DNA from: Patescibacteria group bacterium
GTDB lineage: Bacteria > Patescibacteriota > Minisyncoccia > UBA6257 > 2-01-FULL-56-20
DNA length: 64,000 bases
Assembly: GCA_024654525.1 (NCBI GenBank)
Contig: JANLHI010000032.1
Span: 64,172 to 128,171 of the forward strand
Direction: 5' to 3'
The position numbers were made by a program, and so were the translations under genes. The notes beneath the pieces are model-generated. The model ran no database searches and was not told the DNA's origin. It saw only the letters and a list, made by a program, of their open reading frames with translations. How positions within the stretch are numbered: position 1 is the stretch's first letter; each line of letters opens with the position of its first letter. Below, in pieces: positions 1-64,000 of the stretch.

Positions 1-1
1 A

Positions 2-1183
2 AAAAGAGGAATTCGTGTTCAAAAAATACGCCTTCAGGATCTTCTTCATAACACCGATAAGCGCATTGAGACGTTGGAGCAAGAAATTTATCAATATGCA
101 GGAGAACGTTTCAATCTTAATTCTCCAAGAGAAGTGGGAAGAATTTTATTTGAGAAACTTGAGATAGGAGGTAAGGAGTCCCGAACGCCTACGGGACAAC
201 GGACTACACGAGAAGACGTTTTGCATGCGATTGCGGATCGACATCCGATCATAGAGAAGATTCTTTCCTATCGGGAGTTTTTTAAGGTGCAATCCACATA
301 TATTATTCCACTTCTCGAATGCAGTGTTGCTGATGAGAGAGTACATACTGAATTTGTGCAGACGGGAACGGGAACAGGAAGGCTTAGTTCTCGGAATCCC
401 AATATTCAAAATATTCCACAAAATTTTATATGGGCGAATGAGTTGCGATCGGCATTTGTGGCGCAGGAGGGGTGGTCGCTCGTTGCGTGCGATTATACTC
501 AAATTGAACTTCGTATTCTTGCCGCCGTTACGGGAGATGAAGGACTTATAGGGGCGTGTCGAAGAGGAGATGATTTGCATAAGATCACGGCATCGCGTGT
601 GCTGGGAATTGCTCCCGAAAAGGTGAGTGATAAGGATCGGCGGTTGGCAAAAACGCTCAATTTCGGGTTGGTGTATGGTATGGGGTCTCGCGCGTTTGCT
701 GAGGCAGCGGGTATTTCTTCCGAAGAAGCAAAGCGTTTTATTGCACAATATTTTTCCACATTTTCTCGTGTGAAAGAGTGGCAGGAAGGAATAAAGACAT
801 ATGCGCGGACGGAAGGATATGTACAAACGCTTTCGGGGCGGCGGCGGTATCTTCCTGATATTCTTTCTTCTTTTCCTCGAGCCCGAGCAGATGCGGAAAG
901 ACTCGCGATCAATCACCCCATCCAAGGACTTGGTGCTGACATCATGAAATGCGCTATGGTCGGGGTATGGCGTATGATTACCGATAAAAAATGGGAAGAT
1001 AGAGTTCATATGCTTCTTTCTATTCACGATGAATTGTTGTTCGAAGTTCGCGATGATATGATTGAAATTGCGCTTCCTCGCATTTCAGAATGCATGGAGT
1101 CTGCGTATGCGCTCGCAGTTCCTCTTACGGTGAAAATTGCAATAGGAAAAGATTGGGGGAACCTTACCGTGTGGGGAAAATAA
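2..1183 (+). CDS. polA: DNA polymerase I, C-terminal polymerase domain (5' end lies beyond window start)
   Basis: Reading frame is open from position 2. Translation shows family-A polymerase motifs (RILAAVTGDEGL, KTLNFGLVYGM, SIHDELLFE). Confidence 0.85.
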   Translation, partial: KRGIRVQKIRLQDLLHNTDKRIETLEQEIYQYAGERFNLNSPREVGRILFEKLEIGGKESRTPTGQRTTREDVLHAIADRHPIIEKILSYREFFKVQSTYIIPLLECSVADERVHTEFVQTGTGTGRLSSRNPNIQNIPQNFIWANELRSAFVAQEGWSLVACDYTQIELRILAAVTGDEGLIGACRRGDDLHKITASRVLGIAPEKVSDKDRRLAKTLNFGLVYGMGSRAFAEAAGISSEEAKRFIAQYFSTFSRVKEWQEGIKTYARTEGYVQTLSGRRRYLPDILSSFPRARADAERLAINHPIQGLGADIMKCAMVGVWRMITDKKWEDRVHMLLSIHDELLFEVRDDMIEIALPRISECMESAYALAVPLTVKIAIGKDWGNLTVWGK

Positions 1184-1198
1184 TTTTTATTTTTATAT

Positions 1199-2536
1199 AT
1201 GCAACCACAACAAACCAATAACGAGGAACACCCACGGACGAGAGGGTCATTGGTAAGAGTATTATGGATAGCCGGACTTCCACTTCTTGCGGTGCTCGGT
1301 ATAAGCGGGTTTTTCCTTCCTCCTATTTTATTGTTTGCGGAAGGAGTATTACTTGCGGGTGCTATAGCAATTACGATGTTTGCGGTTGCAGGGAATGTTT
1401 CCACCTCTCCTCGAGAGAATGCGTTGGATGCCGGTTTTCAAGCGGTATTAGAGCGTCTTGATGCCGCGGTATTTATCTACAGCAAGGATTTTAAGATTGT
1501 ATTTTGGAATAATGCCGCGGAGAATCTATTCTCTGTTTCCAAAGACGAGGCACTCGGACATGTACTTTCACCTCAAGATGCGGAGAGTTCGAAAACGAAA
1601 CTTCTTGCACAGGTTGCGTTTCCCTCGCTTGCGCCGGGTATGGTGGTACGTTCTCCTGCGGGCATTTTACCGCAAGTTGCCGATCTTTCGTTTAATAATC
1701 CGTTTTTAGAAATTCGTGTTACGTCGTTTCCTTTGGGACAGGGAGCTGACGGTTCTTCTTTTGGTTTTGCAAAGATTATTCACGATAGGACTCGTGAAAT
1801 GAGTTTAATGAAGTCGAAGGGGGAGTTTGTTACCATCGCATCACACCAATTACGCACTCCCACGACGGGTATTCACTGGGCGTTACAATCACTTCATGAC
1901 GATTCAGGAAAATTTGACTCTCAAACAAAAGCACTTATTGATGGCGCGTTTCAAGGGAGCGAGTTGCTTTTAAAAATAATAGACGATCTTCTTGGTATCG
2001 CGAAAATCGAGGAGGGAAGATTCGGGTATTCATTTGCGAATACGGATATTGTGGAATTTTTGGATAAAATTTTAAGTCAGGTGCTTCCAATCGCGGAGCA
2101 CGCGGGAGTTTCTCTTTATTTTGACAAGCCCACAGAAGCGTTTCCTCCGGCGATTGCCGATCCGCAAAAACTTGCGATGGTAGTTTCTAATCTTATCGAG
2201 AATGCAATCCGGTACAACATGAAGAATGGTACGGTAACAGTAGGGTTGAAACGTGTGCCGAACGAGCCTTTTATAGAAATTACAATAAAAGATACTGGCA
2301 TTGGAATTTCTTCCGAAGATGTGAAAAAATTATTCACTAAGTTTTTTCGCGCGGATAACGCGTTAAAATTACAGACGGAAGGATCGGGTTTAGGGCTCTA
2401 TATTGTGAGGAATATTATACAGGCACACGGAGGGAAAATTTGGGTGGAGTCCCAGCTTGAGAGGGGAACGATATTTCACTTTACTCTTGCAACGGATCAA
2501 AAAAGGGTGCCGCATCACGAGGTGCCGCTGGGGTAG
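1199..2536 (+). CDS. Sensor histidine kinase with N-terminal transmembrane segments and a PAS-like domain
   Basis: Two hydrophobic helices at the N-terminus. HisKA H-box SHQLRTP. HATPase_c motifs NLIENAIRYN and GSGLGLYIV. No response regulator is adjacent. Confidence 0.8.
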   Translation: MQPQQTNNEEHPRTRGSLVRVLWIAGLPLLAVLGISGFFLPPILLFAEGVLLAGAIAITMFAVAGNVSTSPRENALDAGFQAVLERLDAAVFIYSKDFKIVFWNNAAENLFSVSKDEALGHVLSPQDAESSKTKLLAQVAFPSLAPGMVVRSPAGILPQVADLSFNNPFLEIRVTSFPLGQGADGSSFGFAKIIHDRTREMSLMKSKGEFVTIASHQLRTPTTGIHWALQSLHDDSGKFDSQTKALIDGAFQGSELLLKIIDDLLGIAKIEEGRFGYSFANTDIVEFLDKILSQVLPIAEHAGVSLYFDKPTEAFPPAIADPQKLAMVVSNLIENAIRYNMKNGTVTVGLKRVPNEPFIEITIKDTGIGISSEDVKKLFTKFFRADNALKLQTEGSGLGLYIVRNIIQAHGGKIWVESQLERGTIFHFTLATDQKRVPHHEVPLG

Positions 2537-2700
2537 GAATTGCTAGTGAACGGGAGAATCTAGAAACATAAAAAACAGAAAAGGACGAAATTTTCTAAGA
2601 AAATAAAAATACGAAGCCGCGAATGTAATATTCGTAGATTTCGATATTCTGTCATTACCAAACTTGCGTTTCGGGGGAAAACAAGGACAATATAGGCATT

Positions 2701-4347
2701 ATGGTGGCGAAGAAAAATGTACTTCCAAAGTTTATTTTTGTAGTCGGGGGAGTAATGTCTTCGGTCGGGAAAGGGGTCACCGCCGCTTCTATTGGCAAAA
2801 TATTACAAGCACGGGGGTATCGCACCGCGAATATCAAAGCGGATATGTATGTAAATATGGATGCAGGGACGATTCGTCCCGCAGAACACGGAGAGGTGTT
2901 TGTGGGAGAGGATGGTATTGAAGCGGATCAGGACTTAGGGAACTACGAGCGATTTACCGATCAGATCTCTACCCGTGAAAATTACATTACAACAGGACAG
3001 GTGTACGCGGAAGTTATTAGAAAGGAGAGAAATTTGGAATATGAGGGCGAGGATGTTGAGGTATACCCCGATATTCCCAAGGAAATAATAAGACGCATCG
3101 TGTCTTGTCAGAAGAAAAATAATGCGGAGATTACCGTTGTTGAATATGGAGGGACGGTTGGGGAATACCAACTCTTTCCGTTTCTTGAGGCTACGCGGAT
3201 GATGAAGTCAAAAAATCCTGAGGATGTGTGTGTAGTTTTAGTCAGTTATTTGCCTACACCCGCACTGCTTGGAGAACAGAAATCGAAACCCACGCAGCGT
3301 GCGGTTAATGATCTTCATTCGGTGGGGCTTAATCCTGATTTTGTAATTTGCCGCGCCGAGCGTCCCGCGACTTCAGATATTAAGCGGACTATCAGTAACG
3401 TGTGTAGTTTGCCGGTTGATCGAATTATCTCCGCACCGGATGTGTACTCGATATATGATGTTCCGGTGAGCTTTGAAAAAGAAAAATTGAGCGACACATT
3501 ACTCTTTACTCTTGGGCTCGCACCTAAGACAAAAAATTTAAAAGAGTGGACTGCTCTTTCGAAAAAAATAAAGAGGGCGAAAAAAGAAGTGGTCATCGGC
3601 GTGGTAGGGAAGTATTTTAATTTCAAGTCAGTAAAGGATACCTATATTTCCGTGATTGAATCCATCAATCATGCCGTGTGGCAGTTAGGGAAAAAGCCCA
3701 AAATGTTATGGCTGGACTCGGAACGATATGAGCGTGATCCCAAACTTCTCAAGGAATTAGATAATGTGCAGGGTATTGTGGTGCCTGGCGGATTTGGTTC
3801 TCGCGGTGTTGAAGGAATAATTGCAGTAATTAAGTATGCACGGGAGAAAAAAATTCCTTATTTCGGACTTTGTTATGGTATGCAGCTTGCAACTGTGGAA
3901 TTTGCACGACATGTGGCACGGCTTGAGGGTGCAAACACGACAGAGATAAATCCCAAAACCCCACATCCGGTGATTGACTTTATGGTGGAACAGAAGGCAA
4001 ATGTAACCGAAAAAAAATACGGAGGCACAATGCGTTTGGGCGCATATCCCGCATCTCTTAAAAAAGGCACAATTGCACGCGAGGCATACGGCGTACCGCG
4101 AATATCCGAAAGGCATCGCCACCGTTACGAAGTAAACCCGAAATATATTGAACGCATGGAAAAGAAGGGACTGGTATTTTCCGGCATTTCTCCCGACCGA
4201 CGGCTTATGGAAATCGTGGAACTTCCTAAAGATAAACACCCGTTCTTTGTAGGAGTACAGTTTCATCCGGAATTCAAAAGTAGACCTTTAAAGCCCCATC
4301 CTTTGTTCCGTGAGTTTATTAAAGCAACGCTCAAACAATCCAAATAA
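2701..4347 (+). CDS. pyrG: CTP synthase
   Basis: N-terminus FIFVVGGVMSSVGKGVTAAS matches the CTP synthase P-loop. C-terminal glutamine amidotransferase motifs GLCYGMQ and HPEF are present. Confidence 0.9.
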   Translation: MVAKKNVLPKFIFVVGGVMSSVGKGVTAASIGKILQARGYRTANIKADMYVNMDAGTIRPAEHGEVFVGEDGIEADQDLGNYERFTDQISTRENYITTGQVYAEVIRKERNLEYEGEDVEVYPDIPKEIIRRIVSCQKKNNAEITVVEYGGTVGEYQLFPFLEATRMMKSKNPEDVCVVLVSYLPTPALLGEQKSKPTQRAVNDLHSVGLNPDFVICRAERPATSDIKRTISNVCSLPVDRIISAPDVYSIYDVPVSFEKEKLSDTLLFTLGLAPKTKNLKEWTALSKKIKRAKKEVVIGVVGKYFNFKSVKDTYISVIESINHAVWQLGKKPKMLWLDSERYERDPKLLKELDNVQGIVVPGGFGSRGVEGIIAVIKYAREKKIPYFGLCYGMQLATVEFARHVARLEGANTTEINPKTPHPVIDFMVEQKANVTEKKYGGTMRLGAYPASLKKGTIAREAYGVPRISERHRHRYEVNPKYIERMEKKGLVFSGISPDRRLMEIVELPKDKHPFFVGVQFHPEFKSRPLKPHPLFREFIKATLKQSK

Positions 4348-4453
4348 TAAAGTTTAAATTAATGTTTAAAGTTCTAAATCTAAAATAAATCATTTTGATA
4401 TTTAGATTTTGGATTTAATCTCTCATTTAGACTTTGAAATTTAAACTTATTAC

Positions 4454-5236
4454 ATGATTATATTTCTCCATGGGCCTGATGATTACCGACGCACAAAAGA
4501 GAAGAGTGCGATAATAGAAAAGTTTTTGCATAAACATTCTGCGGTGGGGTTTCGCGTGTTTGATTGTGCCGAAGAGGATTCATTTGTTTTTCTGAGTGAA
4601 TTTGCGAAGAGCTCCGGGCTTTTTAATACGCAACGGCTTGCGGTGCTCGAGTCCGCGTGGGAGGCGCCCGAGAAAGAATTGAAAGAATGGCTTTCTGCGG
4701 TTCAGAGTGTAAAACACATAACTGCACTTATTTCCGAACATGATACACCAAAAAAAGAATTCGCATTTTTAAAAAAGAAACCGGTTATTATAAAGGAGTT
4801 TAATGTGCTTCAAGGTACTGCATGGGAGAAATTCATCCTTGCAGAAGCGAAAAGCAGAGGCGTGTTACTTGCGGCGGACGCGGTGAAATTTTTTGCACAA
4901 ATATATAGAGGAGACAGTTGGAGACTTGCAACAGAGCTTGATAAGGTGGCGTTGTTTGCCGGCGGGAGTGTGAGTTTGTGTGATCTTGAACGGTTGGGGT
5001 TGGAAATCCCTCTCGACTCCTTCTCTCTTATTCGGAAGTTTGGAGTGCCGGATAAGAAAGTTCGCCTTGCGACACTTGAAGAATTGTTTCTTACTCGCAA
5101 TCCTGCGGCGAAGATTTTCAATATTCTTTCTGCATTCGCTCCCGCCCGCGCCGCGCAATTCGCGGAGTATGACTACGCAATAAAAAACGGAAAGCTTGAT
5201 TATGAGGAGGCGCTTACGGATTTGGCGCTTTCGTAG
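4454..5236 (+). CDS. DNA polymerase III delta subunit (HolA)-like protein, short form
   Basis: 260-aa ORF. N-terminal MIIFLHGPDDY and overall helical composition resemble HolA. Assignment is tentative. Confidence 0.4.
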   Translation: MIIFLHGPDDYRRTKEKSAIIEKFLHKHSAVGFRVFDCAEEDSFVFLSEFAKSSGLFNTQRLAVLESAWEAPEKELKEWLSAVQSVKHITALISEHDTPKKEFAFLKKKPVIIKEFNVLQGTAWEKFILAEAKSRGVLLAADAVKFFAQIYRGDSWRLATELDKVALFAGGSVSLCDLERLGLEIPLDSFSLIRKFGVPDKKVRLATLEELFLTRNPAAKIFNILSAFAPARAAQFAEYDYAIKNGKLDYEEALTDLALS

Positions 5237-5302
5237 TATTTCCACCTCTTATGTTATGTAGATTTGCAGTAATGCTGGAAATTAGGAGGTTGTCCGACTG
5301 CT

Positions 5303-5338
5303 CCCAATGGAACAATTCTATAGAATTGTTCCATTGGG
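5303..5338. repeat. 36-bp perfect palindrome CCCAATGGAACAATTC-TATA-GAATTGTTCCATTGGG between convergent genes
   Basis: 16-bp perfect inverted arms seen directly. Followed by an A-run, not a T-run, on the + strand. Confidence 0.7.
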
Positions 5339-5422
5339 AAAATAAAACAAGCTCGGCGCGTATGCGCGGAGCTTGTTTCTTGTTTGATTCAGCCGTTTCG
5401 TTGCCGGTAATGTGTTCGCGCG

Positions 5423-5887
5423 TCACACGATCGCACTTGAGCGTCGGCGGCTTTTCTCGGCGCAACGATATTCGGTTTGGTGGAGAATATCCCAAGTGAT
5501 GGCAATTATAGTGGTAAATGCAATTTCCACAAAGACTTCTTTCGGTGACATGCCGATTTTGAACGCTAATCCCGCCTGTATAAGAGTCGTTCTCTCAAGG
5601 AATTCATCCGTGCCGAAGTTCCAATATCTACCGTCTATTTCCCCCAAGCCATAGGAGCCGATGTGCCGAATCGTTTCTTCTCTCATTGTGGAAACTCTGC
5701 GTCGCACACGCCGGGATAGTTCTTCGCGGAGAGATTGGAGGCTCTTGGGGGGTTCGCCGTTGATGATAATTTTCGGAATGAAGCGAAGAGTCTCTCTGAG
5801 TATCCATCGAATTTCTTTTGACTGGATGTTGGATATGTCCATATTAGTCTTTATTAAGTTGTGAATGTGCGAATCGTTTTTTTCCAA
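5423..5887 (-). CDS. Hypothetical protein (154 aa)
   Basis: ORF with coding-like composition. No recognisable motifs. Confidence 0.4.
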   Translation of the reverse strand: MEKNDSHIHNLIKTNMDISNIQSKEIRWILRETLRFIPKIIINGEPPKSLQSLREELSRRVRRRVSTMREETIRHIGSYGLGEIDGRYWNFGTDEFLERTTLIQAGLAFKIGMSPKEVFVEIAFTTIIAITWDILHQTEYRCAEKSRRRSSAIV

Positions 5888-5954
5888 GGAACTCGCACGT
5901 TATTCCCTGGCGGAAAGACTTTTATTAGAATGAGAATCCTTTTTCCGTCAGGGA

Positions 5955-5991
5955 ACAGAAACAAAACCGCCCTCGTGTGCACTAAGGGCGG
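5955..5991 (-). terminator. Rho-independent terminator downstream of rpsT
   Basis: Hairpin CCGCCCT-N11-AGGGCGG followed on the minus strand by TTTTGTTT. Confidence 0.6.
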
Positions 5992-6022
5992 TAGGGGTTC
6001 TTAAAAACAAAAGCTTCCGCGG

Positions 6023-6310
6023 TTAGCGCATGGAGGGCGTTCGCGGTGCCGGCGGAGTTACGAGTTTCGTGGCGAGACGCGATTTGAGGCGGCTTGCTTT
6101 GTTGGAGGCAATGGCATGAGTTTTCGCGGCCTTATCGAGGGATTGATAGATTTTTGAAAGCATCGCTTTTGCTTCTTGTTGCTTCTTTGCGGCGAGGAGT
6201 TTTTTATACTCTTTTATTGCGTCTTTATAGGCGTCTTTTCGTATGATATTGCGCGCTTTTCGGCGGACGCTTTGGCGTAATGCTTTTTTTGCTGAAGAGG
6301 TGATTGGCAT
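6023..6310 (-). CDS. rpsT: 30S ribosomal protein S20
   Basis: Basic 95-aa protein. N-terminus SAKKALRQSVRRKARN is typical of S20. Confidence 0.85.
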   Translation of the reverse strand: MPITSSAKKALRQSVRRKARNIIRKDAYKDAIKEYKKLLAAKKQQEAKAMLSKIYQSLDKAAKTHAIASNKASRLKSRLATKLVTPPAPRTPSMR

Positions 6311-6401
6311 GGACGTAAGATTGTTGTGGAAAAATACTAACTCAATATCATATGCACTGTCAATGTTTTTTTATTGTCTGAAAATAAGATACGATTGAAG
6401 C

Positions 6402-6986
6402 ATGATACACACCCTTGAGGGAGTACTGGAACTGAAAAGTAGCCGTTCCGCGGTGATAAATGTAGGGGGGGTGGGTTTTTCGGTATATTTTCACGATCGA
6501 ACATTGCGAGGGTTGCCACGGATTGGGTCAAAAGTGAAGGTGTTTACGCATCTTAATGTGAAGGAAGATGCGCTTGAGTTGTATGGATTTTTGGATGCGG
6601 GGGATTTAGCGATTTTTAATCTTCTTCACTCTGTATCTGGTGTAGGACCAAAGTCGGCATTGTCCGTATTAGATGTAGCAGAGCATAAGGAGATAGAGGC
6701 GGCTATTAAGGAAAATCGTCCAGATTTACTTTCGCGAGCATCGGGTATAGGAAGAAAGACTGCCGAAAGAATCATTCTTGAACTAAAAAATAAGATAGTG
6801 ATGCGCGGTACGGGTGCGATGGTGGAACATATGGAGTCGGATGCTGATCTTGCGGAAGCGCTTGTGGGGATGGGATATAGTCGTGATGAAGCAAGAATTG
6901 CGATTACAAAGACGGAGGCGCATAACGATCTCGGAGTCCGATTTAGAGAAGCGCTTAAAATATTAGGAAGAAAGAAAACTTTATGA
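6402..6986 (+). CDS. ruvA: Holliday junction DNA helicase RuvA
   Basis: Start MIHTLEGVL. HhH motifs LLHSVSGVGPKSALSVL and ASGIGRKTAERIILEL. C-terminal domain resembles the RuvB-binding domain. No ruvB follows. Confidence 0.85.
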   Translation: MIHTLEGVLELKSSRSAVINVGGVGFSVYFHDRTLRGLPRIGSKVKVFTHLNVKEDALELYGFLDAGDLAIFNLLHSVSGVGPKSALSVLDVAEHKEIEAAIKENRPDLLSRASGIGRKTAERIILELKNKIVMRGTGAMVEHMESDADLAEALVGMGYSRDEARIAITKTEAHNDLGVRFREALKILGRKKTL

Positions 6987-8032
6987 GCTCCATTGTTTTT
7001 GAAGAATTACGAGGGTCAGAACGGTTCCATCCAGAATTGATTACTTCGCACCCTCCCTTCACACAAAGTTATTCATACGGAGAGTGGCAACGCGCGATAG
7101 GGAAAAGGGTGCGACGTTTTGTGGGTATGCGCGGAGAAGAATGTGTGGCAACGCTCCAACTTGTGCAGTATCCCCTCGTGGGAGGTAAAAATTATATATA
7201 TGCTCCTTATGGTCCCGTATTGAAAAACGCGAATGATGGAGAGGTGGTGAAGGCGGTGCGCGATGTGGTTACCGAAGTTACTCACGGCTCTCGTGCGGTA
7301 TTTACGCGTCTTGATTTTTTTCCGATGCTCTACGGAGATGCATTAAGGAGTGCGAACAGTGTATTCCATCATGCACTGAAAGGGACATATCGAGGAACGG
7401 CGTTTCAGCCTCGTGCCGAATGGGAACTCGACCTTTCTCATTCGGAGGACGAGCTTATGCGCGACATGCACCACAATACTCGTTACAGTATTCGGGCGGC
7501 GGCGCGGCGTGAAGTACAAGTGGAAATAATTGGAGCGCAGTTTCTTTCACGGCGATTCGAGGACTTTTTCAAAATCATGCAAGAGACTTCGGCGCGGAAT
7601 GAGTTTAAGCTTCATACCAAGTTGTATTACGAATCTGTATTTCGCATTGCTGGCGAGGAAGGGAATGCATTTCTTGTTCTTGCTCGGTATAACGAGGTCA
7701 TACTTGCCGCTCATTTCATTTTTCTTTTTGGAGGCATAGCTCATTTTGTGTTCGGGGGGTCAAGCACGGAGCATAGGGATTTGTTCGGTTCATATTCCGC
7801 GCAGTGGGCCGCAATTCGCGAAGCAAAAGCTCGAGGCGCGCGTTTCTACAGTTTTGGAGGTGTTTCGGGAGGGAGGAATATGCGGGAGGATTGGGGAGGG
7901 CTTTCGAGTTTTAAGCGCAAATTTGGAGGAAATATTTTTTCGCATGGAGAATTTTATGATGTTGTTGCCAGTCCGGTTTGGTATTATGCGTACGTAGCCA
8001 GAAAATACTTACAGTCACTATGCAAAAAATAA
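6983..8032 (+). CDS. FemAB-family peptidoglycan interpeptide-bridge aminoacyltransferase
   Basis: 349-aa ORF with FemAB-like composition (NYIYAPYGPV, FKRKFGG). Its end overlaps the murE start. Confidence 0.6.
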   Translation: MSSIVFEELRGSERFHPELITSHPPFTQSYSYGEWQRAIGKRVRRFVGMRGEECVATLQLVQYPLVGGKNYIYAPYGPVLKNANDGEVVKAVRDVVTEVTHGSRAVFTRLDFFPMLYGDALRSANSVFHHALKGTYRGTAFQPRAEWELDLSHSEDELMRDMHHNTRYSIRAAARREVQVEIIGAQFLSRRFEDFFKIMQETSARNEFKLHTKLYYESVFRIAGEEGNAFLVLARYNEVILAAHFIFLFGGIAHFVFGGSSTEHRDLFGSYSAQWAAIREAKARGARFYSFGGVSGGRNMREDWGGLSSFKRKFGGNIFSHGEFYDVVASPVWYYAYVARKYLQSLCKK

Positions 8033-9360
8033 AAAAGACGCTTCGTCGCATTATTCCCCAATGGGCACTTTCTCTTTATCACTATGGGATGGCGCGTATC
8101 GCCGAGGTGAGATATGGGTTTCCTTCGCGGAAGATTGTAGTGATTGGCGTGACGGGTACGAAAGGAAAAACCACTGCATCGAATTTTATATGGGCGGTGC
8201 TCACCGCGGGAGGAAAGAAGACGGGATTATTGAGTACTGCGGTAATCCGGATTGGCGATCGGCAAATGATCAATGCATATCACATGACTATGCCCGGGCC
8301 TTTTACGCTTCAGCGTTTTCTCAAAGATATGGTTGACGACGGATGCACTCATTGTGTGATCGAAACTACTTCCCAAGGATTGGCGCAGTGGAGACATGTG
8401 GGCATTTGGTATGACGTTGCGGTGTTTACCAATCTTGCGCCACGGGGAACTACCGAACATGTAGAAGCACACGGTTCTCTTGAAGCGTATCGAGCGGCAA
8501 AAGGAAGATTATTTTCCGCGCTCATGCATCATCCGCAAAAAACTATCGAAGGGGAGCTAGTACCGCGCATAGCGCTGGTAAATAACGATTCGGATCATAA
8601 GGATTTTTTTGCGCGATTTCCTGTCGAGCATGTAGCAACATTCGGGACTGAACCGGGCGCAGATTATATTGCCGAGAATATCACTACGGATACGCAAGGG
8701 GTTTTTTTTCACGTACATAATAAGCAGTACGTGCTTGCAATGCTCGGTGAATTCAATGTAATGAATGCGTTGCCTGCAGTTGCGCTTGGAGATATATTGG
8801 GAATTTCTTCGGATCGTATCGCGCAAGGACTTGTCTCATTCTCTTTTATTCCCGGGAGGATGGAGATTATAAATGAAGGTCAAGAGTTCGGAGTGATTGT
8901 GGATTACGCTCACGAGAAGGTGAGTATGGAAACGCTTCTTGTCGCTGCACGGGGATTCGTGAGGAAGGAAAAAAAATTAATTGTAGTGCTTGGAGCGGAA
9001 GGAGGAGGACGTGATAAGGCGAAGCGTCCCGCGATGGGAGAGCTTGCGGGAAAACTTGCGGATTATGTGGTGGTGTCAAACGTTGATCCTTACGATGATG
9101 ATCCGAAAGAAATAGCAGAAGATATTGCGTGCGCAGTGGAAAATGCCGGAAAAATACGTGAGACAACGTTGTTTGTCATTGAAGACCGACGTGAAGGAAT
9201 TCGGAAGGCGCTTGAAATTGCGAACAGAGGAGACCTTGTGCTTGTCACGGGAAAGGGAGCGGAGCAATCCATGATTTTTAAAGAAAAGACCATGTTGTGG
9301 GATGATCGCATGGTAGTGAGAGAAGAACTACATGATATGGAAAACAACAAAAAGATGTAG
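8020..9360 (+). CDS. murE: UDP-N-acetylmuramoyl-tripeptide (Mur) ligase, MurE-like
   Basis: Mur ligase P-loop IGVTGTKGKTTASNFI. Central and C-terminal Mur ligase domains present. Start chosen at the internal Met (MQKIKK) to avoid a 55-nt overlap with the upstream gene. Confidence 0.8.
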   Translation: MQKIKKTLRRIIPQWALSLYHYGMARIAEVRYGFPSRKIVVIGVTGTKGKTTASNFIWAVLTAGGKKTGLLSTAVIRIGDRQMINAYHMTMPGPFTLQRFLKDMVDDGCTHCVIETTSQGLAQWRHVGIWYDVAVFTNLAPRGTTEHVEAHGSLEAYRAAKGRLFSALMHHPQKTIEGELVPRIALVNNDSDHKDFFARFPVEHVATFGTEPGADYIAENITTDTQGVFFHVHNKQYVLAMLGEFNVMNALPAVALGDILGISSDRIAQGLVSFSFIPGRMEIINEGQEFGVIVDYAHEKVSMETLLVAARGFVRKEKKLIVVLGAEGGGRDKAKRPAMGELAGKLADYVVVSNVDPYDDDPKEIAEDIACAVENAGKIRETTLFVIEDRREGIRKALEIANRGDLVLVTGKGAEQSMIFKEKTMLWDDRMVVREELHDMENNKKM

Positions 9361-9394
9361 AATGAAAGAACAGTATTAGGCGGGAATATTTTTT

Positions 9395-10798
9395 ATGAAA
9401 CTTACTTTTCATGGCGGGGCGGGATCGGTCACGGGGGCGAATTACTTGCTTGAAGTGGGGAGTCGGGAGCAAGGAGGAAGGAAAATCCTTGTTGACTGCG
9501 GGTTGCAACAAAGCGGGTATTACGCGGAAGGGGAGAATTTTAACGCGTTTCCGTATAATCCTCGGGATATATCCGATGTGCTTATTACTCATGCACACAT
9601 CGATCACATCGGACGTATCCCGAAACTAGTGAGGGATGGATTTCGAGGGATTATACATTCGACTCCGCCGACAAAAGATTTTGCGGAATTTCTTCTTCTT
9701 GATTCCGAACATATTCTTGCGAAAGAAGCAGAGAGAGAAAGGAAAGCTCCGCTTTACGGTACCTCTGATGTGGAAAGAGCAATGGAACAATGGCAGGGAA
9801 CGCCATATCATAAAGAAATTGAATTTGGTTCTGTAAAGTTTCGCGATGAGCGAAATCACGGAGCGGGGTCTGTGCGGGCGATGTTTTTTGATGCGGGGCA
9901 TGTGCTTGGTTCTTCCATTGTGCGTATTGAGGCTGAAGGAAAGACTGTTTTATTTTCGGGGGATTTGGGAAATTCTCCTCCACCCATCATACGTTCTACG
10001 GAAAAAATGGAGATGGCAGATTACTGCCTAATCGAATCCACGTATGGAGATCGCATTCATGAAAATGTCGGGTCGCGAAGAGAGATGCTTGAAGATGCAG
10101 TAGAAGAAACAGTGAAAGATGGGGGCGTTCTTATGATCCCCGCTTTTGCGCTCGAGCGAACGCAAGAATTGCTTTATCACCTCCACGAACTTTTTGAGCA
10201 AGGGCGTGTGCCAAAGATTCCGGTTTTTTTGGATAGTCCTCTCGCAATCAAACTTACGGAAGTCTACAGGAAATATGATTCATATTTCAACAATGATATG
10301 CAACGATTGGTTCGTTCCGGAGATGATTTTCTGAATTTTTCGGGATTAAGACTCACGCTTACCACCGAACAATCCAAAGATATTAACAAAGTGCCGTCGC
10401 CGAAAATAATTATTGCAGGTTCGGGCATGTCCCATGGAGGGAGGATACTTCATCACGAACGCCGTTATCTTTCCGATCCGAAAAACGCCATTCTTTTTGT
10501 GGGATATCAAGCGAGGGGGTCGCTCGGGCGAGCCATTATGGAAGGTGCGAACACTGTCCGTATTTTTGGAGAAGATGTTTCGGTACGTGCTAAAAAAATT
10601 AACATAGCGGGGTATTCCGCACATGCGGATCAGCCCCAGCTTATGAATTGGTTGCGCCCTATGAGAAAAACGCTCAAAAAGGTGTTCGTAGTACAAGGAG
10701 AAGATAGTGCAAGCGAGACACTTGCGACTAAAATTAGAGATGAGTTTGCAATAATGGCGGTAGTACCTAAGAAAGGAGAGAGTTTTGAGCTAGTGTAG
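9395..10798 (+). CDS. MBL-fold beta-CASP family ribonuclease (COG1236-like)
   Basis: Metallo-beta-lactamase motif ITHAHIDHIGRIP. Downstream beta-CASP motifs GYSAHAD and the D/H residues. Confidence 0.75.
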   Translation: MKLTFHGGAGSVTGANYLLEVGSREQGGRKILVDCGLQQSGYYAEGENFNAFPYNPRDISDVLITHAHIDHIGRIPKLVRDGFRGIIHSTPPTKDFAEFLLLDSEHILAKEAERERKAPLYGTSDVERAMEQWQGTPYHKEIEFGSVKFRDERNHGAGSVRAMFFDAGHVLGSSIVRIEAEGKTVLFSGDLGNSPPPIIRSTEKMEMADYCLIESTYGDRIHENVGSRREMLEDAVEETVKDGGVLMIPAFALERTQELLYHLHELFEQGRVPKIPVFLDSPLAIKLTEVYRKYDSYFNNDMQRLVRSGDDFLNFSGLRLTLTTEQSKDINKVPSPKIIIAGSGMSHGGRILHHERRYLSDPKNAILFVGYQARGSLGRAIMEGANTVRIFGEDVSVRAKKINIAGYSAHADQPQLMNWLRPMRKTLKKVFVVQGEDSASETLATKIRDEFAIMAVVPKKGESFELV

Positions 10799-10821
10799 GC
10801 GTTTGGTGGTATACTCTTTGT

Positions 10822-11415
10822 ATGCCTATACAAAAAAAAGACGCGCATAGCGGGAATGGTTTAAAGTATAAAATTTGTATTTCCGGAGCGGCGGAGACGG
10901 GAATATGCGCACCGGATGCGCTTGAAAAAACTGAGGCGTTAGGCCGACTTATTGCAGAGCGGGGAATGGTTGTGGTTACGGGGGCTACTACCGGAACGCC
11001 GTTTTGGGCGGCAAAAGGCGCAAAGGAAGCGGGGGGTACGGTGATTGGTATATCACCCGCATCTTCAAAGATACATCATGTAAAAACCTATCGTCTTCCT
11101 ACTGATTACCATGATCTTATTATCTATACGGGGTTTGGATATTCAGGAAGGAATCTTCTCCTTACGCGTTCTGCGGATGCGGTGATTACCGTATGCGGTC
11201 GTATCGGGACTATGAATGAATTTACGGATGCGTTTGAAGATGGAAAGCCTCAAGGAGTGCTTGCGGGAAGCGGAGGTACCGCAGATATGCTTCATGATTT
11301 TCTTGACACTGCACATCGCGGATATGGGAAGGTGGTGTTTGAAGCGGATCCCGCAACATTGCTTGATAAAGTAGTAAAATTGATTGATGCGGAAGAACGC
11401 GAAGCCGATAACTAA
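10822..11415 (+). CDS. LOG/TIGR00725-family Rossmann-fold protein
   Basis: Glycine-rich Rossmann motifs ICISGAAETG and VVTGATTGTPF. Size and motif order match the LOG/SLOG family. Confidence 0.55.
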   Translation: MPIQKKDAHSGNGLKYKICISGAAETGICAPDALEKTEALGRLIAERGMVVVTGATTGTPFWAAKGAKEAGGTVIGISPASSKIHHVKTYRLPTDYHDLIIYTGFGYSGRNLLLTRSADAVITVCGRIGTMNEFTDAFEDGKPQGVLAGSGGTADMLHDFLDTAHRGYGKVVFEADPATLLDKVVKLIDAEEREADN

Positions 11416-11428
11416 AGGGCGTACTTAT

Positions 11429-11815
11429 ATGTCTATTATCATGTTAAAAGCGAAGAAAAAAGAGACAAAGAAAACAAAACCCAAACCCAAACTCAAGCCC
11501 AAGGCGAAGTCAGTGGTGAAGAATAAATCTAAAGGTAAAAAAGTTATTGTAAAAAAAATAATCTCTTCAAAACCCGTCGGAGTCGTCACTCATTTTTTTG
11601 GAAATATTTCTGTGGTGATTGTGAAGTTTAAAGTACCGGTAAAAGTGGGTATTGTGCTTTCTTATCGGGGCGCCACTACTGATTTTGCGGAGATGGCAAA
11701 ATCCATGCAATACAATCACCACGAGATAGTGTCGGCAAAAAAAGGACAGGAAGTGGGGATTAAAGTGAAGAAGAAGGTGAGAGAAGGTGATGAGGTGTTT
11801 GTCGTCGAGAAGTAA
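11429..11815 (+). CDS. Small protein with a lysine-rich N-terminal tail and an EF-Tu domain II / IF2-C2-like beta-barrel
   Basis: N-terminal KKKETKKTKPKPKLKPKAK tract. C-terminal hydrophobic/glycine pattern (VGIVLSYRG...GQEVGIKVKK...GDEVFVV) resembles translation-factor beta-barrels. Confidence 0.45.
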   Translation: MSIIMLKAKKKETKKTKPKPKLKPKAKSVVKNKSKGKKVIVKKIISSKPVGVVTHFFGNISVVIVKFKVPVKVGIVLSYRGATTDFAEMAKSMQYNHHEIVSAKKGQEVGIKVKKKVREGDEVFVVEK

Positions 11816-11895
11816 TATTTCTATTCCGGCTTTTATAGGAAGATATTTTCCTGCATCACTATGTGGGAAACGTAGGATTTTTAATTTAATATATT

Positions 11896-13008
11896 ATGGC
11901 TTCACGAGAGTTGCGTACATTTCTTTCTCAAGCGGCGATTGTAACCGCAACGACCGTCGGTGCGGGGATGTTTGCACTGCCGTATTCTTTTGCGTTGGCG
12001 GGATGGGGGCCGGGATTATTTTTTCTTTCTACTCTCGCGGTGATATTAGGGTATGTGCATGCAATATATTTTTCCGTGCTTCAGCGCGTAGGAGAAAGAC
12101 GGCGTCTTACTGGATTAGTACGCGACGTTTTTGGGCGTGTGTATGGTGCGGGTGCGCTTGTAGCGGTAGTGGCGGGACAGATATTTTCACTTCTTCTTTA
12201 CATCATTATCGGAGTGACTTTTCTTCGGTTGTTAGTTCCTGAATTTCCCATTGTGGGAGGAGTGATGTTTTTTTGGATCATCGCAACACTCCCGCTATTT
12301 TTTCCTTTACGGAAATTTGTGCGCATGGAGGTGTTAGGAGTGGCGGCTCTTCTTTTGCTTGTAATGGTGTTTGTCATGGGAAGTGATGTGACATCGGCGG
12401 TTTCCCGAGCTCCCCTTGTGAATTGGGAATATATGCTTTTTCCTTTTGGACTCATTCTTTTTTCTCTTGCGGGATGGACTGCGGTAGAGCCTGTATATGA
12501 GTTAGGCGTAACATCCGGAAGCACATGGAGACGTTCAATTTTTGCACTTGTGTCGGGAACGGGTGTATCCGCTTTTATCTATATTGTTTTTATCCTTGCT
12601 ATCCTTGGGTTTCCTGCAAATATCATGCCGGATACCGTGTCGGCATTTTCCGATTCTTTCTATCGCATCGCATTGGGTGTTTTGGGGCTTTTTGCCATAT
12701 GGACTTCGTATATACCGGTAGGACGCGAGGCATCAAATGCACTTATAGATTACGGATGGCGGAAAAAGAGTGCGTTATGCGTAGTTGCCATTACGCCCCT
12801 TTTGCTTTTCTTTGTCGGACTTTCGGATTTCTCGCGTCTCGTGGGGTTGGTGGGAGGAGTATTTCTTGCGGTTCAGTATTTGTTCATTATTGCGGTTGGG
12901 AAAAAACTTCTTATGCCTCGCGGTACCGCACATGTGCTTTACATGCTTCTTTTTATTATTCTCGGTGCGGGTGTGTTGTACGAGTTGTATTATTTTTTTA
13001 CGCAGTAA
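11896..13008 (+). CDS. Amino-acid permease-like membrane protein (HAAAP/aromatic amino acid permease-like), about 11 transmembrane segments
   Basis: N-terminal motif TTVGAGMFALPYSF. Multiple hydrophobic helices. Confidence 0.65.
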   Translation: MASRELRTFLSQAAIVTATTVGAGMFALPYSFALAGWGPGLFFLSTLAVILGYVHAIYFSVLQRVGERRRLTGLVRDVFGRVYGAGALVAVVAGQIFSLLLYIIIGVTFLRLLVPEFPIVGGVMFFWIIATLPLFFPLRKFVRMEVLGVAALLLLVMVFVMGSDVTSAVSRAPLVNWEYMLFPFGLILFSLAGWTAVEPVYELGVTSGSTWRRSIFALVSGTGVSAFIYIVFILAILGFPANIMPDTVSAFSDSFYRIALGVLGLFAIWTSYIPVGREASNALIDYGWRKKSALCVVAITPLLLFFVGLSDFSRLVGLVGGVFLAVQYLFIIAVGKKLLMPRGTAHVLYMLLFIILGAGVLYELYYFFTQ

Positions 13009-13073
13009 TATGTAAAGAGAAGTGTTGGGCATTGAGAAAACCGTGAAATACGAGTACATTAAGGTTGCTGAAT

Positions 13074-13150
13074 GCGCCCGTAGCCCCGGCGCAAGGTCGG
13101 GGTCCCGACCCGAAGGCGTCGGGATTCAACGAGTTGTTTGGTAGGAAGCT
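13074..13150 (+). pseudogene. tRNA-like fragment (pseudo-tRNA) immediately upstream of tRNA-Arg
   Basis: Shares GCGCCCGTAG (acceptor 5' strand and positions 8-10) and a CCGAAGG anticodon-loop-like segment with the adjacent tRNA-Arg. Lacks a complementary 3' acceptor strand. Confidence 0.45.
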
Positions 13151-13225
13151 GCGCCCGTAGTTCAACGGATAGAATACATCCCTCCGAAGGATGATATCGA
13201 GGTTCAATTCCTCGCGGGCGCACCA
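13151..13225 (+). tRNA. tRNA-Arg (anticodon CCG)
   Basis: Cloverleaf by hand: acceptor GCGCCCG/CGGGCGC, anticodon stem CATCC/GGATG with loop CTCCGAA, T-arm GAGGTTCAATTCCTC, encoded CCA. Confidence 0.85.
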
Positions 13226-13520
13226 GTAAGGAAATTGCAAGTTTTGAAGGTTCGCCTCGCTTCGCTCGGCGACTGATTCGTATTGGATTTTCGGGGCAAA
13301 AACGAATTGGCGATTTTGAAAGAAGAAAAGAAATTTTTTTAATCGTTGGATTCATAAGATTTAAGTCATAAAACAGCAGAGATGTTGGTTTTTTGTTTGG
13401 CTTGACATATAGACCATAATATGCTATCCCTAATAGCATCGGAATCATGGTAGAAACCTTGAAAATCCGGTAACCCAGCCACGAGGGCTTCGTGGTAATC
13501 CAGTTCCTTGAGGAGGAAAA

Positions 13521-13820
13521 ATGAACCAGAAAGAACTGAAACTCTTGCTTCAGGAGGCGGCTAGCCCGGACTGTCCGTGGCAACGCAGGAACGAGATCCA
13601 GTGCAAGCTCGGCGAGGCATCTCCAGCGATGCGAGCCGATGGTGTCTATGAGATTGATGGGCGAGAGGCGGGAATGCATCTCGTTCTCAATCAGCTTTAC
13701 GTGGACACAATCCAGAACCGTCCAGACTTACTGCCCTCTCTGTTTCCGGCCTTCGCAGTCATCTGCGGAGATCGCGAGGAAGGAATCATCTGTGCCGACG
13801 TGGACTGGTTGTTCATCTGA
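13521..13820 (+). CDS. Hypothetical 99-aa protein, GC-rich relative to surroundings, with a strong Shine-Dalgarno sequence
   Basis: GAGGAGGAAAAATG ribosome-binding site. ORF followed by a compound hairpin terminator. Confidence 0.5.
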   Translation: MNQKELKLLLQEAASPDCPWQRRNEIQCKLGEASPAMRADGVYEIDGREAGMHLVLNQLYVDTIQNRPDLLPSLFPAFAVICGDREEGIICADVDWLFI

Positions 13821-13846
13821 ACAGCTCGAGAACTCGCGCACCAATC

Positions 13847-13890
13847 GAGCCCCTTGCGGACAATATCCGCTTGGGGCTCTCACTTTTTCT
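13847..13890 (+). terminator. Rho-independent terminator (nested hairpin) after the 99-aa ORF
   Basis: GAGCCCC...GCGGACAATATCCGC...GGGGCTC followed by TCACTTTTTCT. Confidence 0.55.
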
Positions 13891-14181
13891 AAAATTGAAG
13901 TCATTGTAATTTTCATAAAAATTATTTATTCTTTAGATATTCGCTTTGCGAATTCTTGGATTGAATGTCGCCAAAGAAAAATTGGAAATTGTTATCGGAA
14001 CGGCTCCGCCGCATTTTCGGATTTTCGCGAGGGGGATTTCCTCGCCGCCTGCGGCGGCGAAATGCGTTCGGACTAATTCAAGAATACTGCACCATAGATA
14101 AAAGCTAGAGACTGAAATGTATGAAGCCGCAGGCATGGTGCCAACGGCTTCGGTTAAATTTAAGTTCAATCCCGATAAGGG

Positions 14182-14829
14182 TTAATCGGGATCCATGAGG
14201 AATCGCGCTACCGCGAGCGCATGTGGTTTTTTGAAAACTCGAGGTGAGTGGTCGTCCGCGGTGAGGGTTCCTATGCCGATGAGACACTCAAACCCTTCAA
14301 CGCGTGCGCGGCACATGGTGCCGTGCAGTTTGTGATGGGTGTGGAACACCGGAAGGTCTCCGGTTACGTCTTCCGAGAGGCGATTAGTGCGCGCAAGAAG
14401 ACTGGGGTTAAGCGGAAATGCGAATATCTCGCCTTGTCTTTGCCATCCTGCGCCATACCGTTTTTCAAGGTGGAGAATCAGCGCCGGTTTCAATGCATTA
14501 AAAAACCCTTTCTCTCCGCTCTCACTAAAAGCTTTCCATGCATCCTCTTCTACTCCCGTGAGAAAAGGGCTCTCGTCGAATCCTCCAAACCAGTGTTCGG
14601 GACGGGGAGGGCTTGCGTCCCACCATTCTAAATCGAAATGAGGATTGCTTTCCCATAGGACAAATTGCTTATTGTCATTCACAAGGGAAATGTCTCCCTC
14701 AATGTTTTCGGGAAAGAAAATAATATCCCCATTTCTAAATGGGATTAATACTCCCGAATTAAACCGTAAAGTAACTCCCCCGATCTTTTCGGGAATTCCA
14801 TTTCTTTCCATCATCATTTTTATTTTCAT
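14182..14829 (-). CDS. Hypothetical 215-aa protein with a C-terminal His cluster (FHTHHKLHG)
   Basis: Long ORF with coding-like composition. Weak cupin-like glycine/proline patterns. No confident family. Confidence 0.5.
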   Translation of the reverse strand: MKIKMMMERNGIPEKIGGVTLRFNSGVLIPFRNGDIIFFPENIEGDISLVNDNKQFVLWESNPHFDLEWWDASPPRPEHWFGGFDESPFLTGVEEDAWKAFSESGEKGFFNALKPALILHLEKRYGAGWQRQGEIFAFPLNPSLLARTNRLSEDVTGDLPVFHTHHKLHGTMCRARVEGFECLIGIGTLTADDHSPRVFKKPHALAVARFLMDPD

Positions 14830-15076
14830 AACAACTCCTGTAGTGTGTCGAAATTGTAAGCAAAAGATGCCCGTGGAGTTCTTCGACTCCTAGTTTTCGC
14901 CCATATTTCAACGTTCTGTTTGGATTATGTTCCTGTGTTATGTGGGTGTCAACGGAATATTTTTTTGACTCATATGGCATTTTCACGTATTGTTTGGGGC
15001 AGTGGCGTGCTTGGAAGTACGCCGATTTAAATAAAAATGCGCGGTTTATCTGCGCGAAAAATTGAGGAATTATCTT

Positions 15077-15547
15077 ATGGATAGCGTAGGAAAAAAAGAC
15101 AGAGTTGGAATATGGTCCCTTCTCCATGACTTTGAGCGGGTCCTATGGGGGAAAGGGCAAAAGATTGAAATCCAAGAACCCAAAGTGGATTTAAAACCGA
15201 GTGATGTTGAAGTGGGAGTTATCACGGAAGACGCGGGGGAAGATTTAATTCTTCGTCGTTTTTTATCGTTGGTTGGGGAAAAAATCGGAAGCCATGACTT
15301 TGATGAGGCGTCCTTAATGAGGGAAACTCTCTGGGTTTTTCTCAAATTTCGGTTTCGTGAAGAAATCAAGAAAAAGAGAATTAAGGAATCCGACCTTGTT
15401 GGTGAAGAAAGGCATTTTGCGATCCGCCGAGGTTGGAGGGTGGTTGTTGCGGAGGTAAACCCGAAGATTACAGGTGCTAATAAAGGCGTTTTTTCTTTAC
15501 AACTTGTCGGTCCTAATGGTCAGCCGCTTGTTATTAGATTTAGATGA
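15077..15547 (+). CDS. Hypothetical protein (about 156 aa)
   Basis: ORF with coding-like composition. No recognisable motifs. Confidence 0.4.
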   Translation: MDSVGKKDRVGIWSLLHDFERVLWGKGQKIEIQEPKVDLKPSDVEVGVITEDAGEDLILRRFLSLVGEKIGSHDFDEASLMRETLWVFLKFRFREEIKKKRIKESDLVGEERHFAIRRGWRVVVAEVNPKITGANKGVFSLQLVGPNGQPLVIRFR

Positions 15548-15607
15548 AGGTAAATCGTGGAAAGCCGCAAGATAAACTTGCGGCTTCCTCATTTTTATAA
15601 AGCAGGG

Positions 15608-16243
15608 ATGTATGATGTACAATACTTAATTATGGATAAACGCAACGCACTTGCGGTGCTTGAGGAAGAAATGATAAGGGATGTTTCACTTCCACTTACC
15701 ACTAATCTTGTGTTTGGGGAGGGGGGTTCCGATTGTGATGTTTTGTTTATAGGAGAAGCTCCCGGGCAAAACGAGGATATTCAAAAACGTCCTTTTGTGG
15801 GACGCGGGGGACAACTTCTTCGTACGTGTATCCGTGCTATCGGATGGAAAGAGGAAGATGTATATATCACCAATATCGTAAAGCGTCGTCCGCCTGACAA
15901 CCGCGATCCACTGCCGGATGAGATCGCCGCATATACTCCATATCTCACGCGCCAAATTGAGATTATTAATCCCAAGATAATCATTCCACTTGGACGTTTT
16001 GCAATGAATTATTTTCTTCCCGAGGCGAAAATCACACGCGATCAAGGCAAATCTTTTCATGTGGATGGGAGGTTTATAGTGCCGTTTTTTCACCCGGCGG
16101 CGGCGCTTCGCGCGCCCGAGGTAATGAAAAAATTTCGTGAAGGATTTACTCATTTACCCGGCATTATTGCGAGCGAGGCCGTTTCTCAACAACCGGATAC
16201 TTCGCTATTAGAAACCAAAGGGATGCAAGGCGGTCTTTTCTAA
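15608..16243 (+). CDS. Uracil-DNA glycosylase superfamily protein (family 4/5-like)
   Basis: Motif A GEGGSDCDVLFIGEAPG and C-terminal HPAAALR motif typical of the UDG superfamily. No N-terminal Fe-S cysteine cluster. Confidence 0.75.
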   Translation: MYDVQYLIMDKRNALAVLEEEMIRDVSLPLTTNLVFGEGGSDCDVLFIGEAPGQNEDIQKRPFVGRGGQLLRTCIRAIGWKEEDVYITNIVKRRPPDNRDPLPDEIAAYTPYLTRQIEIINPKIIIPLGRFAMNYFLPEAKITRDQGKSFHVDGRFIVPFFHPAAALRAPEVMKKFREGFTHLPGIIASEAVSQQPDTSLLETKGMQGGLF

Positions 16244-16321
16244 ATGTGCGGTTTTTTTACGTGTTTTCGGGGTGATCTCTCGGAAGGTGCATAGGATAGG
16301 GAATAAGGGTAAAATAAGGGG

Positions 16322-16669
16322 ATGCATTTTGCGCTTGTCTATATCGTGCAACGCGCGTTTTTTCGAATAGCGGACTTTTTTCACCATTGGTATGGTGACG
16401 GGTCCCGTGTTGTCTTTCATAATTTTATTTCCATGCTTGAAAGACTTGATAGGAAGTTTGCCGTAAAAGTGACGTTGCGATATTTTTTCGAGCCACTCTA
16501 TCAGGATTATAGCGCGGTGGGGAGGGTATTGGGGGTGTTATTTCGGACTATTCGGGTGAGTGTGGGTTTGGCGGTATATGCGGCAACGGCGATTTTCTAT
16601 GCGATAATTTTTGCGGCGTGGTGTGCGACACCTGCCGTGCTTCTTTTCTATGTATTCACCGGATTTTAG
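16322..16669 (+). CDS. Small membrane protein (115 aa). Possibly the N-terminal part of the downstream ClpB-like gene through a frameshift.
   Basis: C-terminal hydrophobic helix. Overlaps the downstream ORF by 59 nt in a different frame. Confidence 0.35.
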   Translation: MHFALVYIVQRAFFRIADFFHHWYGDGSRVVFHNFISMLERLDRKFAVKVTLRYFFEPLYQDYSAVGRVLGVLFRTIRVSVGLAVYAATAIFYAIIFAAWCATPAVLLFYVFTGF

Positions 16670-19169
16670 CAACGCCACCATAGTGTTTGATGATCCTCGT
16701 TTGCGCATGACGGGTGCGGGGCGTCTTCTTGTGCGCGTAACGGCATATATCTCATATCTTTTTCTTGTAGTTGCGACGGTAACACTCTTACTTTCCGATA
16801 TTACTTCTCTTCGTGCCACGGGAGCACTATTAGCTCTTTTTCTTATTGATAGGGCACGACGATCGGGATGTGGAGATTGCTCTATCAAAAAACTTTCTTC
16901 AGCCGGCACGATAAATGCGAAGCGGTGTATTTCGCCACGTACATTCGCGATTTTAGAACGTGCATTTGATAAAAGCGGTATCACACGGGTAAATGTTTTG
17001 ATTGAGGTGGCTCGGGATATACTGCGCAATTCCGAAGTGAGTGAAGGACTTTCTCGTTTGGAAGTATCTTTGAGTGATTTTGATGCGAGACTTGATGCGC
17101 TTGCGAAGAGTGATAATGCGGGAGATTCGCGTGAAGAACGAAGACGTAAGCTCGGAGCACTTGCGACCACTGCGTTTGCGCGGGCGATTAATGCGCATCA
17201 TGAATTTATTCAGCCATCCGATTTTTTTGCGGCGCTTGCATCTCAAGACGATCTTTCTCTTCAGCGGCTTTTTGGAGTTTTTTCGTTGAGTGAAGACGAT
17301 ATTGCGGCGGCAATGCTTTTCGGAGAGCTTACTCGGCACGCGGTACGTTTTCGCCCCCCCGTATCTCTTGGGGGATTCGCGAAGGTGGTTCGTCGCGGAG
17401 TGCGTCACCGTGTTATGAATAGGGCATGGACGGCTCGCCCAACTCCCACGCTTGATAGATATGGAACTGATTTTACCGATCTTGCGCGCGCAGGTTCGGT
17501 TGGTTTTCTTGTCGGACATGATGAGGAATTTTCTCGTCTCCTTGATGTGCTTGCGCGTTCCACAAGCTCCAATGCTCTTTTAGTGGGAGATGCCGGTGCA
17601 GGAAAAGAGGCAATGATTGCAAATCTTGCATTTCGACTTATTACCGATGAAGTACCCTCTTCTCTTTTTGATAAGAGATTGGTGGGGATAGATTTAAGCT
17701 TGCTTGTCGCCGGGGCATCCTCCGAAGATCTTCACGCTCGCGTTGCGGCAATTGTGGAGGAGATTACGGATGCGGGGAATATCATTCTTTATCTTCCCGA
17801 TATGCACAATCTCATCAAAACTACTTCGGCCGCCTCTCTTTCAGTTGCTGATGTGTTAATTCCCGTGTTAATGGATAATTCATTTTCTGTGGTGGGTACT
17901 ACGTATCCTCGGGATTATGCAGCGCATATAGAAACAAGGAGTGATTTTTCCGGGCTTCTTGAAGTAATTCGGGTAAATGAAATCAACGAACGCGATGCAG
18001 TTACCGTACTTATTTATGATGCGGTTATCATCGAGAGAAAGTTTCGTATGCGCGTAACGCTTGCCGCAGTAAAGAGTGCGGTTATGCTCTCAAAGAAATA
18101 TTTACGCGAAAAACTTTTACCTTCAAGTGCGAGTGAGCTTTTAAGAAATGCTCTTGCACTTGCAGAGCGTCGTGGGGAAAGCATGTTGCGAAGGGAAGAC
18201 GTGATACGTGCGATGGAGTCTCGGGTAAATGTTCCGGTACACGAGGCGACCGGGGATGAGGCACAGCGCCTCCTGCATCTTGAGGATATTATTCATGAAC
18301 GGATGATCGATCAGGATGAGGCGGTGCGTGCCGTAGCCGATGCATTGCGGGAGTATCGAAGCGGACTTTCTCGGAAAGGAGGACCTATTGCCGCTTTTCT
18401 TTTTGTGGGACCCACCGGTGTCGGGAAAACCGAGCTCGCAAAAAATCTTGCGCGAGTTCACTTCGGATCCGAGCAGATGATGGTGCGGTTCGATATGACT
18501 GAATATCAGGATGCGGAAAGTATCAGGCGTTTCATAGGTGCTCCCGACGGTAGTACGAATGGAGCACTTACGCGCGCAGTCATGGATCGTCCTTACAGCG
18601 TTATTTTGCTTGATGAATTTGAAAAGGCTCATGCGGACATCCTTAATCTTTTTTTGCAGGTATTTGATGATGGGCGTCTTACCGACAGCATAGGAAGAAC
18701 GGTGAGTTTTGAAAATACGATTCTTATTGCCACTTCCAATGCCCATTCGGACATTATTATTGATGCTTTGCGACAAGGGCAGGGAATGACGGACGTGGCG
18801 GAATATTTAAAAAGTCGATTGACCGACGTATTTCGTCCGGAGCTTATCAATAGATTTTCAAAAATCGTGGTGTTTAAAAATCTTAATATTGATGATTTGA
18901 ATAAAATTGCCGCGCTCCAGATCAAAGAAGTCGCTTTTCCGCTTGCAGAGCAGGGTATTAAATTTGAAGTTGATGCTTCGGCGATAGATCTTCTCACCAA
19001 GCAAGGATATGAGCCGGAATTTGGCGCGCGTCCTTTGCGTCGCGTAATAGAAGAGAAAATTCGAGCTCCGCTTGCGCAAGAAATTTTGAAAGGTTCGATT
19101 GTGCGAGGGGTAACGGTGAAGATTATTGCGGAGGGGGAGGAGTTCAAGTTTATTCCACGCGAACAGTAG
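16611..19169 (+). CDS. ClpA/ClpB-family AAA+ ATPase with a transmembrane N-terminus and a degenerate first nucleotide-binding domain
   Basis: NBD2 has canonical Walker A GPTGVGKTELAK and Walker B ILLDEFEKAH. NBD1 reads GDAGAGKEAMI (Thr to Glu) and LYLPDMHNLI (DE to DM). Transmembrane helix around residues 40-65. Confidence 0.8.
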   Translation: MRRGVRHLPCFFSMYSPDFSNATIVFDDPRLRMTGAGRLLVRVTAYISYLFLVVATVTLLLSDITSLRATGALLALFLIDRARRSGCGDCSIKKLSSAGTINAKRCISPRTFAILERAFDKSGITRVNVLIEVARDILRNSEVSEGLSRLEVSLSDFDARLDALAKSDNAGDSREERRRKLGALATTAFARAINAHHEFIQPSDFFAALASQDDLSLQRLFGVFSLSEDDIAAAMLFGELTRHAVRFRPPVSLGGFAKVVRRGVRHRVMNRAWTARPTPTLDRYGTDFTDLARAGSVGFLVGHDEEFSRLLDVLARSTSSNALLVGDAGAGKEAMIANLAFRLITDEVPSSLFDKRLVGIDLSLLVAGASSEDLHARVAAIVEEITDAGNIILYLPDMHNLIKTTSAASLSVADVLIPVLMDNSFSVVGTTYPRDYAAHIETRSDFSGLLEVIRVNEINERDAVTVLIYDAVIIERKFRMRVTLAAVKSAVMLSKKYLREKLLPSSASELLRNALALAERRGESMLRREDVIRAMESRVNVPVHEATGDEAQRLLHLEDIIHERMIDQDEAVRAVADALREYRSGLSRKGGPIAAFLFVGPTGVGKTELAKNLARVHFGSEQMMVRFDMTEYQDAESIRRFIGAPDGSTNGALTRAVMDRPYSVILLDEFEKAHADILNLFLQVFDDGRLTDSIGRTVSFENTILIATSNAHSDIIIDALRQGQGMTDVAEYLKSRLTDVFRPELINRFSKIVVFKNLNIDDLNKIAALQIKEVAFPLAEQGIKFEVDASAIDLLTKQGYEPEFGARPLRRVIEEKIRAPLAQEILKGSIVRGVTVKIIAEGEEFKFIPREQ

Positions 19170-19236
19170 ATAAGGTATTTATTTGTATATTGTGAGAATA
19201 TAGGAATTGGTATGGTTAATAGTGCTTAACTGTTTC

Positions 19237-20979
19237 ATGCATATAGTCTCAAACAAGGATATTGCGCGTGCGCTTGGCGGTATTGCCGAGCATCTTGAAA
19301 TGCAAGAAGTTTCTTTTAAATCTCGCGCATACGAGAAAGCCGCGGAAATAATAGAGGGAATGACGGAATCTGTTGCGAGTTTGTATGCGCAAGGGGGATT
19401 GGGTGCGCTTGAGGCTATTTCCGGTGTAGGAGCATCTCTTGCAGAGAAAATAGAGGAATTTCTCACGAAAGGGAAGATTGAGTATTATGAAGCACTTAAG
19501 AAAAAAATACCGGTGGATTTGGATTCTTTCGCGGGGATTGAAGGGTTGGGGCCAAAGAGTATTTTAAAGTTATACAAAGCGCTTAATATTAAAAATTTTG
19601 AAGATTTAGAAAGGGCTTTGCGTGTCGGGAAAGTGCGCGAAGTTACGGGGTTTGGAGAAAAGACGGAGAAAAATATTCTTGCAGGGATTGCATTTATGAA
19701 GCGATCAGCAGGACGTCTGATCGTGAGCGATGCGGTCCCTTGCGCGCGCGAACTCGAAGAAGCTCTTCGTGCGGTGAAGGGGGTGGAGCAGATTACCATT
19801 GCGGGTTCTCTTCGTCGCAGAAAAGAAACGGTGGGAGATATTGATGTACTTGCGGTGACGCATGATCCTGTTCGCCTTATGACTTTTTTTACTTCGATGC
19901 CCGGAGTGGAGAGAGTACATGCTCGCGGTAAGACAAAATCTTCCGTGCGACTTTCATTGGGAATTGACGCGGATATTCGCATAGTGCCGCCGGAATCTTA
20001 TGGTGCGGCGCTCAACTATTTTACCGGTTCGAAAAATCATAATATTGCATTGCGTCGGATTGCGGTCAAAAAAGGGCTTACGCTGAACGAATATGGATTG
20101 TATAAAGGAAACGCGCGTGTGGCAGGTGAAACGGAGGAAGGGATATACGAGGCGCTTGGGATTGAATATGTGGAGCCGGAGTTGCGTGAAGATAAAGGAG
20201 AGATTGAAGCGGCCACTCGACACGTTCAGGGTAAGATGCCAGGACTTCCGAAGCTTATCGGGTATGACGACTTACAGGGTGATTTACAAATGCATTCTAC
20301 GTGGACTGATGGTAAGTATTCGATTGAAGATATGGCACGTGGTGCTGCAGCGCGAGGAATGAAATACATTGCAATCACCGATCACACCAAGCGTCTTGCA
20401 ATGACACACGGACTTGATGAGAAACGTATTAAAGATCAATGGAAAGAAATTGATTCCATAAACAAGAAAATGAAAGGTGTTATCACGGTGCTCAAGGGCA
20501 CCGAGTGCGATATTTTAAAAGACGGTTCGCTCGATTTTTCTGATGATATATTGTCGAAACTTGATATAGTGGGTGTGTCGGTGCATTCCTATTTTAATCT
20601 TACGCGCAAAGAGCAAACGGAACGTATTGAGAGAGCAATGCGGAATCCTCATGTGGATATTCTTTTCCATCCTACGGGGCGCATAATTGGGAAGCGTGAT
20701 GGGTATGATGTCGACATGGGGAAAATAATAGATATTGCGAAAGAGACGGGGACAGCGCTTGAAGTGGACTCTTTCGATCGTTTGGATTTGAAAGATGAAT
20801 ATGTTCGAGAGTGCGTCAAGAAAGAAGTTCGTTTTTCCATTGATTCCGATGCGCATGCGCCAGTCCATTTCGAGTATCTTGAATATGGAATTGCACAGGC
20901 GCGGCGTGGTTGGGCGACAAAAAAAGATGTTCTCAATGCGTGGCCATTGGAAAAGATGCTCGGATTTTTGAAGAAATAA
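19237..20979 (+). CDS. DNA polymerase X family protein with a C-terminal PHP domain
   Basis: HhH motifs (GIEGLGPKS). Pol-beta-like nucleotidyltransferase GDIDVLAV. PHP histidines (HSTWTDG, ITDHT). Confidence 0.85.
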   Translation: MHIVSNKDIARALGGIAEHLEMQEVSFKSRAYEKAAEIIEGMTESVASLYAQGGLGALEAISGVGASLAEKIEEFLTKGKIEYYEALKKKIPVDLDSFAGIEGLGPKSILKLYKALNIKNFEDLERALRVGKVREVTGFGEKTEKNILAGIAFMKRSAGRLIVSDAVPCARELEEALRAVKGVEQITIAGSLRRRKETVGDIDVLAVTHDPVRLMTFFTSMPGVERVHARGKTKSSVRLSLGIDADIRIVPPESYGAALNYFTGSKNHNIALRRIAVKKGLTLNEYGLYKGNARVAGETEEGIYEALGIEYVEPELREDKGEIEAATRHVQGKMPGLPKLIGYDDLQGDLQMHSTWTDGKYSIEDMARGAAARGMKYIAITDHTKRLAMTHGLDEKRIKDQWKEIDSINKKMKGVITVLKGTECDILKDGSLDFSDDILSKLDIVGVSVHSYFNLTRKEQTERIERAMRNPHVDILFHPTGRIIGKRDGYDVDMGKIIDIAKETGTALEVDSFDRLDLKDEYVRECVKKEVRFSIDSDAHAPVHFEYLEYGIAQARRGWATKKDVLNAWPLEKMLGFLKK

Positions 20980-21176
20980 ACAGTGTATTCGCTATAATAG
21001 CCAAATGAATAGGGATGGGGACGGGTATGAATGGTGTATACTTATTAACAAATGAATCCTTCCTCGTATGCGTATGAGGATAGGAAAGGTGGTGAGTATA
21101 GTATCGGTATATCGCAGGGCGCACATGAGGCGCAACTTTTCGGATTGGAAGGTCTAAATAAATACGCTGTTACCAC

Positions 21177-21716
21177 ATGAAAAAAGAGATTTCCGCGGGT
21201 ATCATCGCATACCGAAAAACCAAAGAAGGTCCTAAATTTCTTATCCTGTATCACGGGCATGATTATTGGAATTTCCCCAAAGGGAAAATCGAATCGGAAG
21301 AGGGAAACATGGCCGCTGCGTTTCGTGAGATGAGAGAAGAAACGGGTATCGCTTCGCGCGATCTTCATCTTGCCAATAATTTTAAGGTGTATGAACGGTT
21401 TTCGTTCAGACGAGAGGGGCAACCGATATTTAAAATAGTCATCTTTTATCTTGCAGAAACTATGGTGGAAACGATAAAAGTTTCATCGGAACATCAGGGG
21501 TACGCTTGGTTTTTGTACAATGAGGCGCGTAAAGTGATGGGAAAACATCGCGATAGTCAGCGAGTGTTGCGACAGGCGTATGAGTTTCTTCGGTATCGGC
21601 GACAACCGGGAGTTCAATCTCCAACAAGTAATATGTCTCCAAAACCTCACTTTACGAAAAGACGGCCTCCTGCCGTTCCGCGATTACCGGTTCATGGCCC
21701 GAAACAATCAGCATGA
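21177..21716 (+). CDS. NUDIX hydrolase
   Basis: Nudix box GKIESEEGNMAAAFREMREETGI. Confidence 0.8.
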   Translation: MKKEISAGIIAYRKTKEGPKFLILYHGHDYWNFPKGKIESEEGNMAAAFREMREETGIASRDLHLANNFKVYERFSFRREGQPIFKIVIFYLAETMVETIKVSSEHQGYAWFLYNEARKVMGKHRDSQRVLRQAYEFLRYRRQPGVQSPTSNMSPKPHFTKRRPPAVPRLPVHGPKQSA

Positions 21717-21729
21717 CCTACAATATAAG

Positions 21730-21753
21730 AACCCCGTTTCTCGGGGTTTTTAT
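21730..21753. terminator. Rho-independent terminator between the convergent NUDIX gene and rplT
   Basis: AACCCCG-TTTCTC-GGGGTT followed by TTTTTAT. Confidence 0.6.
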
Positions 21754-21759
21754 ATTGGG

Positions 21760-22104
21760 TTATTTTACGAACTGCACTACCTTCTTGAACACTTCGGGAT
21801 TTTTCATGGCGAGGTCGGAAAGAATTTTTCTGTCCAGCTTCACCTCTTTTTTCTTGAGTGCCGAGATTAATGCGCTATATGACATTTTTTCCTCGCGTGC
21901 TGCGGCGTTAATGCGTACATTCCATAATGCTCGGAATGTTCGCTTTTTTTCTTTTCTCCCACGGAATGCGTGGGTCCACGCATGAAGCAACGCTTCTTTT
22001 GCGGCTCGTTTTTTTGATTTACGCCCCCAACGAAAGCCTTTAGTGCTCTTTAAAATTTTCTCTCTTCGTTTGTGACCACTTACTCCGCGTTTAACTCGTG
22101 GCAT
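21760..22104 (-). CDS. rplT: 50S ribosomal protein L20
   Basis: MPRVKRGVSGHKRREKILKSTKGFRG. Typical L20 N-terminus and size. Confidence 0.9.
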   Translation of the reverse strand: MPRVKRGVSGHKRREKILKSTKGFRWGRKSKKRAAKEALLHAWTHAFRGRKEKKRTFRALWNVRINAAAREEKMSYSALISALKKKEVKLDRKILSDLAMKNPEVFKKVVQFVK

Positions 22105-22107
22105 GGT

Positions 22108-22287
22108 TTAATACGCTACTATTTTTTTCAATGGATAGTCAAGTGAGCGCGACCTTCGCTTGTTCATGATATTCTTATTAGTTTGGCGTGTGCGAAAATG
22201 ATTTACTCTCATTGAACGACGGACAATCTTGCCGTTTTTAGTGATAGTAATCCTGTTTTGCACGCTTTTAGATGTTTTTGTCTTCAT
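22108..22287 (-). CDS. rpmI: 50S ribosomal protein L35
   Basis: MKTKTSKSVQNRITITKNGKIVRR... Small basic protein in the infC-rpmI-rplT arrangement. Start taken at the internal Met. Confidence 0.75.
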   Translation of the reverse strand: MKTKTSKSVQNRITITKNGKIVRRSMRVNHFRTRQTNKNIMNKRRSRSLDYPLKKIVAY

Positions 22288-22300
22288 AGTACGTAGCTTG

Positions 22301-22822
22301 TTATGAGGCGCTTTCCGGTTTTTTGATAATATGGAGTCCCAATCCACGTCCTCCAAACTGCGGTGTGTCTATTTGCTTGTATTCCACCGTGATCATACTC
22401 AGAAATTGTTGCAGACGTTCCATCGCCCATGGTTTATTATATTTTTCACGGCCTCTCAATCGAAGCTGTATCTCTACTTGGCAATTTTCGGAAAGGAACT
22501 TGTCGGTTTGTTTTGACTTGACTAAGAGGTCATTTTTCTGAGCGCGAGCGCTTACTTGTATTTGTTTGAATTCGTTCTTTACGCGCGCCTGTCGTTCCTT
22601 CTTTTTTTGTTTCTCAAGTTCGTATCGATACTTATCAAAACTCATAAGGCGGGCGACGGGAGGCTGTGCGCTTGGAACTATTTCAATAAGATCAATGCCC
22701 TTTTCGGGTTGCGCAAGTTTCAGTGCCTCGTCCCGCGACATTACGCCGAGGTTTTTTCCTTCGGCATCAATTATGCGGAGCTGTTGCGCGACTATTTTAC
22801 TGTTGATACGAGGAGTAATAAT
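22301..22822 (-). CDS. infC: Translation initiation factor IF-3 with a non-AUG (AUU/AUA) start codon
   Basis: The in-frame translation upstream of the annotated Met reads IITPRINSKIVAQQLRIIDAEGKNLGV, which is the conserved IF-3 N-domain. The first in-frame stop upstream is TAG, followed by TAT TTC ATA TCT ATT ATT. C-domain motifs present. Confidence 0.8.
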   Translation of the reverse strand: MITPRINSKIVAQQLRIIDAEGKNLGVMSRDEALKLAQPEKGIDLIEIVPSAQPPVARLMSFDKYRYELEKQKKKERQARVKNEFKQIQVSARAQKNDLLVKSKQTDKFLSENCQVEIQLRLRGREKYNKPWAMERLQQFLSMITVEYKQIDTPQFGGRGLGLHIIKKPESAS

Positions 22823-22931
22823 AGATATGAAATACTACTGCGCTTTCTGAAGCACGCTCTATCATACCGTATCGGTTTGCATGTGTCAAAATATTGCAGT
22901 ATCGGAAGGGGAGTATGATAATGTGGGAGGA

Positions 22932-23741
22932 ATGGATATAGATATGCTTGCGATGAGGGTGCTTAAAAGCTCTAAATACCGGCATGTAACGCCGGAGCTT
23001 GTTGCACGGCTTTGTCGGGTGGAAGTCGAGAAATATAAGGACGGGAAGGATCATGATAAAGATGTGCTCAAGGCGGTTAAAAACAAACTACATCAGGTTG
23101 TCGGAGCGTTTATCGAAGGACGCCCCGATTATAAGAAAGCCCTTCGCATAATCCGCGCCGAAGCGAAAGACATGGATGACGCGCGTGTGCGTACGGCGCT
23201 TGCCACAGCAATGCGACTGCATGCTTCTACGCGTGAACGTTTTCCATTTCTCGACACGTTTTATAAAGAGGTGTTTCGTGATGTGGTGCAACCCACGCGT
23301 ATTCTTGATCTTGCGTGCGGGTTAAATCCACTTGCGCGTCCATGGATGCATATCTCCGATGAAGCGGAATATCTTGCGTGTGATGCACTTTCTGACATGA
23401 CGGAGTTTAATGGCGCGGTATTTGAGGCGCTCGGATGGAAGGGGCATTCATTTACTCTTGATCTTTTGAGCGACAAGCCTCTTCCCACTGCGGATGTGGT
23501 GCTACTTTTGAAAACCCTTCCGTGTCTTGAGCAGGTGGAGAGCGGTGTAAGTGCACGCATTCTTGCGCGCATCAACGCGCCCCGCGTGGTAGTATCATTT
23601 CCGGGAAAAAGTTTGAGTGGGCGTGAAAAAGGAATGAAAGAAAATTATACTACTCGTTTTCTTGAAGTGCTTAAGGGAACCGGATGGATGCAGGAGAATT
23701 TGGTGATAGGGGAGGAGCTTGTATTCCTGCTTTCGCGTTAA
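22932..23741 (+). CDS. 16S rRNA (guanine1405-N7)-methyltransferase, ArmA/Rmt (FmrO) family
   Basis: Blocks recalled from ArmA/RmtB: SKKYR, KLHQ..G, LHASTRER..LD.FY..VF, ILDLACGLNPLA, VVLLLK.LP.LEQ, VSFP.KSLSGREKGM.ENY, IGEEL. Confidence 0.8.
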   Translation: MDIDMLAMRVLKSSKYRHVTPELVARLCRVEVEKYKDGKDHDKDVLKAVKNKLHQVVGAFIEGRPDYKKALRIIRAEAKDMDDARVRTALATAMRLHASTRERFPFLDTFYKEVFRDVVQPTRILDLACGLNPLARPWMHISDEAEYLACDALSDMTEFNGAVFEALGWKGHSFTLDLLSDKPLPTADVVLLLKTLPCLEQVESGVSARILARINAPRVVVSFPGKSLSGREKGMKENYTTRFLEVLKGTGWMQENLVIGEELVFLLSR

Positions 23742-24307
23742 CGCAATACCGCACTCCCGAATGGTACCGAGAATGCACGGCACCATATCCATACCTCATT
23801 GTAGTCGGTGATATCTATAGTGTCGGGGATTTCATAATTTTGACTTCCGATGTTTCCCTTGAGCGCGGCGAGTTGCGCTTCCGGTGCATAGCTTCCGTTT
23901 TTTCCGAGATATACAAACACGTCTGGGCCGTTTGTTACTTTGAAATCACCTTCAAAACGGATGTAATGCGTTGTGCCTATTTTAAGGAGCGTTGCGGTTC
24001 CTTCCGCATTGTGTCCCGCGAGTCCTATGAATGTCCCTTTTGCAAGTGTCTCAAGTACGCCGTTTTTAGGAGTGGTTTCTTGAATAACTGGTGTGATAGG
24101 TGTTTTTTCTGATATGACCGCTGTGTTTTCTTGTGTGGGCGTGGAAGTAGTCGTTGCGGTTGGTATAGATTTTGTATTTATAGGGGTCATGGCAATATCT
24201 TCCAATGATTCATCCACAATATTGTTGATAAAAAGAGGTGAGATGAGCCAGTATGCAACCACGATGATGATAACTATAGATATTCCGAGTACGATTTTCT
24301 TTGTCAT
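23738..24307 (-). CDS. DM13-domain protein with an N-terminal transmembrane anchor and a Thr/Pro-rich linker
   Basis: Transmembrane helix at residues 5-25. Linker TATTTSTPTQENT. C-terminal DM13-like GTATLLKIGTTHYIRFEGDFKVTNGPDVFVYL. Confidence 0.65.
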   Translation of the reverse strand: MTKKIVLGISIVIIIVVAYWLISPLFINNIVDESLEDIAMTPINTKSIPTATTTSTPTQENTAVISEKTPITPVIQETTPKNGVLETLAKGTFIGLAGHNAEGTATLLKIGTTHYIRFEGDFKVTNGPDVFVYLGKNGSYAPEAQLAALKGNIGSQNYEIPDTIDITDYNEVWIWCRAFSVPFGSAVLR

Positions 24308-24351
24308 AAAAACATTATTAGCTTAAATAAGATGTGATGTAGATAATATTT

Positions 24352-25173
24352 TTATGGTATCGCAATAACAAAACTTGATGAAGCAACATCTACACAATAG
24401 CCGATTGGGTCTGTACTCCTATAACCTCTCACGATTACTCTGTATTCTCCCGTTGGCACCGAATCGGGAACTTCAAACGCCACTTCCGTATCCGACCACG
24501 AATTAATGAGGGGGATAGGGATGCTTAAATCGTTGATAAGAGGGTATCCCCGAATGAATATCGAGGACGATCCCGGATTATTGGTACAGAATCCCGTACC
24601 GGTGATAGTAAATAAACGAGGGTTTGATGTGGATGTCGCTACGACGGGAGTTGAGGTGGATACTTCAAGCGTATCCAAAGTTGATGTTGCCGAAGAAGTT
24701 GCGAGAGTAAGCTCGGTTGAAGTGGCTATAGTATTTTCTGAAATATCTGTAGTAGTAGAGGTGGGCGTAGATGAAGAATTAGACATGGAAAAGGAAGAAG
24801 AAGCGAGTGTGTTTTCAAGAGAAAGAGTTGATGATGTTTCTTCTAAAGCCGTTGAAAGAACTTCTATAACCGCCGATGTTGTTTCTGTGAGTGTTGAGGC
24901 AACGGTAGAAGTTTCTACGAGAGGTTCTAAAATTATGGTTACTTGTTTGAATAAGAAAAACGGGAGTGGATCCGCTTCGATCGCAGAGAGGGGCGAGGAT
25001 GATTGAGAAGATGTTGATGATGGAGAGAGAGGTGTGGAAGTTGTTGTGGTAGAAGGGGTTGCTGTTGATGTGCTTGTGTGTGGAGGCGGGGGAGTGAGCC
25101 ACCCCCCTACAAGTATTATTGGGGCGATCAGCACGGCGATGATTTTTCCGACTATACCACTCAAGAAATTCAT
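24352..25173 (-). CDS. Stalked surface protein paralog 1: transmembrane anchor, Ser/Thr-rich linker, C-terminal two-cysteine Ig-like domain
   Basis: N-terminal transmembrane helix. About 150 aa of S/T low-complexity sequence. C-terminal FTITGTGFC...GYP...SW...PDSVPTGEYRVIVRGY...GYC, shared with ORFs 25799-26599 and 26620-27303. Confidence 0.7.
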   Translation of the reverse strand: MNFLSGIVGKIIAVLIAPIILVGGWLTPPPPHTSTSTATPSTTTTSTPLSPSSTSSQSSSPLSAIEADPLPFFLFKQVTIILEPLVETSTVASTLTETTSAVIEVLSTALEETSSTLSLENTLASSSFSMSNSSSTPTSTTTDISENTIATSTELTLATSSATSTLDTLEVSTSTPVVATSTSNPRLFTITGTGFCTNNPGSSSIFIRGYPLINDLSIPIPLINSWSDTEVAFEVPDSVPTGEYRVIVRGYRSTDPIGYCVDVASSSFVIAIP

Positions 25174-25401
25174 TTTAATTTATTGTACCTTATTTCCGCT
25201 GGTGAATCTGTGCGTGTATCACTGCATCTTCTGCGCGGATACTACCCGTCCCAAGCGGTTTATTTCCCGGGAGATGATACTCTCACTTCTTACGCTCCAT
25301 TCTCGAATCCCACGCCAATTATTGACAATAGAGCAAAATATAGTATTCTATTTTCCACGGGCCTCTGCCTCGCTGAAGCGAGGTTACGGTCTCGCAAAAG
25401 C

Positions 25402-25750
25402 GGGGATGATCGGCTTTGATGGAGCTGGAATGCATACCTGCGAGCCGAGTGTGAATCTCGCAAACTTCACAAACCTATTAACTGACAACTCAAAAGTTGC
25501 AGCTCCGGCATTCGCCTACGCGTAATGCTGCTTGCTCGCCAAAACTTTAGTGGCGGCGGGGAGGATCGTGCCATCGGTGTCTCTTCGGTGAATCACGGTC
25601 TTATATAAGGAGGCTCGTCTCATAGTGGTTACTCTGTGCCCTATGGGATTAAAGTACATGGAGTATTCGTACTACTTTGTAGCACTACGCTCGTAGAGGG
25701 TATGTGTCACCCAGTTTCAGACGAGGGTTCAATTCCCTCCATCTCCACCA
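25402..25750 (+). ncRNA. ssrA: tmRNA (ssrA)
   Basis: 5' GGGGATG pairs with 3' CATCTCCACCA. tRNA-like T-arm GAGGGTTCAATTCCCTC. Internal tag ORF GCA AAC TTC ... GCC TAC GCG TAA. Length about 349 nt. Confidence 0.85.
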
Positions 25751-25755
25751 ACAAG

Positions 25756-25784
25756 AACTCCGCGCATGCGGAGTTTTCTTTTGG
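25756..25784 (+). terminator. Rho-independent terminator after ssrA
   Basis: AACTCCGC-GCAT-GCGGAGTT followed by TTCTTTT. Confidence 0.7.
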
Positions 25785-25798
25785 TACACTATAGAGTA

Positions 25799-26599
25799 AT
25801 GATTCACTGGATTATTACCGGTATTATTTTTGTGGCGACAATGGGGACGTTTGCATGGTGGAGGAGTAATGTGCTTGACGAGCTTCCTCCTGCGTCTTCT
25901 CCAATATCCGCTCCCGCAGTAACCCTTCCTCCCATTGAAGCGGATCGTGATGCGTTGTTGCAATTTGAAGAGGACAGGTTACGGCAAAAAGCGAAGGATG
26001 CCGGCGTGGAGTTTACCACGAGTACTCCGTATACGGTTGCAGTTCCAACTTCTTCCGTGATGCAGGTGGCATCTTCTACCGCAGATGCGACAACTTCTTT
26101 TGTGGAGTCAGTGGCATCTTCGACTGTGAAATCTGTGGAAGAATCCCTTCTCACAGAAGAAGTTTTGGAGGTTGCCACGAGTACGGCGGATACTGCCAGC
26201 TCTACTGTTTCCGAAGAGATGGTAGCAAGTAGTACGGCGATAAACGAAGTGACTAGCACGGCTACTATTGCAATACCAAATCCTCCCATCACCATACCTC
26301 CTTCCGCGGCAACCTCTTCGTCTGTCATAACGCTCAGTGCGCGGCAGTTTCTCATTGATGGAGCGGGTTTTTGTAGCTATGAAAAGGGAATATCTTCGGT
26401 AGTATTGTCCGGGTACCCTCTTTCGGTGGATGTGGCGGTGTCCGGTGATTGGATTAAAGAGTGGACAACCACGCGCGTGATTTTCTTTGCACCCGATTCA
26501 ATACCTGCGGGAACTTATAATGTTACGGTGCGTGGGGTGAATAGTTGGGGGTATTGTACGGCATCCACGTCAACGCCAGCATTCATCGTAGTGCCGTAA
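25799..26599 (+). CDS. Stalked surface protein paralog 2
   Basis: Same architecture as paralog 1. C-terminal QFLIDGAGFC...GYP...EW...PDSIPAGTYNVTVRG...GYC. Start moved to an internal Met to clear the ssrA terminator. Confidence 0.65.
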   Translation: MIHWIITGIIFVATMGTFAWWRSNVLDELPPASSPISAPAVTLPPIEADRDALLQFEEDRLRQKAKDAGVEFTTSTPYTVAVPTSSVMQVASSTADATTSFVESVASSTVKSVEESLLTEEVLEVATSTADTASSTVSEEMVASSTAINEVTSTATIAIPNPPITIPPSAATSSSVITLSARQFLIDGAGFCSYEKGISSVVLSGYPLSVDVAVSGDWIKEWTTTRVIFFAPDSIPAGTYNVTVRGVNSWGYCTASTSTPAFIVVP

Positions 26600-26619
26600 G
26601 ATATTTATTGATTCACCTC

Positions 26620-27303
26620 ATGCCCTTATTTTTTAAAAATATATGGATATTGTCCGGTGTGGTGATTGTGGCAATTACGGTGATTGGTGCGGGGATATGG
26701 CAAAAGATTATTCCCCCCCTTCCTTCTTCGCCGTCTGTAATCTCGTCGTCTTCCACTGAAGAAATTTTTATCATTGATCCAATAAAACTTCAGCAAGAAA
26801 TTGAAGAGCTCAAGGCTGCGCGTGATCATATTATTACGCCGAAACCCGTACCACAGGATTCACTTACTACACAAGGGAATGTGATTCCGTTGCAAATGGG
26901 AAACAGCTCCGGTTCGACGGGAGTGACGCCCGCACCAACACAGTCTCAATATGTGCCACCACAGAGCACCACGATACCGCCTGCTTCTCCCGCGATTACC
27001 GTGCCAAGTACTCCTCCCGCCCCCCCGCAAAAATTCACCATTACTGGAAAACGTTTTTGCAGTTATGTTTCCGGTCTTTCCTCCTTGCTTATCACGGGGT
27101 ATCCCTTTACACAGGACGAAGAAGTGGATGCAGAGAATATTACCAGCTGGACTATGACAAGCATCGCGTTCCAGCTTCCTTCCTCGTTTCCTGCAGGGAC
27201 ATATAGCATTACCGTGCGTGGGTATCAGGAATATACATCACAGGGAACGAAACAGTATGGATATTGTAATGACGAAAAAGCGGGTTTTATTAAAGTAAAC
27301 TGA
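26620..27303 (+). CDS. Stalked surface protein paralog 3
   Basis: Transmembrane anchor. Pro/Ser-rich linker. C-terminal KFTITGKRFC...GYP...SW...PSSFPAGTYSITVRGY...GYC. Confidence 0.65.
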   Translation: MPLFFKNIWILSGVVIVAITVIGAGIWQKIIPPLPSSPSVISSSSTEEIFIIDPIKLQQEIEELKAARDHIITPKPVPQDSLTTQGNVIPLQMGNSSGSTGVTPAPTQSQYVPPQSTTIPPASPAITVPSTPPAPPQKFTITGKRFCSYVSGLSSLLITGYPFTQDEEVDAENITSWTMTSIAFQLPSSFPAGTYSITVRGYQEYTSQGTKQYGYCNDEKAGFIKVN

Positions 27304-27391
27304 CAAATTTAGATTTTCTGTATTTCTATTGACCGCATAGGGCTTCGCGCGTAGGGTAAGCGAAGGGAAAGAGGGGGATTGAGAAATAAAA

Positions 27392-28309
27392 ATGACAGAA
27401 TCGAAAGGAAAAACTATGATCCATTTTTCAAATGGGATGAATGCCCAATATTTCGTGGCGAGCGGGGCGCTCGCGTTTGACGGGAAGGGATGGCCTTGGG
27501 AATGGCCGTTGCGGTGGCTGGGGCTGATTGATACCGATCCTTTTGCGGTTGTGGCAAAAAGTCTTATGCGCGTGCCGTGGAAAGGAAATCTCCGTTGGTG
27601 GAAGCCGTGGGAGTGTGTCCGGCTCATCAGAGACGGTTCGGTGAATAAGGTCGGTCTCACTAATCCGGGAGCTGAGTGGTGGTGCAGGGAAATCGGTCCT
27701 CGGATAAAGATTCGAAACATTCGGCTTATCGTATCCCTTTTTGGGACTACCGAGGAGCTTGTTGAAATGACTCGGATGGTCGATGGATTCGACATCGTGG
27801 GAATCGAGGTGAATTGGTCGTGTCCGAACAAAAAACACGAAGACACAACGGGTGCAATTATCGAAGGTGTCCGTGCAGTGAAGGAAGAAACAAATCAACC
27901 GGTTATTGCGAAGCTTTCCGTGGCGCAGGACTATGTCGCGATTGCGAAGGGTCTTGTGGGAGTTGCGGAAGCGATTTCCATCAATTCCGTACCGTGGGAA
28001 ATGGTCTATCCGGGTAAACTAAGTCCGCTCCGGCGACTCGAAAAACGGGTCGGCGGCGGGGGTGGTGGAGTTTCCGGAAAGGCGGCGCAACCGTTTACAT
28101 GGGAGACGGTGCGTCGTTTGTGCAAGGAGGTTCCTGAGATGCCGGTCATCGCACCGAGTATCTGGGAATATGGTGATATTGCGAAAGTCCGCGCGCTTGG
28201 CGCAAAAGCGGAGAGCTTCGGCGCAATCTTTTTGCGCGCGCCGTGGCGACCCACTGAATTTGTGCGGCGGGAAATCAAAGAACTACAGAGAGAAAGGAAA
28301 AACTCATGA
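27392..28309 (+). CDS. Dihydroorotate dehydrogenase family (PyrD-like) TIM-barrel oxidoreductase
   Basis: Motifs NPGAEWW, GIEVNWSCPN, VIAKLSV and GGVSGKAAQP match class-1 DHODH-like enzymes. GC-rich relative to flanks. Confidence 0.6.
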   Translation: MTESKGKTMIHFSNGMNAQYFVASGALAFDGKGWPWEWPLRWLGLIDTDPFAVVAKSLMRVPWKGNLRWWKPWECVRLIRDGSVNKVGLTNPGAEWWCREIGPRIKIRNIRLIVSLFGTTEELVEMTRMVDGFDIVGIEVNWSCPNKKHEDTTGAIIEGVRAVKEETNQPVIAKLSVAQDYVAIAKGLVGVAEAISINSVPWEMVYPGKLSPLRRLEKRVGGGGGGVSGKAAQPFTWETVRRLCKEVPEMPVIAPSIWEYGDIAKVRALGAKAESFGAIFLRAPWRPTEFVRREIKELQRERKNS

Positions 28310-29433
28310 AAATCAGCGAAGATAAAAACACGATTACATTCAGAATTACGGATGACTGGCACTTTCATTTCCGACAGGGTGCGCTCCTCGAGTTCCTGGT
28401 GCGGTTACTCATTAAACATGGGTGGCGAGGGAGGGTGGTGGGGGAGCCGAATATTACACCGCCAATACTCACCGGCGACAAAGCGGTTGTGTACCACGAC
28501 CGGATAATGGGAAGTGCGGAGAGGCTGTGTTCCACGTTCAAGATGATCCGGGTAATGCAAATCACCGAACAAACCACGCGGATGATGGTGCGTGCCGCGT
28601 ATTTCGCAGGTGTCCGCATTTTCAAAGTTTATCCGCGCTGGGTGACGACGAATTCGGAAAACGGCGTGGTGGATTACACGATGATTTATCCCGCACTCGA
28701 CGAGCTTCAAAAGCTTCGGCAAGAAAACTATAATCCCGGAGAGCCGGACGTAGTGGCGCAGTTTCACGCGGAAAGTCCTCGGGAAGAAATTGAAGGACTG
28801 TTCAAAGAAGAGGCGTTTCTTACGGACGAGTGTGAGATGGGCGGTATCAATTGCAAATTCCCGGAATTGCCGATGACGATAGAACATATCAAGTCGGCGT
28901 TCGGTGTGAAGTGGATACTCCAGCAACCCGGTACGCGGAAAATCGCGGCGGGTATCACTATCCAACATATTACCAATACCGTGGATGATGTTCTGGGCTA
29001 TAGCAGGCGTAGCGGTGGACTTGTGTGTGTACATGATGGGTTTAAACCACATGCGGGACTCCGTGCGGATCGCGCCGCGGTTCAGGAAGTGGTGCTCTCG
29101 GGAAATCCGCTATTCTTTTACGCGGGTGACGGCGCGTGGCACTTCCGAAAAAAGAAGGAATGTTGCGGGGCAAGTTGCGGAGCGGCGAATACACTCGCGG
29201 CATTACCGCTCCTCATCAAGTTTTTCAAAGGAAACAATATGCTACACCGATTGGAACCGTTCACTTCGCAGTTCGGCGCGGAGTTCTACGGGTATCCGCT
29301 GAACGAAGGGACGGTGACATTCGTACGGAAGCCATGGAAAATTCCGGAGACACTTCCGGTGATCGGCGTAGTGGATGATGTGGTTGTCCCGTGGCGATTC
29401 GGCGAAGAAATGGAATGGCAGATTACGGACTAG
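28306..29433 (+). CDS. pyrC: Dihydroorotase, E. coli-type (class II)
   Basis: N-terminal DDWHFHFRQG (cf. DDWHLHLRDG). KVYPRWVTTNSENGV. C-terminal cysteine cluster KKECCGASCGAANTLAALP (cf. RKESSCGCAGCFNAP). Confidence 0.8.
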   Translation: MKISEDKNTITFRITDDWHFHFRQGALLEFLVRLLIKHGWRGRVVGEPNITPPILTGDKAVVYHDRIMGSAERLCSTFKMIRVMQITEQTTRMMVRAAYFAGVRIFKVYPRWVTTNSENGVVDYTMIYPALDELQKLRQENYNPGEPDVVAQFHAESPREEIEGLFKEEAFLTDECEMGGINCKFPELPMTIEHIKSAFGVKWILQQPGTRKIAAGITIQHITNTVDDVLGYSRRSGGLVCVHDGFKPHAGLRADRAAVQEVVLSGNPLFFYAGDGAWHFRKKKECCGASCGAANTLAALPLLIKFFKGNNMLHRLEPFTSQFGAEFYGYPLNEGTVTFVRKPWKIPETLPVIGVVDDVVVPWRFGEEMEWQITD

Positions 29434-29545
29434 CTTCGCAGGTCTGATAACTAACGAAACACATAACAATTGGAAGCCCTTACGTGGATAACGCGCAGGG
29501 GCTTTCTTATTTTTAATTGCCGTGGTTTCGAGGTAAAGTTTTCAT

Positions 29546-31300
29546 ATGGAAAAGAGGTCGTGCCAGCATTGCAAAGAACAATTTATGGTTGATGCCGCGG
29601 ATCGGAATTTTTATGCGCGTCTTGATGTTCCGCCACCGATATTGTGCCCCACGTGCAGGATGATACGGCGGCAACTTTTTCGGAACGAACGCGCACTTTA
29701 TAAGCGTGCGTGTGATTTGTGTAAAAAAAGCGTGGTGAGTATGTATGCGCCCGATTCGCCCTACATTGTCTATTGTGTTGAGTGTTACCAATCGGACAAG
29801 TGGGATTCGATGAGTTACGGGAAAGAATATGATTTTTCGCGCCCGTTTTTTGAGCAGTTCAACGAGCTGATGCATGTGGTGCCGCGACGGGCGCTCTATA
29901 TTGATTTCGCGACAGCGAGTGACTATACGAATTGGGGTGTGAATTTAAAAAATTGCTATCTCGTGTTCGGCGGGCACCATTACGAGGACTGCAACTATTC
30001 GAGTCAAAGTTTCTATCTCACCGATTGTACGGACGTGGATTTTTGCCAGCGGAGCGAATCGTGTTACGGCTCGGTGCATCTCCGGCACTGCAGTCGTGTG
30101 CGATTCAGTTCGTTCTCCGAGGATTGTTCGGATTCGTGGTTCTTGTATGGATGTCGCAATTGCCAGAATTGTATAGGATGTACCAACTTGCGGAATGTGT
30201 CGTGCCATATTTTCAATGTCCGTTACTCAAAAGAAGAGTATGAAGCAAAAGTCAAAGAATTTTGTCTTGATACCGAAGAAGGGCTTATGCGCGTGCGCAA
30301 TAAGTTTTCACAACACACATTACAGTTTCCGCGGAAGTTTGCATGGGTACGGAATGCGACGGGATCGACCGGGGATGACCTTGATAATGTGAAAGATTGT
30401 GTCCGGTGTTTTTCCGCAACGGAGGTGGAGAATTGCCGATACTCGTTCTTTATCCCTACGCAGGCGAAAGACAGTTATGACATTGACCATGTGGGGATGA
30501 GCGCGCAACTCACGCTTGAGCTCGTAAGCGGGTTTGGGACGGAGCGCGTAGCGTTTAGCAACCGCGTGTATTACACGCATGATGCCTATTATTGCGATGA
30601 CTGTTATAACTCTGCAAACCTTTTTGGATGCGTAGGACTCAAGAAAAAAGAGTATTGTATTTTGAATAAGCAGTATTCCAAGGATGAGTATGAAAAGATG
30701 AGAATGAAAATTATTGAACACATGACGCGCACGGGGGAATACGGCTTGTTTTTCCCGCCGGAACTTTCTCCTTTTACCTATAAAGAAACAGTTGCGCAGG
30801 AATACTTTACCCTCACTAAAGAGGAGGCCAGCGCGCAGGGATTTCGCTGGAAAGATTCCGAAAAAAAGCAGTATGAGCCGACCATTCATGTGGGGGATAT
30901 TCCTGCGGGCATCGGGGATGCAAAGGATTCACTCACGGGAGAAATTTTTGAGTGTTTTCATAAAGGGGGATGCAATGAACAATGCACAGAAGCGTTCCGG
31001 ATTATCCCGCAGGAGCTTCAGTTTTTGCGAAAGCTTGGAATTTCATTGCCGCGTCTTTGTCCGAATTGTCGGCACTATGAACGATTACGAATGCGAAACC
31101 CAATGAAATTATGGCGCCGTATGTGCCAGTGTACTCGCACGAATCAAGAATCAGGAAGCGAGAATCAAGCCAGATATCAGAATACCGTCACTCATTTCCA
31201 TGGAGGCGTCCCATGCCCGAATGAATTTGAAACCTCCTACGCGCCGGATAGGAAAGAGATAGTATATTGTGAAAATTGCTATCAATCCGAAGTTGTATGA
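29546..31300 (+). CDS. Cysteine-rich 584-aa protein with paired zinc-ribbon modules at both termini and a Cys-repeat core
   Basis: N-terminal CQHC...CPTC and CDLC...CVECYQSD. C-terminal CFHKGGC...CPNC and YAPDRKEIVYCENCYQSE. The two terminal modules look like duplicates of each other. The middle region has Cys every 10-13 residues. Confidence 0.6.
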   Translation: MEKRSCQHCKEQFMVDAADRNFYARLDVPPPILCPTCRMIRRQLFRNERALYKRACDLCKKSVVSMYAPDSPYIVYCVECYQSDKWDSMSYGKEYDFSRPFFEQFNELMHVVPRRALYIDFATASDYTNWGVNLKNCYLVFGGHHYEDCNYSSQSFYLTDCTDVDFCQRSESCYGSVHLRHCSRVRFSSFSEDCSDSWFLYGCRNCQNCIGCTNLRNVSCHIFNVRYSKEEYEAKVKEFCLDTEEGLMRVRNKFSQHTLQFPRKFAWVRNATGSTGDDLDNVKDCVRCFSATEVENCRYSFFIPTQAKDSYDIDHVGMSAQLTLELVSGFGTERVAFSNRVYYTHDAYYCDDCYNSANLFGCVGLKKKEYCILNKQYSKDEYEKMRMKIIEHMTRTGEYGLFFPPELSPFTYKETVAQEYFTLTKEEASAQGFRWKDSEKKQYEPTIHVGDIPAGIGDAKDSLTGEIFECFHKGGCNEQCTEAFRIIPQELQFLRKLGISLPRLCPNCRHYERLRMRNPMKLWRRMCQCTRTNQESGSENQARYQNTVTHFHGGVPCPNEFETSYAPDRKEIVYCENCYQSEVV

Positions 31301-31337
31301 GAGCAATTTTCATCCTGAGTCTGTCGAAGGGCGAGCA

Positions 31338-31358
31338 GCCTGCCTGCCGGTAGGCAGG
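31338..31358. repeat. GC-rich near-palindromic REP-like element GCCTGCCTGCCGGTAGGCAGG
   Basis: Near-identical to copies at 43337-43576. Confidence 0.6.
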
Positions 31359-31595
31359 TGTTATCAGGCGGAAGTGGCGTAGTACATATTCGCGCCGAGT
31401 TATGAATGGAACATAATGTATCGCTCCTAATTTTTTATTCATCACTATAGACAATTTCTTGACGCAGGTGCCGATTTATAGTATGAGTAAATGGCTAACG
31501 CTACTTGAAAAATCAATGGGAATATATGCAGTCTGGATACTGCACGGGTTTAAGAATGAAATGGAAATCTTGAAAAGTGGCGAAAGAAAGTATGT

Positions 31596-32057
31596 ATGAA
31601 AAAACCAACTGTTAGAATTGTTGTTATGGGCGGATCGATGGAGGGAAATGTGGAAGGGCTCTCTGCGTTGAACGCAGATGAATCACTTGTGGAGCAGTTT
31701 TGTGTCAGAACCAATGTCGCGAAACGTCTCGGACTAGAATTGGAATTTTCCATCATATGCAGGAAAGACAGTGGCGCGATTGAAGACGGCGATCGCGAGA
31801 AGCTGAAGGAGACAATCACTAAAGCAAAAGAATCCAATATTGCCGGAGTACTCGTGGTCCACGGGGAGGACGCGATGGCAAAAACCCTTGCTCATATCCA
31901 AAAAGAGGGGGCTTTACCCCTTCCTGTGGTGTGTGTGAGTTCCAATAGCCCAATCAGTGAGGCGGGTTCGGATGGAGGGTTTGTCCTTGCCCAAGGGTTT
32001 TGCCTCCTCGGGCAGTTTATGGGAAAAGGAGTTCGGGAAGTCGGCTGCGTCGTGTGA
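31596..32057 (+). CDS. Asparaginase/glutaminase N-domain-like protein. Truncated and probably catalytically inactive.
   Basis: Aligns by eye to the asparaginase N-domain (VVHGEDAMAKT cf. ITHGTDTMEET; LPVVCVSSNSPISEAGSDG cf. KPVVMVGAMRP...ADG). The nucleophile motif TGGTIAG reads MGGSMEG here. Only 153 aa. Confidence 0.45.
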   Translation: MKKPTVRIVVMGGSMEGNVEGLSALNADESLVEQFCVRTNVAKRLGLELEFSIICRKDSGAIEDGDREKLKETITKAKESNIAGVLVVHGEDAMAKTLAHIQKEGALPLPVVCVSSNSPISEAGSDGGFVLAQGFCLLGQFMGKGVREVGCVV

Positions 32058-32080
32058 TATAAAGGATAATCCAAAAAAAA

Positions 32081-32118
32081 GAAGCCATGGTGTATGCTGT
32101 GGCTTCTTTGCGTTTTTC
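32081..32118 (+). terminator. Rho-independent terminator
   Basis: GAAGCCA-N12-TGGCTTC followed by TTTGCGTTTTT. Confidence 0.65.
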
Positions 32119-32397
32119 GGGAGGGAGGTATAATAAAAGCACTGAAACTTAACATATGAAAAATTCTCGTAGATCTCATAGGGAAATTAACAAGACGGTA
32201 CGAGTATGTAATAGTGTCGTTTTATATTTCAAAATCACAGGAGATAAAAAGGAATGGCGGACATGTCATCGCGCTGCGATACTTGCGGCATTCCGAACTG
32301 CATTCAATGAAGCGGTTCGGTAGCGACCTTTTTTTCTAATAATAACCAGCCTCGTGCATAGTATGCGCGGGGCGCAACTTTTTTAGAGACACAAAAA

Positions 32398-32489
32398 CTA
32401 CTCCGTGCGCCGCATTTCCCGTTCTACGGTGCGTTTTTTTATTACTTCCCGTTTGTCGTGTTTTTTCTTCCCGCGGGCAAGAGTGAGTT
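32398..32489 (-). repeat. Degenerate duplicate of the smpB 3' end (last ~27 codons plus stop). Direct repeat of 33100-33190.
   Basis: About 75% nucleotide identity by eye to the smpB terminus, including ...GAACGGGA[G/A]ATGC...GAGTAG. Confidence 0.7.
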
Positions 32490-32525
32490 ATTTGACTAAA
32501 GTTTATCTTAAGTTAAACTTAGACC

Positions 32526-32744
32526 ATGAAGAACTCGGTGATAGGACTTAAAGAATTGCGGGAGAACGCGGAACATTATATTTCCCGCGTAGGGAAAGGG
32601 GAATCGTTTATCATTATGCGCCGTTCAAAGCCGGTGTTTAAGATTTCTCCTCCGGAGGATGACGAGCTGTGGGAGCGGGTGGTTGATCTCACGAAGATTA
32701 AAAAAGGAGGAGTCCCAATCGCGGAACTTCTTTCCCGGCTCTAG
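32526..32744 (+). CDS. Type II antitoxin, Phd/YefM family
   Basis: VIGLKELRENAEHYISRVGKGESFIIMRRSKPVFKISP fits the Phd/YefM N-terminal fold pattern. 7-nt gap to the downstream toxin gene. Confidence 0.7.
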   Translation: MKNSVIGLKELRENAEHYISRVGKGESFIIMRRSKPVFKISPPEDDELWERVVDLTKIKKGGVPIAELLSRL

Positions 32745-32750
32745 TGTCTC

Positions 32751-32993
32751 ATGGATAAAATAGAGAAAGCGCTTGCGCGGTTGAGTGCCCGCGAGAGGGA
32801 ATGGGTGAAAGATATGCTTTCACGGCTTCGTTCCGGCGAAGTGAAGGGTGCGGACATCAAAAAACTCAAGGGGCGCGATGATATTTTTCGCGCGAGGAAG
32901 GGAGACGTGCGTATTATCTATCATCTGCGAGACGGAACTACTTTTATTCTTGCGATTGAACGAAAGAGCGAGAAGACATATAAAGGGCTTTAG
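32751..32993 (+). CDS. Type II toxin, RelE/ParE family
   Basis: 80 aa. GDVRIIYHLRDGTTFILAIERKSEKTY matches the RelE/ParE C-terminal pattern. Confidence 0.7.
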   Translation: MDKIEKALARLSAREREWVKDMLSRLRSGEVKGADIKKLKGRDDIFRARKGDVRIIYHLRDGTTFILAIERKSEKTYKGL

Positions 32994-33099
32994 GTTGCGT
33001 GGGAGTAAAAACCCATGACCTGCGGCTTTTTTAAGAAAGAGAGAATCTCCTCCGCATTATTCTCCGGCGAGTTGCCGGATTAATTTGCGTTACTTGCGG

Positions 33100-33567
33100 C
33101 TACTCCCTTTGCATCTCCCGTTCTATAGTCCGTTTCTTTATCGCTTGTCGTTTGTCATGTTTCTTTTTCCCTCGGGCAAGGGCGAGTTCTATTTTTATTA
33201 AATTTCCTTTGAGGTGGACATTCAAGGGGATAAGCGATGTTCCTTCGCGGAGGGCTCCTACGAGGTATTTTATTTCGTCTTGAGTAAGAAGAAGTTTGCG
33301 GGTTGTGTCTGCGGTGTAATCGGGAGAAACGTTCATGGGTTGATATGCGGGGATTTGTGAGCCTACAAGGAATACTTCTCCCGCCGCACTTCGCGTACCG
33401 CTACGGCGAGCCGAAGCACGAATAATGGCGCGGCTTCCCGCGAGTCCCATACGTTTCGATTTCACGCTTTTTACCTCGTGTCCCTTGAGTATGATTCCCA
33501 CCTCGAATGTTTCGAGGATATCGTAATCAAATCGAGCGCGTTTGTTTTCTGCGAGTATTACCATGCC
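33100..33567 (-). CDS. smpB: SsrA-binding protein SmpB
   Basis: ENKRARFDYDILETFEVGIILKGHEVKS, TRKLLLTQDEI, ARGKKKHDKR. Start taken at the internal Met (MVILAENK). Confidence 0.85.
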   Translation of the reverse strand, partial: GMVILAENKRARFDYDILETFEVGIILKGHEVKSVKSKRMGLAGSRAIIRASARRSGTRSAAGEVFLVGSQIPAYQPMNVSPDYTADTTRKLLLTQDEIKYLVGALREGTSLIPLNVHLKGNLIKIELALARGKKKHDKRQAIKKRTIEREMQRE

Positions 33568-34160
33568 TGTATCATATTGTTTTATAAGAAGACATTCAAA
33601 CGCACGAACCATATAAAAAATAATGCGCGCAACTTTGAGAGTTGCGCGCATGCCCCTTGCTTTCCATAATGAAACCCTCCAATATTTTTGAATGTTCGAA
33701 GTCCATATTTGCCGCTATGGGCAAATTTGAGGAAAGCACCCTTGCTTCTTTCACCGTAACACACAAGAGTTCGGGGTCAAGGAAAGTTTTTGGTAAAAAA
33801 ATGAGAGCATCGGCTTTCCAATGCTCCCACTCACTTTCGACCAACAAGGCGTGTTATCGCCAGGGGATGGCATTGAAGAGCCTTGTATGATCCCCTTTAT
33901 CTTAAAAAAGAAGAGTCTCTGAGGCAAGTCTACTTCCGTTTCTGTGTTTTCTGCGTTATTCTTCAAAAAGAAAAAGGGCGGGGGCTGGTACGTGTTAAAC
34001 CAGACACCCCGCCTTGACGAGAAATTGTTTTTACTTCTTATTAGGAAAAAGTCAAGTGACAGTGGTATTTTTTTATATTGAATTCTCAGGCTCTATCACC
34101 CCCTTCCTTATTTAAGGATTGGATTGTACCACTGTCACTCTTGGGTTTTACTCTATCACT

Positions 34161-35759
34161 ATGCAAAAGAAAATTCAATCAATACTCATAGATATATTTG
34201 AGACTTCGGAACTCGTTTCGGTAACTGTGCCGGTGAGCGGCCTTCACGGACATTATGCGACGAATGTGGCGTTTGCGTTCGGGAAAACGCAACAACGGAA
34301 ACCTGCGGAAGTCGCGAAGGAGTTTGTAGAAAAAATTCTTGCCACCGCGCCGGAAGGATTTTTTAAAAAAGTAGAAGCGACATCGCAAGGATTCATAAAT
34401 TTTTGGCTTACTCCTTCGGCGTTTCACGAAGAGCTTGGAATAATTCTTGAGGAGGGCGCGCGATACGGATCGGATGATATCCTTAAAGGGAAGAAAGTTC
34501 AGATTGAATTTATTTCCGCGAATCCTACGGGACCGCTTACACTTGCGAACGGGCGAGGAGGATTTTTCGGTGACGTATTCGCAAATGTTCTCGAATATTT
34601 TGGCGCAGAAGTTGAGCGGGAATACTATGTGAATGATACGGGGAATCAGATTATCACCCTTGGAAAATCCGTGCTTGCGGTTGCGGGAAAGATTCCTGTC
34701 GAAGAGAAATTTTATAAAGGATCATATGTTGCCGAGTGGGCGGCGGAACATGCGGACGTGATTGTTCTTCACGAGAATAATCCATTGCAGTTGGGACAAG
34801 CCGTTGCAAAGGATTTATTTGATAAGATTCGCACGGTCATAGAGAAAAAAGCGAATATTCGATTTGACCGATGGACTTCCGAATACGGGGATATCCATAA
34901 AAAAGGGTTTATCGAAAAAATAATAAAACTTCTCAAAGCAAAAGGGTTACTTTACGATGCCGAAGGCGCCACATGGCTTAAAACTACCCAGTTTGGAGAT
35001 GATAAAGATAGGGTTGTGGTGACGAGTGATAAATTTCCGACATATTTTCTTGCCGATGCGGGGCATTTTTTGGAAACAAAAGAGAGGGGTTTTGACGAAA
35101 AGATTTTTTTGTTTGGTCCGGATCATTACGGATATGTGAAACGTATTAGCGCGGTTGCGGAGCTTGTGGGCATTGCAAAATCCGAAGCGATTGTTACGCA
35201 GGCGGTACGGCTTGTGGAAGAGGGGAAGGAGGTGAAGATGTCGAAGCGAAAAGGTGAATTTATCATGCTTGAAGAGTTGATTGATGAAGTGGGGACGGAT
35301 GCCACGCGTTTCTTCTTTCTTCAAGTTTCTCCAGAGGCACACATGGATTTTGATTTGGGACTTGCGAAAGAGAGATCGTCAAAAAATCCTGTATACTATG
35401 CACAATACGCATATGTGAGAGCGAGGAAGATTTTGGAACATTCAGAGAATAAGGATCAGGGATTAGAAAGTAAGCACGCGCTTTCTCGGCTTACAGGGGA
35501 GAATGAATTGAGGCTTATCCGGACGCTTGTGCGGATGCCGGAGGTGATGCACGGATCTCTTGAAGCGAGGCGTGTGCATCGTATTACTCAATATGTTGTA
35601 GAGGTGGCAAGCGCATTCCATAGATTCTATGAAGCGGAGAGAGTGGTCGGTGAACCGAAGGAGATCGAAGATGCGCGTATTCTTCTTGTGCGCGGGGCAG
35701 CTGTCATTCTTGAAAATACGCTCACTATACTTGGTGTGAGCAGGCCGGAGGAGATGTAG
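34161..35759 (+). CDS. argS: Arginyl-tRNA synthetase
   Basis: ISANPTGPLTLANGRGG (HIGH-equivalent region). C-terminal DALR anticodon-binding region. Start placed at MQKKIQ because an inverted repeat overlaps the upstream ATG. Confidence 0.85.
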   Translation: MQKKIQSILIDIFETSELVSVTVPVSGLHGHYATNVAFAFGKTQQRKPAEVAKEFVEKILATAPEGFFKKVEATSQGFINFWLTPSAFHEELGIILEEGARYGSDDILKGKKVQIEFISANPTGPLTLANGRGGFFGDVFANVLEYFGAEVEREYYVNDTGNQIITLGKSVLAVAGKIPVEEKFYKGSYVAEWAAEHADVIVLHENNPLQLGQAVAKDLFDKIRTVIEKKANIRFDRWTSEYGDIHKKGFIEKIIKLLKAKGLLYDAEGATWLKTTQFGDDKDRVVVTSDKFPTYFLADAGHFLETKERGFDEKIFLFGPDHYGYVKRISAVAELVGIAKSEAIVTQAVRLVEEGKEVKMSKRKGEFIMLEELIDEVGTDATRFFFLQVSPEAHMDFDLGLAKERSSKNPVYYAQYAYVRARKILEHSENKDQGLESKHALSRLTGENELRLIRTLVRMPEVMHGSLEARRVHRITQYVVEVASAFHRFYEAERVVGEPKEIEDARILLVRGAAVILENTLTILGVSRPEEM

Positions 35760-35812
35760 AGTAATGATTCATAACCAACAACTTATAACTTAATAGCATA
35801 TAACAAGAAGCG

Positions 35813-38800
35813 ATGACTGAAGATTTTTCAAAAGGAGAATTTAAATTATCGGAAGGGGATTTCGTCCTCCCGAAGGCGGAAGAGAGTATCCTTGCGTTTT
35901 GGGAGAGTAAGGAAATTTTTGCGAAATCTCTCGAAAAAACAAAAAATGGGAAGCCCTTCACATTCTATGATGGACCTCCGTTTGCAACGGGAACTCCCCA
36001 TTATGGGAGTCTGTTGAGTTCCATTATTAAAGATGTAGTGGGGAGGTATCAGACCATGAAGGGGCGATATGTACGTCGCCGATGGGGTTGGGATTGTCAT
36101 GGATTACCGATTGAAGAAATCGTTGAACGGGAGCTTGGTATTTCGGGGAAGAAGCAAATAGAAGAGCTTGGTATCGAAAAGTTCAATCAGACGTGTCGTA
36201 CTATGGTATTGCAGTATGTTGTTGAATGGAAAAAGATGATTCGTCGTATTGCGCGATGGGTGGATTTTGATAATTCATACAAGACGATGGATCGGGATTT
36301 TATGGAATCCGTATGGTGGGCGTTTAAACAGATGTACGACAAGAATCTTATCTACGAAGGGAGAAAAGTCCTTCTCTATTGTCCGCGGTGCGAGACACCG
36401 GTATCAAACTTTGAAGTGGCGATGGACAACTCGTATAAGGAAGTCACTGAAGAGGCCGTGACGGTGAAATTCAAAGTGAAGCCTGGGCAGAAAATAGGGA
36501 AGTGGGAAGTGCAGGAGCATACCTACTTTATTGCATGGACTACAACTCCATGGACGCTCCCTGGTCATGCGGCTCTCTATGTTTCAGAAACTATGGAATA
36601 CGTACGAGTAAAGCAGGGAAACGAATTTTATATTGTGGCAAAGGCTTTGCTGGAGAATATCTTTAAGGGAATATATGAAGTTTCGGAGGATATCAAGGCA
36701 AAAGATTTAGTTGGCCTTTCTTATACGCCACCGTTTGAGGTTCCCGTAATGGCTTCGCCACAGTCATTTAAGGTGTGGGTTGGAGATTTTGTTACTGCTG
36801 ATGCGGGCACCGGTGTGGTACATAGTGCGGTTGTGCATGGAGAAGAGGATTACCAGCATGGCATAAAATCGGGATTACCCACCGTTTTACTTCTTGATGA
36901 AAAGGGTCACTTCAACGAGAAGGCGCCGGAGCTTGTGCGCGGGCAGTACTTCAAAAAGGCGGACAAGATTATCATTCAAGACCTTGAAACGCGAGGACTG
37001 CTTTTTGCAAAAGCGCCGCATGCGCATTCATACCCTCACTGCTGGCGTTGCGCTACCGCGCTCTTTTATAACGCCATCCCCGCGTGGTTTGTGAATATAC
37101 AAAAAATCAAACCGGAGCTTTTGAAATCAAACGAGAAGGAAATAAATTGGTTTCCCGCGCATCTGAAATTCGGAAGGTATGCGAACAGTGTGTCGCAAGC
37201 TCCCGATTGGAATATTTCTCGGAACCGCTACTGGGGAAATCCCATTCCCGTATGGAAGTGTGAATCGTGCGGGGAAAATACGGTAGTAGGAAGCATTCAC
37301 GAGTTGGGATTAGGAACAAATACGCTTTATGGTGCACGGCATGGACTTGCGGAGAGTAATATCCGCACAATTCACAGCGGATACATGGAGAACGACCCGA
37401 TTGATCTTGTGGAAAAAGGCGTGCAGCAGGCAGAGGAGATGGCGAAACATTTGAAGAAGGGTGGGGGAGTCGATTTGATTGTGTCGTCTGACGTACGACG
37501 TACGAAGCATACTGCAGAAATTGTCGCGAAGATTCTGGGATGTCCCGTAGAATATGATGCGCGTTTACGTGAATGGAATTTGGGTATATGGAATGGCAAG
37601 CCGTGTGAAGGACTGCATCACAAACTTCCTTTTGAGAAGCGATGGACAGAGGCGCCCGAAGGAGGAGAGACGTGGACAGACCTTCAAGCGCGGATGGTGG
37701 AGGCGGTAAAAGATATTAATCAAAAACATAAAAATACGCGAATACTTATTATTAGTCATGGGGATCCGCTGTGGCTTGTGCGGAAATACTTTGGTGCGGA
37801 GACTGGATATCCGGGAGTTGGCGAGGTATTCTCGCTTAACGTCGATATTGACGACCTTCATCGTCCGGGAATTGATGCGGTAACGCTTCCATGTAAATGC
37901 GGTGGCACTGCGCGACGCATTAAAGAGATTTTTGATTCATGGATGGAGGCGGGTTCAATGCCTTTTGCTGAATATCATTATCCTTTTGAGCAAAAGGATT
38001 TATTCGAATCGCGCCTTCCGGCGCAGTTTGTTGCGGAGTATATTCCACAGACGCGTGCATGGTTTTATGTGATGCATGTCACGTCGCTCATTCTTTTTGG
38101 GAAGGCGCCCTTCGAGAATGTGGTAACTACCGGTACCGTGCTTGCCGAGGATGGTGCAAAAATGAGCAAATCAAAACGAAATTATCCTGATCCGTGGGAA
38201 GTGATTGAGCGTTACGGTTCCGATTCTCTTCGATTTTATCTTATGCATTCGCCGGTGATGCAAGCGGAGGATTTAAATTTTAGCGCGCGCGAACTCGAGG
38301 GGCTTCACCGGAAAATTGTGCTCATTTTGTCGAATGTGGAAAAATATTTTGTAACGTACGCAAGGGAGTCAGATTTCAGATATCAGATTTCAGATCTCGG
38401 ACAAGAATCCGAAAATATACTGGATCAATGGATTGTTGCGCGAACAAAAGAATTGGTAAGCGGCGTGACGGAATATATGGATGTCTACGACACCGTGCGT
38501 GCGACACGGATTATTGAAGAATATATCTCTGATCTTTCTACGTGGTATGTACGTCGGAGTAGGGGGAGGAGGGATGAGGTATTTTTTAGAACATTATGCG
38601 ATACGCTTCTTACGACAAGTAAAGTGATTGCGCCTTTCATGCCCTATCTTGCGGAGCATATCTATCACTCGACTCGTGAATTTAGCGGGGTTTTGGAAGA
38701 GTCAGTGCATCTTGTCGATTGGCCGAAAGGGAAAAAACTTACAAAAGACGAGGAGGCGTTGCTTCGTGATATGGTGCTGGTGCGCGATCTTGCGAGTAAA

Positions 38801-39250
38801 GCGCTTGCAGTGAGGAAAACGGCGGGGATTCCCATTCGACAGCCGCTCGCGACGCTGCGAATTAGAAATGGGAACATCGGGAATGATAAAAACAGAATAG
38901 ATTTTATGTGGATATTAGTGGAGGAGTTGAATGTGAAGGAGATTAAAATCGACTCATCTATTTCCGAGGATGTGATGTTTGATACGGTAATCACTCCGGA
39001 ATTAAAAATCGCAGGTTTCGTGCGCGGACTTGAGCGTAGTATTCAAGGGTTGAGAAAAACACAAGGATTTAACGTGGGAGAGGAGGCCGTGCTTTTTTAT
39101 GAAACCGCTGATGTGGATTTGGAGTCTGCGATAAAGCAGGTTGATATAAAGAAAACTTATATTAAGAGTATTAAACGTGCTCAAAAAGAAAATGCTTTAA
39201 AGCACACGTTTGAGGGTAAAGAAATAGGAATTATCCTCGAAAAAGTGTAA
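35813..39250 (+). CDS. ileS: Isoleucyl-tRNA synthetase (type 2) with an in-frame histidine-phosphatase domain insertion
   Basis: PPFATGTPHYGS (HIGH), KMSKS, CP1 editing-domain motifs. At 1145 aa it is about 180 aa longer than expected. Confidence 0.85.
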   Translation: MTEDFSKGEFKLSEGDFVLPKAEESILAFWESKEIFAKSLEKTKNGKPFTFYDGPPFATGTPHYGSLLSSIIKDVVGRYQTMKGRYVRRRWGWDCHGLPIEEIVERELGISGKKQIEELGIEKFNQTCRTMVLQYVVEWKKMIRRIARWVDFDNSYKTMDRDFMESVWWAFKQMYDKNLIYEGRKVLLYCPRCETPVSNFEVAMDNSYKEVTEEAVTVKFKVKPGQKIGKWEVQEHTYFIAWTTTPWTLPGHAALYVSETMEYVRVKQGNEFYIVAKALLENIFKGIYEVSEDIKAKDLVGLSYTPPFEVPVMASPQSFKVWVGDFVTADAGTGVVHSAVVHGEEDYQHGIKSGLPTVLLLDEKGHFNEKAPELVRGQYFKKADKIIIQDLETRGLLFAKAPHAHSYPHCWRCATALFYNAIPAWFVNIQKIKPELLKSNEKEINWFPAHLKFGRYANSVSQAPDWNISRNRYWGNPIPVWKCESCGENTVVGSIHELGLGTNTLYGARHGLAESNIRTIHSGYMENDPIDLVEKGVQQAEEMAKHLKKGGGVDLIVSSDVRRTKHTAEIVAKILGCPVEYDARLREWNLGIWNGKPCEGLHHKLPFEKRWTEAPEGGETWTDLQARMVEAVKDINQKHKNTRILIISHGDPLWLVRKYFGAETGYPGVGEVFSLNVDIDDLHRPGIDAVTLPCKCGGTARRIKEIFDSWMEAGSMPFAEYHYPFEQKDLFESRLPAQFVAEYIPQTRAWFYVMHVTSLILFGKAPFENVVTTGTVLAEDGAKMSKSKRNYPDPWEVIERYGSDSLRFYLMHSPVMQAEDLNFSARELEGLHRKIVLILSNVEKYFVTYARESDFRYQISDLGQESENILDQWIVARTKELVSGVTEYMDVYDTVRATRIIEEYISDLSTWYVRRSRGRRDEVFFRTLCDTLLTTSKVIAPFMPYLAEHIYHSTREFSGVLEESVHLVDWPKGKKLTKDEEALLRDMVLVRDLASKALAVRKTAGIPIRQPLATLRIRNGNIGNDKNRIDFMWILVEELNVKEIKIDSSISEDVMFDTVITPELKIAGFVRGLERSIQGLRKTQGFNVGEEAVLFYETADVDLESAIKQVDIKKTYIKSIKRAQKENALKHTFEGKEIGIILEKV
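37314..37851 (+). other. Histidine phosphatase (PGAM/SixA-like) domain embedded in IleRS between WKCESCGE...SIHELGLG and DLHRPGID...CKCGG
   Basis: LYGARHGLAESN (RHG motif), VSSDVRRTKHTAEIV (second Arg), ILIISHGDPL (catalytic His). The flanking IleRS zinc-knuckle halves are otherwise contiguous in type-2 IleRS. Confidence 0.75.
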
Positions 39251-39270
39251 TTAAGAGAATGGGTTTCTTA

Positions 39271-40251
39271 CTACGATTGAGGAACATCTTTTATCCTGCT
39301 CTTTTTAACGAATAAGTTATGATAGGGCGCCCGCTCTCCTTCTTTGAGAGGGCGAAGATCTCCTTTATCAAAGGTATAGGGTTGATAGCCGAAGTTTTTC
39401 AGAAATGAAAATATTTCTCGGGAGTCGGTGGAGTTCACCTCCGACCACAGGAGGGGGGCATCTTCTCTTTTGAGTAATTGTGTTGCCCCGCGCAGGACTT
39501 CTATGGTTTTGCCTTCAACATCGCATTTTATGAAATCCACCTTCGAAATCGCGTTTTTTTGAACATAGGAATCAAGAGTAATTACCTCTACATCCCGAAC
39601 TTCTCCTTGGCTGGTGTGTTCCCGCTCGGACGCGGTAATCAGCCGGGCAAATGCGGGACCGAGGGATTTTTGCACAAGGAATGGCTCGGACCCGAGTTTG
39701 TCGCTTAGGGCAATTTGTTCCAAGTTAAAGCGCGTCCGATCGTGGAAATTCAACCCCATGTTCTTTTGGAGTTCGGAGTAGCTTTGAGGTTCGGGTTCGA
39801 AGCAATACAGTTTTCCGGCTGAACCGACGAGGCGCGCAAAGACCACTGACCACCAACCAAAACTTGCTCCAATGTCCATTACAGTTTGTCCAGGGCGAAC
39901 GAGAAGTTTAAATACAGCTGCTTCTGTTTGGTCATAAAGTCCTCTGTCGCGACATATGATAATACTCAAAAGACTATTTGGGTCTGTGGGGTCCCACACA
40001 AAAAAACGTCCGTCTTTAAGTTCTATGACACAATCCTCGGGCGTTACTCGGTATGAAGAGAGGGCACCGGTGGAAAGGAGAAAATGGCGCAGTTTAGTGA
40101 CGGCGCGCATTTGATTTTTCCCGGTAGTTCGCCAGAAAAATCTGAATATCGCGCGACCTGTTTGGAAAAAGAAAGACCCTCTCTTTAAGAAGGGTATTTT
40201 ATTGAGAATCTCTACAAGCTTCTCTTTTGTATTTTGGAGAAAAACAAGCAT
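39271..40251 (-). CDS. FkbM-family SAM-dependent methyltransferase
   Basis: MDIGASFGWWSV (SAM motif I). CDVEGKTIEVLRGA is typical of FkbM-family methyltransferases. Confidence 0.7.
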   Translation of the reverse strand: MLVFLQNTKEKLVEILNKIPFLKRGSFFFQTGRAIFRFFWRTTGKNQMRAVTKLRHFLLSTGALSSYRVTPEDCVIELKDGRFFVWDPTDPNSLLSIIICRDRGLYDQTEAAVFKLLVRPGQTVMDIGASFGWWSVVFARLVGSAGKLYCFEPEPQSYSELQKNMGLNFHDRTRFNLEQIALSDKLGSEPFLVQKSLGPAFARLITASEREHTSQGEVRDVEVITLDSYVQKNAISKVDFIKCDVEGKTIEVLRGATQLLKREDAPLLWSEVNSTDSREIFSFLKNFGYQPYTFDKGDLRPLKEGERAPYHNLFVKKSRIKDVPQS

Positions 40252-40266
40252 TTGGAAGTGCTGGCT

Positions 40267-41484
40267 CTATGTGATTGAAATCCCAATTTTTTTCTTCACT
40301 TCGGCAATTTTTTTCCCCGCAACTTTTGCGGCTTTTTTCGATCCCGCCGTAAGGAATTTTTTAAGCTGATTTGGCTTGGTAATCAACTTCTTTTTCTTTG
40401 CACGGAAAGAAGAGAAGTGATTTGTGGTAAGCGTAATGAGTTTTGATTTGAACTCGGAATATGTTTTTCCGGAAAATTGTTTTTCGACTCTCGAGATAGT
40501 TTCGTCAGAAAGCGAAGAGTAGATGCGGAGAAGGTTTGCCAACGCAGGCTTATTTTCTTCATCAAATTTTACTTCCGATCCTGAATCGGTTACCGCGCGT
40601 TTTATTTTTGTTTCAATATCTGAGGGGGAGTCATCAAGGAAAAGGCATCCGTTGGGTTCCGACTTAGACATTTTGCGCGCAGGATTGCCCAAGCTCATCA
40701 CACGCGGTACTTCGGTGAGAAGGGGTTTTGGTTCAATGAATGTTTCACCCCCGCCTTCGCCGAGGCTTCGGCGGGCAGGAAATCTCGCATTAAATTTCCG
40801 CACGAGCGTGCGCGTGAGCTCAAGGTGCTGGAGCTGGTCGTCGCCCACGGGTACGAAGGCAGTGTTATAGAGGATGATGTCCGCGGCCATCAAGACGGGG
40901 TAAGTGAAAAGACCCACATTCGTATCTTCGAGCGCCTTATTTGCGGTTTTTAAGTGTCTTCCTCTAACATCTTTGATTATCGCCCCAATTTTTTGTTTCA
41001 AAAGATAGCTAGGACGTATGGGCACCTCCATTTTTTTTGCTTCTTCTTCAATCTTAGACATGAACATTTTGTCATTTACTGTTTTTTCAAGAGCGTCTAG
41101 CTCATCTTGTATTCTTTTGTCATCCTCTAATAAACCGATTTTTTCTTTGAATTGAGTCATGCGATTTAATTCGCCGAATGGAGTGGCGGTTCCCAAAATC
41201 CACGCAAGCTCGCTATGCGCGGGAATCGCTGATTGGAGCGCAACCACAGATTTCTTAGGGTCAATGCCCGCCGCGAGATAATCAGCGGCAAGGTTCAGAA
41301 TGTTCTCGTGCAATTCCTCCGGCTCTGGACTTTCCGTAAGTGCGTGAAGATCTACTATCAAAAAATAACATTGATATCTTCCGGTTTTTTGAAGTAACAC
41401 CCAGTTTTTCAAAGCACCCAAGTAGTTTCCTATATGGAGTCTTCCGGTTGGCTGAATTCCCGAGAGAAGTATTGGTTTAGACAT
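40267..41484 (-). CDS. trpS: Tryptophanyl-tRNA synthetase (long form, about 70-aa internal insertion)
   Basis: SGIQPTGRLHIGNYLGA and FLIVDLHALT at the N-terminus. KMSKS. Confidence 0.85.
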   Translation of the reverse strand: MSKPILLSGIQPTGRLHIGNYLGALKNWVLLQKTGRYQCYFLIVDLHALTESPEPEELHENILNLAADYLAAGIDPKKSVVALQSAIPAHSELAWILGTATPFGELNRMTQFKEKIGLLEDDKRIQDELDALEKTVNDKMFMSKIEEEAKKMEVPIRPSYLLKQKIGAIIKDVRGRHLKTANKALEDTNVGLFTYPVLMAADIILYNTAFVPVGDDQLQHLELTRTLVRKFNARFPARRSLGEGGGETFIEPKPLLTEVPRVMSLGNPARKMSKSEPNGCLFLDDSPSDIETKIKRAVTDSGSEVKFDEENKPALANLLRIYSSLSDETISRVEKQFSGKTYSEFKSKLITLTTNHFSSFRAKKKKLITKPNQLKKFLTAGSKKAAKVAGKKIAEVKKKIGISIT

Positions 41485-41563
41485 GCGAATAGTTGTGTAA
41501 ATAATAGGTAATATGGAACAGGGTTCAATTTTCTGCTGTTTATTACATACTACCTACTTCGCA

Positions 41564-43222
41564 TTAAATCTCAATCACCACCGGCAGTATCATCGGCCTT
41601 CTCCTCGTCTTGTTGTAGAGGAATTGCCCCAGCTGGTCGCGAATAAGAGTCTTGAGATAGTCCGGTTCGAGCGGTTGGCTCGCGGGAAGGCGAGCGGTGA
41701 GTGCCCGGATGCGCTTGCGCATTTCTTCGAGTAGCTCCTGGTGTTCTTTGAGGAAAATGAAGCCGCGCGAAATAATGTCCGGACTTTTCAAAAGATGTCC
41801 GCCTTTGTCGCGGTCAATAGTAACGATAACCACTACCATGCCTTCTTGCGCCAATGCCCTGCGGTCGCGCAATACCACTTCTTCAACATCTCCTACTCCA
41901 AGTCCGTCCACCATTACATAGGATGCAGGCACGGTTTCTTTCGTGATGCGGAAAGTCTCTTCATTCATGGCGGCAACCTGACCGTTTTCCATAAGAAAAA
42001 CGTTTTGGCGCGGGATGCCGATTTCAACCGCGTTCTGCGCGTTCACGAAGCGCTTGTAGTAATAGCCGTGTACGGGAATGAGGAATTTCGGGTTAAGGAG
42101 TTTCATTGCGAGCTGGAGGTCTCCCTTCGTCGCATGACCCGACGAGTGAATGTCCACTATGTCGGAATGGTAAATGATAGCACCCTGCCGCGCGAGATCG
42201 TCTTTGATGGTTTGTACGCTCCGCTCGTTTCCGGGAATAACCGATGAGGAAAGCATGACGGTGTCCCCGGGTCTGATTGAAACCTGCCGGTGTTCGCCGT
42301 TGATGATTTTCATGAGCGAGGCGTTCGACTCGCCCTGTGCGCCGGTCGAGAGAATGAGAAGTTTGTTATCGCGATATTTGTGAATTTCTTCGAGGGGAAT
42401 AATCGCGCCATCTTTTGTCTTGATAAGTCCGAGGTTTTGCGCAATCTGCACGTTTGACTTCATGGAATATCCCGAGAGCGCCACATGCCGCCCGAGCTTG
42501 CCCGCAATTTTTATCACCTCGCCGATACGCGTAAGGACGGACGCGAACATCGCGACAATGATGCGCCCCTCGGCTTTTTCGAACAGTTCTTCGAGATTTT
42601 TTTCGACAATCCGCTCGGAGGGGGCTCGTTCAATGACATCGGCGCCCGTGCTGTCCGTCATAAACGCGGTAATGCCCATTTTACCCACGCGCTCCAGCTC
42701 GTCGAGGTTATACGCAACACCCTTCGCATCGTACTCGATTTTAAAATCGCCGAGACTCACCACTTTCCCTGCGGGCGTCGAGAGCACCACACCGACGGAT
42801 TCGGGAATGGTGTGTTCAACCGTGAAAAACTCCGCCTTGAAGTGATTCGAGAGCTGGATAACATCGCGCGGTTTTACGTTAACGAAAACGAGCTTCTGAC
42901 GGTTCGGGAAATCATCCTGCCGCTTTTCGATAATGGCGCGGCTCAAAGACGAAGTATAGATTGGAGGATTGCCGAGCTTATCCATCACGTAGGGCAGGGC
43001 ACCTATGTGGTCGTAATGCGCATGCGTGATAATAATCGCGCGGACATTCTCTTTGTGCGCTTCGAGGTATTCCGTATTGGGAATGATGTAATCCACCCCG
43101 GGAGTATTCTCTTCGGGGAACTGAAGTCCGGCATCAATAACGACTATTTCGTTTTTATATTCGAAAAACATCATATTGCGGCCGATGGTGTCCAATCCTC
43201 CGAGAGCCACAAAACGGAGCAT
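41564..43222 (-). CDS. rnj: Ribonuclease J
   Basis: MLRFVALGGLDTIGRNMMFFEY N-terminus, ITHAHYDHIGALPYV, beta-CASP and C-terminal domains. The ORF continues upstream to 43633 through GC-rich repeats (a possible 137-aa extension). Confidence 0.85.
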   Translation of the reverse strand: MLRFVALGGLDTIGRNMMFFEYKNEIVVIDAGLQFPEENTPGVDYIIPNTEYLEAHKENVRAIIITHAHYDHIGALPYVMDKLGNPPIYTSSLSRAIIEKRQDDFPNRQKLVFVNVKPRDVIQLSNHFKAEFFTVEHTIPESVGVVLSTPAGKVVSLGDFKIEYDAKGVAYNLDELERVGKMGITAFMTDSTGADVIERAPSERIVEKNLEELFEKAEGRIIVAMFASVLTRIGEVIKIAGKLGRHVALSGYSMKSNVQIAQNLGLIKTKDGAIIPLEEIHKYRDNKLLILSTGAQGESNASLMKIINGEHRQVSIRPGDTVMLSSSVIPGNERSVQTIKDDLARQGAIIYHSDIVDIHSSGHATKGDLQLAMKLLNPKFLIPVHGYYYKRFVNAQNAVEIGIPRQNVFLMENGQVAAMNEETFRITKETVPASYVMVDGLGVGDVEEVVLRDRRALAQEGMVVVIVTIDRDKGGHLLKSPDIISRGFIFLKEHQELLEEMRKRIRALTARLPASQPLEPDYLKTLIRDQLGQFLYNKTRRRPMILPVVIEI

Positions 43223-43336
43223 GTCGGTGGTGTCCTCGTGAGGAGTATGCGGAGCGTGGTATGAAGCCTCGTGCGAAACGATGGACTGGCGCACCTGTCC
43301 GCCGCTTTGACGAGCGCCTCTACCTGGGCGGTAAGC

Positions 43337-43576
43337 GCCTGCCTGCCGATAGGCATGGCCTGCCTGCCGATAGGCGGGATTTGGTGTTGGGTCGGCGGGT
43401 AAACTTCTTTTTCCGGGTCGGTGTGAGGGACGGGGAGGTGCAATGCGCTGGTGCCCTCCTTCGCTGGTGTGACTTGCGGGAGCGGCCTGCCGACGGGGCT
43501 CTGCCCGGCGCGCACCTGCCTGCCGGTAGGCAGGCCCCGCGTGCCGACCAGATATGCCTTGCCTATCAGCAGGCAG
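43337..43576. repeat. Cluster of four GC-rich near-palindromic REP-like repeats (GCCTGCCTGCCG[A/G]TAGGC...) in the rnj 5' extension
   Basis: Tandem copies at 43337-43354 and 43358-43375, a copy at 43515-43534, and a degenerate copy at 43557-43576. Same element as 31338-31358. Confidence 0.65.
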
Positions 43577-43684
43577 ACCCGTGGCAGGACGATCAAACGA
43601 TTTTTTTTCTGCTGGTTTTTGGTTGTTGAACATAACTGAAATGATTAATAATTTTTTACTTCTTACTACTTTTCTATCCTCTTC

Positions 43685-44020
43685 CTAATACAGTTTTCCT
43701 CCGATAACGGCATCGATTTTATCGGGAACAAGGAGTACACAACTTCCGCTGGCGTCCGGAACGCCGAGCGTCAGTACTTCGGAAGAGAAGGGGCCGATTT
43801 TTCGGGGAGGGAAGTTTACCACTCCGAGTACTCGTTTTCCTTGCAATTCCTCTTTACTATAGTGGGCGACAAGCTGCGCGCTTGATGTTTTGACGCCCAC
43901 TTCGGAACCGAAGTCCACAGTGAGTTTGTATGCGGGTTTCTTCGCTTCGGGAAAATCTTCGACCTTAATGATCGTTCCCACCCGGATGTCGAGTTTTTGG
44001 AAGTCGTCGTATGTGACCAT
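43685..44020 (-). CDS. tRNA-binding domain protein (CsaA/Trbp111-like, EMAP fold)
   Basis: DIRVGTIIKVEDFPEAKKPAYKLTVDFG...GKRVLGVVNFPPRKIGPFSSEVLTL is typical of the tRNA-binding OB fold. Confidence 0.7.
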   Translation of the reverse strand: MVTYDDFQKLDIRVGTIIKVEDFPEAKKPAYKLTVDFGSEVGVKTSSAQLVAHYSKEELQGKRVLGVVNFPPRKIGPFSSEVLTLGVPDASGSCVLLVPDKIDAVIGGKLY

Positions 44021-44030
44021 TGTTCTTTAG

Positions 44031-44114
44031 TGCTGGAGGGGAGAGTTGAACTCCCATGATCTTGCGATCGCTGGCTCCTGAAGCCAGTGCGTCTGCCAGT
44101 TCCGCCACCCCAGC
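44031..44114 (-). tRNA. tRNA-Leu (anticodon CAG)
   Basis: Cloverleaf by hand on the minus strand: acceptor GCTGGGG/CTCCAGC, anticodon stem CTGGC/GCCAG with loop TTCAGGA, long variable arm, T-arm GGGAGTTCAACTCTCCC. No encoded CCA. Confidence 0.8.
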
Positions 44115-44482
44115 TTTTAAAGCTTTTTATCTTCTGACTTTTATTATGTGTGAGAGATTGTTTTTCGTTCCTCGGGTCTTTATTTCTTACCACGTCATTT
44201 CTACGGCTTGAATGTGTTGATGGGATAAAAAATAGGGGTGAAAATTATTGGCATACTATAATCTGGATATATTTTTCTCCCGCAAAAAAATAGCGGTAGC
44301 CAGAAATTTTTTATTGATTGGTAATTATAACGGCGTATTACTCACTCGCAACACACACTACTATGCCGGCGAGGCAAGGAATCTTTAGAGGAGTGCGTGC
44401 TAATCTGAAAAAAGGAGTAATTACGTAAGTTAAGGTCAGTATACCCCGCTTCGAGTTTTATGTCAATCTTTTGGTGTTTGGG

Positions 44483-46204
44483 CTATTTAAGCACACGCGC
44501 AGTCTTTACGTACCAGTCGGAGACATTTTCAAAGCGCTCTGGAGGGTTTGCTATCGTATTAGTCGTTTCTATCCCTCCTACATTTTTTGCCGTAACCGTA
44601 AGATATTTCGGCGAGTAGAGGAATATTGCAGGGGTATCGTTTGCAATGATGGCGGCTATGGAATCAATGTCTTTGGTGCGATTATCTTCATTAATATTTT
44701 CCCTTACCGATTCAATAAGGTTGTCCACCTTCTTATTGTTATAAAGGCTAATATTTAATCCTGGGTGAAAACGTTGAGATGAATGCCAAAATGGGAAAAG
44801 GTCGTCCGAGGGATTGAGTGTGTTGCCAAAGAGAAGCATGTCATAATTCCGGTCTTTAATTGCCGAAGAGACGATGTCTTCCGGATGTGCAATATCGAGT
44901 GTTACTATAACCCCTATTTTTTTCCATGCATCTCTGATTAGTTCTGCGGTAGTGATAAGAAACGGTATTTGAGGAACGACGAGTGTGGCTTGTAATGTAC
45001 TACTTGAACGGCCTTCTATTTTTACGCGGGCATCGCTGGAACTTGCTATGTGCCAGCCTGCGGCATCAAGGAGATCCCCTAGGTTTTCATTGATTGGCGT
45101 TGTTGAAGATGACGAAATTTCGTTGTTTGTGTCGGGAGAGAAAGTGGTGGTGATGGAAACTTTTTCTTGAGGAGATGCGAACCCGCTCATCGCACGTGTG
45201 ATAATGTCGTCGCGCGAGACGGCATCTGCTAAAATTTTCCTCACTTTGGGATCTTTGAGTGCTCCGTTGCGCGCCTGGTTTATAAAAATGGCGTAATAAC
45301 TTGGCATGGTAAACGCGTGAAGCGCATAGGGGCGTTTAATATCGTTGATTGTGGATGTTTCAATTCCTGCGATCCCATCTATTTTTCCGGAGTTAAATGC
45401 TTTAACAGCATCCGGCATTTGGCGGAAAAATTCCATGACAAACGTTGTAATATTCGGCGTTGATCCATCCGGTTTTTTCCATGCATACAGTCGATACGTT
45501 TCTATAAACCCATCGGATTGTTGTGTGAACGAGTCAAATTTATAAGGCCCCGATCCTATCGGTTTGAGATTATATTCCGCGAGCCTCCAATTTGATACGG
45601 GTGTGTCCGCAAAAAGATGCTTCGGAATTACATAAAGATTTTTCAGGTTTTCCGAAAAAAATGCGTAAGGGTTGGGGAGATAAATAGTAAACTCAAGCTC
45701 ACTGACGCGTCGAACGCTAATTCCCTGCCATGAAAGCGCGAGAGGGGATCGGCTTTCCGGATCTTGTATTTTTTGAATAGTAAAAATAATATCATCACTT
45801 GTGAGTTTTATGCCATTGTGCCACGTGAGATTTTCCTTGAGTCTTACGCTCCATGTTCTGTTCTCATCAGATGCTTCTATTTTCTCGGCAAGTGCGGGAA
45901 TATTCGAAAATATGAGATGTACCAAACTTCGGTCGGTGTCGGTCGCAGCAAGTACGGGATTGATATATGCAGGTTGTTCTATTACTCCTTCTATATAATC
46001 ACCTCCGTGTGCGGGAACCGAAGTGGTTGCGCGATCAAGGGTAATTGCTCCAAGCGTCACGGTGCTTGATACGCAGATGATCGCGGCAAATAGAAGCGCC
46101 GCCCGTTCTTTTCGGGAAAAGGAGCTGAATAAACGCTTAATGAGTATTATCATGGGGGCAGTACAAAATATGCGTAATGAGTACTCATCACCTACATACT
46201 GCAA
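44483..46204 (-). CDS. ABC transporter substrate-binding protein, family 5 (peptide/nickel, OppA/DppA-like)
   Basis: 573 aa with an N-terminal signal/anchor helix. Family-5 SBP patterns (YNLKPIGSGPYKF, PKYLTVTA). Confidence 0.7.
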   Translation of the reverse strand: MQYVGDEYSLRIFCTAPMIILIKRLFSSFSRKERAALLFAAIICVSSTVTLGAITLDRATTSVPAHGGDYIEGVIEQPAYINPVLAATDTDRSLVHLIFSNIPALAEKIEASDENRTWSVRLKENLTWHNGIKLTSDDIIFTIQKIQDPESRSPLALSWQGISVRRVSELEFTIYLPNPYAFFSENLKNLYVIPKHLFADTPVSNWRLAEYNLKPIGSGPYKFDSFTQQSDGFIETYRLYAWKKPDGSTPNITTFVMEFFRQMPDAVKAFNSGKIDGIAGIETSTINDIKRPYALHAFTMPSYYAIFINQARNGALKDPKVRKILADAVSRDDIITRAMSGFASPQEKVSITTTFSPDTNNEISSSSTTPINENLGDLLDAAGWHIASSSDARVKIEGRSSSTLQATLVVPQIPFLITTAELIRDAWKKIGVIVTLDIAHPEDIVSSAIKDRNYDMLLFGNTLNPSDDLFPFWHSSQRFHPGLNISLYNNKKVDNLIESVRENINEDNRTKDIDSIAAIIANDTPAIFLYSPKYLTVTAKNVGGIETTNTIANPPERFENVSDWYVKTARVLK

Positions 46205-46239
46205 GTACTATGTAGGTGATGCACATGCATTCCCGATAA

Positions 46240-46443
46240 TTAATGGAAAAGCTGATATATTGCGAGTCCTACAAATACAATAGAGAAAACAATCGTGGCA
46301 TAGAATGCACTTTTCTGAATACCTCGCCGTGTTTGATATACGGAACCATCTCCTCCCAAAAGAGCGGAGAAGCCGCTTGAGCGCTCTTGTATAAGAATAA
46401 GCCCTATGATTGCGAGAGAAACCAATAATTGAAGAATATTCAT
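46240..46443 (-). CDS. secG: Preprotein translocase subunit SecG
   Basis: 67 aa with two transmembrane helices. Central LIQERSSGFSALLGG resembles the SecG glycine-rich loop. Confidence 0.6.
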   Translation of the reverse strand: MNILQLLVSLAIIGLILIQERSSGFSALLGGDGSVYQTRRGIQKSAFYATIVFSIVFVGLAIYQLFH

Positions 46444-46790
46444 TTTAATCCTATGCTTGTGACCGTATTAATAACGCCTATGAGTAATGTAGCATACACG
46501 AGGGAAGGAACGGATTCAATCGTAAGGTTTTTGGAAAGCATGTCAAGGAGCGTGAGGATAATTGTGTTTACCACTATGAAGCCAATGCCAAGTGTAATAA
46601 CAATTATGGGTCCAAATAAGAGGTTTAATATCGGGCGTATCAGTATGTTGAGGAGCGTCAATATTGCTGCAATTTCAACAAGAGAAGTGAAATCTCCCGT
46701 AAGGAAAAATCCGTGAATATATGTTGATGCGGCGAGTATTGCCACAATATTCACGATGATATGGGCTACACCGCGTGATATCCAGCGCAT
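46440..46790 (-). CDS. Phage holin family 4 / DUF360 (YvlD-like) membrane protein
   Basis: 116 aa with four transmembrane helices. LIRPILNLLFGPIIVITLGIGFIVVNTIILTL matches the DUF360 pattern. Confidence 0.6.
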   Translation of the reverse strand: MRWISRGVAHIIVNIVAILAASTYIHGFFLTGDFTSLVEIAAILTLLNILIRPILNLLFGPIIVITLGIGFIVVNTIILTLLDMLSKNLTIESVPSLVYATLLIGVINTVTSIGLK

Positions 46791-46880
46791 TGAAGAAATT
46801 AACTAATAATGCATAACCGATAATCTATTACTTACTATTATGGCACGATTTTTTTTATATTGTTTAACACGAATTTTGGA

Positions 46881-48446
46881 TTAGATAATTCCTTCTAGCA
46901 GACTTCTTCCTGTCATTTCCTCGGGTTGGGGAAGGCCGAAAAGCTCGAGTATGGTTGGTGCAACATCGGCAAGAGAACCCATGGTTTCCGTTCCCAGTTT
47001 TTGCCAGTTGGCGAATTTTTTTCCTCTAAACCGAGATGCGACAAGGTGAAAAGGGACTGGGTTTGGGTCGTGTTGAGATTCCATGAGTCCCGTGGTGGGG
47101 TTAAGTACTTGCTCTATGTTACCGTGATCTCCGGTGATGATGAGAATATGATTTTCTTTGAGTGAGTGTATGATGCGGGCTATTTCCGCGTCTACTACGT
47201 GTACTGCGGCGATCGACGCATCGTAGTTTGCGGTGTGTGCCATAGTGTCGGGGTTTGCATAGTTTGCAAGGATAAAATCGAATGAATCATCACTTAATGC
47301 CTCAATAATTCTGTCGGTGATTGCTGTCGCTTGCATTTCCGGGTGTTCTTCCGGTTTTGATGTCGAGAGGGAGGGCACGACTACGCGATATTCTCCTTTA
47401 AATGGAGATTCTTCGTATCCGTTGAAAAAATAGGTGACATGAGCGTATTTATAGGTTTCGGCGATGCGAAGTTGATTTTTTCCGTGAGCGGATAGTATTT
47501 CTCCCAAGGACTTTTTTACTGTATCGGGCATAAATGCGACAGGCGCGGGTATACCTTTTTCGTAGTGGGTCATGGTAACGCCGAAAAGATTTTTAATTTG
47601 TTTTCTTGGGAATGCGGAAAAGTCGGGTTTGAGAAAGGCCTCGGCGATTTGTCGCACCGAATCTTCGCGGAAATTCCAAAATATGATTGCGTCATTGTCA
47701 CAGATAGCGCTGTCTTCTTTGAGTCGGATAGGGACAAGATATTCTTCTGTGAGACCTTTGTCATAGAGAGAATGAATTATGGGAAGAGGGTCTTGTACGA
47801 GGGGGTTGGCGGTGTTGGTCATAAGGTCATATGCCGCTTTGGTGAGTTGCCAGTTTTTATTGCGGTCCATAGCATAATAACGACCTGTAAGAGTTGCAAT
47901 GGCAGATCGTGGCAGTTCGGCAAACATTTTTTCGAGTGTTTTTGGAGGACTGTCCTTTCCGTCTGCCCAAAGATGAAGTTTTACATTGGATATCCCTTCC
48001 TTTTCTGCGAGTGCGAGAAGTGCGCGTATATGATCAAAAGAAGCGTGCACGCTCGCTTTTGTGAGAAGTCCGGCAAGATGAAGAGCGGAGTTGTGCGTGC
48101 GGGCATGCGCACAGGCTTGTTTCAGTGCGGTATTATCGAAGAAGCTTTTATCTTGGATAGCCATAGTAATTTTAGGGAGATATTGATACAGGATTTTTCC
48201 CGCGCCAAGAGTGAGGTGTCCCACTTCGCTGTTTCCTACTTCTCCCCACGGGAGACCCACTCCAATGCCTGATGCTTGAAGGCTGGTTATGGGAAATTCT
48301 CGGGAAATAGCCTCTATCGTTTTTGGTTGGGCGATGTAAATAGGGTTTGATTCGTCATTTCTTCCAATACCCCATCCGTCAAGAATTACGAAGATAATTG
48401 TAGTCTTCATTTTGCTAATCATCCCATAAGAATCTGTCTCTTCCAA
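46881..48446 (-). CDS. gpmI: 2,3-bisphosphoglycerate-independent phosphoglycerate mutase
   Basis: ILDGWGIG, GNSEVGHLTLGAGKI, ITGDHGN motifs. The start may be the internal Met at 48422. Confidence 0.85.
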   Translation of the reverse strand: MEETDSYGMISKMKTTIIFVILDGWGIGRNDESNPIYIAQPKTIEAISREFPITSLQASGIGVGLPWGEVGNSEVGHLTLGAGKILYQYLPKITMAIQDKSFFDNTALKQACAHARTHNSALHLAGLLTKASVHASFDHIRALLALAEKEGISNVKLHLWADGKDSPPKTLEKMFAELPRSAIATLTGRYYAMDRNKNWQLTKAAYDLMTNTANPLVQDPLPIIHSLYDKGLTEEYLVPIRLKEDSAICDNDAIIFWNFREDSVRQIAEAFLKPDFSAFPRKQIKNLFGVTMTHYEKGIPAPVAFMPDTVKKSLGEILSAHGKNQLRIAETYKYAHVTYFFNGYEESPFKGEYRVVVPSLSTSKPEEHPEMQATAITDRIIEALSDDSFDFILANYANPDTMAHTANYDASIAAVHVVDAEIARIIHSLKENHILIITGDHGNIEQVLNPTTGLMESQHDPNPVPFHLVASRFRGKKFANWQKLGTETMGSLADVAPTILELFGLPQPEEMTGRSLLEGII

Positions 48447-48606
48447 GGGATTATTCTGATGGGATCGGAATACTCTGAAAAGTGACGGAAAACCTTGACG
48501 TAAAAGGGCATTCAGGGGATACTGTATTTGTTCAGGGTGTTTAAAGAGTCATAGAGTATTATTTTTTCTTACTACGCATAATGCGTATACAAGGAAGTCA
48601 ATTTTT

Positions 48607-50136
48607 ATGGATACCTATAGCGTGTGGGGCGCGGCACTTGTCGCGCTTGTTGTCGGTTTTGGCGTCGGATACGTGGTGCGGCGTGTATGGGCTACGCGAC
48701 AAGCGGGTATAGTCGAGGAACGGACAAAAGAAGTTCTTCAGGAAGCGGAAAGAAAGGCAAAAGAGTTGGTAATGGAGGCCGAGAAAAAATCGGTGGATTT
48801 GTTTGCGGAGTCGAAAAAAGAGGAGCGGGAAAGGAAAGTAGAACTAGGAAATCTTGAGCAGAGGTTGGTGAGGAGAGAAGAAATTCTCGATAAGAAATTG
48901 ACCGCAATCACCAATGATGAGTCTGTATTGCGCACGAAGAGTGACGTACTTAAGAAGCAGGAAAGTGAATTGCAGGCCATTGCTGAAGATGCACAGGGGA
49001 AATTGGAAAAAATAAGCGGTTTGAGTGCGCAAGAGGCGCGTGATGAGTTGTTTAGGAAAGTAAAAGAGGATCGTAGGGCTGATTTGGCGCAATTGATACA
49101 AAAAGTGGAAAAGGAAAATCATGACGAGGTAGAGCGACGTTCGATGAGTATCATCACTACCGCGCTTCAACGTTTTAGTCGCTCTCATATTTCTGAATTG
49201 ACCACCACTTCTTTTCCTTTGGGGGACGAGGATATTAAGGGAAAGATTATTGGGCGTGAGGGGCGCAATATTCGGGCGTTGGAGCGTGCTACGGGAGTTG
49301 AATTTGTAATCGATGAAACGCCTGACAGTATCATAATATCTTCATTTGATCCGTATCGGCGCGAAGTTGCACGGCTTGCGCTTGCAAAGCTCATTAAAGA
49401 CGGACGTATCCAGCCCGCGAAGATTGAGGAGAAAGTGGAAGAATCCAAGCAGGAACTTGCGAAGCGAATGATGGAGATAGGAGAAGCTGCTGCCGAGGAG
49501 GTGGGAGTTTTTGATCTTCCGAAAGAAATTATCCAACTTCTTGGGAGGCTTCATTTTCGTACGAGTTATGGGCAGAATGTACTTACTCATTCGATTGAAA
49601 TGACACATCTTGCCACGATGATGGCGGGTGAGTTGGGTCTAAATGTCGAGGTGGCGAAGAAGGGCGCGCTTGTGCACGACATAGGAAAGGCATTGGACCA
49701 TGATATCGAAGGGACGCATGTTGATTTGGGTATGAAAGTACTCAGAAAATACAATATTGACGAGCGTGTAATTCAAGCGATGCAGTCCCATCACGAGGAT
49801 TATCCCTATGCGATTCCCGAGGCGTATGTGGTTACTGCGGTTGATGTGCTTTCTGCCGCCCGCCCCGGTGCGCGACGGGGGACTATTGAAGCGTATATCA
49901 AGAGATTGGGAGATCTTGAGCGTATTGCGATGGAGTTTCCCGGTGTGAAAAGTGCATATGCAATATCTGCGGGGCGTGAGTTGCGCGTATTTGCAATACC
50001 CGAAAAAATCGACGATTTTCGTGCGCTCGAGCTTGCACGGGAAATTGCGAATAAAATACAATCCGAGTTAAAATATCCTGGAGAGATTAAGGTGAATGTG
50101 ATTCGTGAGATGCGCGCAGTGGAATACGCAAGATAG
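48607..50136 (+). CDS. rny: Ribonuclease Y
   Basis: N-terminal transmembrane helix, coiled-coil, KH domain (IIGREGRNIRALE), HD domain (HSIEMTHLATMMAGELGL...HDIGK). Confidence 0.9.
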   Translation: MDTYSVWGAALVALVVGFGVGYVVRRVWATRQAGIVEERTKEVLQEAERKAKELVMEAEKKSVDLFAESKKEERERKVELGNLEQRLVRREEILDKKLTAITNDESVLRTKSDVLKKQESELQAIAEDAQGKLEKISGLSAQEARDELFRKVKEDRRADLAQLIQKVEKENHDEVERRSMSIITTALQRFSRSHISELTTTSFPLGDEDIKGKIIGREGRNIRALERATGVEFVIDETPDSIIISSFDPYRREVARLALAKLIKDGRIQPAKIEEKVEESKQELAKRMMEIGEAAAEEVGVFDLPKEIIQLLGRLHFRTSYGQNVLTHSIEMTHLATMMAGELGLNVEVAKKGALVHDIGKALDHDIEGTHVDLGMKVLRKYNIDERVIQAMQSHHEDYPYAIPEAYVVTAVDVLSAARPGARRGTIEAYIKRLGDLERIAMEFPGVKSAYAISAGRELRVFAIPEKIDDFRALELAREIANKIQSELKYPGEIKVNVIREMRAVEYAR

Positions 50137-50228
50137 TTTTCGAATGTACGAAGGGTTTACGAGAATACAAATGCGCACCACAGGAATTACTTCGCATCGG
50201 TTCGTAATTCTGTAAGTCTCTATAAGCT

Positions 50229-51743
50229 ATGCTTCTAAAACTCTCAAAATTCTTTACTTATATATCGCTGTTTTCAGTACTCGTGGTGGTAAAGTCCACC
50301 TTTTTCCCTTTTATTGGAGGGAAAGCTTATTTTTTTAGAGTTGCGATTGAATTAGCGGTGGCATTCGCTTTTTTGTGGTGGGCGTTTGAAGCGTCGCATG
50401 GTGAGGCGATGCGGCGTGTGCGCACTACGTTTCGCAAACCGCTGGTAATCGCGGTGTCTTTTTTTGCGCTTGCGTTTCTTCTTGCCAGTGTGTTCGCATA
50501 CGATCCTCACGCTGCATTTTGGTCCAATTACGAGCGAGGAGAAGGAGGATTTCAAATGCTTCATTACTACGCATTCTTTTTACTACTTGCAATGTTCTTT
50601 GATACGAGGAAAGATTGGAATCGTTTTTTTGTGACTGCGGTTATTGTGACGATATGTATGGTGGGATATGGTATTGGGGCTGCGGCGCTTACCCCACATT
50701 GTCCCATTGGTACTCATCTTACGGATGCGGGACCGTCCTCGAGTATACCGCAAATATGCACGGGAAGTTCTTTGACTGCTTCAAGTGGTGCCCAATACGC
50801 ACCCGTGAATCGAAGCGTATTCGGATTTGTCGGTCCATACTTACGCATTGACGGTCAGCCTGTTGCGCCGACGTTTCTCGGAAGGATTTTCTCGGATAGG
50901 AGATTTCAAGGGTCTTTGGGAAATCCCGCATATGTAGCACCGTATCTTATGTTCGGGATATTCTATTGTCTCTATCTTGGATTCAAGGAGGGTATTCGAA
51001 AACAAAAGCGGGTATTATGGGTGGTGATAGCTGCGGTATTCTTTATATTTCTTATTCTTACTCAAACGCGAGGAACATTCTTGGGGTTGATTGCGGCAGC
51101 ATTAGTTTTTCTGTTATATCTCGCTATTCGTGGAAGCGGACGTATACGTCGCTTCTCAATCATCACACTTCTCGCTTTTTTTCTGGTTAATGCGACGTTG
51201 TTTATTGCTCATGACAATACGTTGGTGCGAAAAATTCCGTTTGTAGAGCGTTTTTATAATCTTGGTTCTGCAGAAAGTTTTGCGCCACGTCTTTGGACAT
51301 GGGGATCCGCATGGGAAGGATTCAAGGAACGTCCTGTGTTTGGGTGGGGTCCGGAAAATTTCCCTGCGGTGTTTGATGCGCATTTTGATTCGCGTCATTT
51401 TATTCCCGGGCAAGATACTGAAACATGGTTTGATCGCGCACATAGCGTAGTATTCGATTACCTTTCGGAGACGGGGGTTGTCGGATTCTTCGCATATCTT
51501 TCCATCTTTGCGTTTTTCTTCGCGGGATTTTTCGTGCGCGATCGTGTGCGCATGCTTCCGGATGTCCTTATGCGACGTGCATTGATACTTGCACTCCCCG
51601 TGGGATATCTCGTGCAGGCATTAGTCCTCTTTGATGTTCTCCCTATTTATCTCAATCTTTTTATTTTTCTTGCATTCGCCGCATGGTGGTTTGATGCGTC
51701 TCATGACAAAGTGTCGGGGGAGGGAGGGGAGAGTACTCGCTAG
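50229..51743 (+). CDS. O-antigen ligase / Wzy_C-domain polytopic membrane protein
   Basis: More than 10 transmembrane helices. Wzy_C signature region LTQTRGTFLGLIAAALVFLL. Confidence 0.65.
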   Translation: MLLKLSKFFTYISLFSVLVVVKSTFFPFIGGKAYFFRVAIELAVAFAFLWWAFEASHGEAMRRVRTTFRKPLVIAVSFFALAFLLASVFAYDPHAAFWSNYERGEGGFQMLHYYAFFLLLAMFFDTRKDWNRFFVTAVIVTICMVGYGIGAAALTPHCPIGTHLTDAGPSSSIPQICTGSSLTASSGAQYAPVNRSVFGFVGPYLRIDGQPVAPTFLGRIFSDRRFQGSLGNPAYVAPYLMFGIFYCLYLGFKEGIRKQKRVLWVVIAAVFFIFLILTQTRGTFLGLIAAALVFLLYLAIRGSGRIRRFSIITLLAFFLVNATLFIAHDNTLVRKIPFVERFYNLGSAESFAPRLWTWGSAWEGFKERPVFGWGPENFPAVFDAHFDSRHFIPGQDTETWFDRAHSVVFDYLSETGVVGFFAYLSIFAFFFAGFFVRDRVRMLPDVLMRRALILALPVGYLVQALVLFDVLPIYLNLFIFLAFAAWWFDASHDKVSGEGGESTR

Positions 51744-51757
51744 GCTTACATATTTAA

Positions 51758-52396
51758 ATGTCCCCTATACTAAAAAAAATAATTGCGATAGTTGCAACGT
51801 TGGGTCTTGTATACATCGCATATTACGGATCCTATCTTCCTTTGCATAAAGCGCAGGAATATATTAGGACTATGCAGGGGCTTGATACCGTAAGGACTAT
51901 TGATGAGCTTGAGAGGGCCTTTTCTGTGCCGCTTGATTTGCCGTCTCCCATAGGGCAAGAAGAGTTGGTAAGGAATACCGCAACAAATGTCGCTTCTTCC
52001 CTTGCGCGTGGCGTTTCCGATCCGGAAATAGCACAGGAACTTATACGATTTGTAGAGAGTTATTTTGAACCTATCGTGTTACGGGGAAGAGGAATGAGTT
52101 TTGGGCAAGATCTTTATATTTTGGGTTCGCTTCATCGCATTGCGTATGATCAAGGCAATGACCCTGTACATCTTGATGCCGCGATACGTTTCTTTTCCCA
52201 AGGACTTGATCTTAGTCCACAGCGTCCGCAGTTCCTTTATGCATTGCTTGACGTGGTGCGTCTTAAGGGGGATGGGGAAAGCGCGCTTGCGATTGCTCAG
52301 CAGATTAATGCACAGTGGCCGAATGACGGGCGTATTGCCGCGTTTCTCCGTGATCTCAACGAAGCCATTGCGTCATCCACTCCTAATAAAAAATGA
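51758..52396 (+). CDS. Membrane-anchored hypothetical protein, helical repeat (TPR-like)
   Basis: N-terminal transmembrane helix. Alpha-helical repeat composition. Confidence 0.4.
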
Positions 52397-53412
52397 AAAA
52401 AATAAAAAACAAAGTTGCACTTATTTTTGGTGTCACCGGACAGGATGGAAGTTTTTTGGCGGAGCTGTTGCTTGATAAGGGATACGAAGTGCATGGAGTA
52501 ATCCGGCGAGCTTCTACATTTAATACCTCGCGTATCAACCATATCTATGAAGATCCGCATACTACCGATAAGCGTTTTTTCTTGCACTATGGCGATCTTG
52601 CCGATGCGAACACTATCAGAAAATTGTTGTATATGATCATGCCTGATGAAATATATAATCTTGGTGCGCAATCGCATGTGCGTGTGTCATTTGATATTCC
52701 TGAATATACGGCAAATGTAACCGGAGTGGGGGCATTGCGCGTGCTTGAAGCGGCGAAGGATTATGAAGAACATATGAAAAGGAAAGTAAAGTTTTATCAG
52801 GCAAGTTCCTCGGAGATGTTTGGTGCGACACCTCCTCCTCAAAACGAGACAAGCTCATTTTATCCGCGTAGTCCGTACGCGGCGGCAAAATTATTTGCGT
52901 ATAATATGACTCGGAATTATCGCGAAGCGTATGGAATGTTTGCGGTAAACGGGATTCTTTTCAATCATGAATCCGAGCGAAGAGGCGAAACCTTTGTAAC
53001 GCGAAAGATCACGCGCGCAGTGGCGCGAATTAAAGTGGGGAAGGAGAAGAAGCTATTTCTTGGGAATCTTGATGCAAAGCGCGATTGGGGATATGCGCCG
53101 GAGTATATGGAAGCCGCGTGGAGGATGTTGCAGACCGATCGTCCCGATGATTATGTAATCGGTACCGGTGAATCCCACTCCGTGCGAGAATTTGTGGCGG
53201 AGGCGTTTCGTGTTGCGGGGTTGGGGAATTGGAAGAAGTATGTAGGGTTTGATTCTCGTTATCTTCGTCCTACCGAAGTTGAGAGTCTTATCGCCGATAC
53301 GCGAAAAGCAAAAAAGAAACTCGGCTGGAAGGCGAAAGTAACGTTTCCTGAGCTTGTGCGTATCATGGTGGAGGCGGATTGTCGCGAAGAGGGGATTCTT
53401 AATTTGGAATAA
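52393..53412 (+). CDS. gmd: GDP-mannose 4,6-dehydratase
   Basis: [27 protein letters not shown] and [33 protein letters not shown] are typical of Gmd. Confidence 0.9.
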
Positions 53413-53432
53413 TCTTTACGAAGAGGAGTGAG

Positions 53433-54389
53433 ATGTCTATGTTGGAACTTAAAGGAAAAAAAATATTAGTGACGGGAGGGCATGGATTTCTTGGGTCGCG
53501 AATGCTTGCACTTCTCAAGGATGAATATGGAATTCATCCAAGTGATATTTTTACTCCTGGTCGCGAAGAGTTGGATTTACGGTTTCGGGAAAATTGCGTG
53601 CGCGCGGTGGAGCATCAAGATGTGGTGTTCCATCTTGCGGGGACTGTCGGAGGAATAGGTTTTAATCAGGAATATCCGGCCCAGCTTTTCTACGACAATA
53701 TCATGATGGGGGTACAGCTTATGGATGCTGCATATCGCGGAGGAGTAAAAAAATTTATTACACTCGGAACGATTTGTAGTTATCCAAAATTCACTTCAGC
53801 GCCTTTTAAAGAAGAGGATCTTTGGAATGGCTATCCGGAGGAAACCAATGCGCCGTACGGTCTTGCAAAGAAAATGCTTCTTGTGCAGGCGCAGGTATAC
53901 CGTGCGCAGTACGGTTTCAACGGTATTATTCTTTTCCCCACCAACTTATACGGCCCCGGTGATAATTTTGATCTTAAAAATTCACACGTACTCCCCGCAC
54001 TTATCCGAAAAGTTATAGAGGCAAAAAAGGAGGGAAGGAATTATATCGAGGTATGGGGAACCGGAAATGTGACGCGTGAATTTCTTTATGTGGATGATGC
54101 GGCACGCGGCATCATAGAAGCCGCCATGCAATATGATAAATCCGATCCGGTAAATCTCGGATCCGGAAGGGAAATTTCCATCAAAGATCTCGTATCTCTT
54201 ATTTGCAAACTTACAGACTTTGACGGGGAAATTCGTTGGGATGCGACTCGTCCCGATGGTCAGCCTCGTCGTTTTGTTGATACATGCAGAGCTCAAAAAG
54301 AATTCGGTTTTAATTCCGCGATGGAATTTGAAGAGGGAGTGAAGCGCACTATTGAGTGGTACGAAAAAGAGGTTTCTGGAAAAGAGTAA
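53433..54389 (+). CDS. fcl: GDP-L-fucose synthase (GDP-4-keto-6-deoxymannose 3,5-epimerase/4-reductase)
   Basis: ILVTGGHGFLGS. PYGLAKKMLLVQAQVY (catalytic YxxxK). Adjacent to gmd. Confidence 0.85.
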   Translation: MSMLELKGKKILVTGGHGFLGSRMLALLKDEYGIHPSDIFTPGREELDLRFRENCVRAVEHQDVVFHLAGTVGGIGFNQEYPAQLFYDNIMMGVQLMDAAYRGGVKKFITLGTICSYPKFTSAPFKEEDLWNGYPEETNAPYGLAKKMLLVQAQVYRAQYGFNGIILFPTNLYGPGDNFDLKNSHVLPALIRKVIEAKKEGRNYIEVWGTGNVTREFLYVDDAARGIIEAAMQYDKSDPVNLGSGREISIKDLVSLICKLTDFDGEIRWDATRPDGQPRRFVDTCRAQKEFGFNSAMEFEEGVKRTIEWYEKEVSGKE

Positions 54390-54419
54390 AGTTGTTTCTA
54401 AAGTGCAATGTAGTTTGAG

Positions 54420-55913
54420 CTATATAGTATTTTCGGGAGTGGGTGTTGAAATTTTGGTATTTTTCTCGCGCAACGAAGTAAAAAGAGCCAGCATCTCCTG
54501 CGCAAACGGTTCTTTGAGGATGTAGAGCATATTCAGATACACCACTATCGATAAAATTATATTTGCGATAACCGGAAGGAACCCAATGCTTGCGTAGGTA
54601 CACAGTGACATTGTTGCGGTCGCGATGATTAATTTCCCAATGTGCGGACGAGGGTAGTTCATATGCGTTTTTACGCGAGTTAATATGAGCCCCATTACAA
54701 TCACTTGGTTTATTAATGTAGCCCATGCGGAACCGGGTCCTCCGAATGAAGGGATAAGTGCAATATCAAATATTGCATTGCTTATAAATCCTGCGAGTGC
54801 GTACCATCCAAGGATTTTTTGGTCGTTGTGCGCAAGAAGGAGATAGGTAAAGAGTAATATAAAGAAATTTGTTGAGAGTGTAAGAATCAATATTCGAAAG
54901 TTGAGTGATCCCGCTACGAACGAGCTTCCGTATAGTATGGTCATGAGCGGACCGGCAATAATGAGTCCTCCCGCAATAGCAGGAAAAATGAGCGACAGTG
55001 AAAATTGTTGTATTGCCTGACACAGGCGCAAGAGTTTTTCCTTATTTTCTCGGACGAGTCGGGCGAATATGGGGAATGCGACAAGAGGAGAGATACCAAG
55101 AAACGCGTACAGAAGAGTTATCGGTCGTTGTGCGGCGCTGTAGAGCCCTATTTCTTGAGGGGTGCGCAGGAGTCCTAGAATGAATGTATCGGTCGAGAGC
55201 ATGAGTGTTCCTAGGATGCCGGCGAGCGCGAGTGGTATACCGATATGGAGTATCTCGCGCATGGTCGCCCAGCGGATATTGCGAAAAAAGTCGCGGAAGA
55301 GCGGACGAAGAAGATAGGCGGCGGCGATTGCTCCGATTGCGGTTCCCGCCATATACCCTCCAATAAGCGCGAACGCCGTCGGTGCATATGCTATAGAAAG
55401 AAGTCCAAATGCCAATATGCCAAAGTTAGTGAGGAGATTCAGGAGTGCCTCGTATTCCATCTTTTGCCGTGCACGGAGTATGTGAATGCTGGATTCCCGC
55501 AGTGAGTCGAAAACAAGCATGAGCATTGCGAGTGGCAAAAGATGTGAGGCGCCCGGAACAGCGGATATCTGCGCGCCAAAGGCGAATGCGGCGGCAATGC
55601 TTATCGTTACAAGCACCGCTTTCATGGCGATGCCGTTCGCGACATACGAGGCGATTTTCTCCGGCGTTGCAGATATTTGTTTAAAAAGGGCGGTATCAAT
55701 ACCGAGGTCGGAAAATATACCGAGAATTGCGGCAAGACTTATTGCATAGGAAAATACCCCATATTCTCCGGCGCCGATAATGCGCGCGCCGTAAATGACG
55801 ATCCCTGCACGGATAAATCGTCCTCCGATTTGGCTCAAGAATACCCAGAAGGAGTTTTTTGCGAGAGTCTGCTTTATTCCCACATTTTCGAACAAAAAGT
55901 GTTTTATGTGCAT
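54420..55913 (-). CDS. Oligosaccharide flippase (Wzx/MOP superfamily)
   Basis: 497 aa, about 12-14 transmembrane helices. N-terminal region resembles the polysaccharide biosynthesis protein family. Confidence 0.7.
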   Translation of the reverse strand: MHIKHFLFENVGIKQTLAKNSFWVFLSQIGGRFIRAGIVIYGARIIGAGEYGVFSYAISLAAILGIFSDLGIDTALFKQISATPEKIASYVANGIAMKAVLVTISIAAAFAFGAQISAVPGASHLLPLAMLMLVFDSLRESSIHILRARQKMEYEALLNLLTNFGILAFGLLSIAYAPTAFALIGGYMAGTAIGAIAAAYLLRPLFRDFFRNIRWATMREILHIGIPLALAGILGTLMLSTDTFILGLLRTPQEIGLYSAAQRPITLLYAFLGISPLVAFPIFARLVRENKEKLLRLCQAIQQFSLSLIFPAIAGGLIIAGPLMTILYGSSFVAGSLNFRILILTLSTNFFILLFTYLLLAHNDQKILGWYALAGFISNAIFDIALIPSFGGPGSAWATLINQVIVMGLILTRVKTHMNYPRPHIGKLIIATATMSLCTYASIGFLPVIANIILSIVVYLNMLYILKEPFAQEMLALFTSLREKNTKISTPTPENTI

Positions 55914-56024
55914 ATGCGTTTACAATAGTACCCTCCTCCGAGAGTGAAAGCGAGTTCTTTATTGGAGAAGGATGCTTCTTTAGAATTCCTTTGCATCATG
56001 GTAAAATCCAGCCATTGCGATTCT

Positions 56025-56954
56025 ATGTCTAAGATTAAAATATGCGTTCTTGGAAACAAAGGATTTCTTGGGAGTAAAATTGTAGCGCGACTTTGTCGTA
56101 ATCCAAAATTTAAAATTCTCCCCATGATTCACAAGGGAGATTTTACCAAGCTTTCACATTGTAGACGTGCAGTACGCGGTGCCGATATAGTGATACATGC
56201 TGCGGGATTAGTGACAAGTCGCATGCATCAATCGGAGCATCCTGCAGAAATTTTCTATACCAATTCGCTCCTGACCTTTCAAGTGTTTGAAGCATGCCGA
56301 AGAGAGAAAGTCCCCAATGTGATTACGTTCAGTTCGAGTACCGCGTTTTCCGTTTCGGGGAAATCTCGAGTGGGAATTTCCGATTTATTTGAAAGTATTC
56401 CACATATCAACGGCTCTTTTGGTTTTTACGGTATGAGTCGTTGGCTCGTTCCTTTTGTAGCCCATGCATATGCCGCAGAATATGGTATGCGTTCTCGTGT
56501 GATTGTGTTCCCGAATCTTTACGGACCGGGAGATAAATTTGACCATGCTGTTCCGCCTCTTGTTGCGAATCTTATTCGGGAAGTTGATGGGGTTTCTCGC
56601 CGAGGGGAGAAAATATTTTTTGGAGGAAATAACAAAGAACAGCGCATTGATTTGCTTTATATTGATGATGCGGTAGATTTGGTGGAGCGTATCGCGATGC
56701 ATCCCGGAGGTGAGAGCGTTCTTTGTGTTACTGCGGGATCGGGGACTTCGATTTCCATAGGACGTGTCGTGGAAACGATTGCACGCGAAGCGCATTTCAA
56801 AGGAAAAATTTCATGGATAGAGGGACCTGTATCGTCGGGGATAGTGTTGCATAATCGGGAGGTGAGTTTGCGTTGGAGGTGGAAGCCGAAAACTTCTTTT
56901 ACTGCGGGCGTACGTCAAACGTTACACTGGTTTTTTGAACATCATGGCCATTAA
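56025..56954 (+). CDS. NAD-dependent sugar epimerase/dehydratase (extended SDR)
   Basis: ICVLGNKGFLGSKI Rossmann motif. YGMSRWL (YxxxK). Start taken at the internal Met. Confidence 0.7.
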   Translation: MSKIKICVLGNKGFLGSKIVARLCRNPKFKILPMIHKGDFTKLSHCRRAVRGADIVIHAAGLVTSRMHQSEHPAEIFYTNSLLTFQVFEACRREKVPNVITFSSSTAFSVSGKSRVGISDLFESIPHINGSFGFYGMSRWLVPFVAHAYAAEYGMRSRVIVFPNLYGPGDKFDHAVPPLVANLIREVDGVSRRGEKIFFGGNNKEQRIDLLYIDDAVDLVERIAMHPGGESVLCVTAGSGTSISIGRVVETIAREAHFKGKISWIEGPVSSGIVLHNREVSLRWRWKPKTSFTAGVRQTLHWFFEHHGH

Positions 56955-58161
56955 AAATAAATTAAAAATTGCGGTAGGATCGCTGAAAATCGGCTCATTT
57001 GCAAAAAAGCTGATTCAAAAGACGCTTCATAATAATCGCTTGACGTATGGCGATATCACTATTGAATTTGAAAATAAATTTGCACGCGAACATGGGTGTC
57101 GTTACGGACTTTTTACGGTAAGCGGAACTTCAGCGCTTCAAATAGCGCTTCATGCAATGAAAGGCTTGCATGCATGGAAGAATGGAGATGAAGTGCTGGT
57201 ACCCTCCGTAACATTTATTGCCACATCTAATGTGGTGATTCAAAACGGATTAAAGCCGGTGTTTGTCGATGTGGATCCGCGGACATATTTAATGTCTCCT
57301 GAAAATATTAAATCCCATATCACTTCCCGTACGCGAGCAATCATGCCTGTGCATCTTTTCGGTCGTCCCGCGGAGATGAAAAAAATTACCGCGTTGGCGC
57401 GGCGGTATAAGTTGAAAGTTATTGTTGATTCTTGTGAGACGATGGGGGTGGAGTATCTTGATAAGCCTTTGGGGCAATGGGGGGATATTGTGTGTTTTTC
57501 GACATATGCCGCTCACCTTCTTATCACCGGCGTGGGAGGATTGGCGATTACGAATAATTCCGTATATGCGACAAAGATGCGGAGCTTGATGAATCATGGG
57601 CGGGATACAATCTACTATAATATCGATCAAGATGATCATGTGTTTTCCCGCAAGAAGATGTATAAATTGGTAGATAGACGTTTTTCTTTTATTGATGTGG
57701 GGTATAGCTACCGACTTACCGAACTTGAGGCTGCTCTTGGACTTGAAGGATTGCGTGATTTGAGTGCTAATGTGGCGGCGCGCCAGAAAAATTACCGCTT
57801 GTTTCTTGAGGCGCTCGCGCCTTATGCACGCGACCTCCAGTTGCCGATCTTACAAAAGGGGGAGGTATGCGCGTGTATGATGTTTCCCATCGTTATTCGT
57901 CCGGAGAGTAATATCCAACGGGCGGAACTTATCGCATTTCTTGAAACACACGGCATCGAGACCCGCTACGCAATGCCGCTTCTTTCCCAGCCGATCTATC
58001 AGAAGCTTTTCCCCGGATACGAGAAGCGGTATCCAGTGGCGCGCTGGATGGATAAGAACGGATTTTATATAGGATGTCATCAATATCTTTCCGAAAAAGA
58101 TGTGCGGTATGTGGTTACGGTGTTTAAAAAATTTTTCGGGCATAAGACATTGTTTTCATGA
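56935..58161 (+). CDS. DegT/DnrJ/EryC1/StrS-family PLP sugar aminotransferase
   Basis: FTVSGTSALQIALHAM. Family-typical length and motifs. Confidence 0.75.
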   Translation: MNIMAIKNKLKIAVGSLKIGSFAKKLIQKTLHNNRLTYGDITIEFENKFAREHGCRYGLFTVSGTSALQIALHAMKGLHAWKNGDEVLVPSVTFIATSNVVIQNGLKPVFVDVDPRTYLMSPENIKSHITSRTRAIMPVHLFGRPAEMKKITALARRYKLKVIVDSCETMGVEYLDKPLGQWGDIVCFSTYAAHLLITGVGGLAITNNSVYATKMRSLMNHGRDTIYYNIDQDDHVFSRKKMYKLVDRRFSFIDVGYSYRLTELEAALGLEGLRDLSANVAARQKNYRLFLEALAPYARDLQLPILQKGEVCACMMFPIVIRPESNIQRAELIAFLETHGIETRYAMPLLSQPIYQKLFPGYEKRYPVARWMDKNGFYIGCHQYLSEKDVRYVVTVFKKFFGHKTLFS

Positions 58162-59324
58162 AGATAGCGTTAATTGCTTTGCATCTTAATACAAAAGGAG
58201 GTACGCAACGACAAGCACTTGCGCTTGCTCGAGCATTTTCCAAGCTGGGACATGCAGTAACCGTTTTCGCGTTTCAAGCGGACTATGAGCGATGCTATGG
58301 AGAGGAAATGAAAGAGTTAAATATAAAAACCCTACAAGTGCCACTGGTGAGATTTTTAGGGAGTAATCCGCTTGTGCGAAAAATTCGCTCAAAACTGAAA
58401 TTTGAGAAAGATGCGAAGACACTCGCACAATGTATCCCTTTTGATATCGAATACCTTAATTGTCAGGATGAGGAATCTTATAAGGTTGGATATTATTTTC
58501 GCCGTGCGTACCCGCGTACTACTGCACGTATTACGTGGACTATGAACGATCCGCCTATTTCATATCGTCCAAAATCGACATTATTTTTTGAGTGGGGAAG
58601 GAGGATGTGGAATATATTTGAAGGTGTTTATGAGCGGCGTTTTATGCGAGTAATCGATACCATATTTGTACTTGATAAAAGAAATAAAGAACTTGTAAAA
58701 CGTTTTTATAAACATCCTTCAATTATTCTCGGATCGGGAGTTGATTTCAATTATTTCCACCATTCCGTGAAGCGTTATAGTTCCGAACGACCCCTACATA
58801 TCTTAGGCGTGGGAATTTTTTTCCCGCATCGCCGTTTTGAGGATATTATCCGCGCCGCGGGGATTCTCCGTGATAAAGGTGTTGCGTTTGAAGTGCATAT
58901 TATCGGTGATCCTGCGGATGAGCCCTATGCCTCACTTTTGTATGGTTTGGTAAAGGAATTGCGACTGGAGTCATGTGTGAAGTTTCTCGGAAAAGTGATG
59001 GAGAAAGATCTGCTCCTCAACTATCGAGAGAGCGATGTTTTTGTATTTCCAAATCACATCCAGACATTTGGACTTGCTCCCGCGGAGGCAATGGCGGCGG
59101 GATTGCCGGTAATTGTGTCGCGGACTGCGGGATTTGCGGATTTGCTCACCGACGGAGAGAATGCGCTTCTCGTGGATCCTCTTCGTCCCGATAAAATTGC
59201 GGAATGCATTATGCGTTACAAAGAAGATCCCGATGAGATGTTTTGCGTTGCGGAGCGAGGACAAAAATTTGTAAAAAGTACTATTGCGTGGGAACGTCGT
59301 GCGGAAGCGATGTTGGATCATTAA
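58158..59324 (+). CDS. Glycosyltransferase family 4 (GT-B, group 1)
   Basis: C-terminal EX7E-like region FPNHIQTFGLAPAEAMAAGLPVIVS. Confidence 0.75.
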   Translation: MKIALIALHLNTKGGTQRQALALARAFSKLGHAVTVFAFQADYERCYGEEMKELNIKTLQVPLVRFLGSNPLVRKIRSKLKFEKDAKTLAQCIPFDIEYLNCQDEESYKVGYYFRRAYPRTTARITWTMNDPPISYRPKSTLFFEWGRRMWNIFEGVYERRFMRVIDTIFVLDKRNKELVKRFYKHPSIILGSGVDFNYFHHSVKRYSSERPLHILGVGIFFPHRRFEDIIRAAGILRDKGVAFEVHIIGDPADEPYASLLYGLVKELRLESCVKFLGKVMEKDLLLNYRESDVFVFPNHIQTFGLAPAEAMAAGLPVIVSRTAGFADLLTDGENALLVDPLRPDKIAECIMRYKEDPDEMFCVAERGQKFVKSTIAWERRAEAMLDH

Positions 59325-59328
59325 GGCT

Positions 59329-60402
59329 ATGCGTGCATATCTCATCCCATTTTCAGAAGTGAGTTTGGAAAATCGTTTTTTTAATCCGCAGGCGGGAGAG
59401 GAGGTGAGTACACCGATTATGGCATATGCACGGGAGTATCTTCATACACAAGGGATAGAGTTAAATACCGCGGATTATGCAGATATTCATGATATGCGCT
59501 CCGATGATGTGCTCATCGTGTTTGATCATCCTCCTCTAGGATTCTGGAATTACTTCTATAAGATTTGGAATATGGTGAAGCGGAGGCCGAAGCCGAAGCT
59601 TCGTTTTGAGGCGTTACTTGACGCGTTTCCCCATAAAATTCTTTTTGCGTGGGAATCACCAGTAAATAAGCCGTGGATGTTTCAGTATGGAAAATATCTT
59701 AAAAAAAGATATGATGCGGTGTATTCCATTCCCAACTTTGAAGGATATAGAACTTTTTTCTCTCCCCAAAGAAATAAAGAGGTGGCAGAAAATGAGTTTT
59801 CGCATGAAAATGACAAATTTCTTGTGATGATGAATAGTTTTCGGCGTGCGAAAGGGTTTTTGAATAAAGAATTGTATCGCGAGAGAAGCCGTATCGTGAA
59901 ATACTTTGCGCAGTACGGGGAAATAGACCTATACGGCGAGTTTTGGAAGGGCTACCCTGACGCGGACATACAAAGTGTCTATCGGGGTTATGTTGCTGAT
60001 AAGTTTGAAACTCTTGGTTCATATCGTTTTGCAATCTGCTTCGAGAATGCCGTTTGGCCCGGGTATCTTACCGAGAAACTCTTCGAGTGCATGTTCACGG
60101 GCACGATTCCCATATATCTTGGCGATCCGGAAATTGTGGCGAAGATACCGGAAAATTGCTTTATTGATATGAGAAAATTCCGAAATTATGGGGAGTTGCG
60201 GGAATTTTTACACGCCCTCACTCGCGAGGATTGTGTGCGGTACCGCGATGCAATGCGCGTATTTTTGGAGTCGCCCAGATTTCGCCCGTTTACAAAGGAA
60301 TATTTTGCGGAAACGCTTTTCCGGGCGATTACAGACCCCACTTCAAAACCCATTCCCACCGCGATATGCGCAAATTTCTACAAGACCAAGAAGCGACGAT
60401 GA
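59329..60402 (+). CDS. GT10-family alpha-1,3-fucosyltransferase-like glycosyltransferase
   Basis: YRFAICFENAVWPGYLTEKLFECMFTGTIPIYLG matches the alpha-1,3-FucT motif (FxL/VxFENS...YxTEK). Genomic context supplies GDP-fucose. Confidence 0.6.
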   Translation: MRAYLIPFSEVSLENRFFNPQAGEEVSTPIMAYAREYLHTQGIELNTADYADIHDMRSDDVLIVFDHPPLGFWNYFYKIWNMVKRRPKPKLRFEALLDAFPHKILFAWESPVNKPWMFQYGKYLKKRYDAVYSIPNFEGYRTFFSPQRNKEVAENEFSHENDKFLVMMNSFRRAKGFLNKELYRERSRIVKYFAQYGEIDLYGEFWKGYPDADIQSVYRGYVADKFETLGSYRFAICFENAVWPGYLTEKLFECMFTGTIPIYLGDPEIVAKIPENCFIDMRKFRNYGELREFLHALTREDCVRYRDAMRVFLESPRFRPFTKEYFAETLFRAITDPTSKPIPTAICANFYKTKKRR

Positions 60403-60601
60403 AGGTGTATTCCTATACTCCGAGGAGGAGCGACGCAGGTATTGCAGAAATTAGCTATATCCTTTCGGGTTCCGCGAGGGCACCCGCCCGGCGGCGTTAC
60501 TCGTCGGAGCTGTGCCACGAGGCACTAATCTCCTTCTCGCGTCTTGCCGGGTCGGATTGCCCTCGCAGGAACGCGGTTGAGGAGGGGTTTTGAAGTGGGG
60601 T

Positions 60602-61714
60602 CTAATAAAACTCTTTAATGGCGGCAATCACCACGTCCATCTGTTCTTCTGTGAGATGGGATGCGGAGGGGAGATAGAATCCTTTCTCGCCATAATGCGT
60701 TGACCACCTAAACTCGCCTTCTTTCTGCGAGAGGGATTGATATACCGGCTGTACATGCATCGGTATGAAGAATGTCCTTGTTTCGATGCCGTGCTTGTCC
60801 AAAAAATCCATAAGTTCGTCGGCGCGAGGCGCGAGTATCCCGAACATCCAGAACACGCAGAATGTATCCGGAGGTTCCGGGAAGAAGCGAATACCGGAGA
60901 CATCTTTAAGTCCCGCCATGTAATATGCGGCATTTTTCCTTCGTTTCTCGATAAGCTCATCGAGACGTGCGAGCTGTGCGCGTCCGAGCGCCGCGCCAAG
61001 GGCGGACATCCGTAGATTCCATGCAACCGTCTGGTGCCAGAAATGTTTTTCATCGTCGAAGTTATAGCCGCGAATGTGCCGTAGAGTGTTTGCGTATTCG
61101 TCGTCATCGGTGAGTATCATACCACCTTCGCCGGTCGTCATGATTTTGTTTGCATAGAAGGAAAAACAGCTTGCCTTACCAAATGTGCCCACCAGCTTAC
61201 CTTTCCATTTCGCGCCATGCGCTTCCGCCGCGTCCTCAACGACGAGGAGGTTATGCTTTTTTGCAATCCGCATGATTGCATCCATGTCACACGGCTCGCC
61301 GTAAAGATGTACCGGCATAATCATCTTTGTGCGGGGAGTGATTTTCTCCTCGATTTTTTCGGGGTCTATATTAAAACTTTTCTCGCTTGCATCCACAAAG
61401 ACGGGCGTTGCCTCGCAATGAGTGACTGCCGCAGCGGTTGCTATCATGGTGAAATCGGGGACAATCACTTCATCGCCCGGTCCGATATCCAATGCTTTTA
61501 AAGCGAGGAATAATGCCGATCCGCCGGAGTTTACGGCGATGGCTTGTCGCATACCGAATTTCTCCGCGAACTCGTTCTCGAGCATGTGCACGGGGGAAGC
61601 GATGGAAGAAATCTCGGCGTTTTTAATGGCATCAGTTACATATTTCACCTCGAGCTCGGTGATATCCGGTTCGCAGACGCGGATTTTGACGGGATATTTG
61701 TTTTGGGAAGGCAT
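60602..61714 (-). CDS. DegT-family aminotransferase, perosamine-synthetase-like
   Basis: AIAVNSGGSALFLALKAL. DegT family. Sits next to the second gmd. Confidence 0.7.
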   Translation of the reverse strand: MPSQNKYPVKIRVCEPDITELEVKYVTDAIKNAEISSIASPVHMLENEFAEKFGMRQAIAVNSGGSALFLALKALDIGPGDEVIVPDFTMIATAAAVTHCEATPVFVDASEKSFNIDPEKIEEKITPRTKMIMPVHLYGEPCDMDAIMRIAKKHNLLVVEDAAEAHGAKWKGKLVGTFGKASCFSFYANKIMTTGEGGMILTDDDEYANTLRHIRGYNFDDEKHFWHQTVAWNLRMSALGAALGRAQLARLDELIEKRRKNAAYYMAGLKDVSGIRFFPEPPDTFCVFWMFGILAPRADELMDFLDKHGIETRTFFIPMHVQPVYQSLSQKEGEFRWSTHYGEKGFYLPSASHLTEEQMDVVIAAIKEFY

Positions 61715-61721
61715 GATAAAT

Positions 61722-61763
61722 GTAATACTAATATACTAAATAAGCGTAATACTAATATACTAA
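61722..61763. repeat. Two 18-nt direct repeats GTAATACTAATATACTAA (6-nt spacer) just upstream of the aminotransferase start
   Basis: Perfect copies at 61722-61739 and 61746-61763. Followed by interleaved short inverted repeats up to about 61850. Confidence 0.6.
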
Positions 61764-61855
61764 TTCGTGCGAATGAAACGAATAATGCTAATAGGATCGA
61801 TTCGCATAATTTGTAGCATTCGCATGTATTCGTTGATTAGCATTTCATAACGACA

Positions 61856-62818
61856 TTACTTTTTCTTGATGTCGTTAATGTCCGCTTCGACCATCAATTT
61901 CACGAGTTCTTTAAACTTCACTTTCGGCTCGAACCCGAACGTTTTTTTCGCTTTTGAAATGTCGCCGATGAGCGTAGTGTTTTTCGCGTTACGAAGGAAT
62001 TTTGGATTTATTTTCACATATTGTTTCGGGTCGAGGTTTGCAAGTCGGAACGCCTCGTCCACAAATTCCTGCACGGAATGTGCCTCGCCTGTCGCAATGA
62101 TATAGTCATCCGCCTGCGGTTGTTGCATGATATTCCACGCCGCTTCCATATACTCGCGCGCGTAGCCCCAGTCTATTTTTGCGGAGAGGTCGCCGAGTTC
62201 CAAAGAATCTTGCAGACCTGCTTTGATGCGCGCCACTGCCTTCGTTACTTTCCGTGTAAGGTAGTCGTCCGGACGGCGAGGGGACTCATGGTTATAGAAA
62301 ATGGCGGTTGCAACGAACATGCCGTACGTCTCGCGGTAAAAGCGACAGAGGACGTAGGCGAGTACCTTCGCGCACGCGTAGGGACTTTGCGGACGGAAAG
62401 GAGTTTCCTCGTTTTGTATTTCTTCTGTGGGGCGTCCGAAAATATTTGAGGATACCGGCTGGAATACTTTTATTTTCGGGTTCAATTGCTTCACGATTTC
62501 AAGGATGCGTCCCACTGCCGCGCCCGTGACGTTGTACTGGAAGTCCACCATGTCGTTTGACCACCCCACGTGGTCTTGGTCGGCTTCGTTGTAAAGCTCA
62601 TCGGGGTTCACCTCGCGGATAATGCGGTAGAGGGATGTCGCGTCCAAAAGGTCTCCACGATGGAGCGTGATGCGCTCCTTGAGGTGCTCAATGTTGCGGG
62701 TGTTTCCCGTCGCGGATTTCCGGTACATGCCGTGCACCTCATACCCCTTCTCAAGGAGTACTTCGGCGAGATAGCTCCCGTCCTGTCCGGTGATGCCCAA
62801 GATAAGCGCTTTTTTCAT
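61856..62818 (-). CDS. GDP-mannose 4,6-dehydratase, second paralog
   Basis: ALILGITGQDGSYLAEVLLEKGYEVHG and YACAKVLAYVLCRFYRETYGMFVATAIFYNHESPRR. Confidence 0.85.
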   Translation of the reverse strand: MKKALILGITGQDGSYLAEVLLEKGYEVHGMYRKSATGNTRNIEHLKERITLHRGDLLDATSLYRIIREVNPDELYNEADQDHVGWSNDMVDFQYNVTGAAVGRILEIVKQLNPKIKVFQPVSSNIFGRPTEEIQNEETPFRPQSPYACAKVLAYVLCRFYRETYGMFVATAIFYNHESPRRPDDYLTRKVTKAVARIKAGLQDSLELGDLSAKIDWGYAREYMEAAWNIMQQPQADDYIIATGEAHSVQEFVDEAFRLANLDPKQYVKINPKFLRNAKNTTLIGDISKAKKTFGFEPKVKFKELVKLMVEADINDIKKK

Positions 62819-62951
62819 AGGAAATATAGCTTATATAATAATGAAATTATCGGGAAATGAAAAGGCGGCGCTTGTGGGCGTCGCCTTTTATGTTGGATCA
62901 GTTGATTATTTCTGCGTGAGCGCCTGATCTTGCGCTACGCAGGAACATCGC

Positions 62952-63659
62952 CTACTTCTGCTGGTAGGCGGCGTCGCAGTCCTGTGGGAAGGGATAGGGG
63001 AGGAGCCCCGTTTCCTCGAGCTGGTCCGCGAAGGCCTTGACGAAGACTTCGTAAAGCCGGAACCAGCGGTCCGCGAGTTTCTTCGCTTTCGGCATTCGGA
63101 GCCAGCTTTCCCATTCGAGGGAGCAACGGACATCGTGGAGGACGGTCTTCGGGTCGCGGTAGGTCGCCGTAGGGTCGGACGTGGTCACATATCGCGGGTC
63201 AAAGGGGAGCAAATTACTGTAATGCTGCCCTGACCGGACGATATTATTCACGCCGATGTTCGCGAGACGGTCGGCATCCTTCAAGACAACGGTGACGGGA
63301 TTGTCCGCGTCACTGTTCTTCTTGTGATGCTCGAGGACTGCCTCAATTACAAGTTCCTGCTCTTCACTTGCAATCCCTTTCACTAGATCGAGATATGAGA
63401 CCACCTTGCTTCGGATGAAAATAACCTTAACTGAAGGCAGTTTCTCATCTCGGATTTCAGGAAAGATGCGATCCGTGTTGTGACACATCCCGGCAATCCA
63501 CGCGAGTTCACCCGTGCGTTCATCCTCGGTGATGAGGGTGGCGTATTGCGCCACCATTAGGGCATGCGTGATGTCGTGCCCGCCGAACGCCTTTTGCTCA
63601 AGATGGTCCTCGCGGACCTTTGCCGTGAGCGCGGCATGTTTTTCCCAGAGTTTGTTCAT
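62952..63659 (-). CDS. HD-domain metal-dependent phosphohydrolase-like protein
   Basis: GGHDITHAL...CHNTDR...EHHKK...LKDADRL pattern (H..HD..H..H..D). GC-rich. Confidence 0.5.
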   Translation of the reverse strand: MNKLWEKHAALTAKVREDHLEQKAFGGHDITHALMVAQYATLITEDERTGELAWIAGMCHNTDRIFPEIRDEKLPSVKVIFIRSKVVSYLDLVKGIASEEQELVIEAVLEHHKKNSDADNPVTVVLKDADRLANIGVNNIVRSGQHYSNLLPFDPRYVTTSDPTATYRDPKTVLHDVRCSLEWESWLRMPKAKKLADRWFRLYEVFVKAFADQLEETGLLPYPFPQDCDAAYQQK

Positions 63660-63803
63660 AGTTTTAAGGAGGATAAACCTCCGTTTTTAAGTTACAGTTG
63701 ACTTGCGATTTCCGCTTCTTTCCACAAGTCCTCCTTGGGAATACGCGAAAACCAACCATTAAAGGTCGGCTGTATTGTAGCATGAAAAATGTGTTTTGTC
63801 AAA

Positions 63804-64000
63804 CTATCGCGCTGTTCGAAACCCCGCCTTCTTGAGGAATTCCTTGAGATACGGGTGCCACTTCGGGTCGATCGCGCTGAACCAGCGGGAGTCTACGCTC
63901 TGGTGGTCGATGATGATGGTATCGCGGATATTCACTTCGGCGCGGTAAACCACCGCAAGCATGTGTGAATTCATTCCTTCGAAATACCCGACGGGGGAGA
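63804..64000 (-). CDS. 3' end of an unidentified ORF that continues beyond the window end
   Basis: Open frame with no stop from the window end to TAG at 63804-63806. GC-rich, coding-like composition. Confidence 0.35.
   Translation of the reverse strand, partial: SPVGYFEGMNSHMLAVVYRAEVNIRDTIIIDHQSVDSRWFSAIDPKWHPYLKEFLKKAGFRTAR

Follow-up and report, generated by a model that had tools for sequence, protein, structure and literature searches.

The best sequence and structural match to the protein discussed here is Sgm, the sisomicin-gentamicin resistance methylase of Micromonospora zionensis (PDB 3LCU/3LCV). The two proteins are alike in the layout of their N1, N2 and C-terminal domains and in their catalytic and docking residues. 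Unlike the gene for Sgm, the gene described here (rmt) lies outside any antibiotic cluster in the window (the whole stretch of 64,000 nucleotides that was analysed), belongs to a CPR host with a small genome, and encodes a valine at the position of RmtC Q212. The ArmA and RmtA-H enzymes have the Pfam family and the fold in common with the rmt protein, and the functionally tested RmtC residues K20, Y21, R39, K47, R50, H54, Y60, K204, K236, R241 and M245 are matched in it by identical or conservatively exchanged residues. In contrast to ArmA and RmtA-H, to which its product is 31–38% identical, rmt is chromosomal, of native composition, and without plasmid or transposon context.

Two further groups of genes invite comparison. 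FmrO homologues from Chloroflexi were already noted in the 2019 tree of Nosrati et al. (10.1101/712810); they have an LEQ[VAI][DE]K motif, a position in the tree, and a score below the cutoff of NCBIfam NF000466 in common with the CPR clade to which rmt belongs. Chloroflexota fmrO follows tgt in RNA-modification clusters, sometimes in tandem, whereas CPR rmt stands alone beside infC. CPR genes annotated as aminoglycoside-resistance rRNA methyltransferases have also appeared among resistance-like hits in CPR genomes (Maatouk et al. 2021, PMC8651080; 10.64898/2026.07.13.738296). These surveys were bulk similarity screens in which most matches were 17–30% similar to reference proteins, and the proteins chosen for testing belonged to WWE3 and to a further Parcubacteria assembly (PMC8651080; 10.64898/2026.07.13.738296). 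Unlike those hits, with which it was compared by description and not by sequence, the window gene is a true orthologue that matches FmrO along its whole length, and its gene order is conserved.

The host, an uncultured Liptonbacteria-like member of the CPR, has a small genome. The existence of the gene is confirmed, and its annotation predates the present analysis: the same protein sequence is on record in GenBank as ‘16S rRNA methyltransferase’. The reading frame is uninterrupted from 22881 to the stop codon at 23739–23741 and contains three in-frame starts, ATG 22881 (GenBank-style, 286 aa), GTG 22923, and ATG 22932. Alignment of N-termini shows that the last of these agrees with the homologues, and the 286-aa start would overlap the -35 box (22889..22884) of the conserved infC promoter. 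The translation contains SSKYRH, NKLHQ, LHASTRERFPFLDTFYKEVF, ILDLACGLNPLA, LLLKTLPCLEQ, VSFPGKSLSGREKGMKENY, and IGEEL. The ArmA/RmtB blocks listed in the preliminary description are thus present almost verbatim, with SSKYRH where SKKYR had been given.

Features of the rmt locus, in window coordinates
Feature	Position	Strand	Basis and remarks
rplT (L20)	21760..22104	-	ORF; tblastn synteny; orthologous loci
rpmI (L35)	22108..22287	-	ORF; tblastn synteny; Pfam Ribosomal_L35p at orthologous loci
infC (IF3)	22301..22828	-	Non-ATG start, ATA 22828 or ATT 22822; translation and comparison with L002 IF3; IF3 homologues
Divergent intergenic region	22829..22931	.	Between infC start and rmt start; contains infC promoter
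infC promoter	22861..22889	-	Sigma-70-like, TTGACA-17-TATGAT (11/12 matches); consensus scan
rmt/fmrO-like CDS	22932..23741	+	269 aa plus stop; predicted from sequence and model to be a SAM-dependent 16S rRNA (guanine1405-N7) methyltransferase
DM13-domain protein	23738..24307	-	Convergent, overlaps rmt stop by 4 bp; Pfam DM13 E=5.2e-19

The rmt protein is a member of the FmrO/Arm-Rmt family. It matches Pfam FmrO (PF07091) over profile positions 1–254 of 255 with E=7.6e-53 and 180 bits (cutoff 27). Among proteins of solved structure Sgm is the nearest to it (E=3.6e-53, about 40% identity), RmtF, RmtB, RmtC and ArmA follow with E=1e-39 to 7e-24, and the best sequence matches in the PDB are m7G1405 enzymes throughout. 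Identity to ArmA, RmtB-F and Sgm ranges from 31 to 40%. The membership proposed from the sequence alone is therefore borne out by the FmrO profile, the Sgm match, and the presence of the catalytic residues and of all three parts of the fold (N1, N2 and Rossmann). The family had been described as one known from aminoglycoside producers and plasmids, and it proves to be broader: at E<=1e-30 and the 50% identity level it comprises 381 clusters. On NF000466, the equivalog model of the Rmt family, the protein reaches 248.4 bits, 1.6 below the cutoff of 250, and the 286-aa form 248.1 bits; all CPR and Chloroflexota members tested fall under this cutoff, with 197–248 bits. The HMMs for allele families give 93–141 bits against cutoffs of 500–550, the best being RmtF (141 vs 500).

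An AlphaFold (AF2) model of the rmt protein (pLDDT 94.6, pTM 0.91) predicts two helical subdomains, N1 and N2, and after them a Rossmann methyltransferase domain of class I. The stretch modelled with lower confidence, at about 221–240, matches a loop that is disordered in RmtC. In a Foldseek search the model fitted Sgm over its full length with a TM score of 0.91 and an rmsd of 1.7; scores were 0.83 for RmtF, 0.79 for RmtB, and 0.72–0.78 for RmtC. All of the top 16 PDB matches were m7G1405 methyltransferases, and the next family reached only 0.50.

Functional residues were compared at 18 positions that serve RmtC to bind SAM, dock on 30S, distort h44, or position G1405 (10.1101/712810; PMC10054953), and 16 of these are kept. 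The SAM-binding residues S107, R111, D160 and D188 correspond to S99, R103, D151 and D177. Docking and h44 residues K20, Y21, R39, K47, R50 and H54 appear as K15, Y16, K34, K47, K50 and H54, and R241, M245 and N248 on the h44 side as R231, M235 and N238. In RmtC, K204 (universally conserved), an aromatic Y60, and K236 position G1405 for N7 methylation (PMC10054953). Their counterparts here are K194, F60 and K226, of which K226 is retained across the CPR clade and variable in Chloroflexota. RmtC R211 is replaced by Q201, with glutamine likewise in ArmA and RmtE. Q212, which contacts the SAM adenine, is replaced by V202; most of the CPR and Chloroflexota clade has V, A, I or L at this position, and RmtB has E.

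The exchange at Q212, running through the clade as V, A or I, and the score below the equivalog threshold might indicate a diverged protein of FmrO fold whose substrate is a different 16S position, some other RNA or a small molecule, and which confers no aminoglycoside resistance. Tandem paralogues in some Chloroflexota could point the same way, as they suggest a functional split within the family. So could a 2026 preprint in which two CPR methyltransferases, neither of which need belong near the rmt clade, caused no change in aminoglycoside MIC when tested in E. coli (10.64898/2026.07.13.738296). One of these was annotated as a ‘G1405 methyltransferase’, and the authors argue that CPR take up aminoglycosides poorly, having no respiratory chain (10.64898/2026.07.13.738296). 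Against a changed substrate, the residues for docking on 30S, distorting h44 and contacting G1405 are all kept, including K194, F60, H54, R231 and M235, and the model superimposes on Sgm along its entire length at the low rmsd given above. Moreover, no member of the FmrO family with another substrate was found in the literature searched. We consider a change of substrate unlikely.

The reading we prefer, and hold to be probable, is that rmt encodes an FmrO-family enzyme of Chloroflexota type that most likely converts G1405 to m7G in the 16S rRNA of the host itself, and that the gene is intrinsic, was probably transferred into the group, and has been lost repeatedly. As in the RmtC-30S structure, the basic N1 and N2 domains (K15, Y16, K34, K47, K50) would dock on the surface formed by h24, h27, h44 and h45 of the assembled 30S subunit. 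H54, K226, and the flexible loop at about 227–238 (R231, M235, N238) would then distort h44 and flip out G1405, whose base would be positioned by F60 and K194, with SAM held by S99, R103, D151 and D177. Ribosomes with the resulting m7G1405 would not be sensitive to 4,6-disubstituted deoxystreptamine aminoglycosides. Given an active enzyme, a group of ultra-small CPR bacteria would thus possess an intrinsic modification of the ribosome effective against most aminoglycosides in clinical use.

The surroundings of the gene are those of a resident of the chromosome. The preliminary description placed it in a housekeeping neighbourhood, divergent from infC-rpmI-rplT, and this arrangement is correct. 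The base composition was likewise judged rightly: compared with 56 genes of the window, rmt has a GC content of 48.9% (46.5 +/- 2.9% for the window genes), a GC3 z-score of 0.09, and rank 28 of 56 in codon-usage distance. No integrase or transposase flanks rmt in the window. Searches of the 64 kb with Rfam and ARAGORN yielded one tmRNA and two tRNAs only, without an rRNA gene, and tgt is absent from the window, the neighbour of rmt being infC.

In three related loci (L001, L002 and L035) the order PolX-NUDIX-rplT-rpmI-infC is conserved with rmt divergent from infC, and the infC-rmt pair is found in a fourth (L044) as well. Assemblies of relatives obtained from other samples show this arrangement too. 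The tree of the methyltransferases agrees with that of the flanking genes in pairing L002 with the L014/L039 MAG. The orthologues are only 54–61% identical, and synonymous sites would be saturated. Together these data support vertical inheritance of rmt at the infC site, as opposed to recent acquisition of a mobile resistance gene; the preliminary description had also reasoned against a mobile gene, and native composition, conserved synteny, and the agreement of gene and flank trees now uphold it.

One genome might be taken to suggest a recent mobile determinant, or a chimera of assembly or binning. In MAG GCA_964555255.1 a contig of 4 kb carries the rmt orthologue, with only 260 bp between it and a truncated transposase of IS type (HTH_28 and partial rve), and the infC locus of this MAG contains part of a recombinase as well as a gap in the scaffold. 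Nevertheless, the window gene has native composition and no such flanking elements, the same insertion site is occupied in independent assemblies from different samples, and gene and flanking-gene trees agree where they can be compared. A plasmid collection returned 1596 matches, consisting of ArmA/Rmt alleles only, all at about 35% identity or less (<36%), and so contained no close mobile relative. Mobility or chimerism thus seems very improbable.

The preliminary description also raised self-protection, which in the manner of Sgm, GrmA and KgmB would make the host an aminoglycoside producer. The closest characterised relative is indeed the producer enzyme Sgm, and two DegT/StrS-family aminotransferases are encoded at 57–62 kb of the window. 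However, these aminotransferases lie 33 kb away, together with Wzy, a flippase, GDP-mannose dehydratase and GT4, in what is a surface-polysaccharide cluster. No 2-deoxystreptamine-like pathway or other aminoglycoside biosynthesis genes were seen among the proteins scanned in the 64 kb window, and rmt is outside biosynthetic clusters in every relative examined. As judged from the window and from the loci of these relatives, self-protection can hardly be the role of this gene.

Although intrinsic to the chromosome, rmt is not a fixed housekeeping gene: it is an accessory, dispensable gene that has decayed or been lost repeatedly in close relatives. L035 retains a pseudogene at the same site, with two single-base indels and a deletion of about 155 bp. 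Four relatives (L038-L041) have no rmt at the infC site, where tblastn detected no remnants even at E=10; one of the four carries rmt elsewhere, next to a fragment of a transposase, and the other three (L038, L040 and L041) show no trace of it. In the flanking-gene tree L038 and L041 group with L035 at 99.5% bootstrap. Carriers were sought by a genome scan with two peptide patterns only, and the genomes listed therefore sample the carriers without counting them all. Given an active enzyme, the modification would have been present throughout the divergence of these species, and loss of the gene is visible in progress.

Trees were built by neighbour-joining from Kimura-corrected distances, and the deep branching order in them is not to be trusted. 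The CPR rmt clade has 100% bootstrap and falls inside or beside Chloroflexota (joint clade 62%), with Sgm outside both. Chloroflexota homologues are the nearest relatives from outside CPR, at 40–48% identity, and have the LEQ[VAI][DE]K motif in common with the CPR clade. The CPR gene is probably an ancient acquisition, with a lineage of Chloroflexota type as its putative donor, the deep nodes being weak (5–62% bootstrap). On our reading, an ancestor of the Liptonbacteria-like CPR group probably received the gene, which settled beside infC and has been inherited vertically since. The bearing on where clinical Rmt genes came from, to which the preliminary description had drawn attention, is weak. 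With 31–38% identity and a place in a separate clade of Chloroflexota type, the window gene is, as judged from sequence, too distant from the ArmA/Rmt enzymes to be their source.

The context of the homologues outside CPR might matter more than the window gene itself. In 13 of 13 Chloroflexota loci fmrO is directly downstream of tgt, and the same adjacency is found in Bacillota, Planctomycetota, and two unclassified genomes. In several such loci rsmI (which passed TIGR00096), rsmE or rsmF adjoins fmrO, and some Chloroflexota carry fmrO as tandem paralogues. The products of rsmI, rsmE and rsmF are responsible for Cm1402, m3U1498 and m5C1407, respectively. Literature searches on 16S-RMTase with Chloroflexi, and on G1405 with queuine, found nothing relevant. 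Because fmrO sits in these clusters of tgt, rsmI, rsmE or rsmF in Chloroflexota, Bacillota and Planctomycetota, the data suggest that FmrO enzymes are fundamentally rRNA modifiers of environmental bacteria and not a device of antibiotic producers.

It is accordingly a serious possibility, to which we give somewhat less than even weight, that the same enzyme with the same chemistry is kept in the host for tuning of the ribosome. m7G1405 would then be a native mark of the decoding centre like Cm1402, m5C1407 and m3U1498, and resistance a by-product. Such a role would suit the clusters of the sister clade of Chloroflexota type, the position of rmt beside infC-rpmI-rplT in the CPR group, and the absence of antibiotic biosynthesis genes near rmt in the window. 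In E. coli, enzymes forming m7G1405 change the fidelity of translation and the tolerance of stress (PMC12406665), and uptake of aminoglycosides by CPR may be poor (10.64898/2026.07.13.738296). On the other hand, the patchy retention and repeated losses among close relatives are what one would expect, at least equally well, of a gene that is useful only under some conditions, yet housekeeping rRNA methyltransferases are individually dispensable too. Native m7G1405 outside producers was not found documented in the literature searched.

Beyond the window gene, and tentatively, m7G1405 might be a native modification of the decoding centre without connection to antibiotics in Chloroflexota and a few other phyla, its gene being grouped with tgt, rsmI, rsmE and rsmF. 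A Liptonbacteria-like CPR lineage would have captured the enzyme from another phylum, keeping or discarding it as need arose, the producer and clinical enzymes would be offshoots of a housekeeping family, and carriers would be insensitive to 4,6-DOS drugs.

A promoter for rmt was also sought. No site on the + strand upstream of the gene passed the consensus scan, and the candidate TTGCAG-17-GATAAT (22894–22922) was rejected, being weak and not conserved in L001, L002 and L035. By contrast, the infC promoter is kept in these three rmt-bearing relatives, and the same motif can be recognised by eye upstream in L038, L040 and L041, which are without rmt. The infC promoter is followed by a conserved leader hairpin, GAGCGTG(C/T)TTC. 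On the other side of rmt, L002 has the same DM13-domain neighbour as the window.

The rmt gene probably encodes an intact SAM-dependent 16S rRNA G1405-N7 methyltransferase that is chromosomal, long resident and dispensable. Its identity, coordinates and context were correctly given in the preliminary description, and the motif blocks quoted there from ArmA and RmtB are present but for one letter (SSKYR, not SKKYR). The Pfam FmrO profile (PF07091), named there as a check on identity, matches the product from end to end (E=7.6e-53, 180 bits, cutoff 27). Among solved structures, significant sequence matches were limited to m7G1405 methyltransferases: the producer enzyme Sgm (3.6e-53), RmtF (1e-39), RmtB (3e-33), RmtC (2.5e-26) and ArmA (7e-24). 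An AlphaFold2 model computed from 58 homologues (mean pLDDT 94.6) superposes on Sgm over the whole chain (TM 0.91, rmsd 1.7); its best 16 PDB structural matches are all m7G1405 methyltransferases, with no other fold scoring above TM 0.50. Judged from these comparisons, the similarity to the FmrO family is not due to chance. Against the Rmt-family equivalog model of NCBI (NF000466, cutoff 250 bits) the rmt product scores 248.4 bits, and the further CPR and Chloroflexota proteins tested score 197-244 bits, so by this measure the whole environmental clade lies just outside what NCBI names Rmt.

Residues tested functionally in RmtC (Nosrati et al., 10.1101/712810; Srinivas et al., PMC10054953) were mapped onto the product by alignment with RmtC, RmtB, ArmA, RmtD, RmtE, RmtF and Sgm. 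The correspondences (RmtC/window) comprise 30S docking (K20/K15, Y21/Y16, R39/K34, K47/K47, R50/K50), the h45 clash and h44 distortion (H54/H54, R241/R231, M245/M235, N248/N238), G1405 positioning (Y60/F60, K204/K194, K236/K226), and SAM binding (S107/S99, R111/R103, D160/D151, D188/D177). Two mapped positions differ: R211 is Q201, as in ArmA and RmtE, which are active, and Q212 is V202, a position occupied by V, A, I or L across most of the CPR and Chloroflexota clade. Intact CPR orthologues carry K15T and Y16H (P0002, on contig L001) or R231Q (P0004, on contig L044), at residues essential in RmtC; none of the three is found in the window protein. These substitutions hint that in some lineages of the clade constraint is relaxed or 30S docking altered. 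A changed substrate for rmt itself is poorly supported and seems rather unlikely. The G1405 enzyme would act as RmtC does and methylate the host's own 30S subunits.

The window is a typical chromosome segment of CPR (Patescibacteria), with genes for PolA, CTP synthase, RuvA, FemAB, a Mur ligase, UDG, a ClpB-like ATPase, PolX, NUDIX, ArgRS, IleRS, TrpRS/TyrRS, RNase J, RNase Y and tmRNA, and a surface-polysaccharide cluster. On the opposite strand, directly upstream of rmt, lie infC, rpmI and rplT; infC starts with a non-ATG codon behind a sigma-70-like promoter (TTGAC-17-TATGAT, 11 of 12 matches). The promoter is likewise found in three relatives (L001, L002, L035), and its motif is visible upstream in the rmt-less loci L038, L040 and L041. 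Together with a short leader hairpin, GAGCGTG(C/T)TTC, it is kept in every related CPR genome examined, and the infC leader may be autoregulatory. The aligned N-termini of homologues agree with an rmt start at the inner ATG (or the GTG), while the GenBank-style 286-aa form would cross the -35 box of this promoter. Downstream, a convergent DM13-domain gene overlaps the rmt stop codon by 4 bp.

Coordinates of features in the window and in related loci
Sequence	Position	Strand	Feature
Window	22932-23741	+	rmt, 269 aa from ATG 22932
Window	22881 to stop 23739-23741	+	open rmt frame; 286-aa form starts at 22881; inner GTG 22923, ATG 22932
Window	22889-22861	-	infC promoter
Window	22828 or 22822	-	infC start, ATA or ATT
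Window	24352-25173	-	Ser/Thr-rich protein
Window	25402-25750		tmRNA
Window	25766-26599	+	Ser/Thr-rich protein
Window	26545-27303	+	Ser/Thr-rich protein
Window	35813-39250	+	IleRS, 1145 aa
Window	50229-62818		surface-polysaccharide cluster
L035	5962-6612		rmt pseudogene
L014	2374-3930		rmt orthologue, not beside infC
L039	3768-5000		infC locus of the same MAG as L014
L018	4247-8308		tgt-fmrO-rsm locus; also L021, L024, L025, L026, L042, L043 and others
L018	6001-7592		tandem fmrO pair
L021	6001-7583		tandem fmrO pair
L025	6001-7592		tandem fmrO pair
L026	4550-6035		tandem fmrO pair
L042	4001-5627		tandem fmrO pair

The base composition of rmt was described as matching the surrounding chromosome, and GC content (48.9% versus 46.5 +/- 2.9% for the window), GC3 (z=0.09) and codon usage (rank 28 of 56 window genes) are all ordinary. 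No transposase, integrase or antibiotic-biosynthesis genes were seen near rmt in the window. The surface-polysaccharide cluster (Wzy-like ligase, GDP-mannose 4,6-dehydratase, epimerase, flippase, two DegT/StrS-family aminotransferases, GT4) looks more like a pathway for amino-sugar glycans than one for aminoglycosides. Self-protection of a producer is poorly supported and hardly credible here.

The order PolX-NUDIX-rplT-rpmI-infC<->rmt is common to the window, L001 (a groundwater Liptonbacteria MAG), L002 (Liptonbacteria MAG isolate M_DeepCast_50m) and L035 (the closest GTDB representative genome); the infC<->rmt pair also occurs on the short contig L044. The earlier view that rmt is not a mobile resistance gene agrees with this synteny, the native composition and the lack of a transposase or integrase near the window copy; a recent mobile acquisition or a chimera is poorly supported and very improbable.

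Nor is rmt a fixed housekeeping gene, and on this point the preliminary description went too far. In L035 the copy beside infC is a pseudogene as read from the assembly alone: it has two single-base indels, and ~155 bp including the D177-K194-LPCLEQ region are deleted. Four further relatives, whose IF3 is 69-73% identical to that of the window and thus as similar as IF3 of rmt carriers, all keep the PolX-NUDIX-rplT-rpmI-infC block (4/4) with no rmt or detectable remnant there; two of the four, L038 and L041, are the nearest relatives of L035. A tree from concatenated flanking proteins (701 columns) groups L035 with these two rmt-less genomes (99.5% bootstrap), with rmt-bearing L001 as their sister; rmt-bearing L002 pairs with L039 (100%), with the window branching off deepest. 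This pattern is most simply read as rmt having adjoined infC already in the common ancestor, with at least two or three later losses, L035 being caught while losing it. The MAG to which L039 belongs, GCA_964555255.1, does have an orthologue, but away from infC: it is on the 4-kb contig L014, adjoining dCTP deaminase and dUTPase genes, and a truncated IS-type transposase (HTH_28 and partial rve) lies at a distance of 260 bp. The infC locus of this MAG contains a stretch of N and a recombinase fragment. In the rmt tree the orthologue pairs with that of L002, which is what the species tree leads one to expect. The gene seems to have moved within the genome, the binning of so short a contig being uncertain. 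In E. coli, m7G1405 enzymes carry fitness and fidelity costs (PMC12406665), which would explain loss of rmt once its benefit lapses.

An identical protein was already public ('MAG: 16S rRNA methyltransferase [Patescibacteria group bacterium]', on a 193-kb contig). Identity to it exceeds 50% in only four other clusters (at 90% identity): two bear the label Candidatus Liptonbacteria, one derives from a MAG labelled Saccharibacteria, and one has no label. When 1.84 billion cluster representatives were searched exhaustively, this group was covered by a single one, and the FmrO family as a whole by 381 at E<=1e-30. The next tier of relatives (40-48% identity) is mainly from Chloroflexota. To describe the family as known from producers and plasmids was an overstatement, given its many chromosomal environmental homologues and the existing annotation of this protein. 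The plasmid-borne homologues (ArmA, RmtB, C, D, E, F) are each 31-38% identical to the product, too distant for rmt to bear directly on the origin of Rmt genes, where the preliminary description had again claimed too much.

In a neighbour-joining tree of 47 sequences, whose deeper nodes are weak, the CPR sequences form one clade (100% bootstrap) that joins Chloroflexota at 62%; ArmA and RmtB-F fall outside, as does Sgm. Since rmt is found in a narrow CPR group only and the nearest homologues include a broad range of Chloroflexota, the most economical explanation would be that CPR received the gene long ago from a donor of Chloroflexota type.

Whereas rmt adjoins infC, the Chloroflexota gene directly follows tgt (tRNA-guanine transglycosylase) at all 13 loci with enough flank (13/13), an arrangement also found in one Bacillota, one Planctomycetota and two unclassified genomes. 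In several fmrO loci rsmI (16S Cm1402 methyltransferase; TIGR00096 224.7 bits, cutoff 167.9) is adjacent; some Chloroflexota loci have rsmE (16S m3U1498) behind a second fmrO paralogue, and in one Ardenticatenaceae genome rsmF (16S m5C1407) is divergent from tgt. The tandem paralogues (four loci labelled Anaerolineae, plus L042) share ~35% identity, and in L018 the stop codon of one overlaps the start codon of the other. The second copies form their own long branch and keep K204, H54, D160 and R111 (RmtC numbering), with M245 changed to L and N248 to G. The enzymes encoded by tgt, rsmI, rsmE and rsmF all modify the decoding centre or the anticodon. Together with fmrO, these genes form a decoding-centre RNA-modification cluster, and the linkage argues that the enzyme in this clade would belong with the cell's own RNA-modification set. 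No published description of the linkage was found in the literature searched; of all the results, its occurrence outside CPR offers the most useful lead.

The gene may be kept for protection from environmental 4,6-disubstituted deoxystreptamine aminoglycosides, or for the tuning of decoding, in which case resistance would be a side effect. Gene context favours tuning; patchy retention is compatible with both. A 2026 preprint (10.64898/2026.07.13.738296) reports unchanged MIC for two CPR methyltransferases in E. coli, one annotated as a G1405 methyltransferase, and its authors argue for poor aminoglycoside uptake in CPR bacteria. The proteins tested there are from other CPR groups, with labels interchanged in its text; the MIC result is a caution, not a refutation.

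Elsewhere in the window, a histidine-phosphatase domain (His_Phos_1, E=5e-34) is inserted at residues 508-659 of IleRS, separating the two halves of the catalytic domain. The tmRNA gene is flanked by three Ser/Thr-rich, apparently membrane-anchored proteins with no Pfam match. These have in common a C-terminal domain of ~85 aa with the motif F.I.G.GFC...G.SS....GYP, homologues of which occur in L002, L035 and L038.

Follow-up and report, generated by a model that had tools for sequence, protein, structure and literature searches.

Four protein-coding genes, here designated A to D, lie around the tmRNA gene ssrA in the 64-kb stretch of DNA that was analyzed (the window), with B, C and D flanking ssrA and A next to B. 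The NCBI record gives its source as a MAG from the Patescibacteria group, in keeping with the CPR-type organism that a preliminary description of this DNA had assumed. Gene A (23738-24307, minus strand) encodes a membrane-anchored DM13-domain protein of 189 aa; gene B (24352-25173, minus strand; 273 aa) and gene D (26620-27303, plus strand; 227 aa) encode proteins with a terminal two-Cys IPT/TIG domain, and the product of gene C (25799-26599, plus strand; 266 aa) ends in a two-Cys IPT/TIG-like domain. ARAGORN and Rfam both place ssrA (25402-25750, plus strand; RF00023, 121.7 bits, E = 3.9e-48; ARAGORN tag peptide DNSKVAAPAFAYA) between B and C, so that the paralogues do surround the tmRNA gene, as described earlier. 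Upstream of ssrA is a sigma-70-like promoter candidate (25322-25349, plus strand; TTGACA-16-TATTCT), a pattern match alone with 10 of 12 consensus positions in a consensus scan, and directly 3' of the tmRNA CCA end is an intrinsic-terminator-like hairpin with a 10-bp stem and a T-tract (25754-25777, plus strand). The start of C is most likely ATG 25799 rather than ATG 25766, because the latter falls within the ssrA terminator hairpin and the NCBI record uses Met12; that of D is most likely ATG 26620 rather than the overlapping TTG 26545.

Architecture of the four proteins

All four proteins are built alike: a hydrophobic anchor at the N-terminus is joined by a Ser/Thr/Pro-rich linker to a single globular domain at the C-terminus. 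Hydropathy shows a single strongly hydrophobic stretch (18-20 or more residues) at each N-terminus, followed by an S/T/P-rich tract, and when all 121 ORFs of at least 100 aa in the window were screened for an N-terminal TM-like segment and an S/T/P fraction of at least 0.5 over 40 aa, only four, A to D, were retrieved. The shared architecture claimed for these genes is thus borne out by their coordinates, hydropathy and S/T/P profile; the linker length of 100-170 aa given with it holds for B (~157 aa), C (~149 aa) and D (~105 aa) but not for A, whose linker is only ~65 aa long, ~40 aa of these being T/P-rich.

In protein A a TM segment at ~aa 5-23 (24239-24295) and a T/P-rich linker at ~aa 41-80 precede a DM13 domain at aa 97-188 (23744-24019). 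The earlier DM13 assignment is sound: the PF10517 match (69.3 bits, E = 5e-19, profile positions 6-105 of 105) is well above the Pfam gathering cut-off of 25, and the deposited name of A (MCR4328801.1) is "DM13 domain-containing protein". An orthologue of A in the relative L003 (DM13, 60.2 bits) has a shorter linker, and its gene lies apart from the paralogues, next to one for a cupredoxin-like exoprotein that likewise consists of a TM segment and an S/T/P linker before its domain. The format of anchor, S/T/P linker and single domain therefore looks generic for exoproteins of this lineage, and because of this the four genes need not be one functional unit.

Protein B comprises a TM-like segment at aa 4-26 (25096-25164), an S/T-rich acidic stalk at aa 27-183 (24625-25095; S+T 49%) and the two-Cys domain at aa 184-273 (24355-24624), with Cys196 and Cys260. 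In C the TM-like segment (aa 1-22, 25799-25864) is followed by a stalk (25865-26335) in which a helix motif conserved close to the membrane, R..LL.FE..L..KAK, precedes S/T/A-rich sequence, and then by the terminal domain (aa 180-266, 26336-26596). D has its TM-like segment at aa 8-27 (26641-26700) and its two-Cys domain at aa 135-227 (27022-27300), the intervening stalk carrying the conserved motif DP..L..EIE.LK..R.H and then P/S/T-rich sequence. All three stalks are acidic and non-repetitive, with 25-49% S+T. Between orthologues the terminal domains are 43-74% identical and the stalks 14-44%, with many indels, while the short membrane-proximal motifs are conserved.

A two-Cys subfamily of IPT/TIG domains

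In a formal alignment the last ~88 aa of the three paralogues B, C and D are 42-43% identical, and 28 columns, those of the two Cys among them, are invariant; pairwise identity is put at 41-43%, with BLASTP E-values from 1e-18 to 1e-20, which confirms the paralogy and the two conserved Cys proposed earlier; the likeness is restricted to the terminal domain. A six-frame HMM scan of the 64 kb finds exactly three copies of this domain. It is a divergent, two-Cys version of the IPT/TIG domain (PF01833) and not a new kind of domain. The isolated B domain matches PF01833 at profile positions 18-70 of 84 (23.3 bits, E = 6.4e-5), above the Pfam gathering cut-off of 20.9 bits, as does its orthologue P0004 (21.9 bits), deposited at NCBI as "IPT/TIG domain-containing protein". 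The isolated D domain falls just under the cut-off (18.9 bits, E = 0.0015), and the isolated C domain has no TIG match at E ≤ 10 in Pfam, only a sub-threshold one to Ig_J (17.1 bits). Full-length B, C and D have no Pfam or NCBIfam match above threshold, in the case of B probably because the low-complexity stalk masks the domain. Nine of the 26 family members match PF01833 at E ≤ 1, and most fall under the Pfam threshold.

The membership of C and D accordingly follows from the family profile rather than from their own Pfam scores. When the 26-sequence family alignment was compared with nine Pfam-delimited TIG domains, hhalign returned a probability of 97.8% (E = 9.2e-13) over 54 columns (TIG columns 16-69). 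A profile search of PDB sequences matched 8co1, an "IPT/TIG domain-containing protein", and CGTase domain D, and the long repeat proteins drawn in by the family profile were TIG-repeat proteins in all cases tested. An AlphaFold model of the two-Cys domain (pLDDT 87.5, pTM 0.75) predicts an E-set Ig-like beta-sandwich superposable on solved IPT/TIG domains; its structural matches are IPT/TIG domains, the nearest solved relatives including surface glycan-binding proteins and receptor IPT domains. The IPT/TIG-like fold guessed in the preliminary description is therefore right, and its view of a previously unrecognised domain fails, because the domain maps to an annotated family. Since C and D score below the Pfam threshold and are deposited as "hypothetical protein" (C is identical to P0002, MCR4328803.1; D to P0003, MCR4328804.1), the family is better described as under-annotated than as new.

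The distinctive finding is a small, discrete two-Cys TIG subfamily whose domain is always C-terminal. HMMER, run exhaustively over 1.84 billion representatives, gave 335 matches; among the best 150 of these, about 25 clusters have one full-length, strictly C-terminal domain scoring at least 48 bits, while generic TIG repeats reach at most 24 bits per domain against the family profile. The hallmark GxGFG after strand B keeps its GxGF, and the last Gly is replaced by Cys: of 187 generic TIG repeats, 169 have Gly at position 13, where all 25 family members have Cys, and both Cys occur together in none of the 187 repeats and in 26 of 26 aligned family members. In these alignments the change is subfamily-specific and not a loss of the GxGFG motif. 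All seven family members with an organism name come from Patescibacteria or Ca. Liptonbacteria MAGs. The domain is also found at the C-terminus of P0014, P0025, P0061, P0090 and P0153, each composed of a zinc-ribbon, a TM segment, a canonical TIG domain and Trypsin_2, and of further exoproteins beyond these trypsin-like proteases.

Proposed role at the cell surface

We consider it reasonably probable, taking all parts of the explanation jointly, that B, C and D, as three ancient paralogues, belong to a small lineage-specific family of Ca. Liptonbacteria-like Patescibacteria, that their position beside ssrA is inherited synteny and not functional coupling, and that they are anchored stalk proteins displaying a divergent two-Cys TIG tip that likely binds a target. 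A type-II (N-in/C-out) membrane topology is most likely for them; the positive-inside rule gives a clear signal for A and B, an acceptable one for C and an ambiguous one in the case of D and its orthologues. An uncleaved signal-anchor of 18-20 residues would fix each of the three in the cytoplasmic membrane, and the fast-evolving, acidic S/T/P/A-rich linker of 105-157 aa would form a probably extended, possibly O-glycosylated spacer across the cell-wall zone, with the single E-set Ig-like domain displayed at the distal C-terminus. Patescibacteria are generally regarded as having no outer membrane. The two Cys are probably disulfide-bonded, given their conservation and the fact that in Ig-like folds the B-C and F-G loops generally lie close together; such a bond would tie the B-C loop and the F-G/G region together at one end of the sandwich. 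Capping membrane-anchored trypsin-like proteases and other exoproteins as well, the domain would be a portable terminal module, and from this character its most likely role is not catalysis but the binding of a ligand or target, as in adhesion to a glycan, a protein or the surface of a partner cell; against this, IPT/TIG domains are often inert spacers rather than binding sites. Fold and position thus make B, C and D plausible surface-binding proteins.

An unlikely variant has the same proteins working inside the envelope as tethers, the TIG tip binding the cell's own wall polymer or S-layer, the stalks serving as spacers or struts and the domain acting on the proteases as a retention module; Pfam yields no SLH, LysM or CWB match at E ≤ 10, and the glycan-binding proteins and receptor IPT domains among the nearest solved relatives also speak against it. 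It is less probable still that the N-terminal segment is cleaved off as a Sec signal peptide, leaving released or wall-associated glycoproteins: the sole hydrophobic segment does sit at the N-terminus, but its core of 18-20 or more residues is long for a Sec signal peptide, no AxA-type cleavage motif follows it, and conserved motifs (WWR in C-type proteins) come directly after it.

If the stalks of the anchored proteins are O-glycosylated, a possible source of the glycan is a biosynthesis locus 23 kb away (50229-60402, no strand assigned), which the preliminary description had noted and Pfam confirms at 50.2-60.4 kb. It contains Wzy_C, GDP-mannose 4,6-dehydratase (Gmd), epimerase/reductases, a Wzx-type flippase, a DegT aminotransferase, a GT4 and a GT10 fucosyltransferase. 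The Wzy_C-family membrane protein (50229-51743) is named "O-antigen ligase family protein" by NCBI and might just as well be a polysaccharide polymerase; Pfam shows no PglL-specific domain in the locus at E ≤ 1e-5. A far-reaching and highly speculative version takes the two-Cys TIG domain for a host-recognition module of the Liptonbacteria lineage and B, C and D for a hetero-oligomeric stalk adhesin, its stalk O-glycosylated by a Wzy_C-type oligosaccharyltransferase with the 50-60 kb fucose/amino-sugar glycan, the module also targeting surface proteases to the host cell; if true, the whole would serve an episymbiotic CPR bacterium as a dedicated apparatus for attachment and feeding. The hetero-oligomer reading draws on B, C and D being kept together as three ancient orthologous groups with conserved membrane-proximal helix motifs.

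Inheritance of the locus and comparison with known systems

The layout around ssrA is kept in relatives with two to four paralogue copies. The gene order is B'-ssrA-HAD-C'-C''-D' in L002 and L005 and ssrA-B'-C'-SmpB in L003 (the B orthologues of L002 and L003 lie at 7396-8232 and 7479-8261, respectively), and in L006 a DHODH-like gene follows D', just as one follows D in the window. tmRNA genes are classic integration sites, and with paralogues that abut ssrA and vary in copy number the genes could be taken for a variable surface-protein cassette on an integrated genomic island. This is very unlikely: the 3' end of the tmRNA has no att-like repeat within 6 kb, the flanks are housekeeping genes with no integrase, GC content is unremarkable, and the same orthologous groups occupy the corresponding position in relatives with 70-87% identity in the neighbouring housekeeping genes, a sign of vertical inheritance. 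Least credible is the earlier view of a novel two-Cys Ig-like family unrelated to any annotated one, which the unmatched full-length sequences and the hypothetical-protein records of C and D would fit but which the PF01833 scores of B and P0004, the NCBI name of P0004, hhalign and the structural matches refute as regards homology.

Among known systems, A is a clear member of the DM13 proteins (PF10517) and has only the anchor-linker format in common with B-D; it would be an otherwise unrelated exoprotein using that generic format. Wzy_C-family oligosaccharyltransferases carry out general protein O-glycosylation, as does Neisseria PglL, or serve S-layer glycans, as does Geobacillus WsaB; the window too has a Wzy_C protein beside a flippase and nucleotide-sugar genes, and the low-complexity S/T/A/P tracts of the stalks are of the kind such enzymes may modify.

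The serine-rich repeat proteins (SRRPs) of Gram-positive bacteria are adhesins O-glycosylated on Ser/Thr and dependent on an accessory Sec system (PMC6973325). In the annotated part of the window no SecA2/SecY2 locus of this type appears. Like them, B-D are putative surface proteins in which an S/T-rich stalk presents a binding region. They differ in being about 10-fold smaller, in the opposite polarity, with an N-terminal anchor and the globular domain at the C-terminal tip, in having no tandem serine-rich repeats (none is reported by TRF for 23700-27350 with the score threshold lowered to 30) and in having no LPXTG C-terminus: no [LIV]PX[TSA]G motif occurs in the proteins, whose chains end inside the Ig-like domain, and Por_Secre_tail or other C-terminal sorting-domain models in Pfam do not match the three isolated domains at E ≤ 10.

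The nearest relatives are the IPT/TIG domains of CGTase/amylase domain D, Bacteroides SGBP-B, plexin/Met IPT and 8co1, to which the two-Cys domain is homologous by profile and fold. It departs from them in being single-copy and strictly C-terminal rather than arranged in tandem arrays, in leaving the canonical first strand P-x-I-x-S-I-x-P unaligned by hhalign, and in having one conserved Cys where Gly otherwise follows GxGF and another ahead of the last strand; common to both are the GxGF motif and the strands W-[ST]-x-T-x-[IV]-x-F-x-x-P and G-x-Y-x-V-x-V.

Gene organization and protein architecture around ssrA

Four complete ORFs, genes A (23738-24307, - strand), B (24352-25173, - strand), C (25766/25799-26599, + strand) and D (26545/26620-27303, + strand), surround the tmRNA gene ssrA (25402-25750, + strand), which ARAGORN and Rfam (RF00023, 121.7 bits) place between B and C, so that the paralogs flank it as the preliminary description stated. 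Genes C and D each have two candidate starts. The ATG at 25766, the first in frame for gene C, falls inside the ssrA terminator hairpin (25754-25777, + strand), a 10-bp GC-rich stem with a T-tract directly 3' of the tmRNA CCA end; the start is therefore most likely ATG 25799, and the mechanical ORF call over-extends C by 11 codons. For gene D the most likely start is ATG 26620, not the TTG that overlaps gene C. The shorter forms of C and D are exactly the public-record proteins P0002 and P0003 (locus tags NUV53_04855/04860).

The layout first read from the sequence is borne out by the ORFs and by hydropathy analysis: in every protein one strongly hydrophobic segment lies at the N-terminus (best 19-aa Kyte-Doolittle means 1.85-2.82), followed by a Ser/Thr/Pro-rich tract and a C-terminal globular part. 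The stalks measure roughly 65 aa in A, 157 aa in B, 149 aa in C and 105 aa in D; they consist of 25-49% Ser plus Thr and hold more acidic than basic residues. Only four of the 121 ORFs of at least 100 aa in the window combine such a hydrophobic segment with such a tract; they are the consecutive genes A to D, so the run is not due to chance. The stalks contain no tandem repeats and none of the four proteins has an LPXTG motif, by which the SRRP and sortase-substrate readings were rejected.

Gene A encodes the DM13 domain ascribed to it (PF10517, E 5e-19) and has the format alone in common with B-D. This anchor-linker-domain format is generic in the lineage, since it is used both by the DM13 protein of the window and by a cupredoxin-like protein encoded beside a DM13 gene in L003, a metagenome locus from a relative; gene A should therefore not be grouped functionally with B-D. 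The L003 pair (3672-5015), in which the second protein carries a transmembrane segment and a Ser/Thr/Pro linker and ends in a cupredoxin-like domain (PF13473, E 1.7e-7), putatively represents two adjacent redox exoproteins. In the window the DM13 gene adjoins a gene for an FmrO-family 16S rRNA methyltransferase (22881-23741, + strand; PF07091, E 9.5e-53), the family to which aminoglycoside-resistance methyltransferases belong; the pairing is kept in L003.

Identity of the two-cysteine domain

Over their C-terminal ~88 aa, B, C and D share 42-43% identity and 28 invariant columns, both Cys among them, and pairwise BLASTP gave E-values of 1e-18 to 1e-20 with similarity limited to this C-terminal domain; the paralogy and the two invariant cysteines noticed at first thus hold up in formal alignment. 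A six-frame scan found no further copies in the window. Several independent tests converge on its identity as an IPT/TIG domain, which we regard as very probable. Although full-length B, C and D had no above-threshold match in Pfam or NCBIfam (the NCBIfam output being noise), the isolated B domain scored 23.3 bits against PF01833 (IPT/TIG), above the gathering score of 20.9; the isolated D domain reached 18.9 bits, under that score, and the isolated C domain had no PF01833 match. P0004, an orthologue of B, scored 21.9 bits even when scanned at full length. A profile of the three domains matched solved structures weakly, in the C-terminal half of IPT/TIG domains (8co1, 'IPT/TIG domain-containing protein', and CGTase domain D). 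When an alignment of 26 family members was compared by hhalign with nine TIG domains whose boundaries Pfam had set independently, the probability was 97.8% (E 9.2e-13), the canonical first TIG strand lying outside the aligned region. All seven long repeat proteins tested among those drawn in by the family profile, in an exhaustive search of 1.84 billion representatives, are TIG-repeat proteins. The AlphaFold2 model built from the 26-sequence alignment (pLDDT 87.5, pTM 0.75) has six strands of at least three residues, against seven in the earlier three-sequence model, and Foldseek agrees with the IPT/TIG fold.

The Ig-like fold first suggested is thus upheld and the label 'previously unrecognised' is not, because B passes the PF01833 threshold and P0004, from Ca. 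Liptonbacteria, is already named 'IPT/TIG domain-containing protein' by NCBI. A truly novel domain is refuted by the mapping to PF01833 of B and P0004 and by the hhalign result; the domain is a two-Cys, C-terminal subfamily within a well-known family, under-annotated rather than unknown. The under-annotation probably arises from the stalk. Full-length B yields no Pfam match even at E<=10, whereas the 90-aa domain on its own exceeds the gathering score for TIG; apparently the Ser/Thr-rich stalk triggers HMMER bias handling. With a recognisable Pfam domain so hidden, two of the three paralogues are still 'hypothetical' in public records, and masking by low-complexity stalks is probably why such proteins remain so. 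The case is of practical value as an example of this concealment, and a subfamily HMM built from the 26-member alignment would mend these labels.

The subfamily is distinct from generic TIG repeats. Among the best 150 of 335 matches, about 25 representatives carry a single full-length copy that scores at least 48 bits and in every case occupies the very C-terminus, whereas generic repeats score at most 24 bits per domain. At position 13, 169 of 187 generic repeats have the Gly of the GxGFG hallmark and 25/25 family members have Cys; the second family Cys lies just N-terminal of the last strand, and no generic repeat has both. One member, P0025, has an extra Cys pair. A disulfide between the two conserved Cys is geometrically reasonable, because the B-C and F-G loops of Ig-like sandwiches lie at the same end.

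Distribution, synteny and neighbouring genes

All family members with an organism name come from MAGs of Patescibacteria or Ca. Liptonbacteria. A GTDB genome scan with the family gave a single match, a generic TIG in a Kofleriaceae MAG, and a word-index homology search with the 3- and 26-sequence alignments returned nothing or P0006 alone, the index evidently being without these MAG proteins. The two-Cys domain also ends proteins composed of an N-terminal zinc ribbon, a transmembrane segment, one canonical TIG and Trypsin_2 (P0014, P0025, P0061, P0090 and P0153), as well as proteins whose globular domain is uncharacterised (P0039, P0060, P0072, P0077 and P0123). Since the same domain terminates these proteins and the stalked B, C and D types, it is a portable module that caps extracytoplasmic proteins. 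The Trypsin_2 carriers are membrane-bound trypsin-like proteases, some encoded on contigs of 0.3-0.8 Mb.

In metagenome loci from relatives, the housekeeping neighbours are 70-87% identical to those of the window. L002 and L005 have the order D'-C''-C'-HAD-ssrA / B', as in the window plus one extra C paralogue; L003 has ssrA / B'-C' / SmpB, with FmrO and DM13 3 kb away; in L006 a DHODH-like gene comes after D', an arrangement also seen in the window. B, C and D each represent an old orthologous group. Their domains are 43-74% identical between orthologues and their stalks 14-44% identical and indel-rich; despite this divergence the stalks keep short membrane-proximal motifs: FF.FEP....LEPLV.TST in the B type, R..LL.FE..L..KAK in the C type and DP..L..EIE.LK..R.H in the D type. 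A genomic island integrated at ssrA is disfavoured: the synteny is vertical, within 6 kb no repeat of the tmRNA 3' end resembling an att site was found, there is no integrase among the flanking ORFs and the ssrA neighbourhood shows no compositional anomaly, so that the neighbourhood is inherited.

Downstream of D, at 27392-29433 (+ strand), lies a gene for a DHODH-like protein (PF01180, a weak match, E 1.7e-12), followed by an overlapping 375-aa ORF without a Pfam match at 1e-5. In L006 this pair likewise follows the D-type paralogue. The conserved 584-aa product of 29546-31300 (+ strand), in which CxxC motifs abound, is 71% identical to its L002/L005 orthologue, has no Pfam match at 1e-5 and is possibly metal-binding. 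The 1145-aa isoleucyl-tRNA synthetase (35813-39250, + strand) contains a complete PhoE-like histidine-phosphatase domain (~37310-37816; PF00300, E 5e-34, aa ~500-677) inserted at a point where solved IleRS structures have the two flanking residues (489/496) next to each other. The insert is absent from the L003 orthologue, and the closest sequences found are free-standing phosphatases of ~195 aa, some from Paceibacterota; no fused IleRS was found elsewhere in an index that also misses the window's own proteins.

Surface display and possible role

The glycan locus claimed for the same window is real, lies 23 kb from the stalk-protein genes and includes a Wzy_C-family membrane protein (50229-51743, + strand; NCBI name 'O-antigen ligase family protein'). 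Patescibacteria are generally regarded as having neither LPS nor an outer membrane, which makes this protein a candidate for either a polysaccharide polymerase or a protein O-oligosaccharyltransferase. In some bacteria Wzy_C enzymes such as PglL and WsaB are protein O-oligosaccharyltransferases that prefer low-complexity Ser/Ala/Pro-rich tracts, and by this analogy the stalks may plausibly be O-glycosylated.

The best-supported reading is that B, C and D would be type-II anchored proteins displaying disulfide-stapled IPT/TIG tips on stalks for a binding role, and as a whole we lean towards it. Extracellular display of the tips is likely; adhesion specifically as their role is proposed tentatively. 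Rival readings of these proteins are an envelope-internal tether and a cleaved, secreted form.

To our knowledge, host attachment is poorly understood in Patescibacteria outside Saccharibacteria, and our literature search found no paper linking Patescibacteria or CPR with IPT/TIG proteins. Stalked proteins with a putative disulfide-stapled Ig-like tip, which form a small and conserved set restricted to the lineage, offer concrete candidates for metaproteomics or binding studies, the more so because the tip is reused on surface proteases. Part of the finding's value is that it supplies candidates for attachment in a CPR lineage that has received little study; otherwise it is an unremarkable example of a design very common among surface proteins.

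Follow-up and report, generated by a model that had tools for sequence, protein, structure and literature searches.

Anatomy and very probable family placement of a 584-residue Patescibacteria protein with putative zinc fingers at both ends

Several described systems resemble parts of the protein considered here. Its second type of zinc finger recalls the PF23477 (zf_Tbcl_2) proteins, e.g. A00184 and A01980 of Methanosarcina mazei, which have exactly the spacing found in finger 2 of both of its terminal modules; the small CxxC-x17-CxxC proteins of M. mazei bind zinc by ICP-MS (PMC12704099). These are single-domain small proteins, whereas the finger considered here is one of four in 584 aa, and the Cys of its N-terminal copy have disappeared from 14 of 44 relatives. 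PF13451 (zf_Tbcl) has the pattern CxxC...F.I...D..FY.....P.P..C..CR in common with finger 1 of both modules; this family has no established function, and a match to it says little beyond predicted zinc binding. Beta-solenoids, i.e. the pentapeptide-repeat protein AlbG, the right-handed beta-helix AlgE4 and phage tailspikes, are all-beta with short-period repeats, as is the core of the protein. They differ from it in that there is no real superposition and no Pfam pentapeptide or beta-helix match, and the core has a period of 12, a sub-period of 3 and a Cys/Ser ladder. The best structural neighbour of one of the two core (B) domains is A0A5B8IEK9 (138 aa, Mimiviridae sp. ChoanoV1), with a target-normalised TM of 0.73 over 122 columns, 20% identity, E 4e-8 and an rmsd of 8 A; it is a predicted structure of a viral protein, whose automatic label "TNFR-Cys domain-containing" reflects the Cys pattern only. 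Finally, 23 of 81 loci contain genes for ATPases like the type IV coupling proteins (T4CP; VirD4/TrwB/TraD), intercalated on the same strand among family genes. These ATPases differ from type IV coupling proteins in being soluble and mostly away from virB4 (PMC12102498). A 2025 survey of 2,918 Patescibacteria genomes counted 5,713 VirD4-like T4CPs, of which no more than 148 were near virB4, and considered that homologues away from virB4 were possibly "exapted" for other functions (PMC12102498).

The whole stretch of DNA analyzed (64 kb) is called the window below, and the features of interest are collected in Table 1. The preliminary description had announced an open reading frame of 584 codons, and its product is indeed identical to the NCBI entry MCR4328807.1 (locus tag NUV53_04875), a "hypothetical protein" of a Patescibacteria MAG. 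The neighbour that it named pyrC is confirmed by a TIGR00856 match (E 2e-56), though below the curated cut-off, while the "GC-rich block" amounts to a mild increase only (0.50-0.53 around the gene vs ~0.46 for the whole window). The hairpin 3' of pyrC folds with an MFE of -33.2 kcal/mol (z -3.5) and was missed by a consensus scan; given this terminator-like structure, the gene is probably a transcription unit separate from pyrC. The window also contains a ClpB-like gene, 10 kb upstream of this one. The family copy is solitary in the window, where no second copy, T4CP-like ATPase or finger-bearing open reading frame was found elsewhere. No signal peptide or transmembrane segment was detected in the protein (maximum of 0.72 for a 19-residue Kyte-Doolittle window), which is thus predicted to be soluble and cytoplasmic.

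Table 1. Features of the gene and of its 5' flank, with positions in the window
Feature	Position	Strand	Residues	Description
Terminator-like hairpin	29472..29514	+		GC-rich, GGAAGCCCUU...AGGGGCUUUC, then UUAUUUUU; 3' of pyrC
Shine-Dalgarno-like	29530..29533	+		GAGG, 12 nt 5' of ATG; read from sequence
Complete gene	29546..31300	+	584 aa	ATG start, TGA stop
N-module finger 1	29555..29674	+	4-43	C6, C9, C34, C37; zf_Tbcl-like treble clef
N-module finger 2	29711..29797	+	56-84	C56-x2-C59-x17-C77-x2-C80; CxxC-x17-CxxC, zf_Tbcl_2-like
Core domain B1	29882..30262	+	113-239	12-residue beta repeats, Cys/Ser ladder, conserved cap, then helix
Core domain B2	30329..30712	+	262-389	B1 duplicate, cap, helix; pLDDT ~90
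Aromatic/Pro-rich segment	30737..30865	+	398-440	Conserved; consensus YGEFFPxELSPFAYNETxAQEYFPLTKE
C-module finger 1'	30953..31084	+	470-513	C476, C480, C505, C508; invariant C470, H472
C-module finger 2'	31124..31291	+	527-582	C527...C557-x17-C575-x2-C578

We describe the protein as A-B-B-linker-A', an architecture that, with its placement in a very large unnamed paralogous family, we hold with high confidence. A and A' are homologous modules, each predicted to form two zinc fingers, first a zf_Tbcl-like treble clef and then a CxxC-x17-CxxC finger. The Cys of the N-terminal module form the pairs C6/C9, C34/C37, C56/C59 and C77/C80; those of the C-terminal module are C470, C476, C480, C505, C508, C527, C529, C557, C575 and C578. 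Residues 7-84 align with residues 478-582 at 29% identity (two-sequence BLASTP, E 3e-15) and the two profiles match each other with an hhalign probability of 99.2% (E 8e-20). The duplicated module of the preliminary description therefore holds, and extends beyond the 20-aa stretch quoted there to the whole module. The Cys of the first N-terminal finger are 98-100% conserved across the family, and the residues of the pattern C6xxC9...F13...F22-Y23...P29, P31...C34xxC37-R38 are at least 90% conserved if not invariant. This is the PF13451-type arrangement of two CxxC flanking an F...FY...P..C..CR core, which recurs in the C-module. The match to PF13451 itself (residues 4-43, 16.7 bits, E 0.0074) stays under the gathering cut-off of 24 bits; 26 of the 44 family members match this profile, all below the gathering score (best E 6.3e-5). 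Similarly, homologues match PF23477 at residues ~49-87 below threshold (14 of 44 members, best 26.3 bits for a gathering cut-off of 27 bits), and the window protein has no match to it at E<=1. The CxxC-x17-CxxC spacing is exact at C56-C80 and at C557-C578.

Two groups of residues behave as units across the family. C59, C77 and C80 are all present in 30 members and all absent from 14, whereas C529, H550 and H552, located in a 29-residue insert of finger 2', are all retained in 36 members and all missing in 8. The latter co-retention suggests an extra metal site in the insert. The terminal fingers would bind four structural Zn ions, and the C-terminal insert probably one more; the joint loss of C59, C77 and C80 and the zinc bound by the archaeal relatives speak indirectly for Zn at the CxxC-x17-CxxC finger. 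An Arg/Lys-rich helix comes after finger 1 in both modules (CRMIRRQLFRNERALYKR and CRHYERLRMRNPMKLWRR), and the net charge of A and A' is only +2 to +4.

The core consists of two tandem copies, arisen by duplication, of an all-beta repeat domain of ~127 aa with a 12-residue period. B1 and B2 match each other with an hhalign probability of 99.9% (E 2.4e-31), and the autocorrelation of the family profile peaks at a shift of 12 in both (z 5.3 for B1, z 4.2 for B2) with a 3-residue sub-period, while a control segment gave no shift above z 2.6 and none at 12. A Cys/Ser column recurs in most of the repeat units, and each copy is closed by a highly conserved Cys-rich cap, C194-x8-C203-x2-C206-x2-C209-x2-C212...NLRN..IFN.xYSKEEY in B1 and C353-x8-C362-x8-C371 ILNKQYSKDEY in B2. 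The model of the core is all-beta, with a pLDDT of 83. Fingers, caps and residues 401-420 (entropy of 0.7-0.8 bits across the family) are conserved and the repeat bodies are variable.

The preliminary description had counted more than 30 further Cys in the middle of the protein, regularly spaced, and had proposed a metal-binding or disulfide scaffold. There are in fact 20 Cys between residues 137 and 371, for 38 (6.5%) in the whole protein. The regularity persists as the 12-residue period of the core; the Cys themselves are spaced by 9-12 residues in the first core domain only (137-221), the second holding 7 Cys, and most are not conserved. About half of the core Cys are conserved and the others alternate with Ser, Thr or Ala in homologues, mostly with Ser: C149 is conserved at 34%, C167 at 18%, C350 at 11%, C137 at 64% and C161 at 57%. 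Such low conservation indicates that neither metal binding nor disulfide formation depends on most of the core Cys, and disulfides are unlikely in the reducing cytoplasm where a protein devoid of signal peptide and transmembrane segment would reside. A secreted or disulfide scaffold was therefore rejected, and a repetitive metal-binding one is not supported. Potential metal ligands could be limited to the conserved subset, C194, C203, C206, C209 and C212 in B1 and C285, C353, C362 and C371 in B2, and most core Cys would serve packing rather than ligation. The B domains have a net charge of about -2 each; they are not strongly acidic, and DNA mimicry is unsupported.

As judged from its sequence, the protein is covered as a whole by no curated family (Pfam, NCBIfam, PDB), in agreement with the preliminary description. 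For the core, neither the single sequence nor a 44-sequence profile had a significant match in Pfam, NCBIfam, PADLOC or PDB sequences (0 PADLOC-DB families at E<=0.1). With Foldseek, the full-length model gave only noise against the PDB, and the core model only neighbours of beta-helix type (E 1e-4 to 1e-2, TM 0.09-0.17, rmsd 15-19 A), which we rejected as fold membership since no TM exceeds 0.17. No literature was found on a Patescibacteria family of ~590 aa.

Relatives are nevertheless numerous: sequence searches gave more than 6952 matches at 90% clustering, clustering at 50% identity gave 5063 clusters (2205 with E<=1e-30), and the GTDB species genomes contain more than 534 loci. The best 80 of these loci belong to Patescibacteria lineages or to unclassified "bacterium" MAGs, with one exception, a 2-kb contig that bears the label Gammaproteobacteria, and with this same exception all named family matches are from Patescibacteria, mostly Parcubacteria lineages. 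Liptonbacteria proteins are 74% identical to it; relatives at 41-60% identity from across the Parcubacteria lineages span 99-100% of the query and keep the A-B-B-A' architecture. Phage origin was considered and discarded: tblastn found no match in 50,697 phage records, a single IMG/VR fragment matches, and PHROG matches are weak (phrog_15341, of unknown function, E 6.3e-5 over residues 155-391, matched by only 8 of 44 members). The preliminary description had missed both the tandem duplication of the core domain and the existence of this large, multi-copy family restricted to Patescibacteria.

The genomic context was examined in 82 loci (81 related loci and the window), which are phylogenetically related, so that shared synteny is partly inherited. 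Two to six paralogues stand in tandem on the same strand in 49 of the 82 loci, and paralogue subfamilies recur across genomes. The ATPases adjacent to family genes are soluble, TrwB/VirD4-like (PF10412, DUF87), and 33 of 34 of their genes share the strand of the family genes; those examined have no transmembrane segment, and 6 of the 34 bear a zf_Tbcl_2 finger, i.e. CxxC-x17-CxxC (PF23477, E 8.5e-11). Their density is 1 per ~27 kb in ~0.93 Mb of family flanks vs ~2 per genome in the survey (PMC12102498). No such ATPase lies within ~6 kb in 58 of the 81 related loci, and neither relaxase nor T4SS channel genes were found in the arrays. The synteny is core-chromosomal (secDF, dnaK, leuS) and not island-like; recurrent housekeeping neighbours, window included, are a Sigma70_r4+HARE-HTH gene (11 loci) and LeuRS (8 loci).

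The best explanation for the whole, which we put forward tentatively and at somewhat less than even chances, is that of a zinc-stabilised scaffold or adaptor belonging to a soluble multi-zinc family. That the protein works as an adaptor with orphan VirD4-like ATPases is possible, and we hold it more loosely. The two ends, the caps and the 401-420 motif, all conserved, would dock onto an invariant partner, which may be a nucleic acid, the soluble VirD4/TrwB-like ATPases whose genes adjoin those of relatives in other genomes, or both. The specificity proper to each ancient paralogue would be set by the variable surfaces of its two beta-repeat domains. The protein would then be a scaffold of an ATP-driven machine, not an enzyme. 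Extended to the family, this would make it the missing partner of thousands of "orphan" VirD4-like coupling ATPases, in a previously unrecognised cytoplasmic machine unrelated to conjugation, a proposal that we regard as rather unlikely as it stands. This machine would also comprise soluble T4CP-like ATPases, some short and others long and equipped with a zinc finger, together with CutA and a small protein that is anchored in the membrane and has an R-x4-H motif; it would often be wired into a dnaK-dnaJ or secDF neighbourhood.

The proximity of chaperone genes also invites a role in stress or proteostasis, as a Zn- and thiol-rich holdase or co-chaperone like Hsp33 or DnaJ, co-expressed with hrcA-grpE-dnaK-dnaJ. 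Genes for dnaK and/or dnaJ are on the same strand within ~6 kb in 16 of the 81 related loci; family arrays lie between dnaK and dnaJ in two of them (L052, L061), and a third (L083) has the order F-F-[CIRCE]-hrcA-grpE-dnaK-TM-dnaJ-F-F, with HtrA and ClpB downstream. The ClpB-like gene of the window and the Cys content of the protein go in the same direction. Most loci are however away from chaperone genes, no DnaJ CxxCxGxG, PF00684 or Hsp33 match was found, and no CIRCE stands directly 5' of any family gene, so that we judge this role improbable. The window holds no CIRCE even with 3 mismatches, and the only one in ~1 Mb of loci precedes hrcA; heat-shock regulation through this operator was thus rejected. 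Equally improbable is a stand-alone nucleic-acid binder, whose four fingers would serve transcription, translation or RNA metabolism independently of the ATPases. The basic helix after each finger 1 and the sigma-like and LeuRS neighbours would suit such a role, and a transcription link has been proposed for the CxxC-x17-CxxC proteins of M. mazei (PMC12704099), but the modules carry little net charge, no characterised nucleic-acid-binding family is matched, and the tandem arrays of ancient paralogues are left unexplained.

Adjacent T4CP-like ATPases, diversified paralogue arrays and weak structural neighbours among beta-helix adhesins and tailspikes could also evoke an effector or host-interaction protein, exported via these ATPases and exposing its variable beta-solenoid-like core as functional surface. 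Proteins stably folded around several zinc ions are, however, generally ill suited to secretion, no signal peptide was detected here, and the synteny described above is that of the core chromosome. The ATPases examined, moreover, lack transmembrane segments and are rarely near virB4 (PMC12102498), and we consider export very unlikely. Still less probable is a redox protein in which the CxxCxxCxxC of the B1 cap holds an iron-sulfur cluster: C203, C206, C209 and C212 are conserved at 95-100% and C194 at 93%, whereas B2 keeps only the x8-spaced C353, C362 and C371 without the CxxC triplet, the spacing differs from the ferredoxin CxxCxxCxxxCP and lacks the CP, and no Fer4 or radical-SAM match was found in the 44 members.

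A large part of bacterial diversity belongs to the Patescibacteria, and functions are still unassigned for most of the genes specific to their lineages. With over 5000 clusters at 50% identity, and often several copies per ~1-Mb genome, the family is costly for genomes that are otherwise reduced. Neither Pfam nor NCBIfam includes the core domain, and no PDB fold superposes on it; this duplicated beta-repeat domain with its Cys/Ser ladder may be a new repeat fold. The linkage of the family to soluble VirD4-like ATPases is a testable handle on the question of exaptation raised by the T4CP survey of 2025 (PMC12102498).

The 584-aa protein appears to combine several zinc fingers with a core domain that is new to description. 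Its ORF is real, as first described, with a GAGG motif 12 nt 5' of the ATG. The pyrC gene mentioned as its neighbour is present upstream, accompanied by a pyrD-like gene, and a strong terminator-like hairpin after pyrC (MFE -33.2 kcal/mol, z -3.5) suggests that the gene probably has its own transcript. The protein contains 38 cysteines (6.5% of residues), distributed as follows: 8 in residues 1-80, 20 in 137-371 and 10 in 470-578; the more than 30 further cysteines attributed to the middle were an overcount. No hydrophobic segment was found (maximum Kyte-Doolittle 19-residue window 0.72), so the protein is soluble and cytoplasmic.

The homology reported between the termini extends over the entire two-finger module. 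Residues 7-84 and 478-582 share 29% identity (two-sequence BLASTP, E 3e-15), and profile-profile comparison by hhalign (44 homologues) gives a probability of 99.2% (E 8e-20). Finger 1 follows the pattern CxxC..F.I...D..FY.....P.P..C..CR and is sub-threshold against Pfam zf_Tbcl (16.7 bits, cut-off 24), which 26 of the 44 members match. Finger 2 of homologues matches PF23477 zf_Tbcl_2 at residues ~49-87, just under threshold; it has the CxxC-x17-CxxC motif in common with small Methanosarcina mazei proteins that bind zinc by ICP-MS (PMC12704099). Two ligand sets are kept or lost all-or-none, as metal sites are: C59/C77/C80 are all kept in 30 members and all lost in 14, and C529/H550/H552 (29-residue insert of the C-terminal module) are all kept in 36 and all lost in 8. 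This suggests four zinc sites and a possible fifth. The fingers belong to known domain types that are functionally uncharacterised.

The core is made up of two tandem copies of a ~127-aa domain and not of a single long array; the copies, B1 and B2, align by hhalign with a probability of 99.9% (E 2.4e-31). Family-profile autocorrelation revealed a period of 12 residues (z 5.3 in B1, 4.2 in B2) and a 3-residue sub-period, with nothing comparable in a control segment. The regular repeat of the preliminary description is retained, but repeat-body cysteines are weakly conserved (C149 34%, C167 18%, C350 11%) and exchanged for Ser/Thr/Ala. This speaks against the metal-binding or disulfide scaffold suggested for the core, and the periodic cysteines look like ladder or packing positions, not ligands. 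Each B domain ends with a highly conserved cap followed by a helix. Per-domain entropy is low in the fingers, the caps and a motif at 401-420 (FFPPELSPFAYNET.AQEY), the repeat bodies being variable. A core-only AlphaFold2 model (112 input sequences; pLDDT 83 overall, about 90 within domains) predicts an all-beta fold of ~10-residue strands with tight turns between; the full-length model reaches pLDDT 74 and pTM 0.76.

In agreement with the lack of a family assignment at the outset, no family of Pfam, NCBIfam or PADLOC covers the core, whether the single sequence or the full set of 44 members is used as query. Sequence searches of the PDB gave no match with the profile and only chance-level matches with the single sequence (E 0.16 and E >=1). 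Foldseek comparison of the core model with the PDB retrieved solely beta-helix and pentapeptide-repeat proteins (E 1e-4 to 1e-2); their TM scores, <=0.17, indicate local repeat likeness and not a common fold. A single sizeable match was obtained in BFVD, a cysteine-rich 138-aa Mimiviridae protein of unassigned function (TM 0.73 on target, 20% identity). PHROG families of unassigned function matched weakly in 8/44 and 6/44 members, and phage genomes and IMG/VR contain essentially no relatives. No prior description of the beta-repeat core or of the A-B-B-A' architecture (A and A', the terminal modules) was found in the libraries or papers searched.

The 584-aa sequence is the same as that of MCR4328807.1 ("hypothetical protein NUV53_04875", from a Patescibacteria MAG), and this MAG encodes a 46% identical paralogue, MCR4328222.1. 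A word-indexed search returned >6952 relatives; an exhaustive profile search returned 5063 clusters at 50% identity (2205 with E<=1e-30), and most among the 150 matches listed are full-length, about 550-600 aa. Scanning GTDB species genomes gave >534 loci. By title, the best 80 of these belong to Patescibacteria lineages or unclassified "bacterium" MAGs, with one exception, a 2-kb contig labelled Gammaproteobacteria. The named ones among them are mostly Parcubacteria, namely Liptonbacteria (74% identity), Nomura-, Giovannoni-, Jorgensen-, Staskawicz-, Kaiser-, Niyogi- and Sungiibacteriota, Paceibacterota and Minisyncoccia. All named members are labelled "hypothetical protein" or "CxxC-x17-CxxC domain-containing protein". 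We are highly confident of the anatomy and family placement described here.

In the window the gene is a solitary copy: no second family copy, T4CP-like ATPase or other finger-bearing ORF was found within the 64 kb, and its neighbours are housekeeping genes. The pyrD-like gene and pyrC look operonic because they overlap; their NCBIfam equivalog scores are far under cut-off (79 vs 269 bits; 191 vs 293 bits), and they are divergent pyrimidine-biosynthesis genes of a reduced genome. The asparaginase fragment matches the asparaginase/GatD N-terminal domain only; the gene is truncated, or else it encodes this domain on its own. The Phd/YefM antitoxin, at the Pfam cut-off, is followed 6 nt further by an ORF without Pfam match, the two being probably a type II toxin-antitoxin pair. 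argS also lies downstream, as does smpB; the tmRNA gene and smpB flank the family gene, about 7 kb apart. The FmrO family, also represented by a strong match, includes aminoglycoside-resistance enzymes. The "GC-rich block" noted around the gene is real but mild (0.50-0.53 at 28-30 kb vs about 0.46 overall). GC is 0.53 at 42000-44000 and 62000-64000, against about 0.45 window-wide.

Coordinates of features in the window, in the 584-aa protein (residues) and in related loci (L numbers)
Feature	Location	Strand	Details
ClpB-like AAA+ (852 aa), then PolX-type polymerase with PHP domain (590 aa)	16611-20979	+	
FmrO-family ribosomal RNA methyltransferase	22881-23741	+	PF07091, E 9.5e-53
tmRNA gene	25402-25750	+	tag DNSKVAAPAFAYA
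pyrD-like (305 aa) and pyrC (375 aa)	27392-29433	+	upstream; 4-nt overlap
584-aa ORF	29546..31300	+	ATG start
Asparaginase-N fragment (153 aa)	31596-32057	+	downstream; PF00710, E 5e-11
Phd/YefM antitoxin (72 aa) and 80-aa ORF	32526-32993	+	downstream
smpB	33100-33651	-	downstream
Finger 1, N-module	C6, C9, C34, C37		
Finger 2, N-module	C56/C59/C77/C80		exact CxxC-x17-CxxC spacing
Domain B1	113-239		~127-aa repeat domain
B1 cap	C194-x8-C203-x2-C206-x2-C209-x2-C212		..NLRNKSYCIFN.QYSKEEY
Domain B2	262-389		duplicate of B1
B2 cap	C353-x8-C362-x8-C371		ILNKQYSKEEY
Finger 1, C-module	C476, C480, C505, C508		
Finger 2, C-module	C527...C557-x17-C575/C578		exact CxxC-x17-CxxC spacing
Finger-bearing long T4CP-like ATPases	L052 2021-4123; L044, L046, L066, L071, L079		620-700 aa
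~172-aa R-x4-H protein	L025 3986-4504; L057 2009-2710; three other loci		
CIRCE operator, near-perfect	L083 2991-3017		TTAGCACTT-N9-GAGTGCTAA; between family gene and hrcA

Gene context was compared in 82 loci (81 related loci and the window). Tandem same-strand family genes, 2-6 per locus, occur in 49 of them; these paralogues are about 40-50% identical and form subfamilies recurring across genomes, so the copies are old and specialised rather than recently amplified. The commonest neighbour, present in 23 of the 81 related loci, is a soluble TrwB/VirD4/TraD-HerA-type ATPase (PF10412, DUF87, TraG-D_C), whose genes are interleaved with family genes (33/34 co-directional). Six long forms end with a genuine zf_Tbcl_2 finger (PF23477, E 8.5e-11), after which L052, the single long form read, has a long Pro/Ser/Lys-rich tail; short forms (440-500 aa) are without the finger. 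A 2025 survey of 2,918 Patescibacteria genomes counted 5,713 VirD4-like T4CPs, of which only 148 lie near virB4, and its authors state that exaptation "cannot be ruled out" (PMC12102498). The survey density, ~2 per genome, compares with 1 per ~27 kb in the fetched flanks (roughly 0.93 Mb in total), so that such genes are about tenfold or more enriched near the family. Neither the tandem arrays nor this link to orphan VirD4-like ATPases is described in the libraries or papers searched. Other recurrent neighbours are dnaK/dnaJ (16 loci), a Sigma70_r4+HARE-HTH gene (11), LeuRS (8, window counted), CutA (6) and, in 5 loci, a ~172-aa membrane-anchored protein. The latter has a single TM helix at its N-terminus, and its helical domain contains an R-x4-H motif (AHRVRNDLVH) that looks HEPN-like; its gene recurs between T4CP-like ATPase genes and family arrays.

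We tentatively propose, as a possible reading, that the 584-aa protein is a scaffold or adaptor coupled to orphan T4CP-like ATPases. The terminal fingers would hold structural zinc; the conserved parts (termini, caps and the motif at 401-420) would contact an invariant partner, and the variable repeat faces would provide paralogue-specific recognition. The protein might instead bind nucleic acids independently of the ATPase, or be a stress-linked zinc/thiol chaperone. The latter would fit the dnaK synteny, seen for instance in L083, whose order is F-F-[CIRCE]-hrcA-grpE-dnaK-TM-dnaJ-F-F (F, family gene), but not the lack of CIRCE elements: none was found in the 64-kb window, and across the related loci, about 1 Mb, the L083 operator is the only one found. 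An exported effector is at odds with the absence of a signal peptide and with a core-chromosomal synteny. An Fe-S protein would have to accommodate a CxxCxxCxxC confined to B1 and the absence of a Fer4 signature. There is a substantial chance that the family marks a new Patescibacteria-specific machine.
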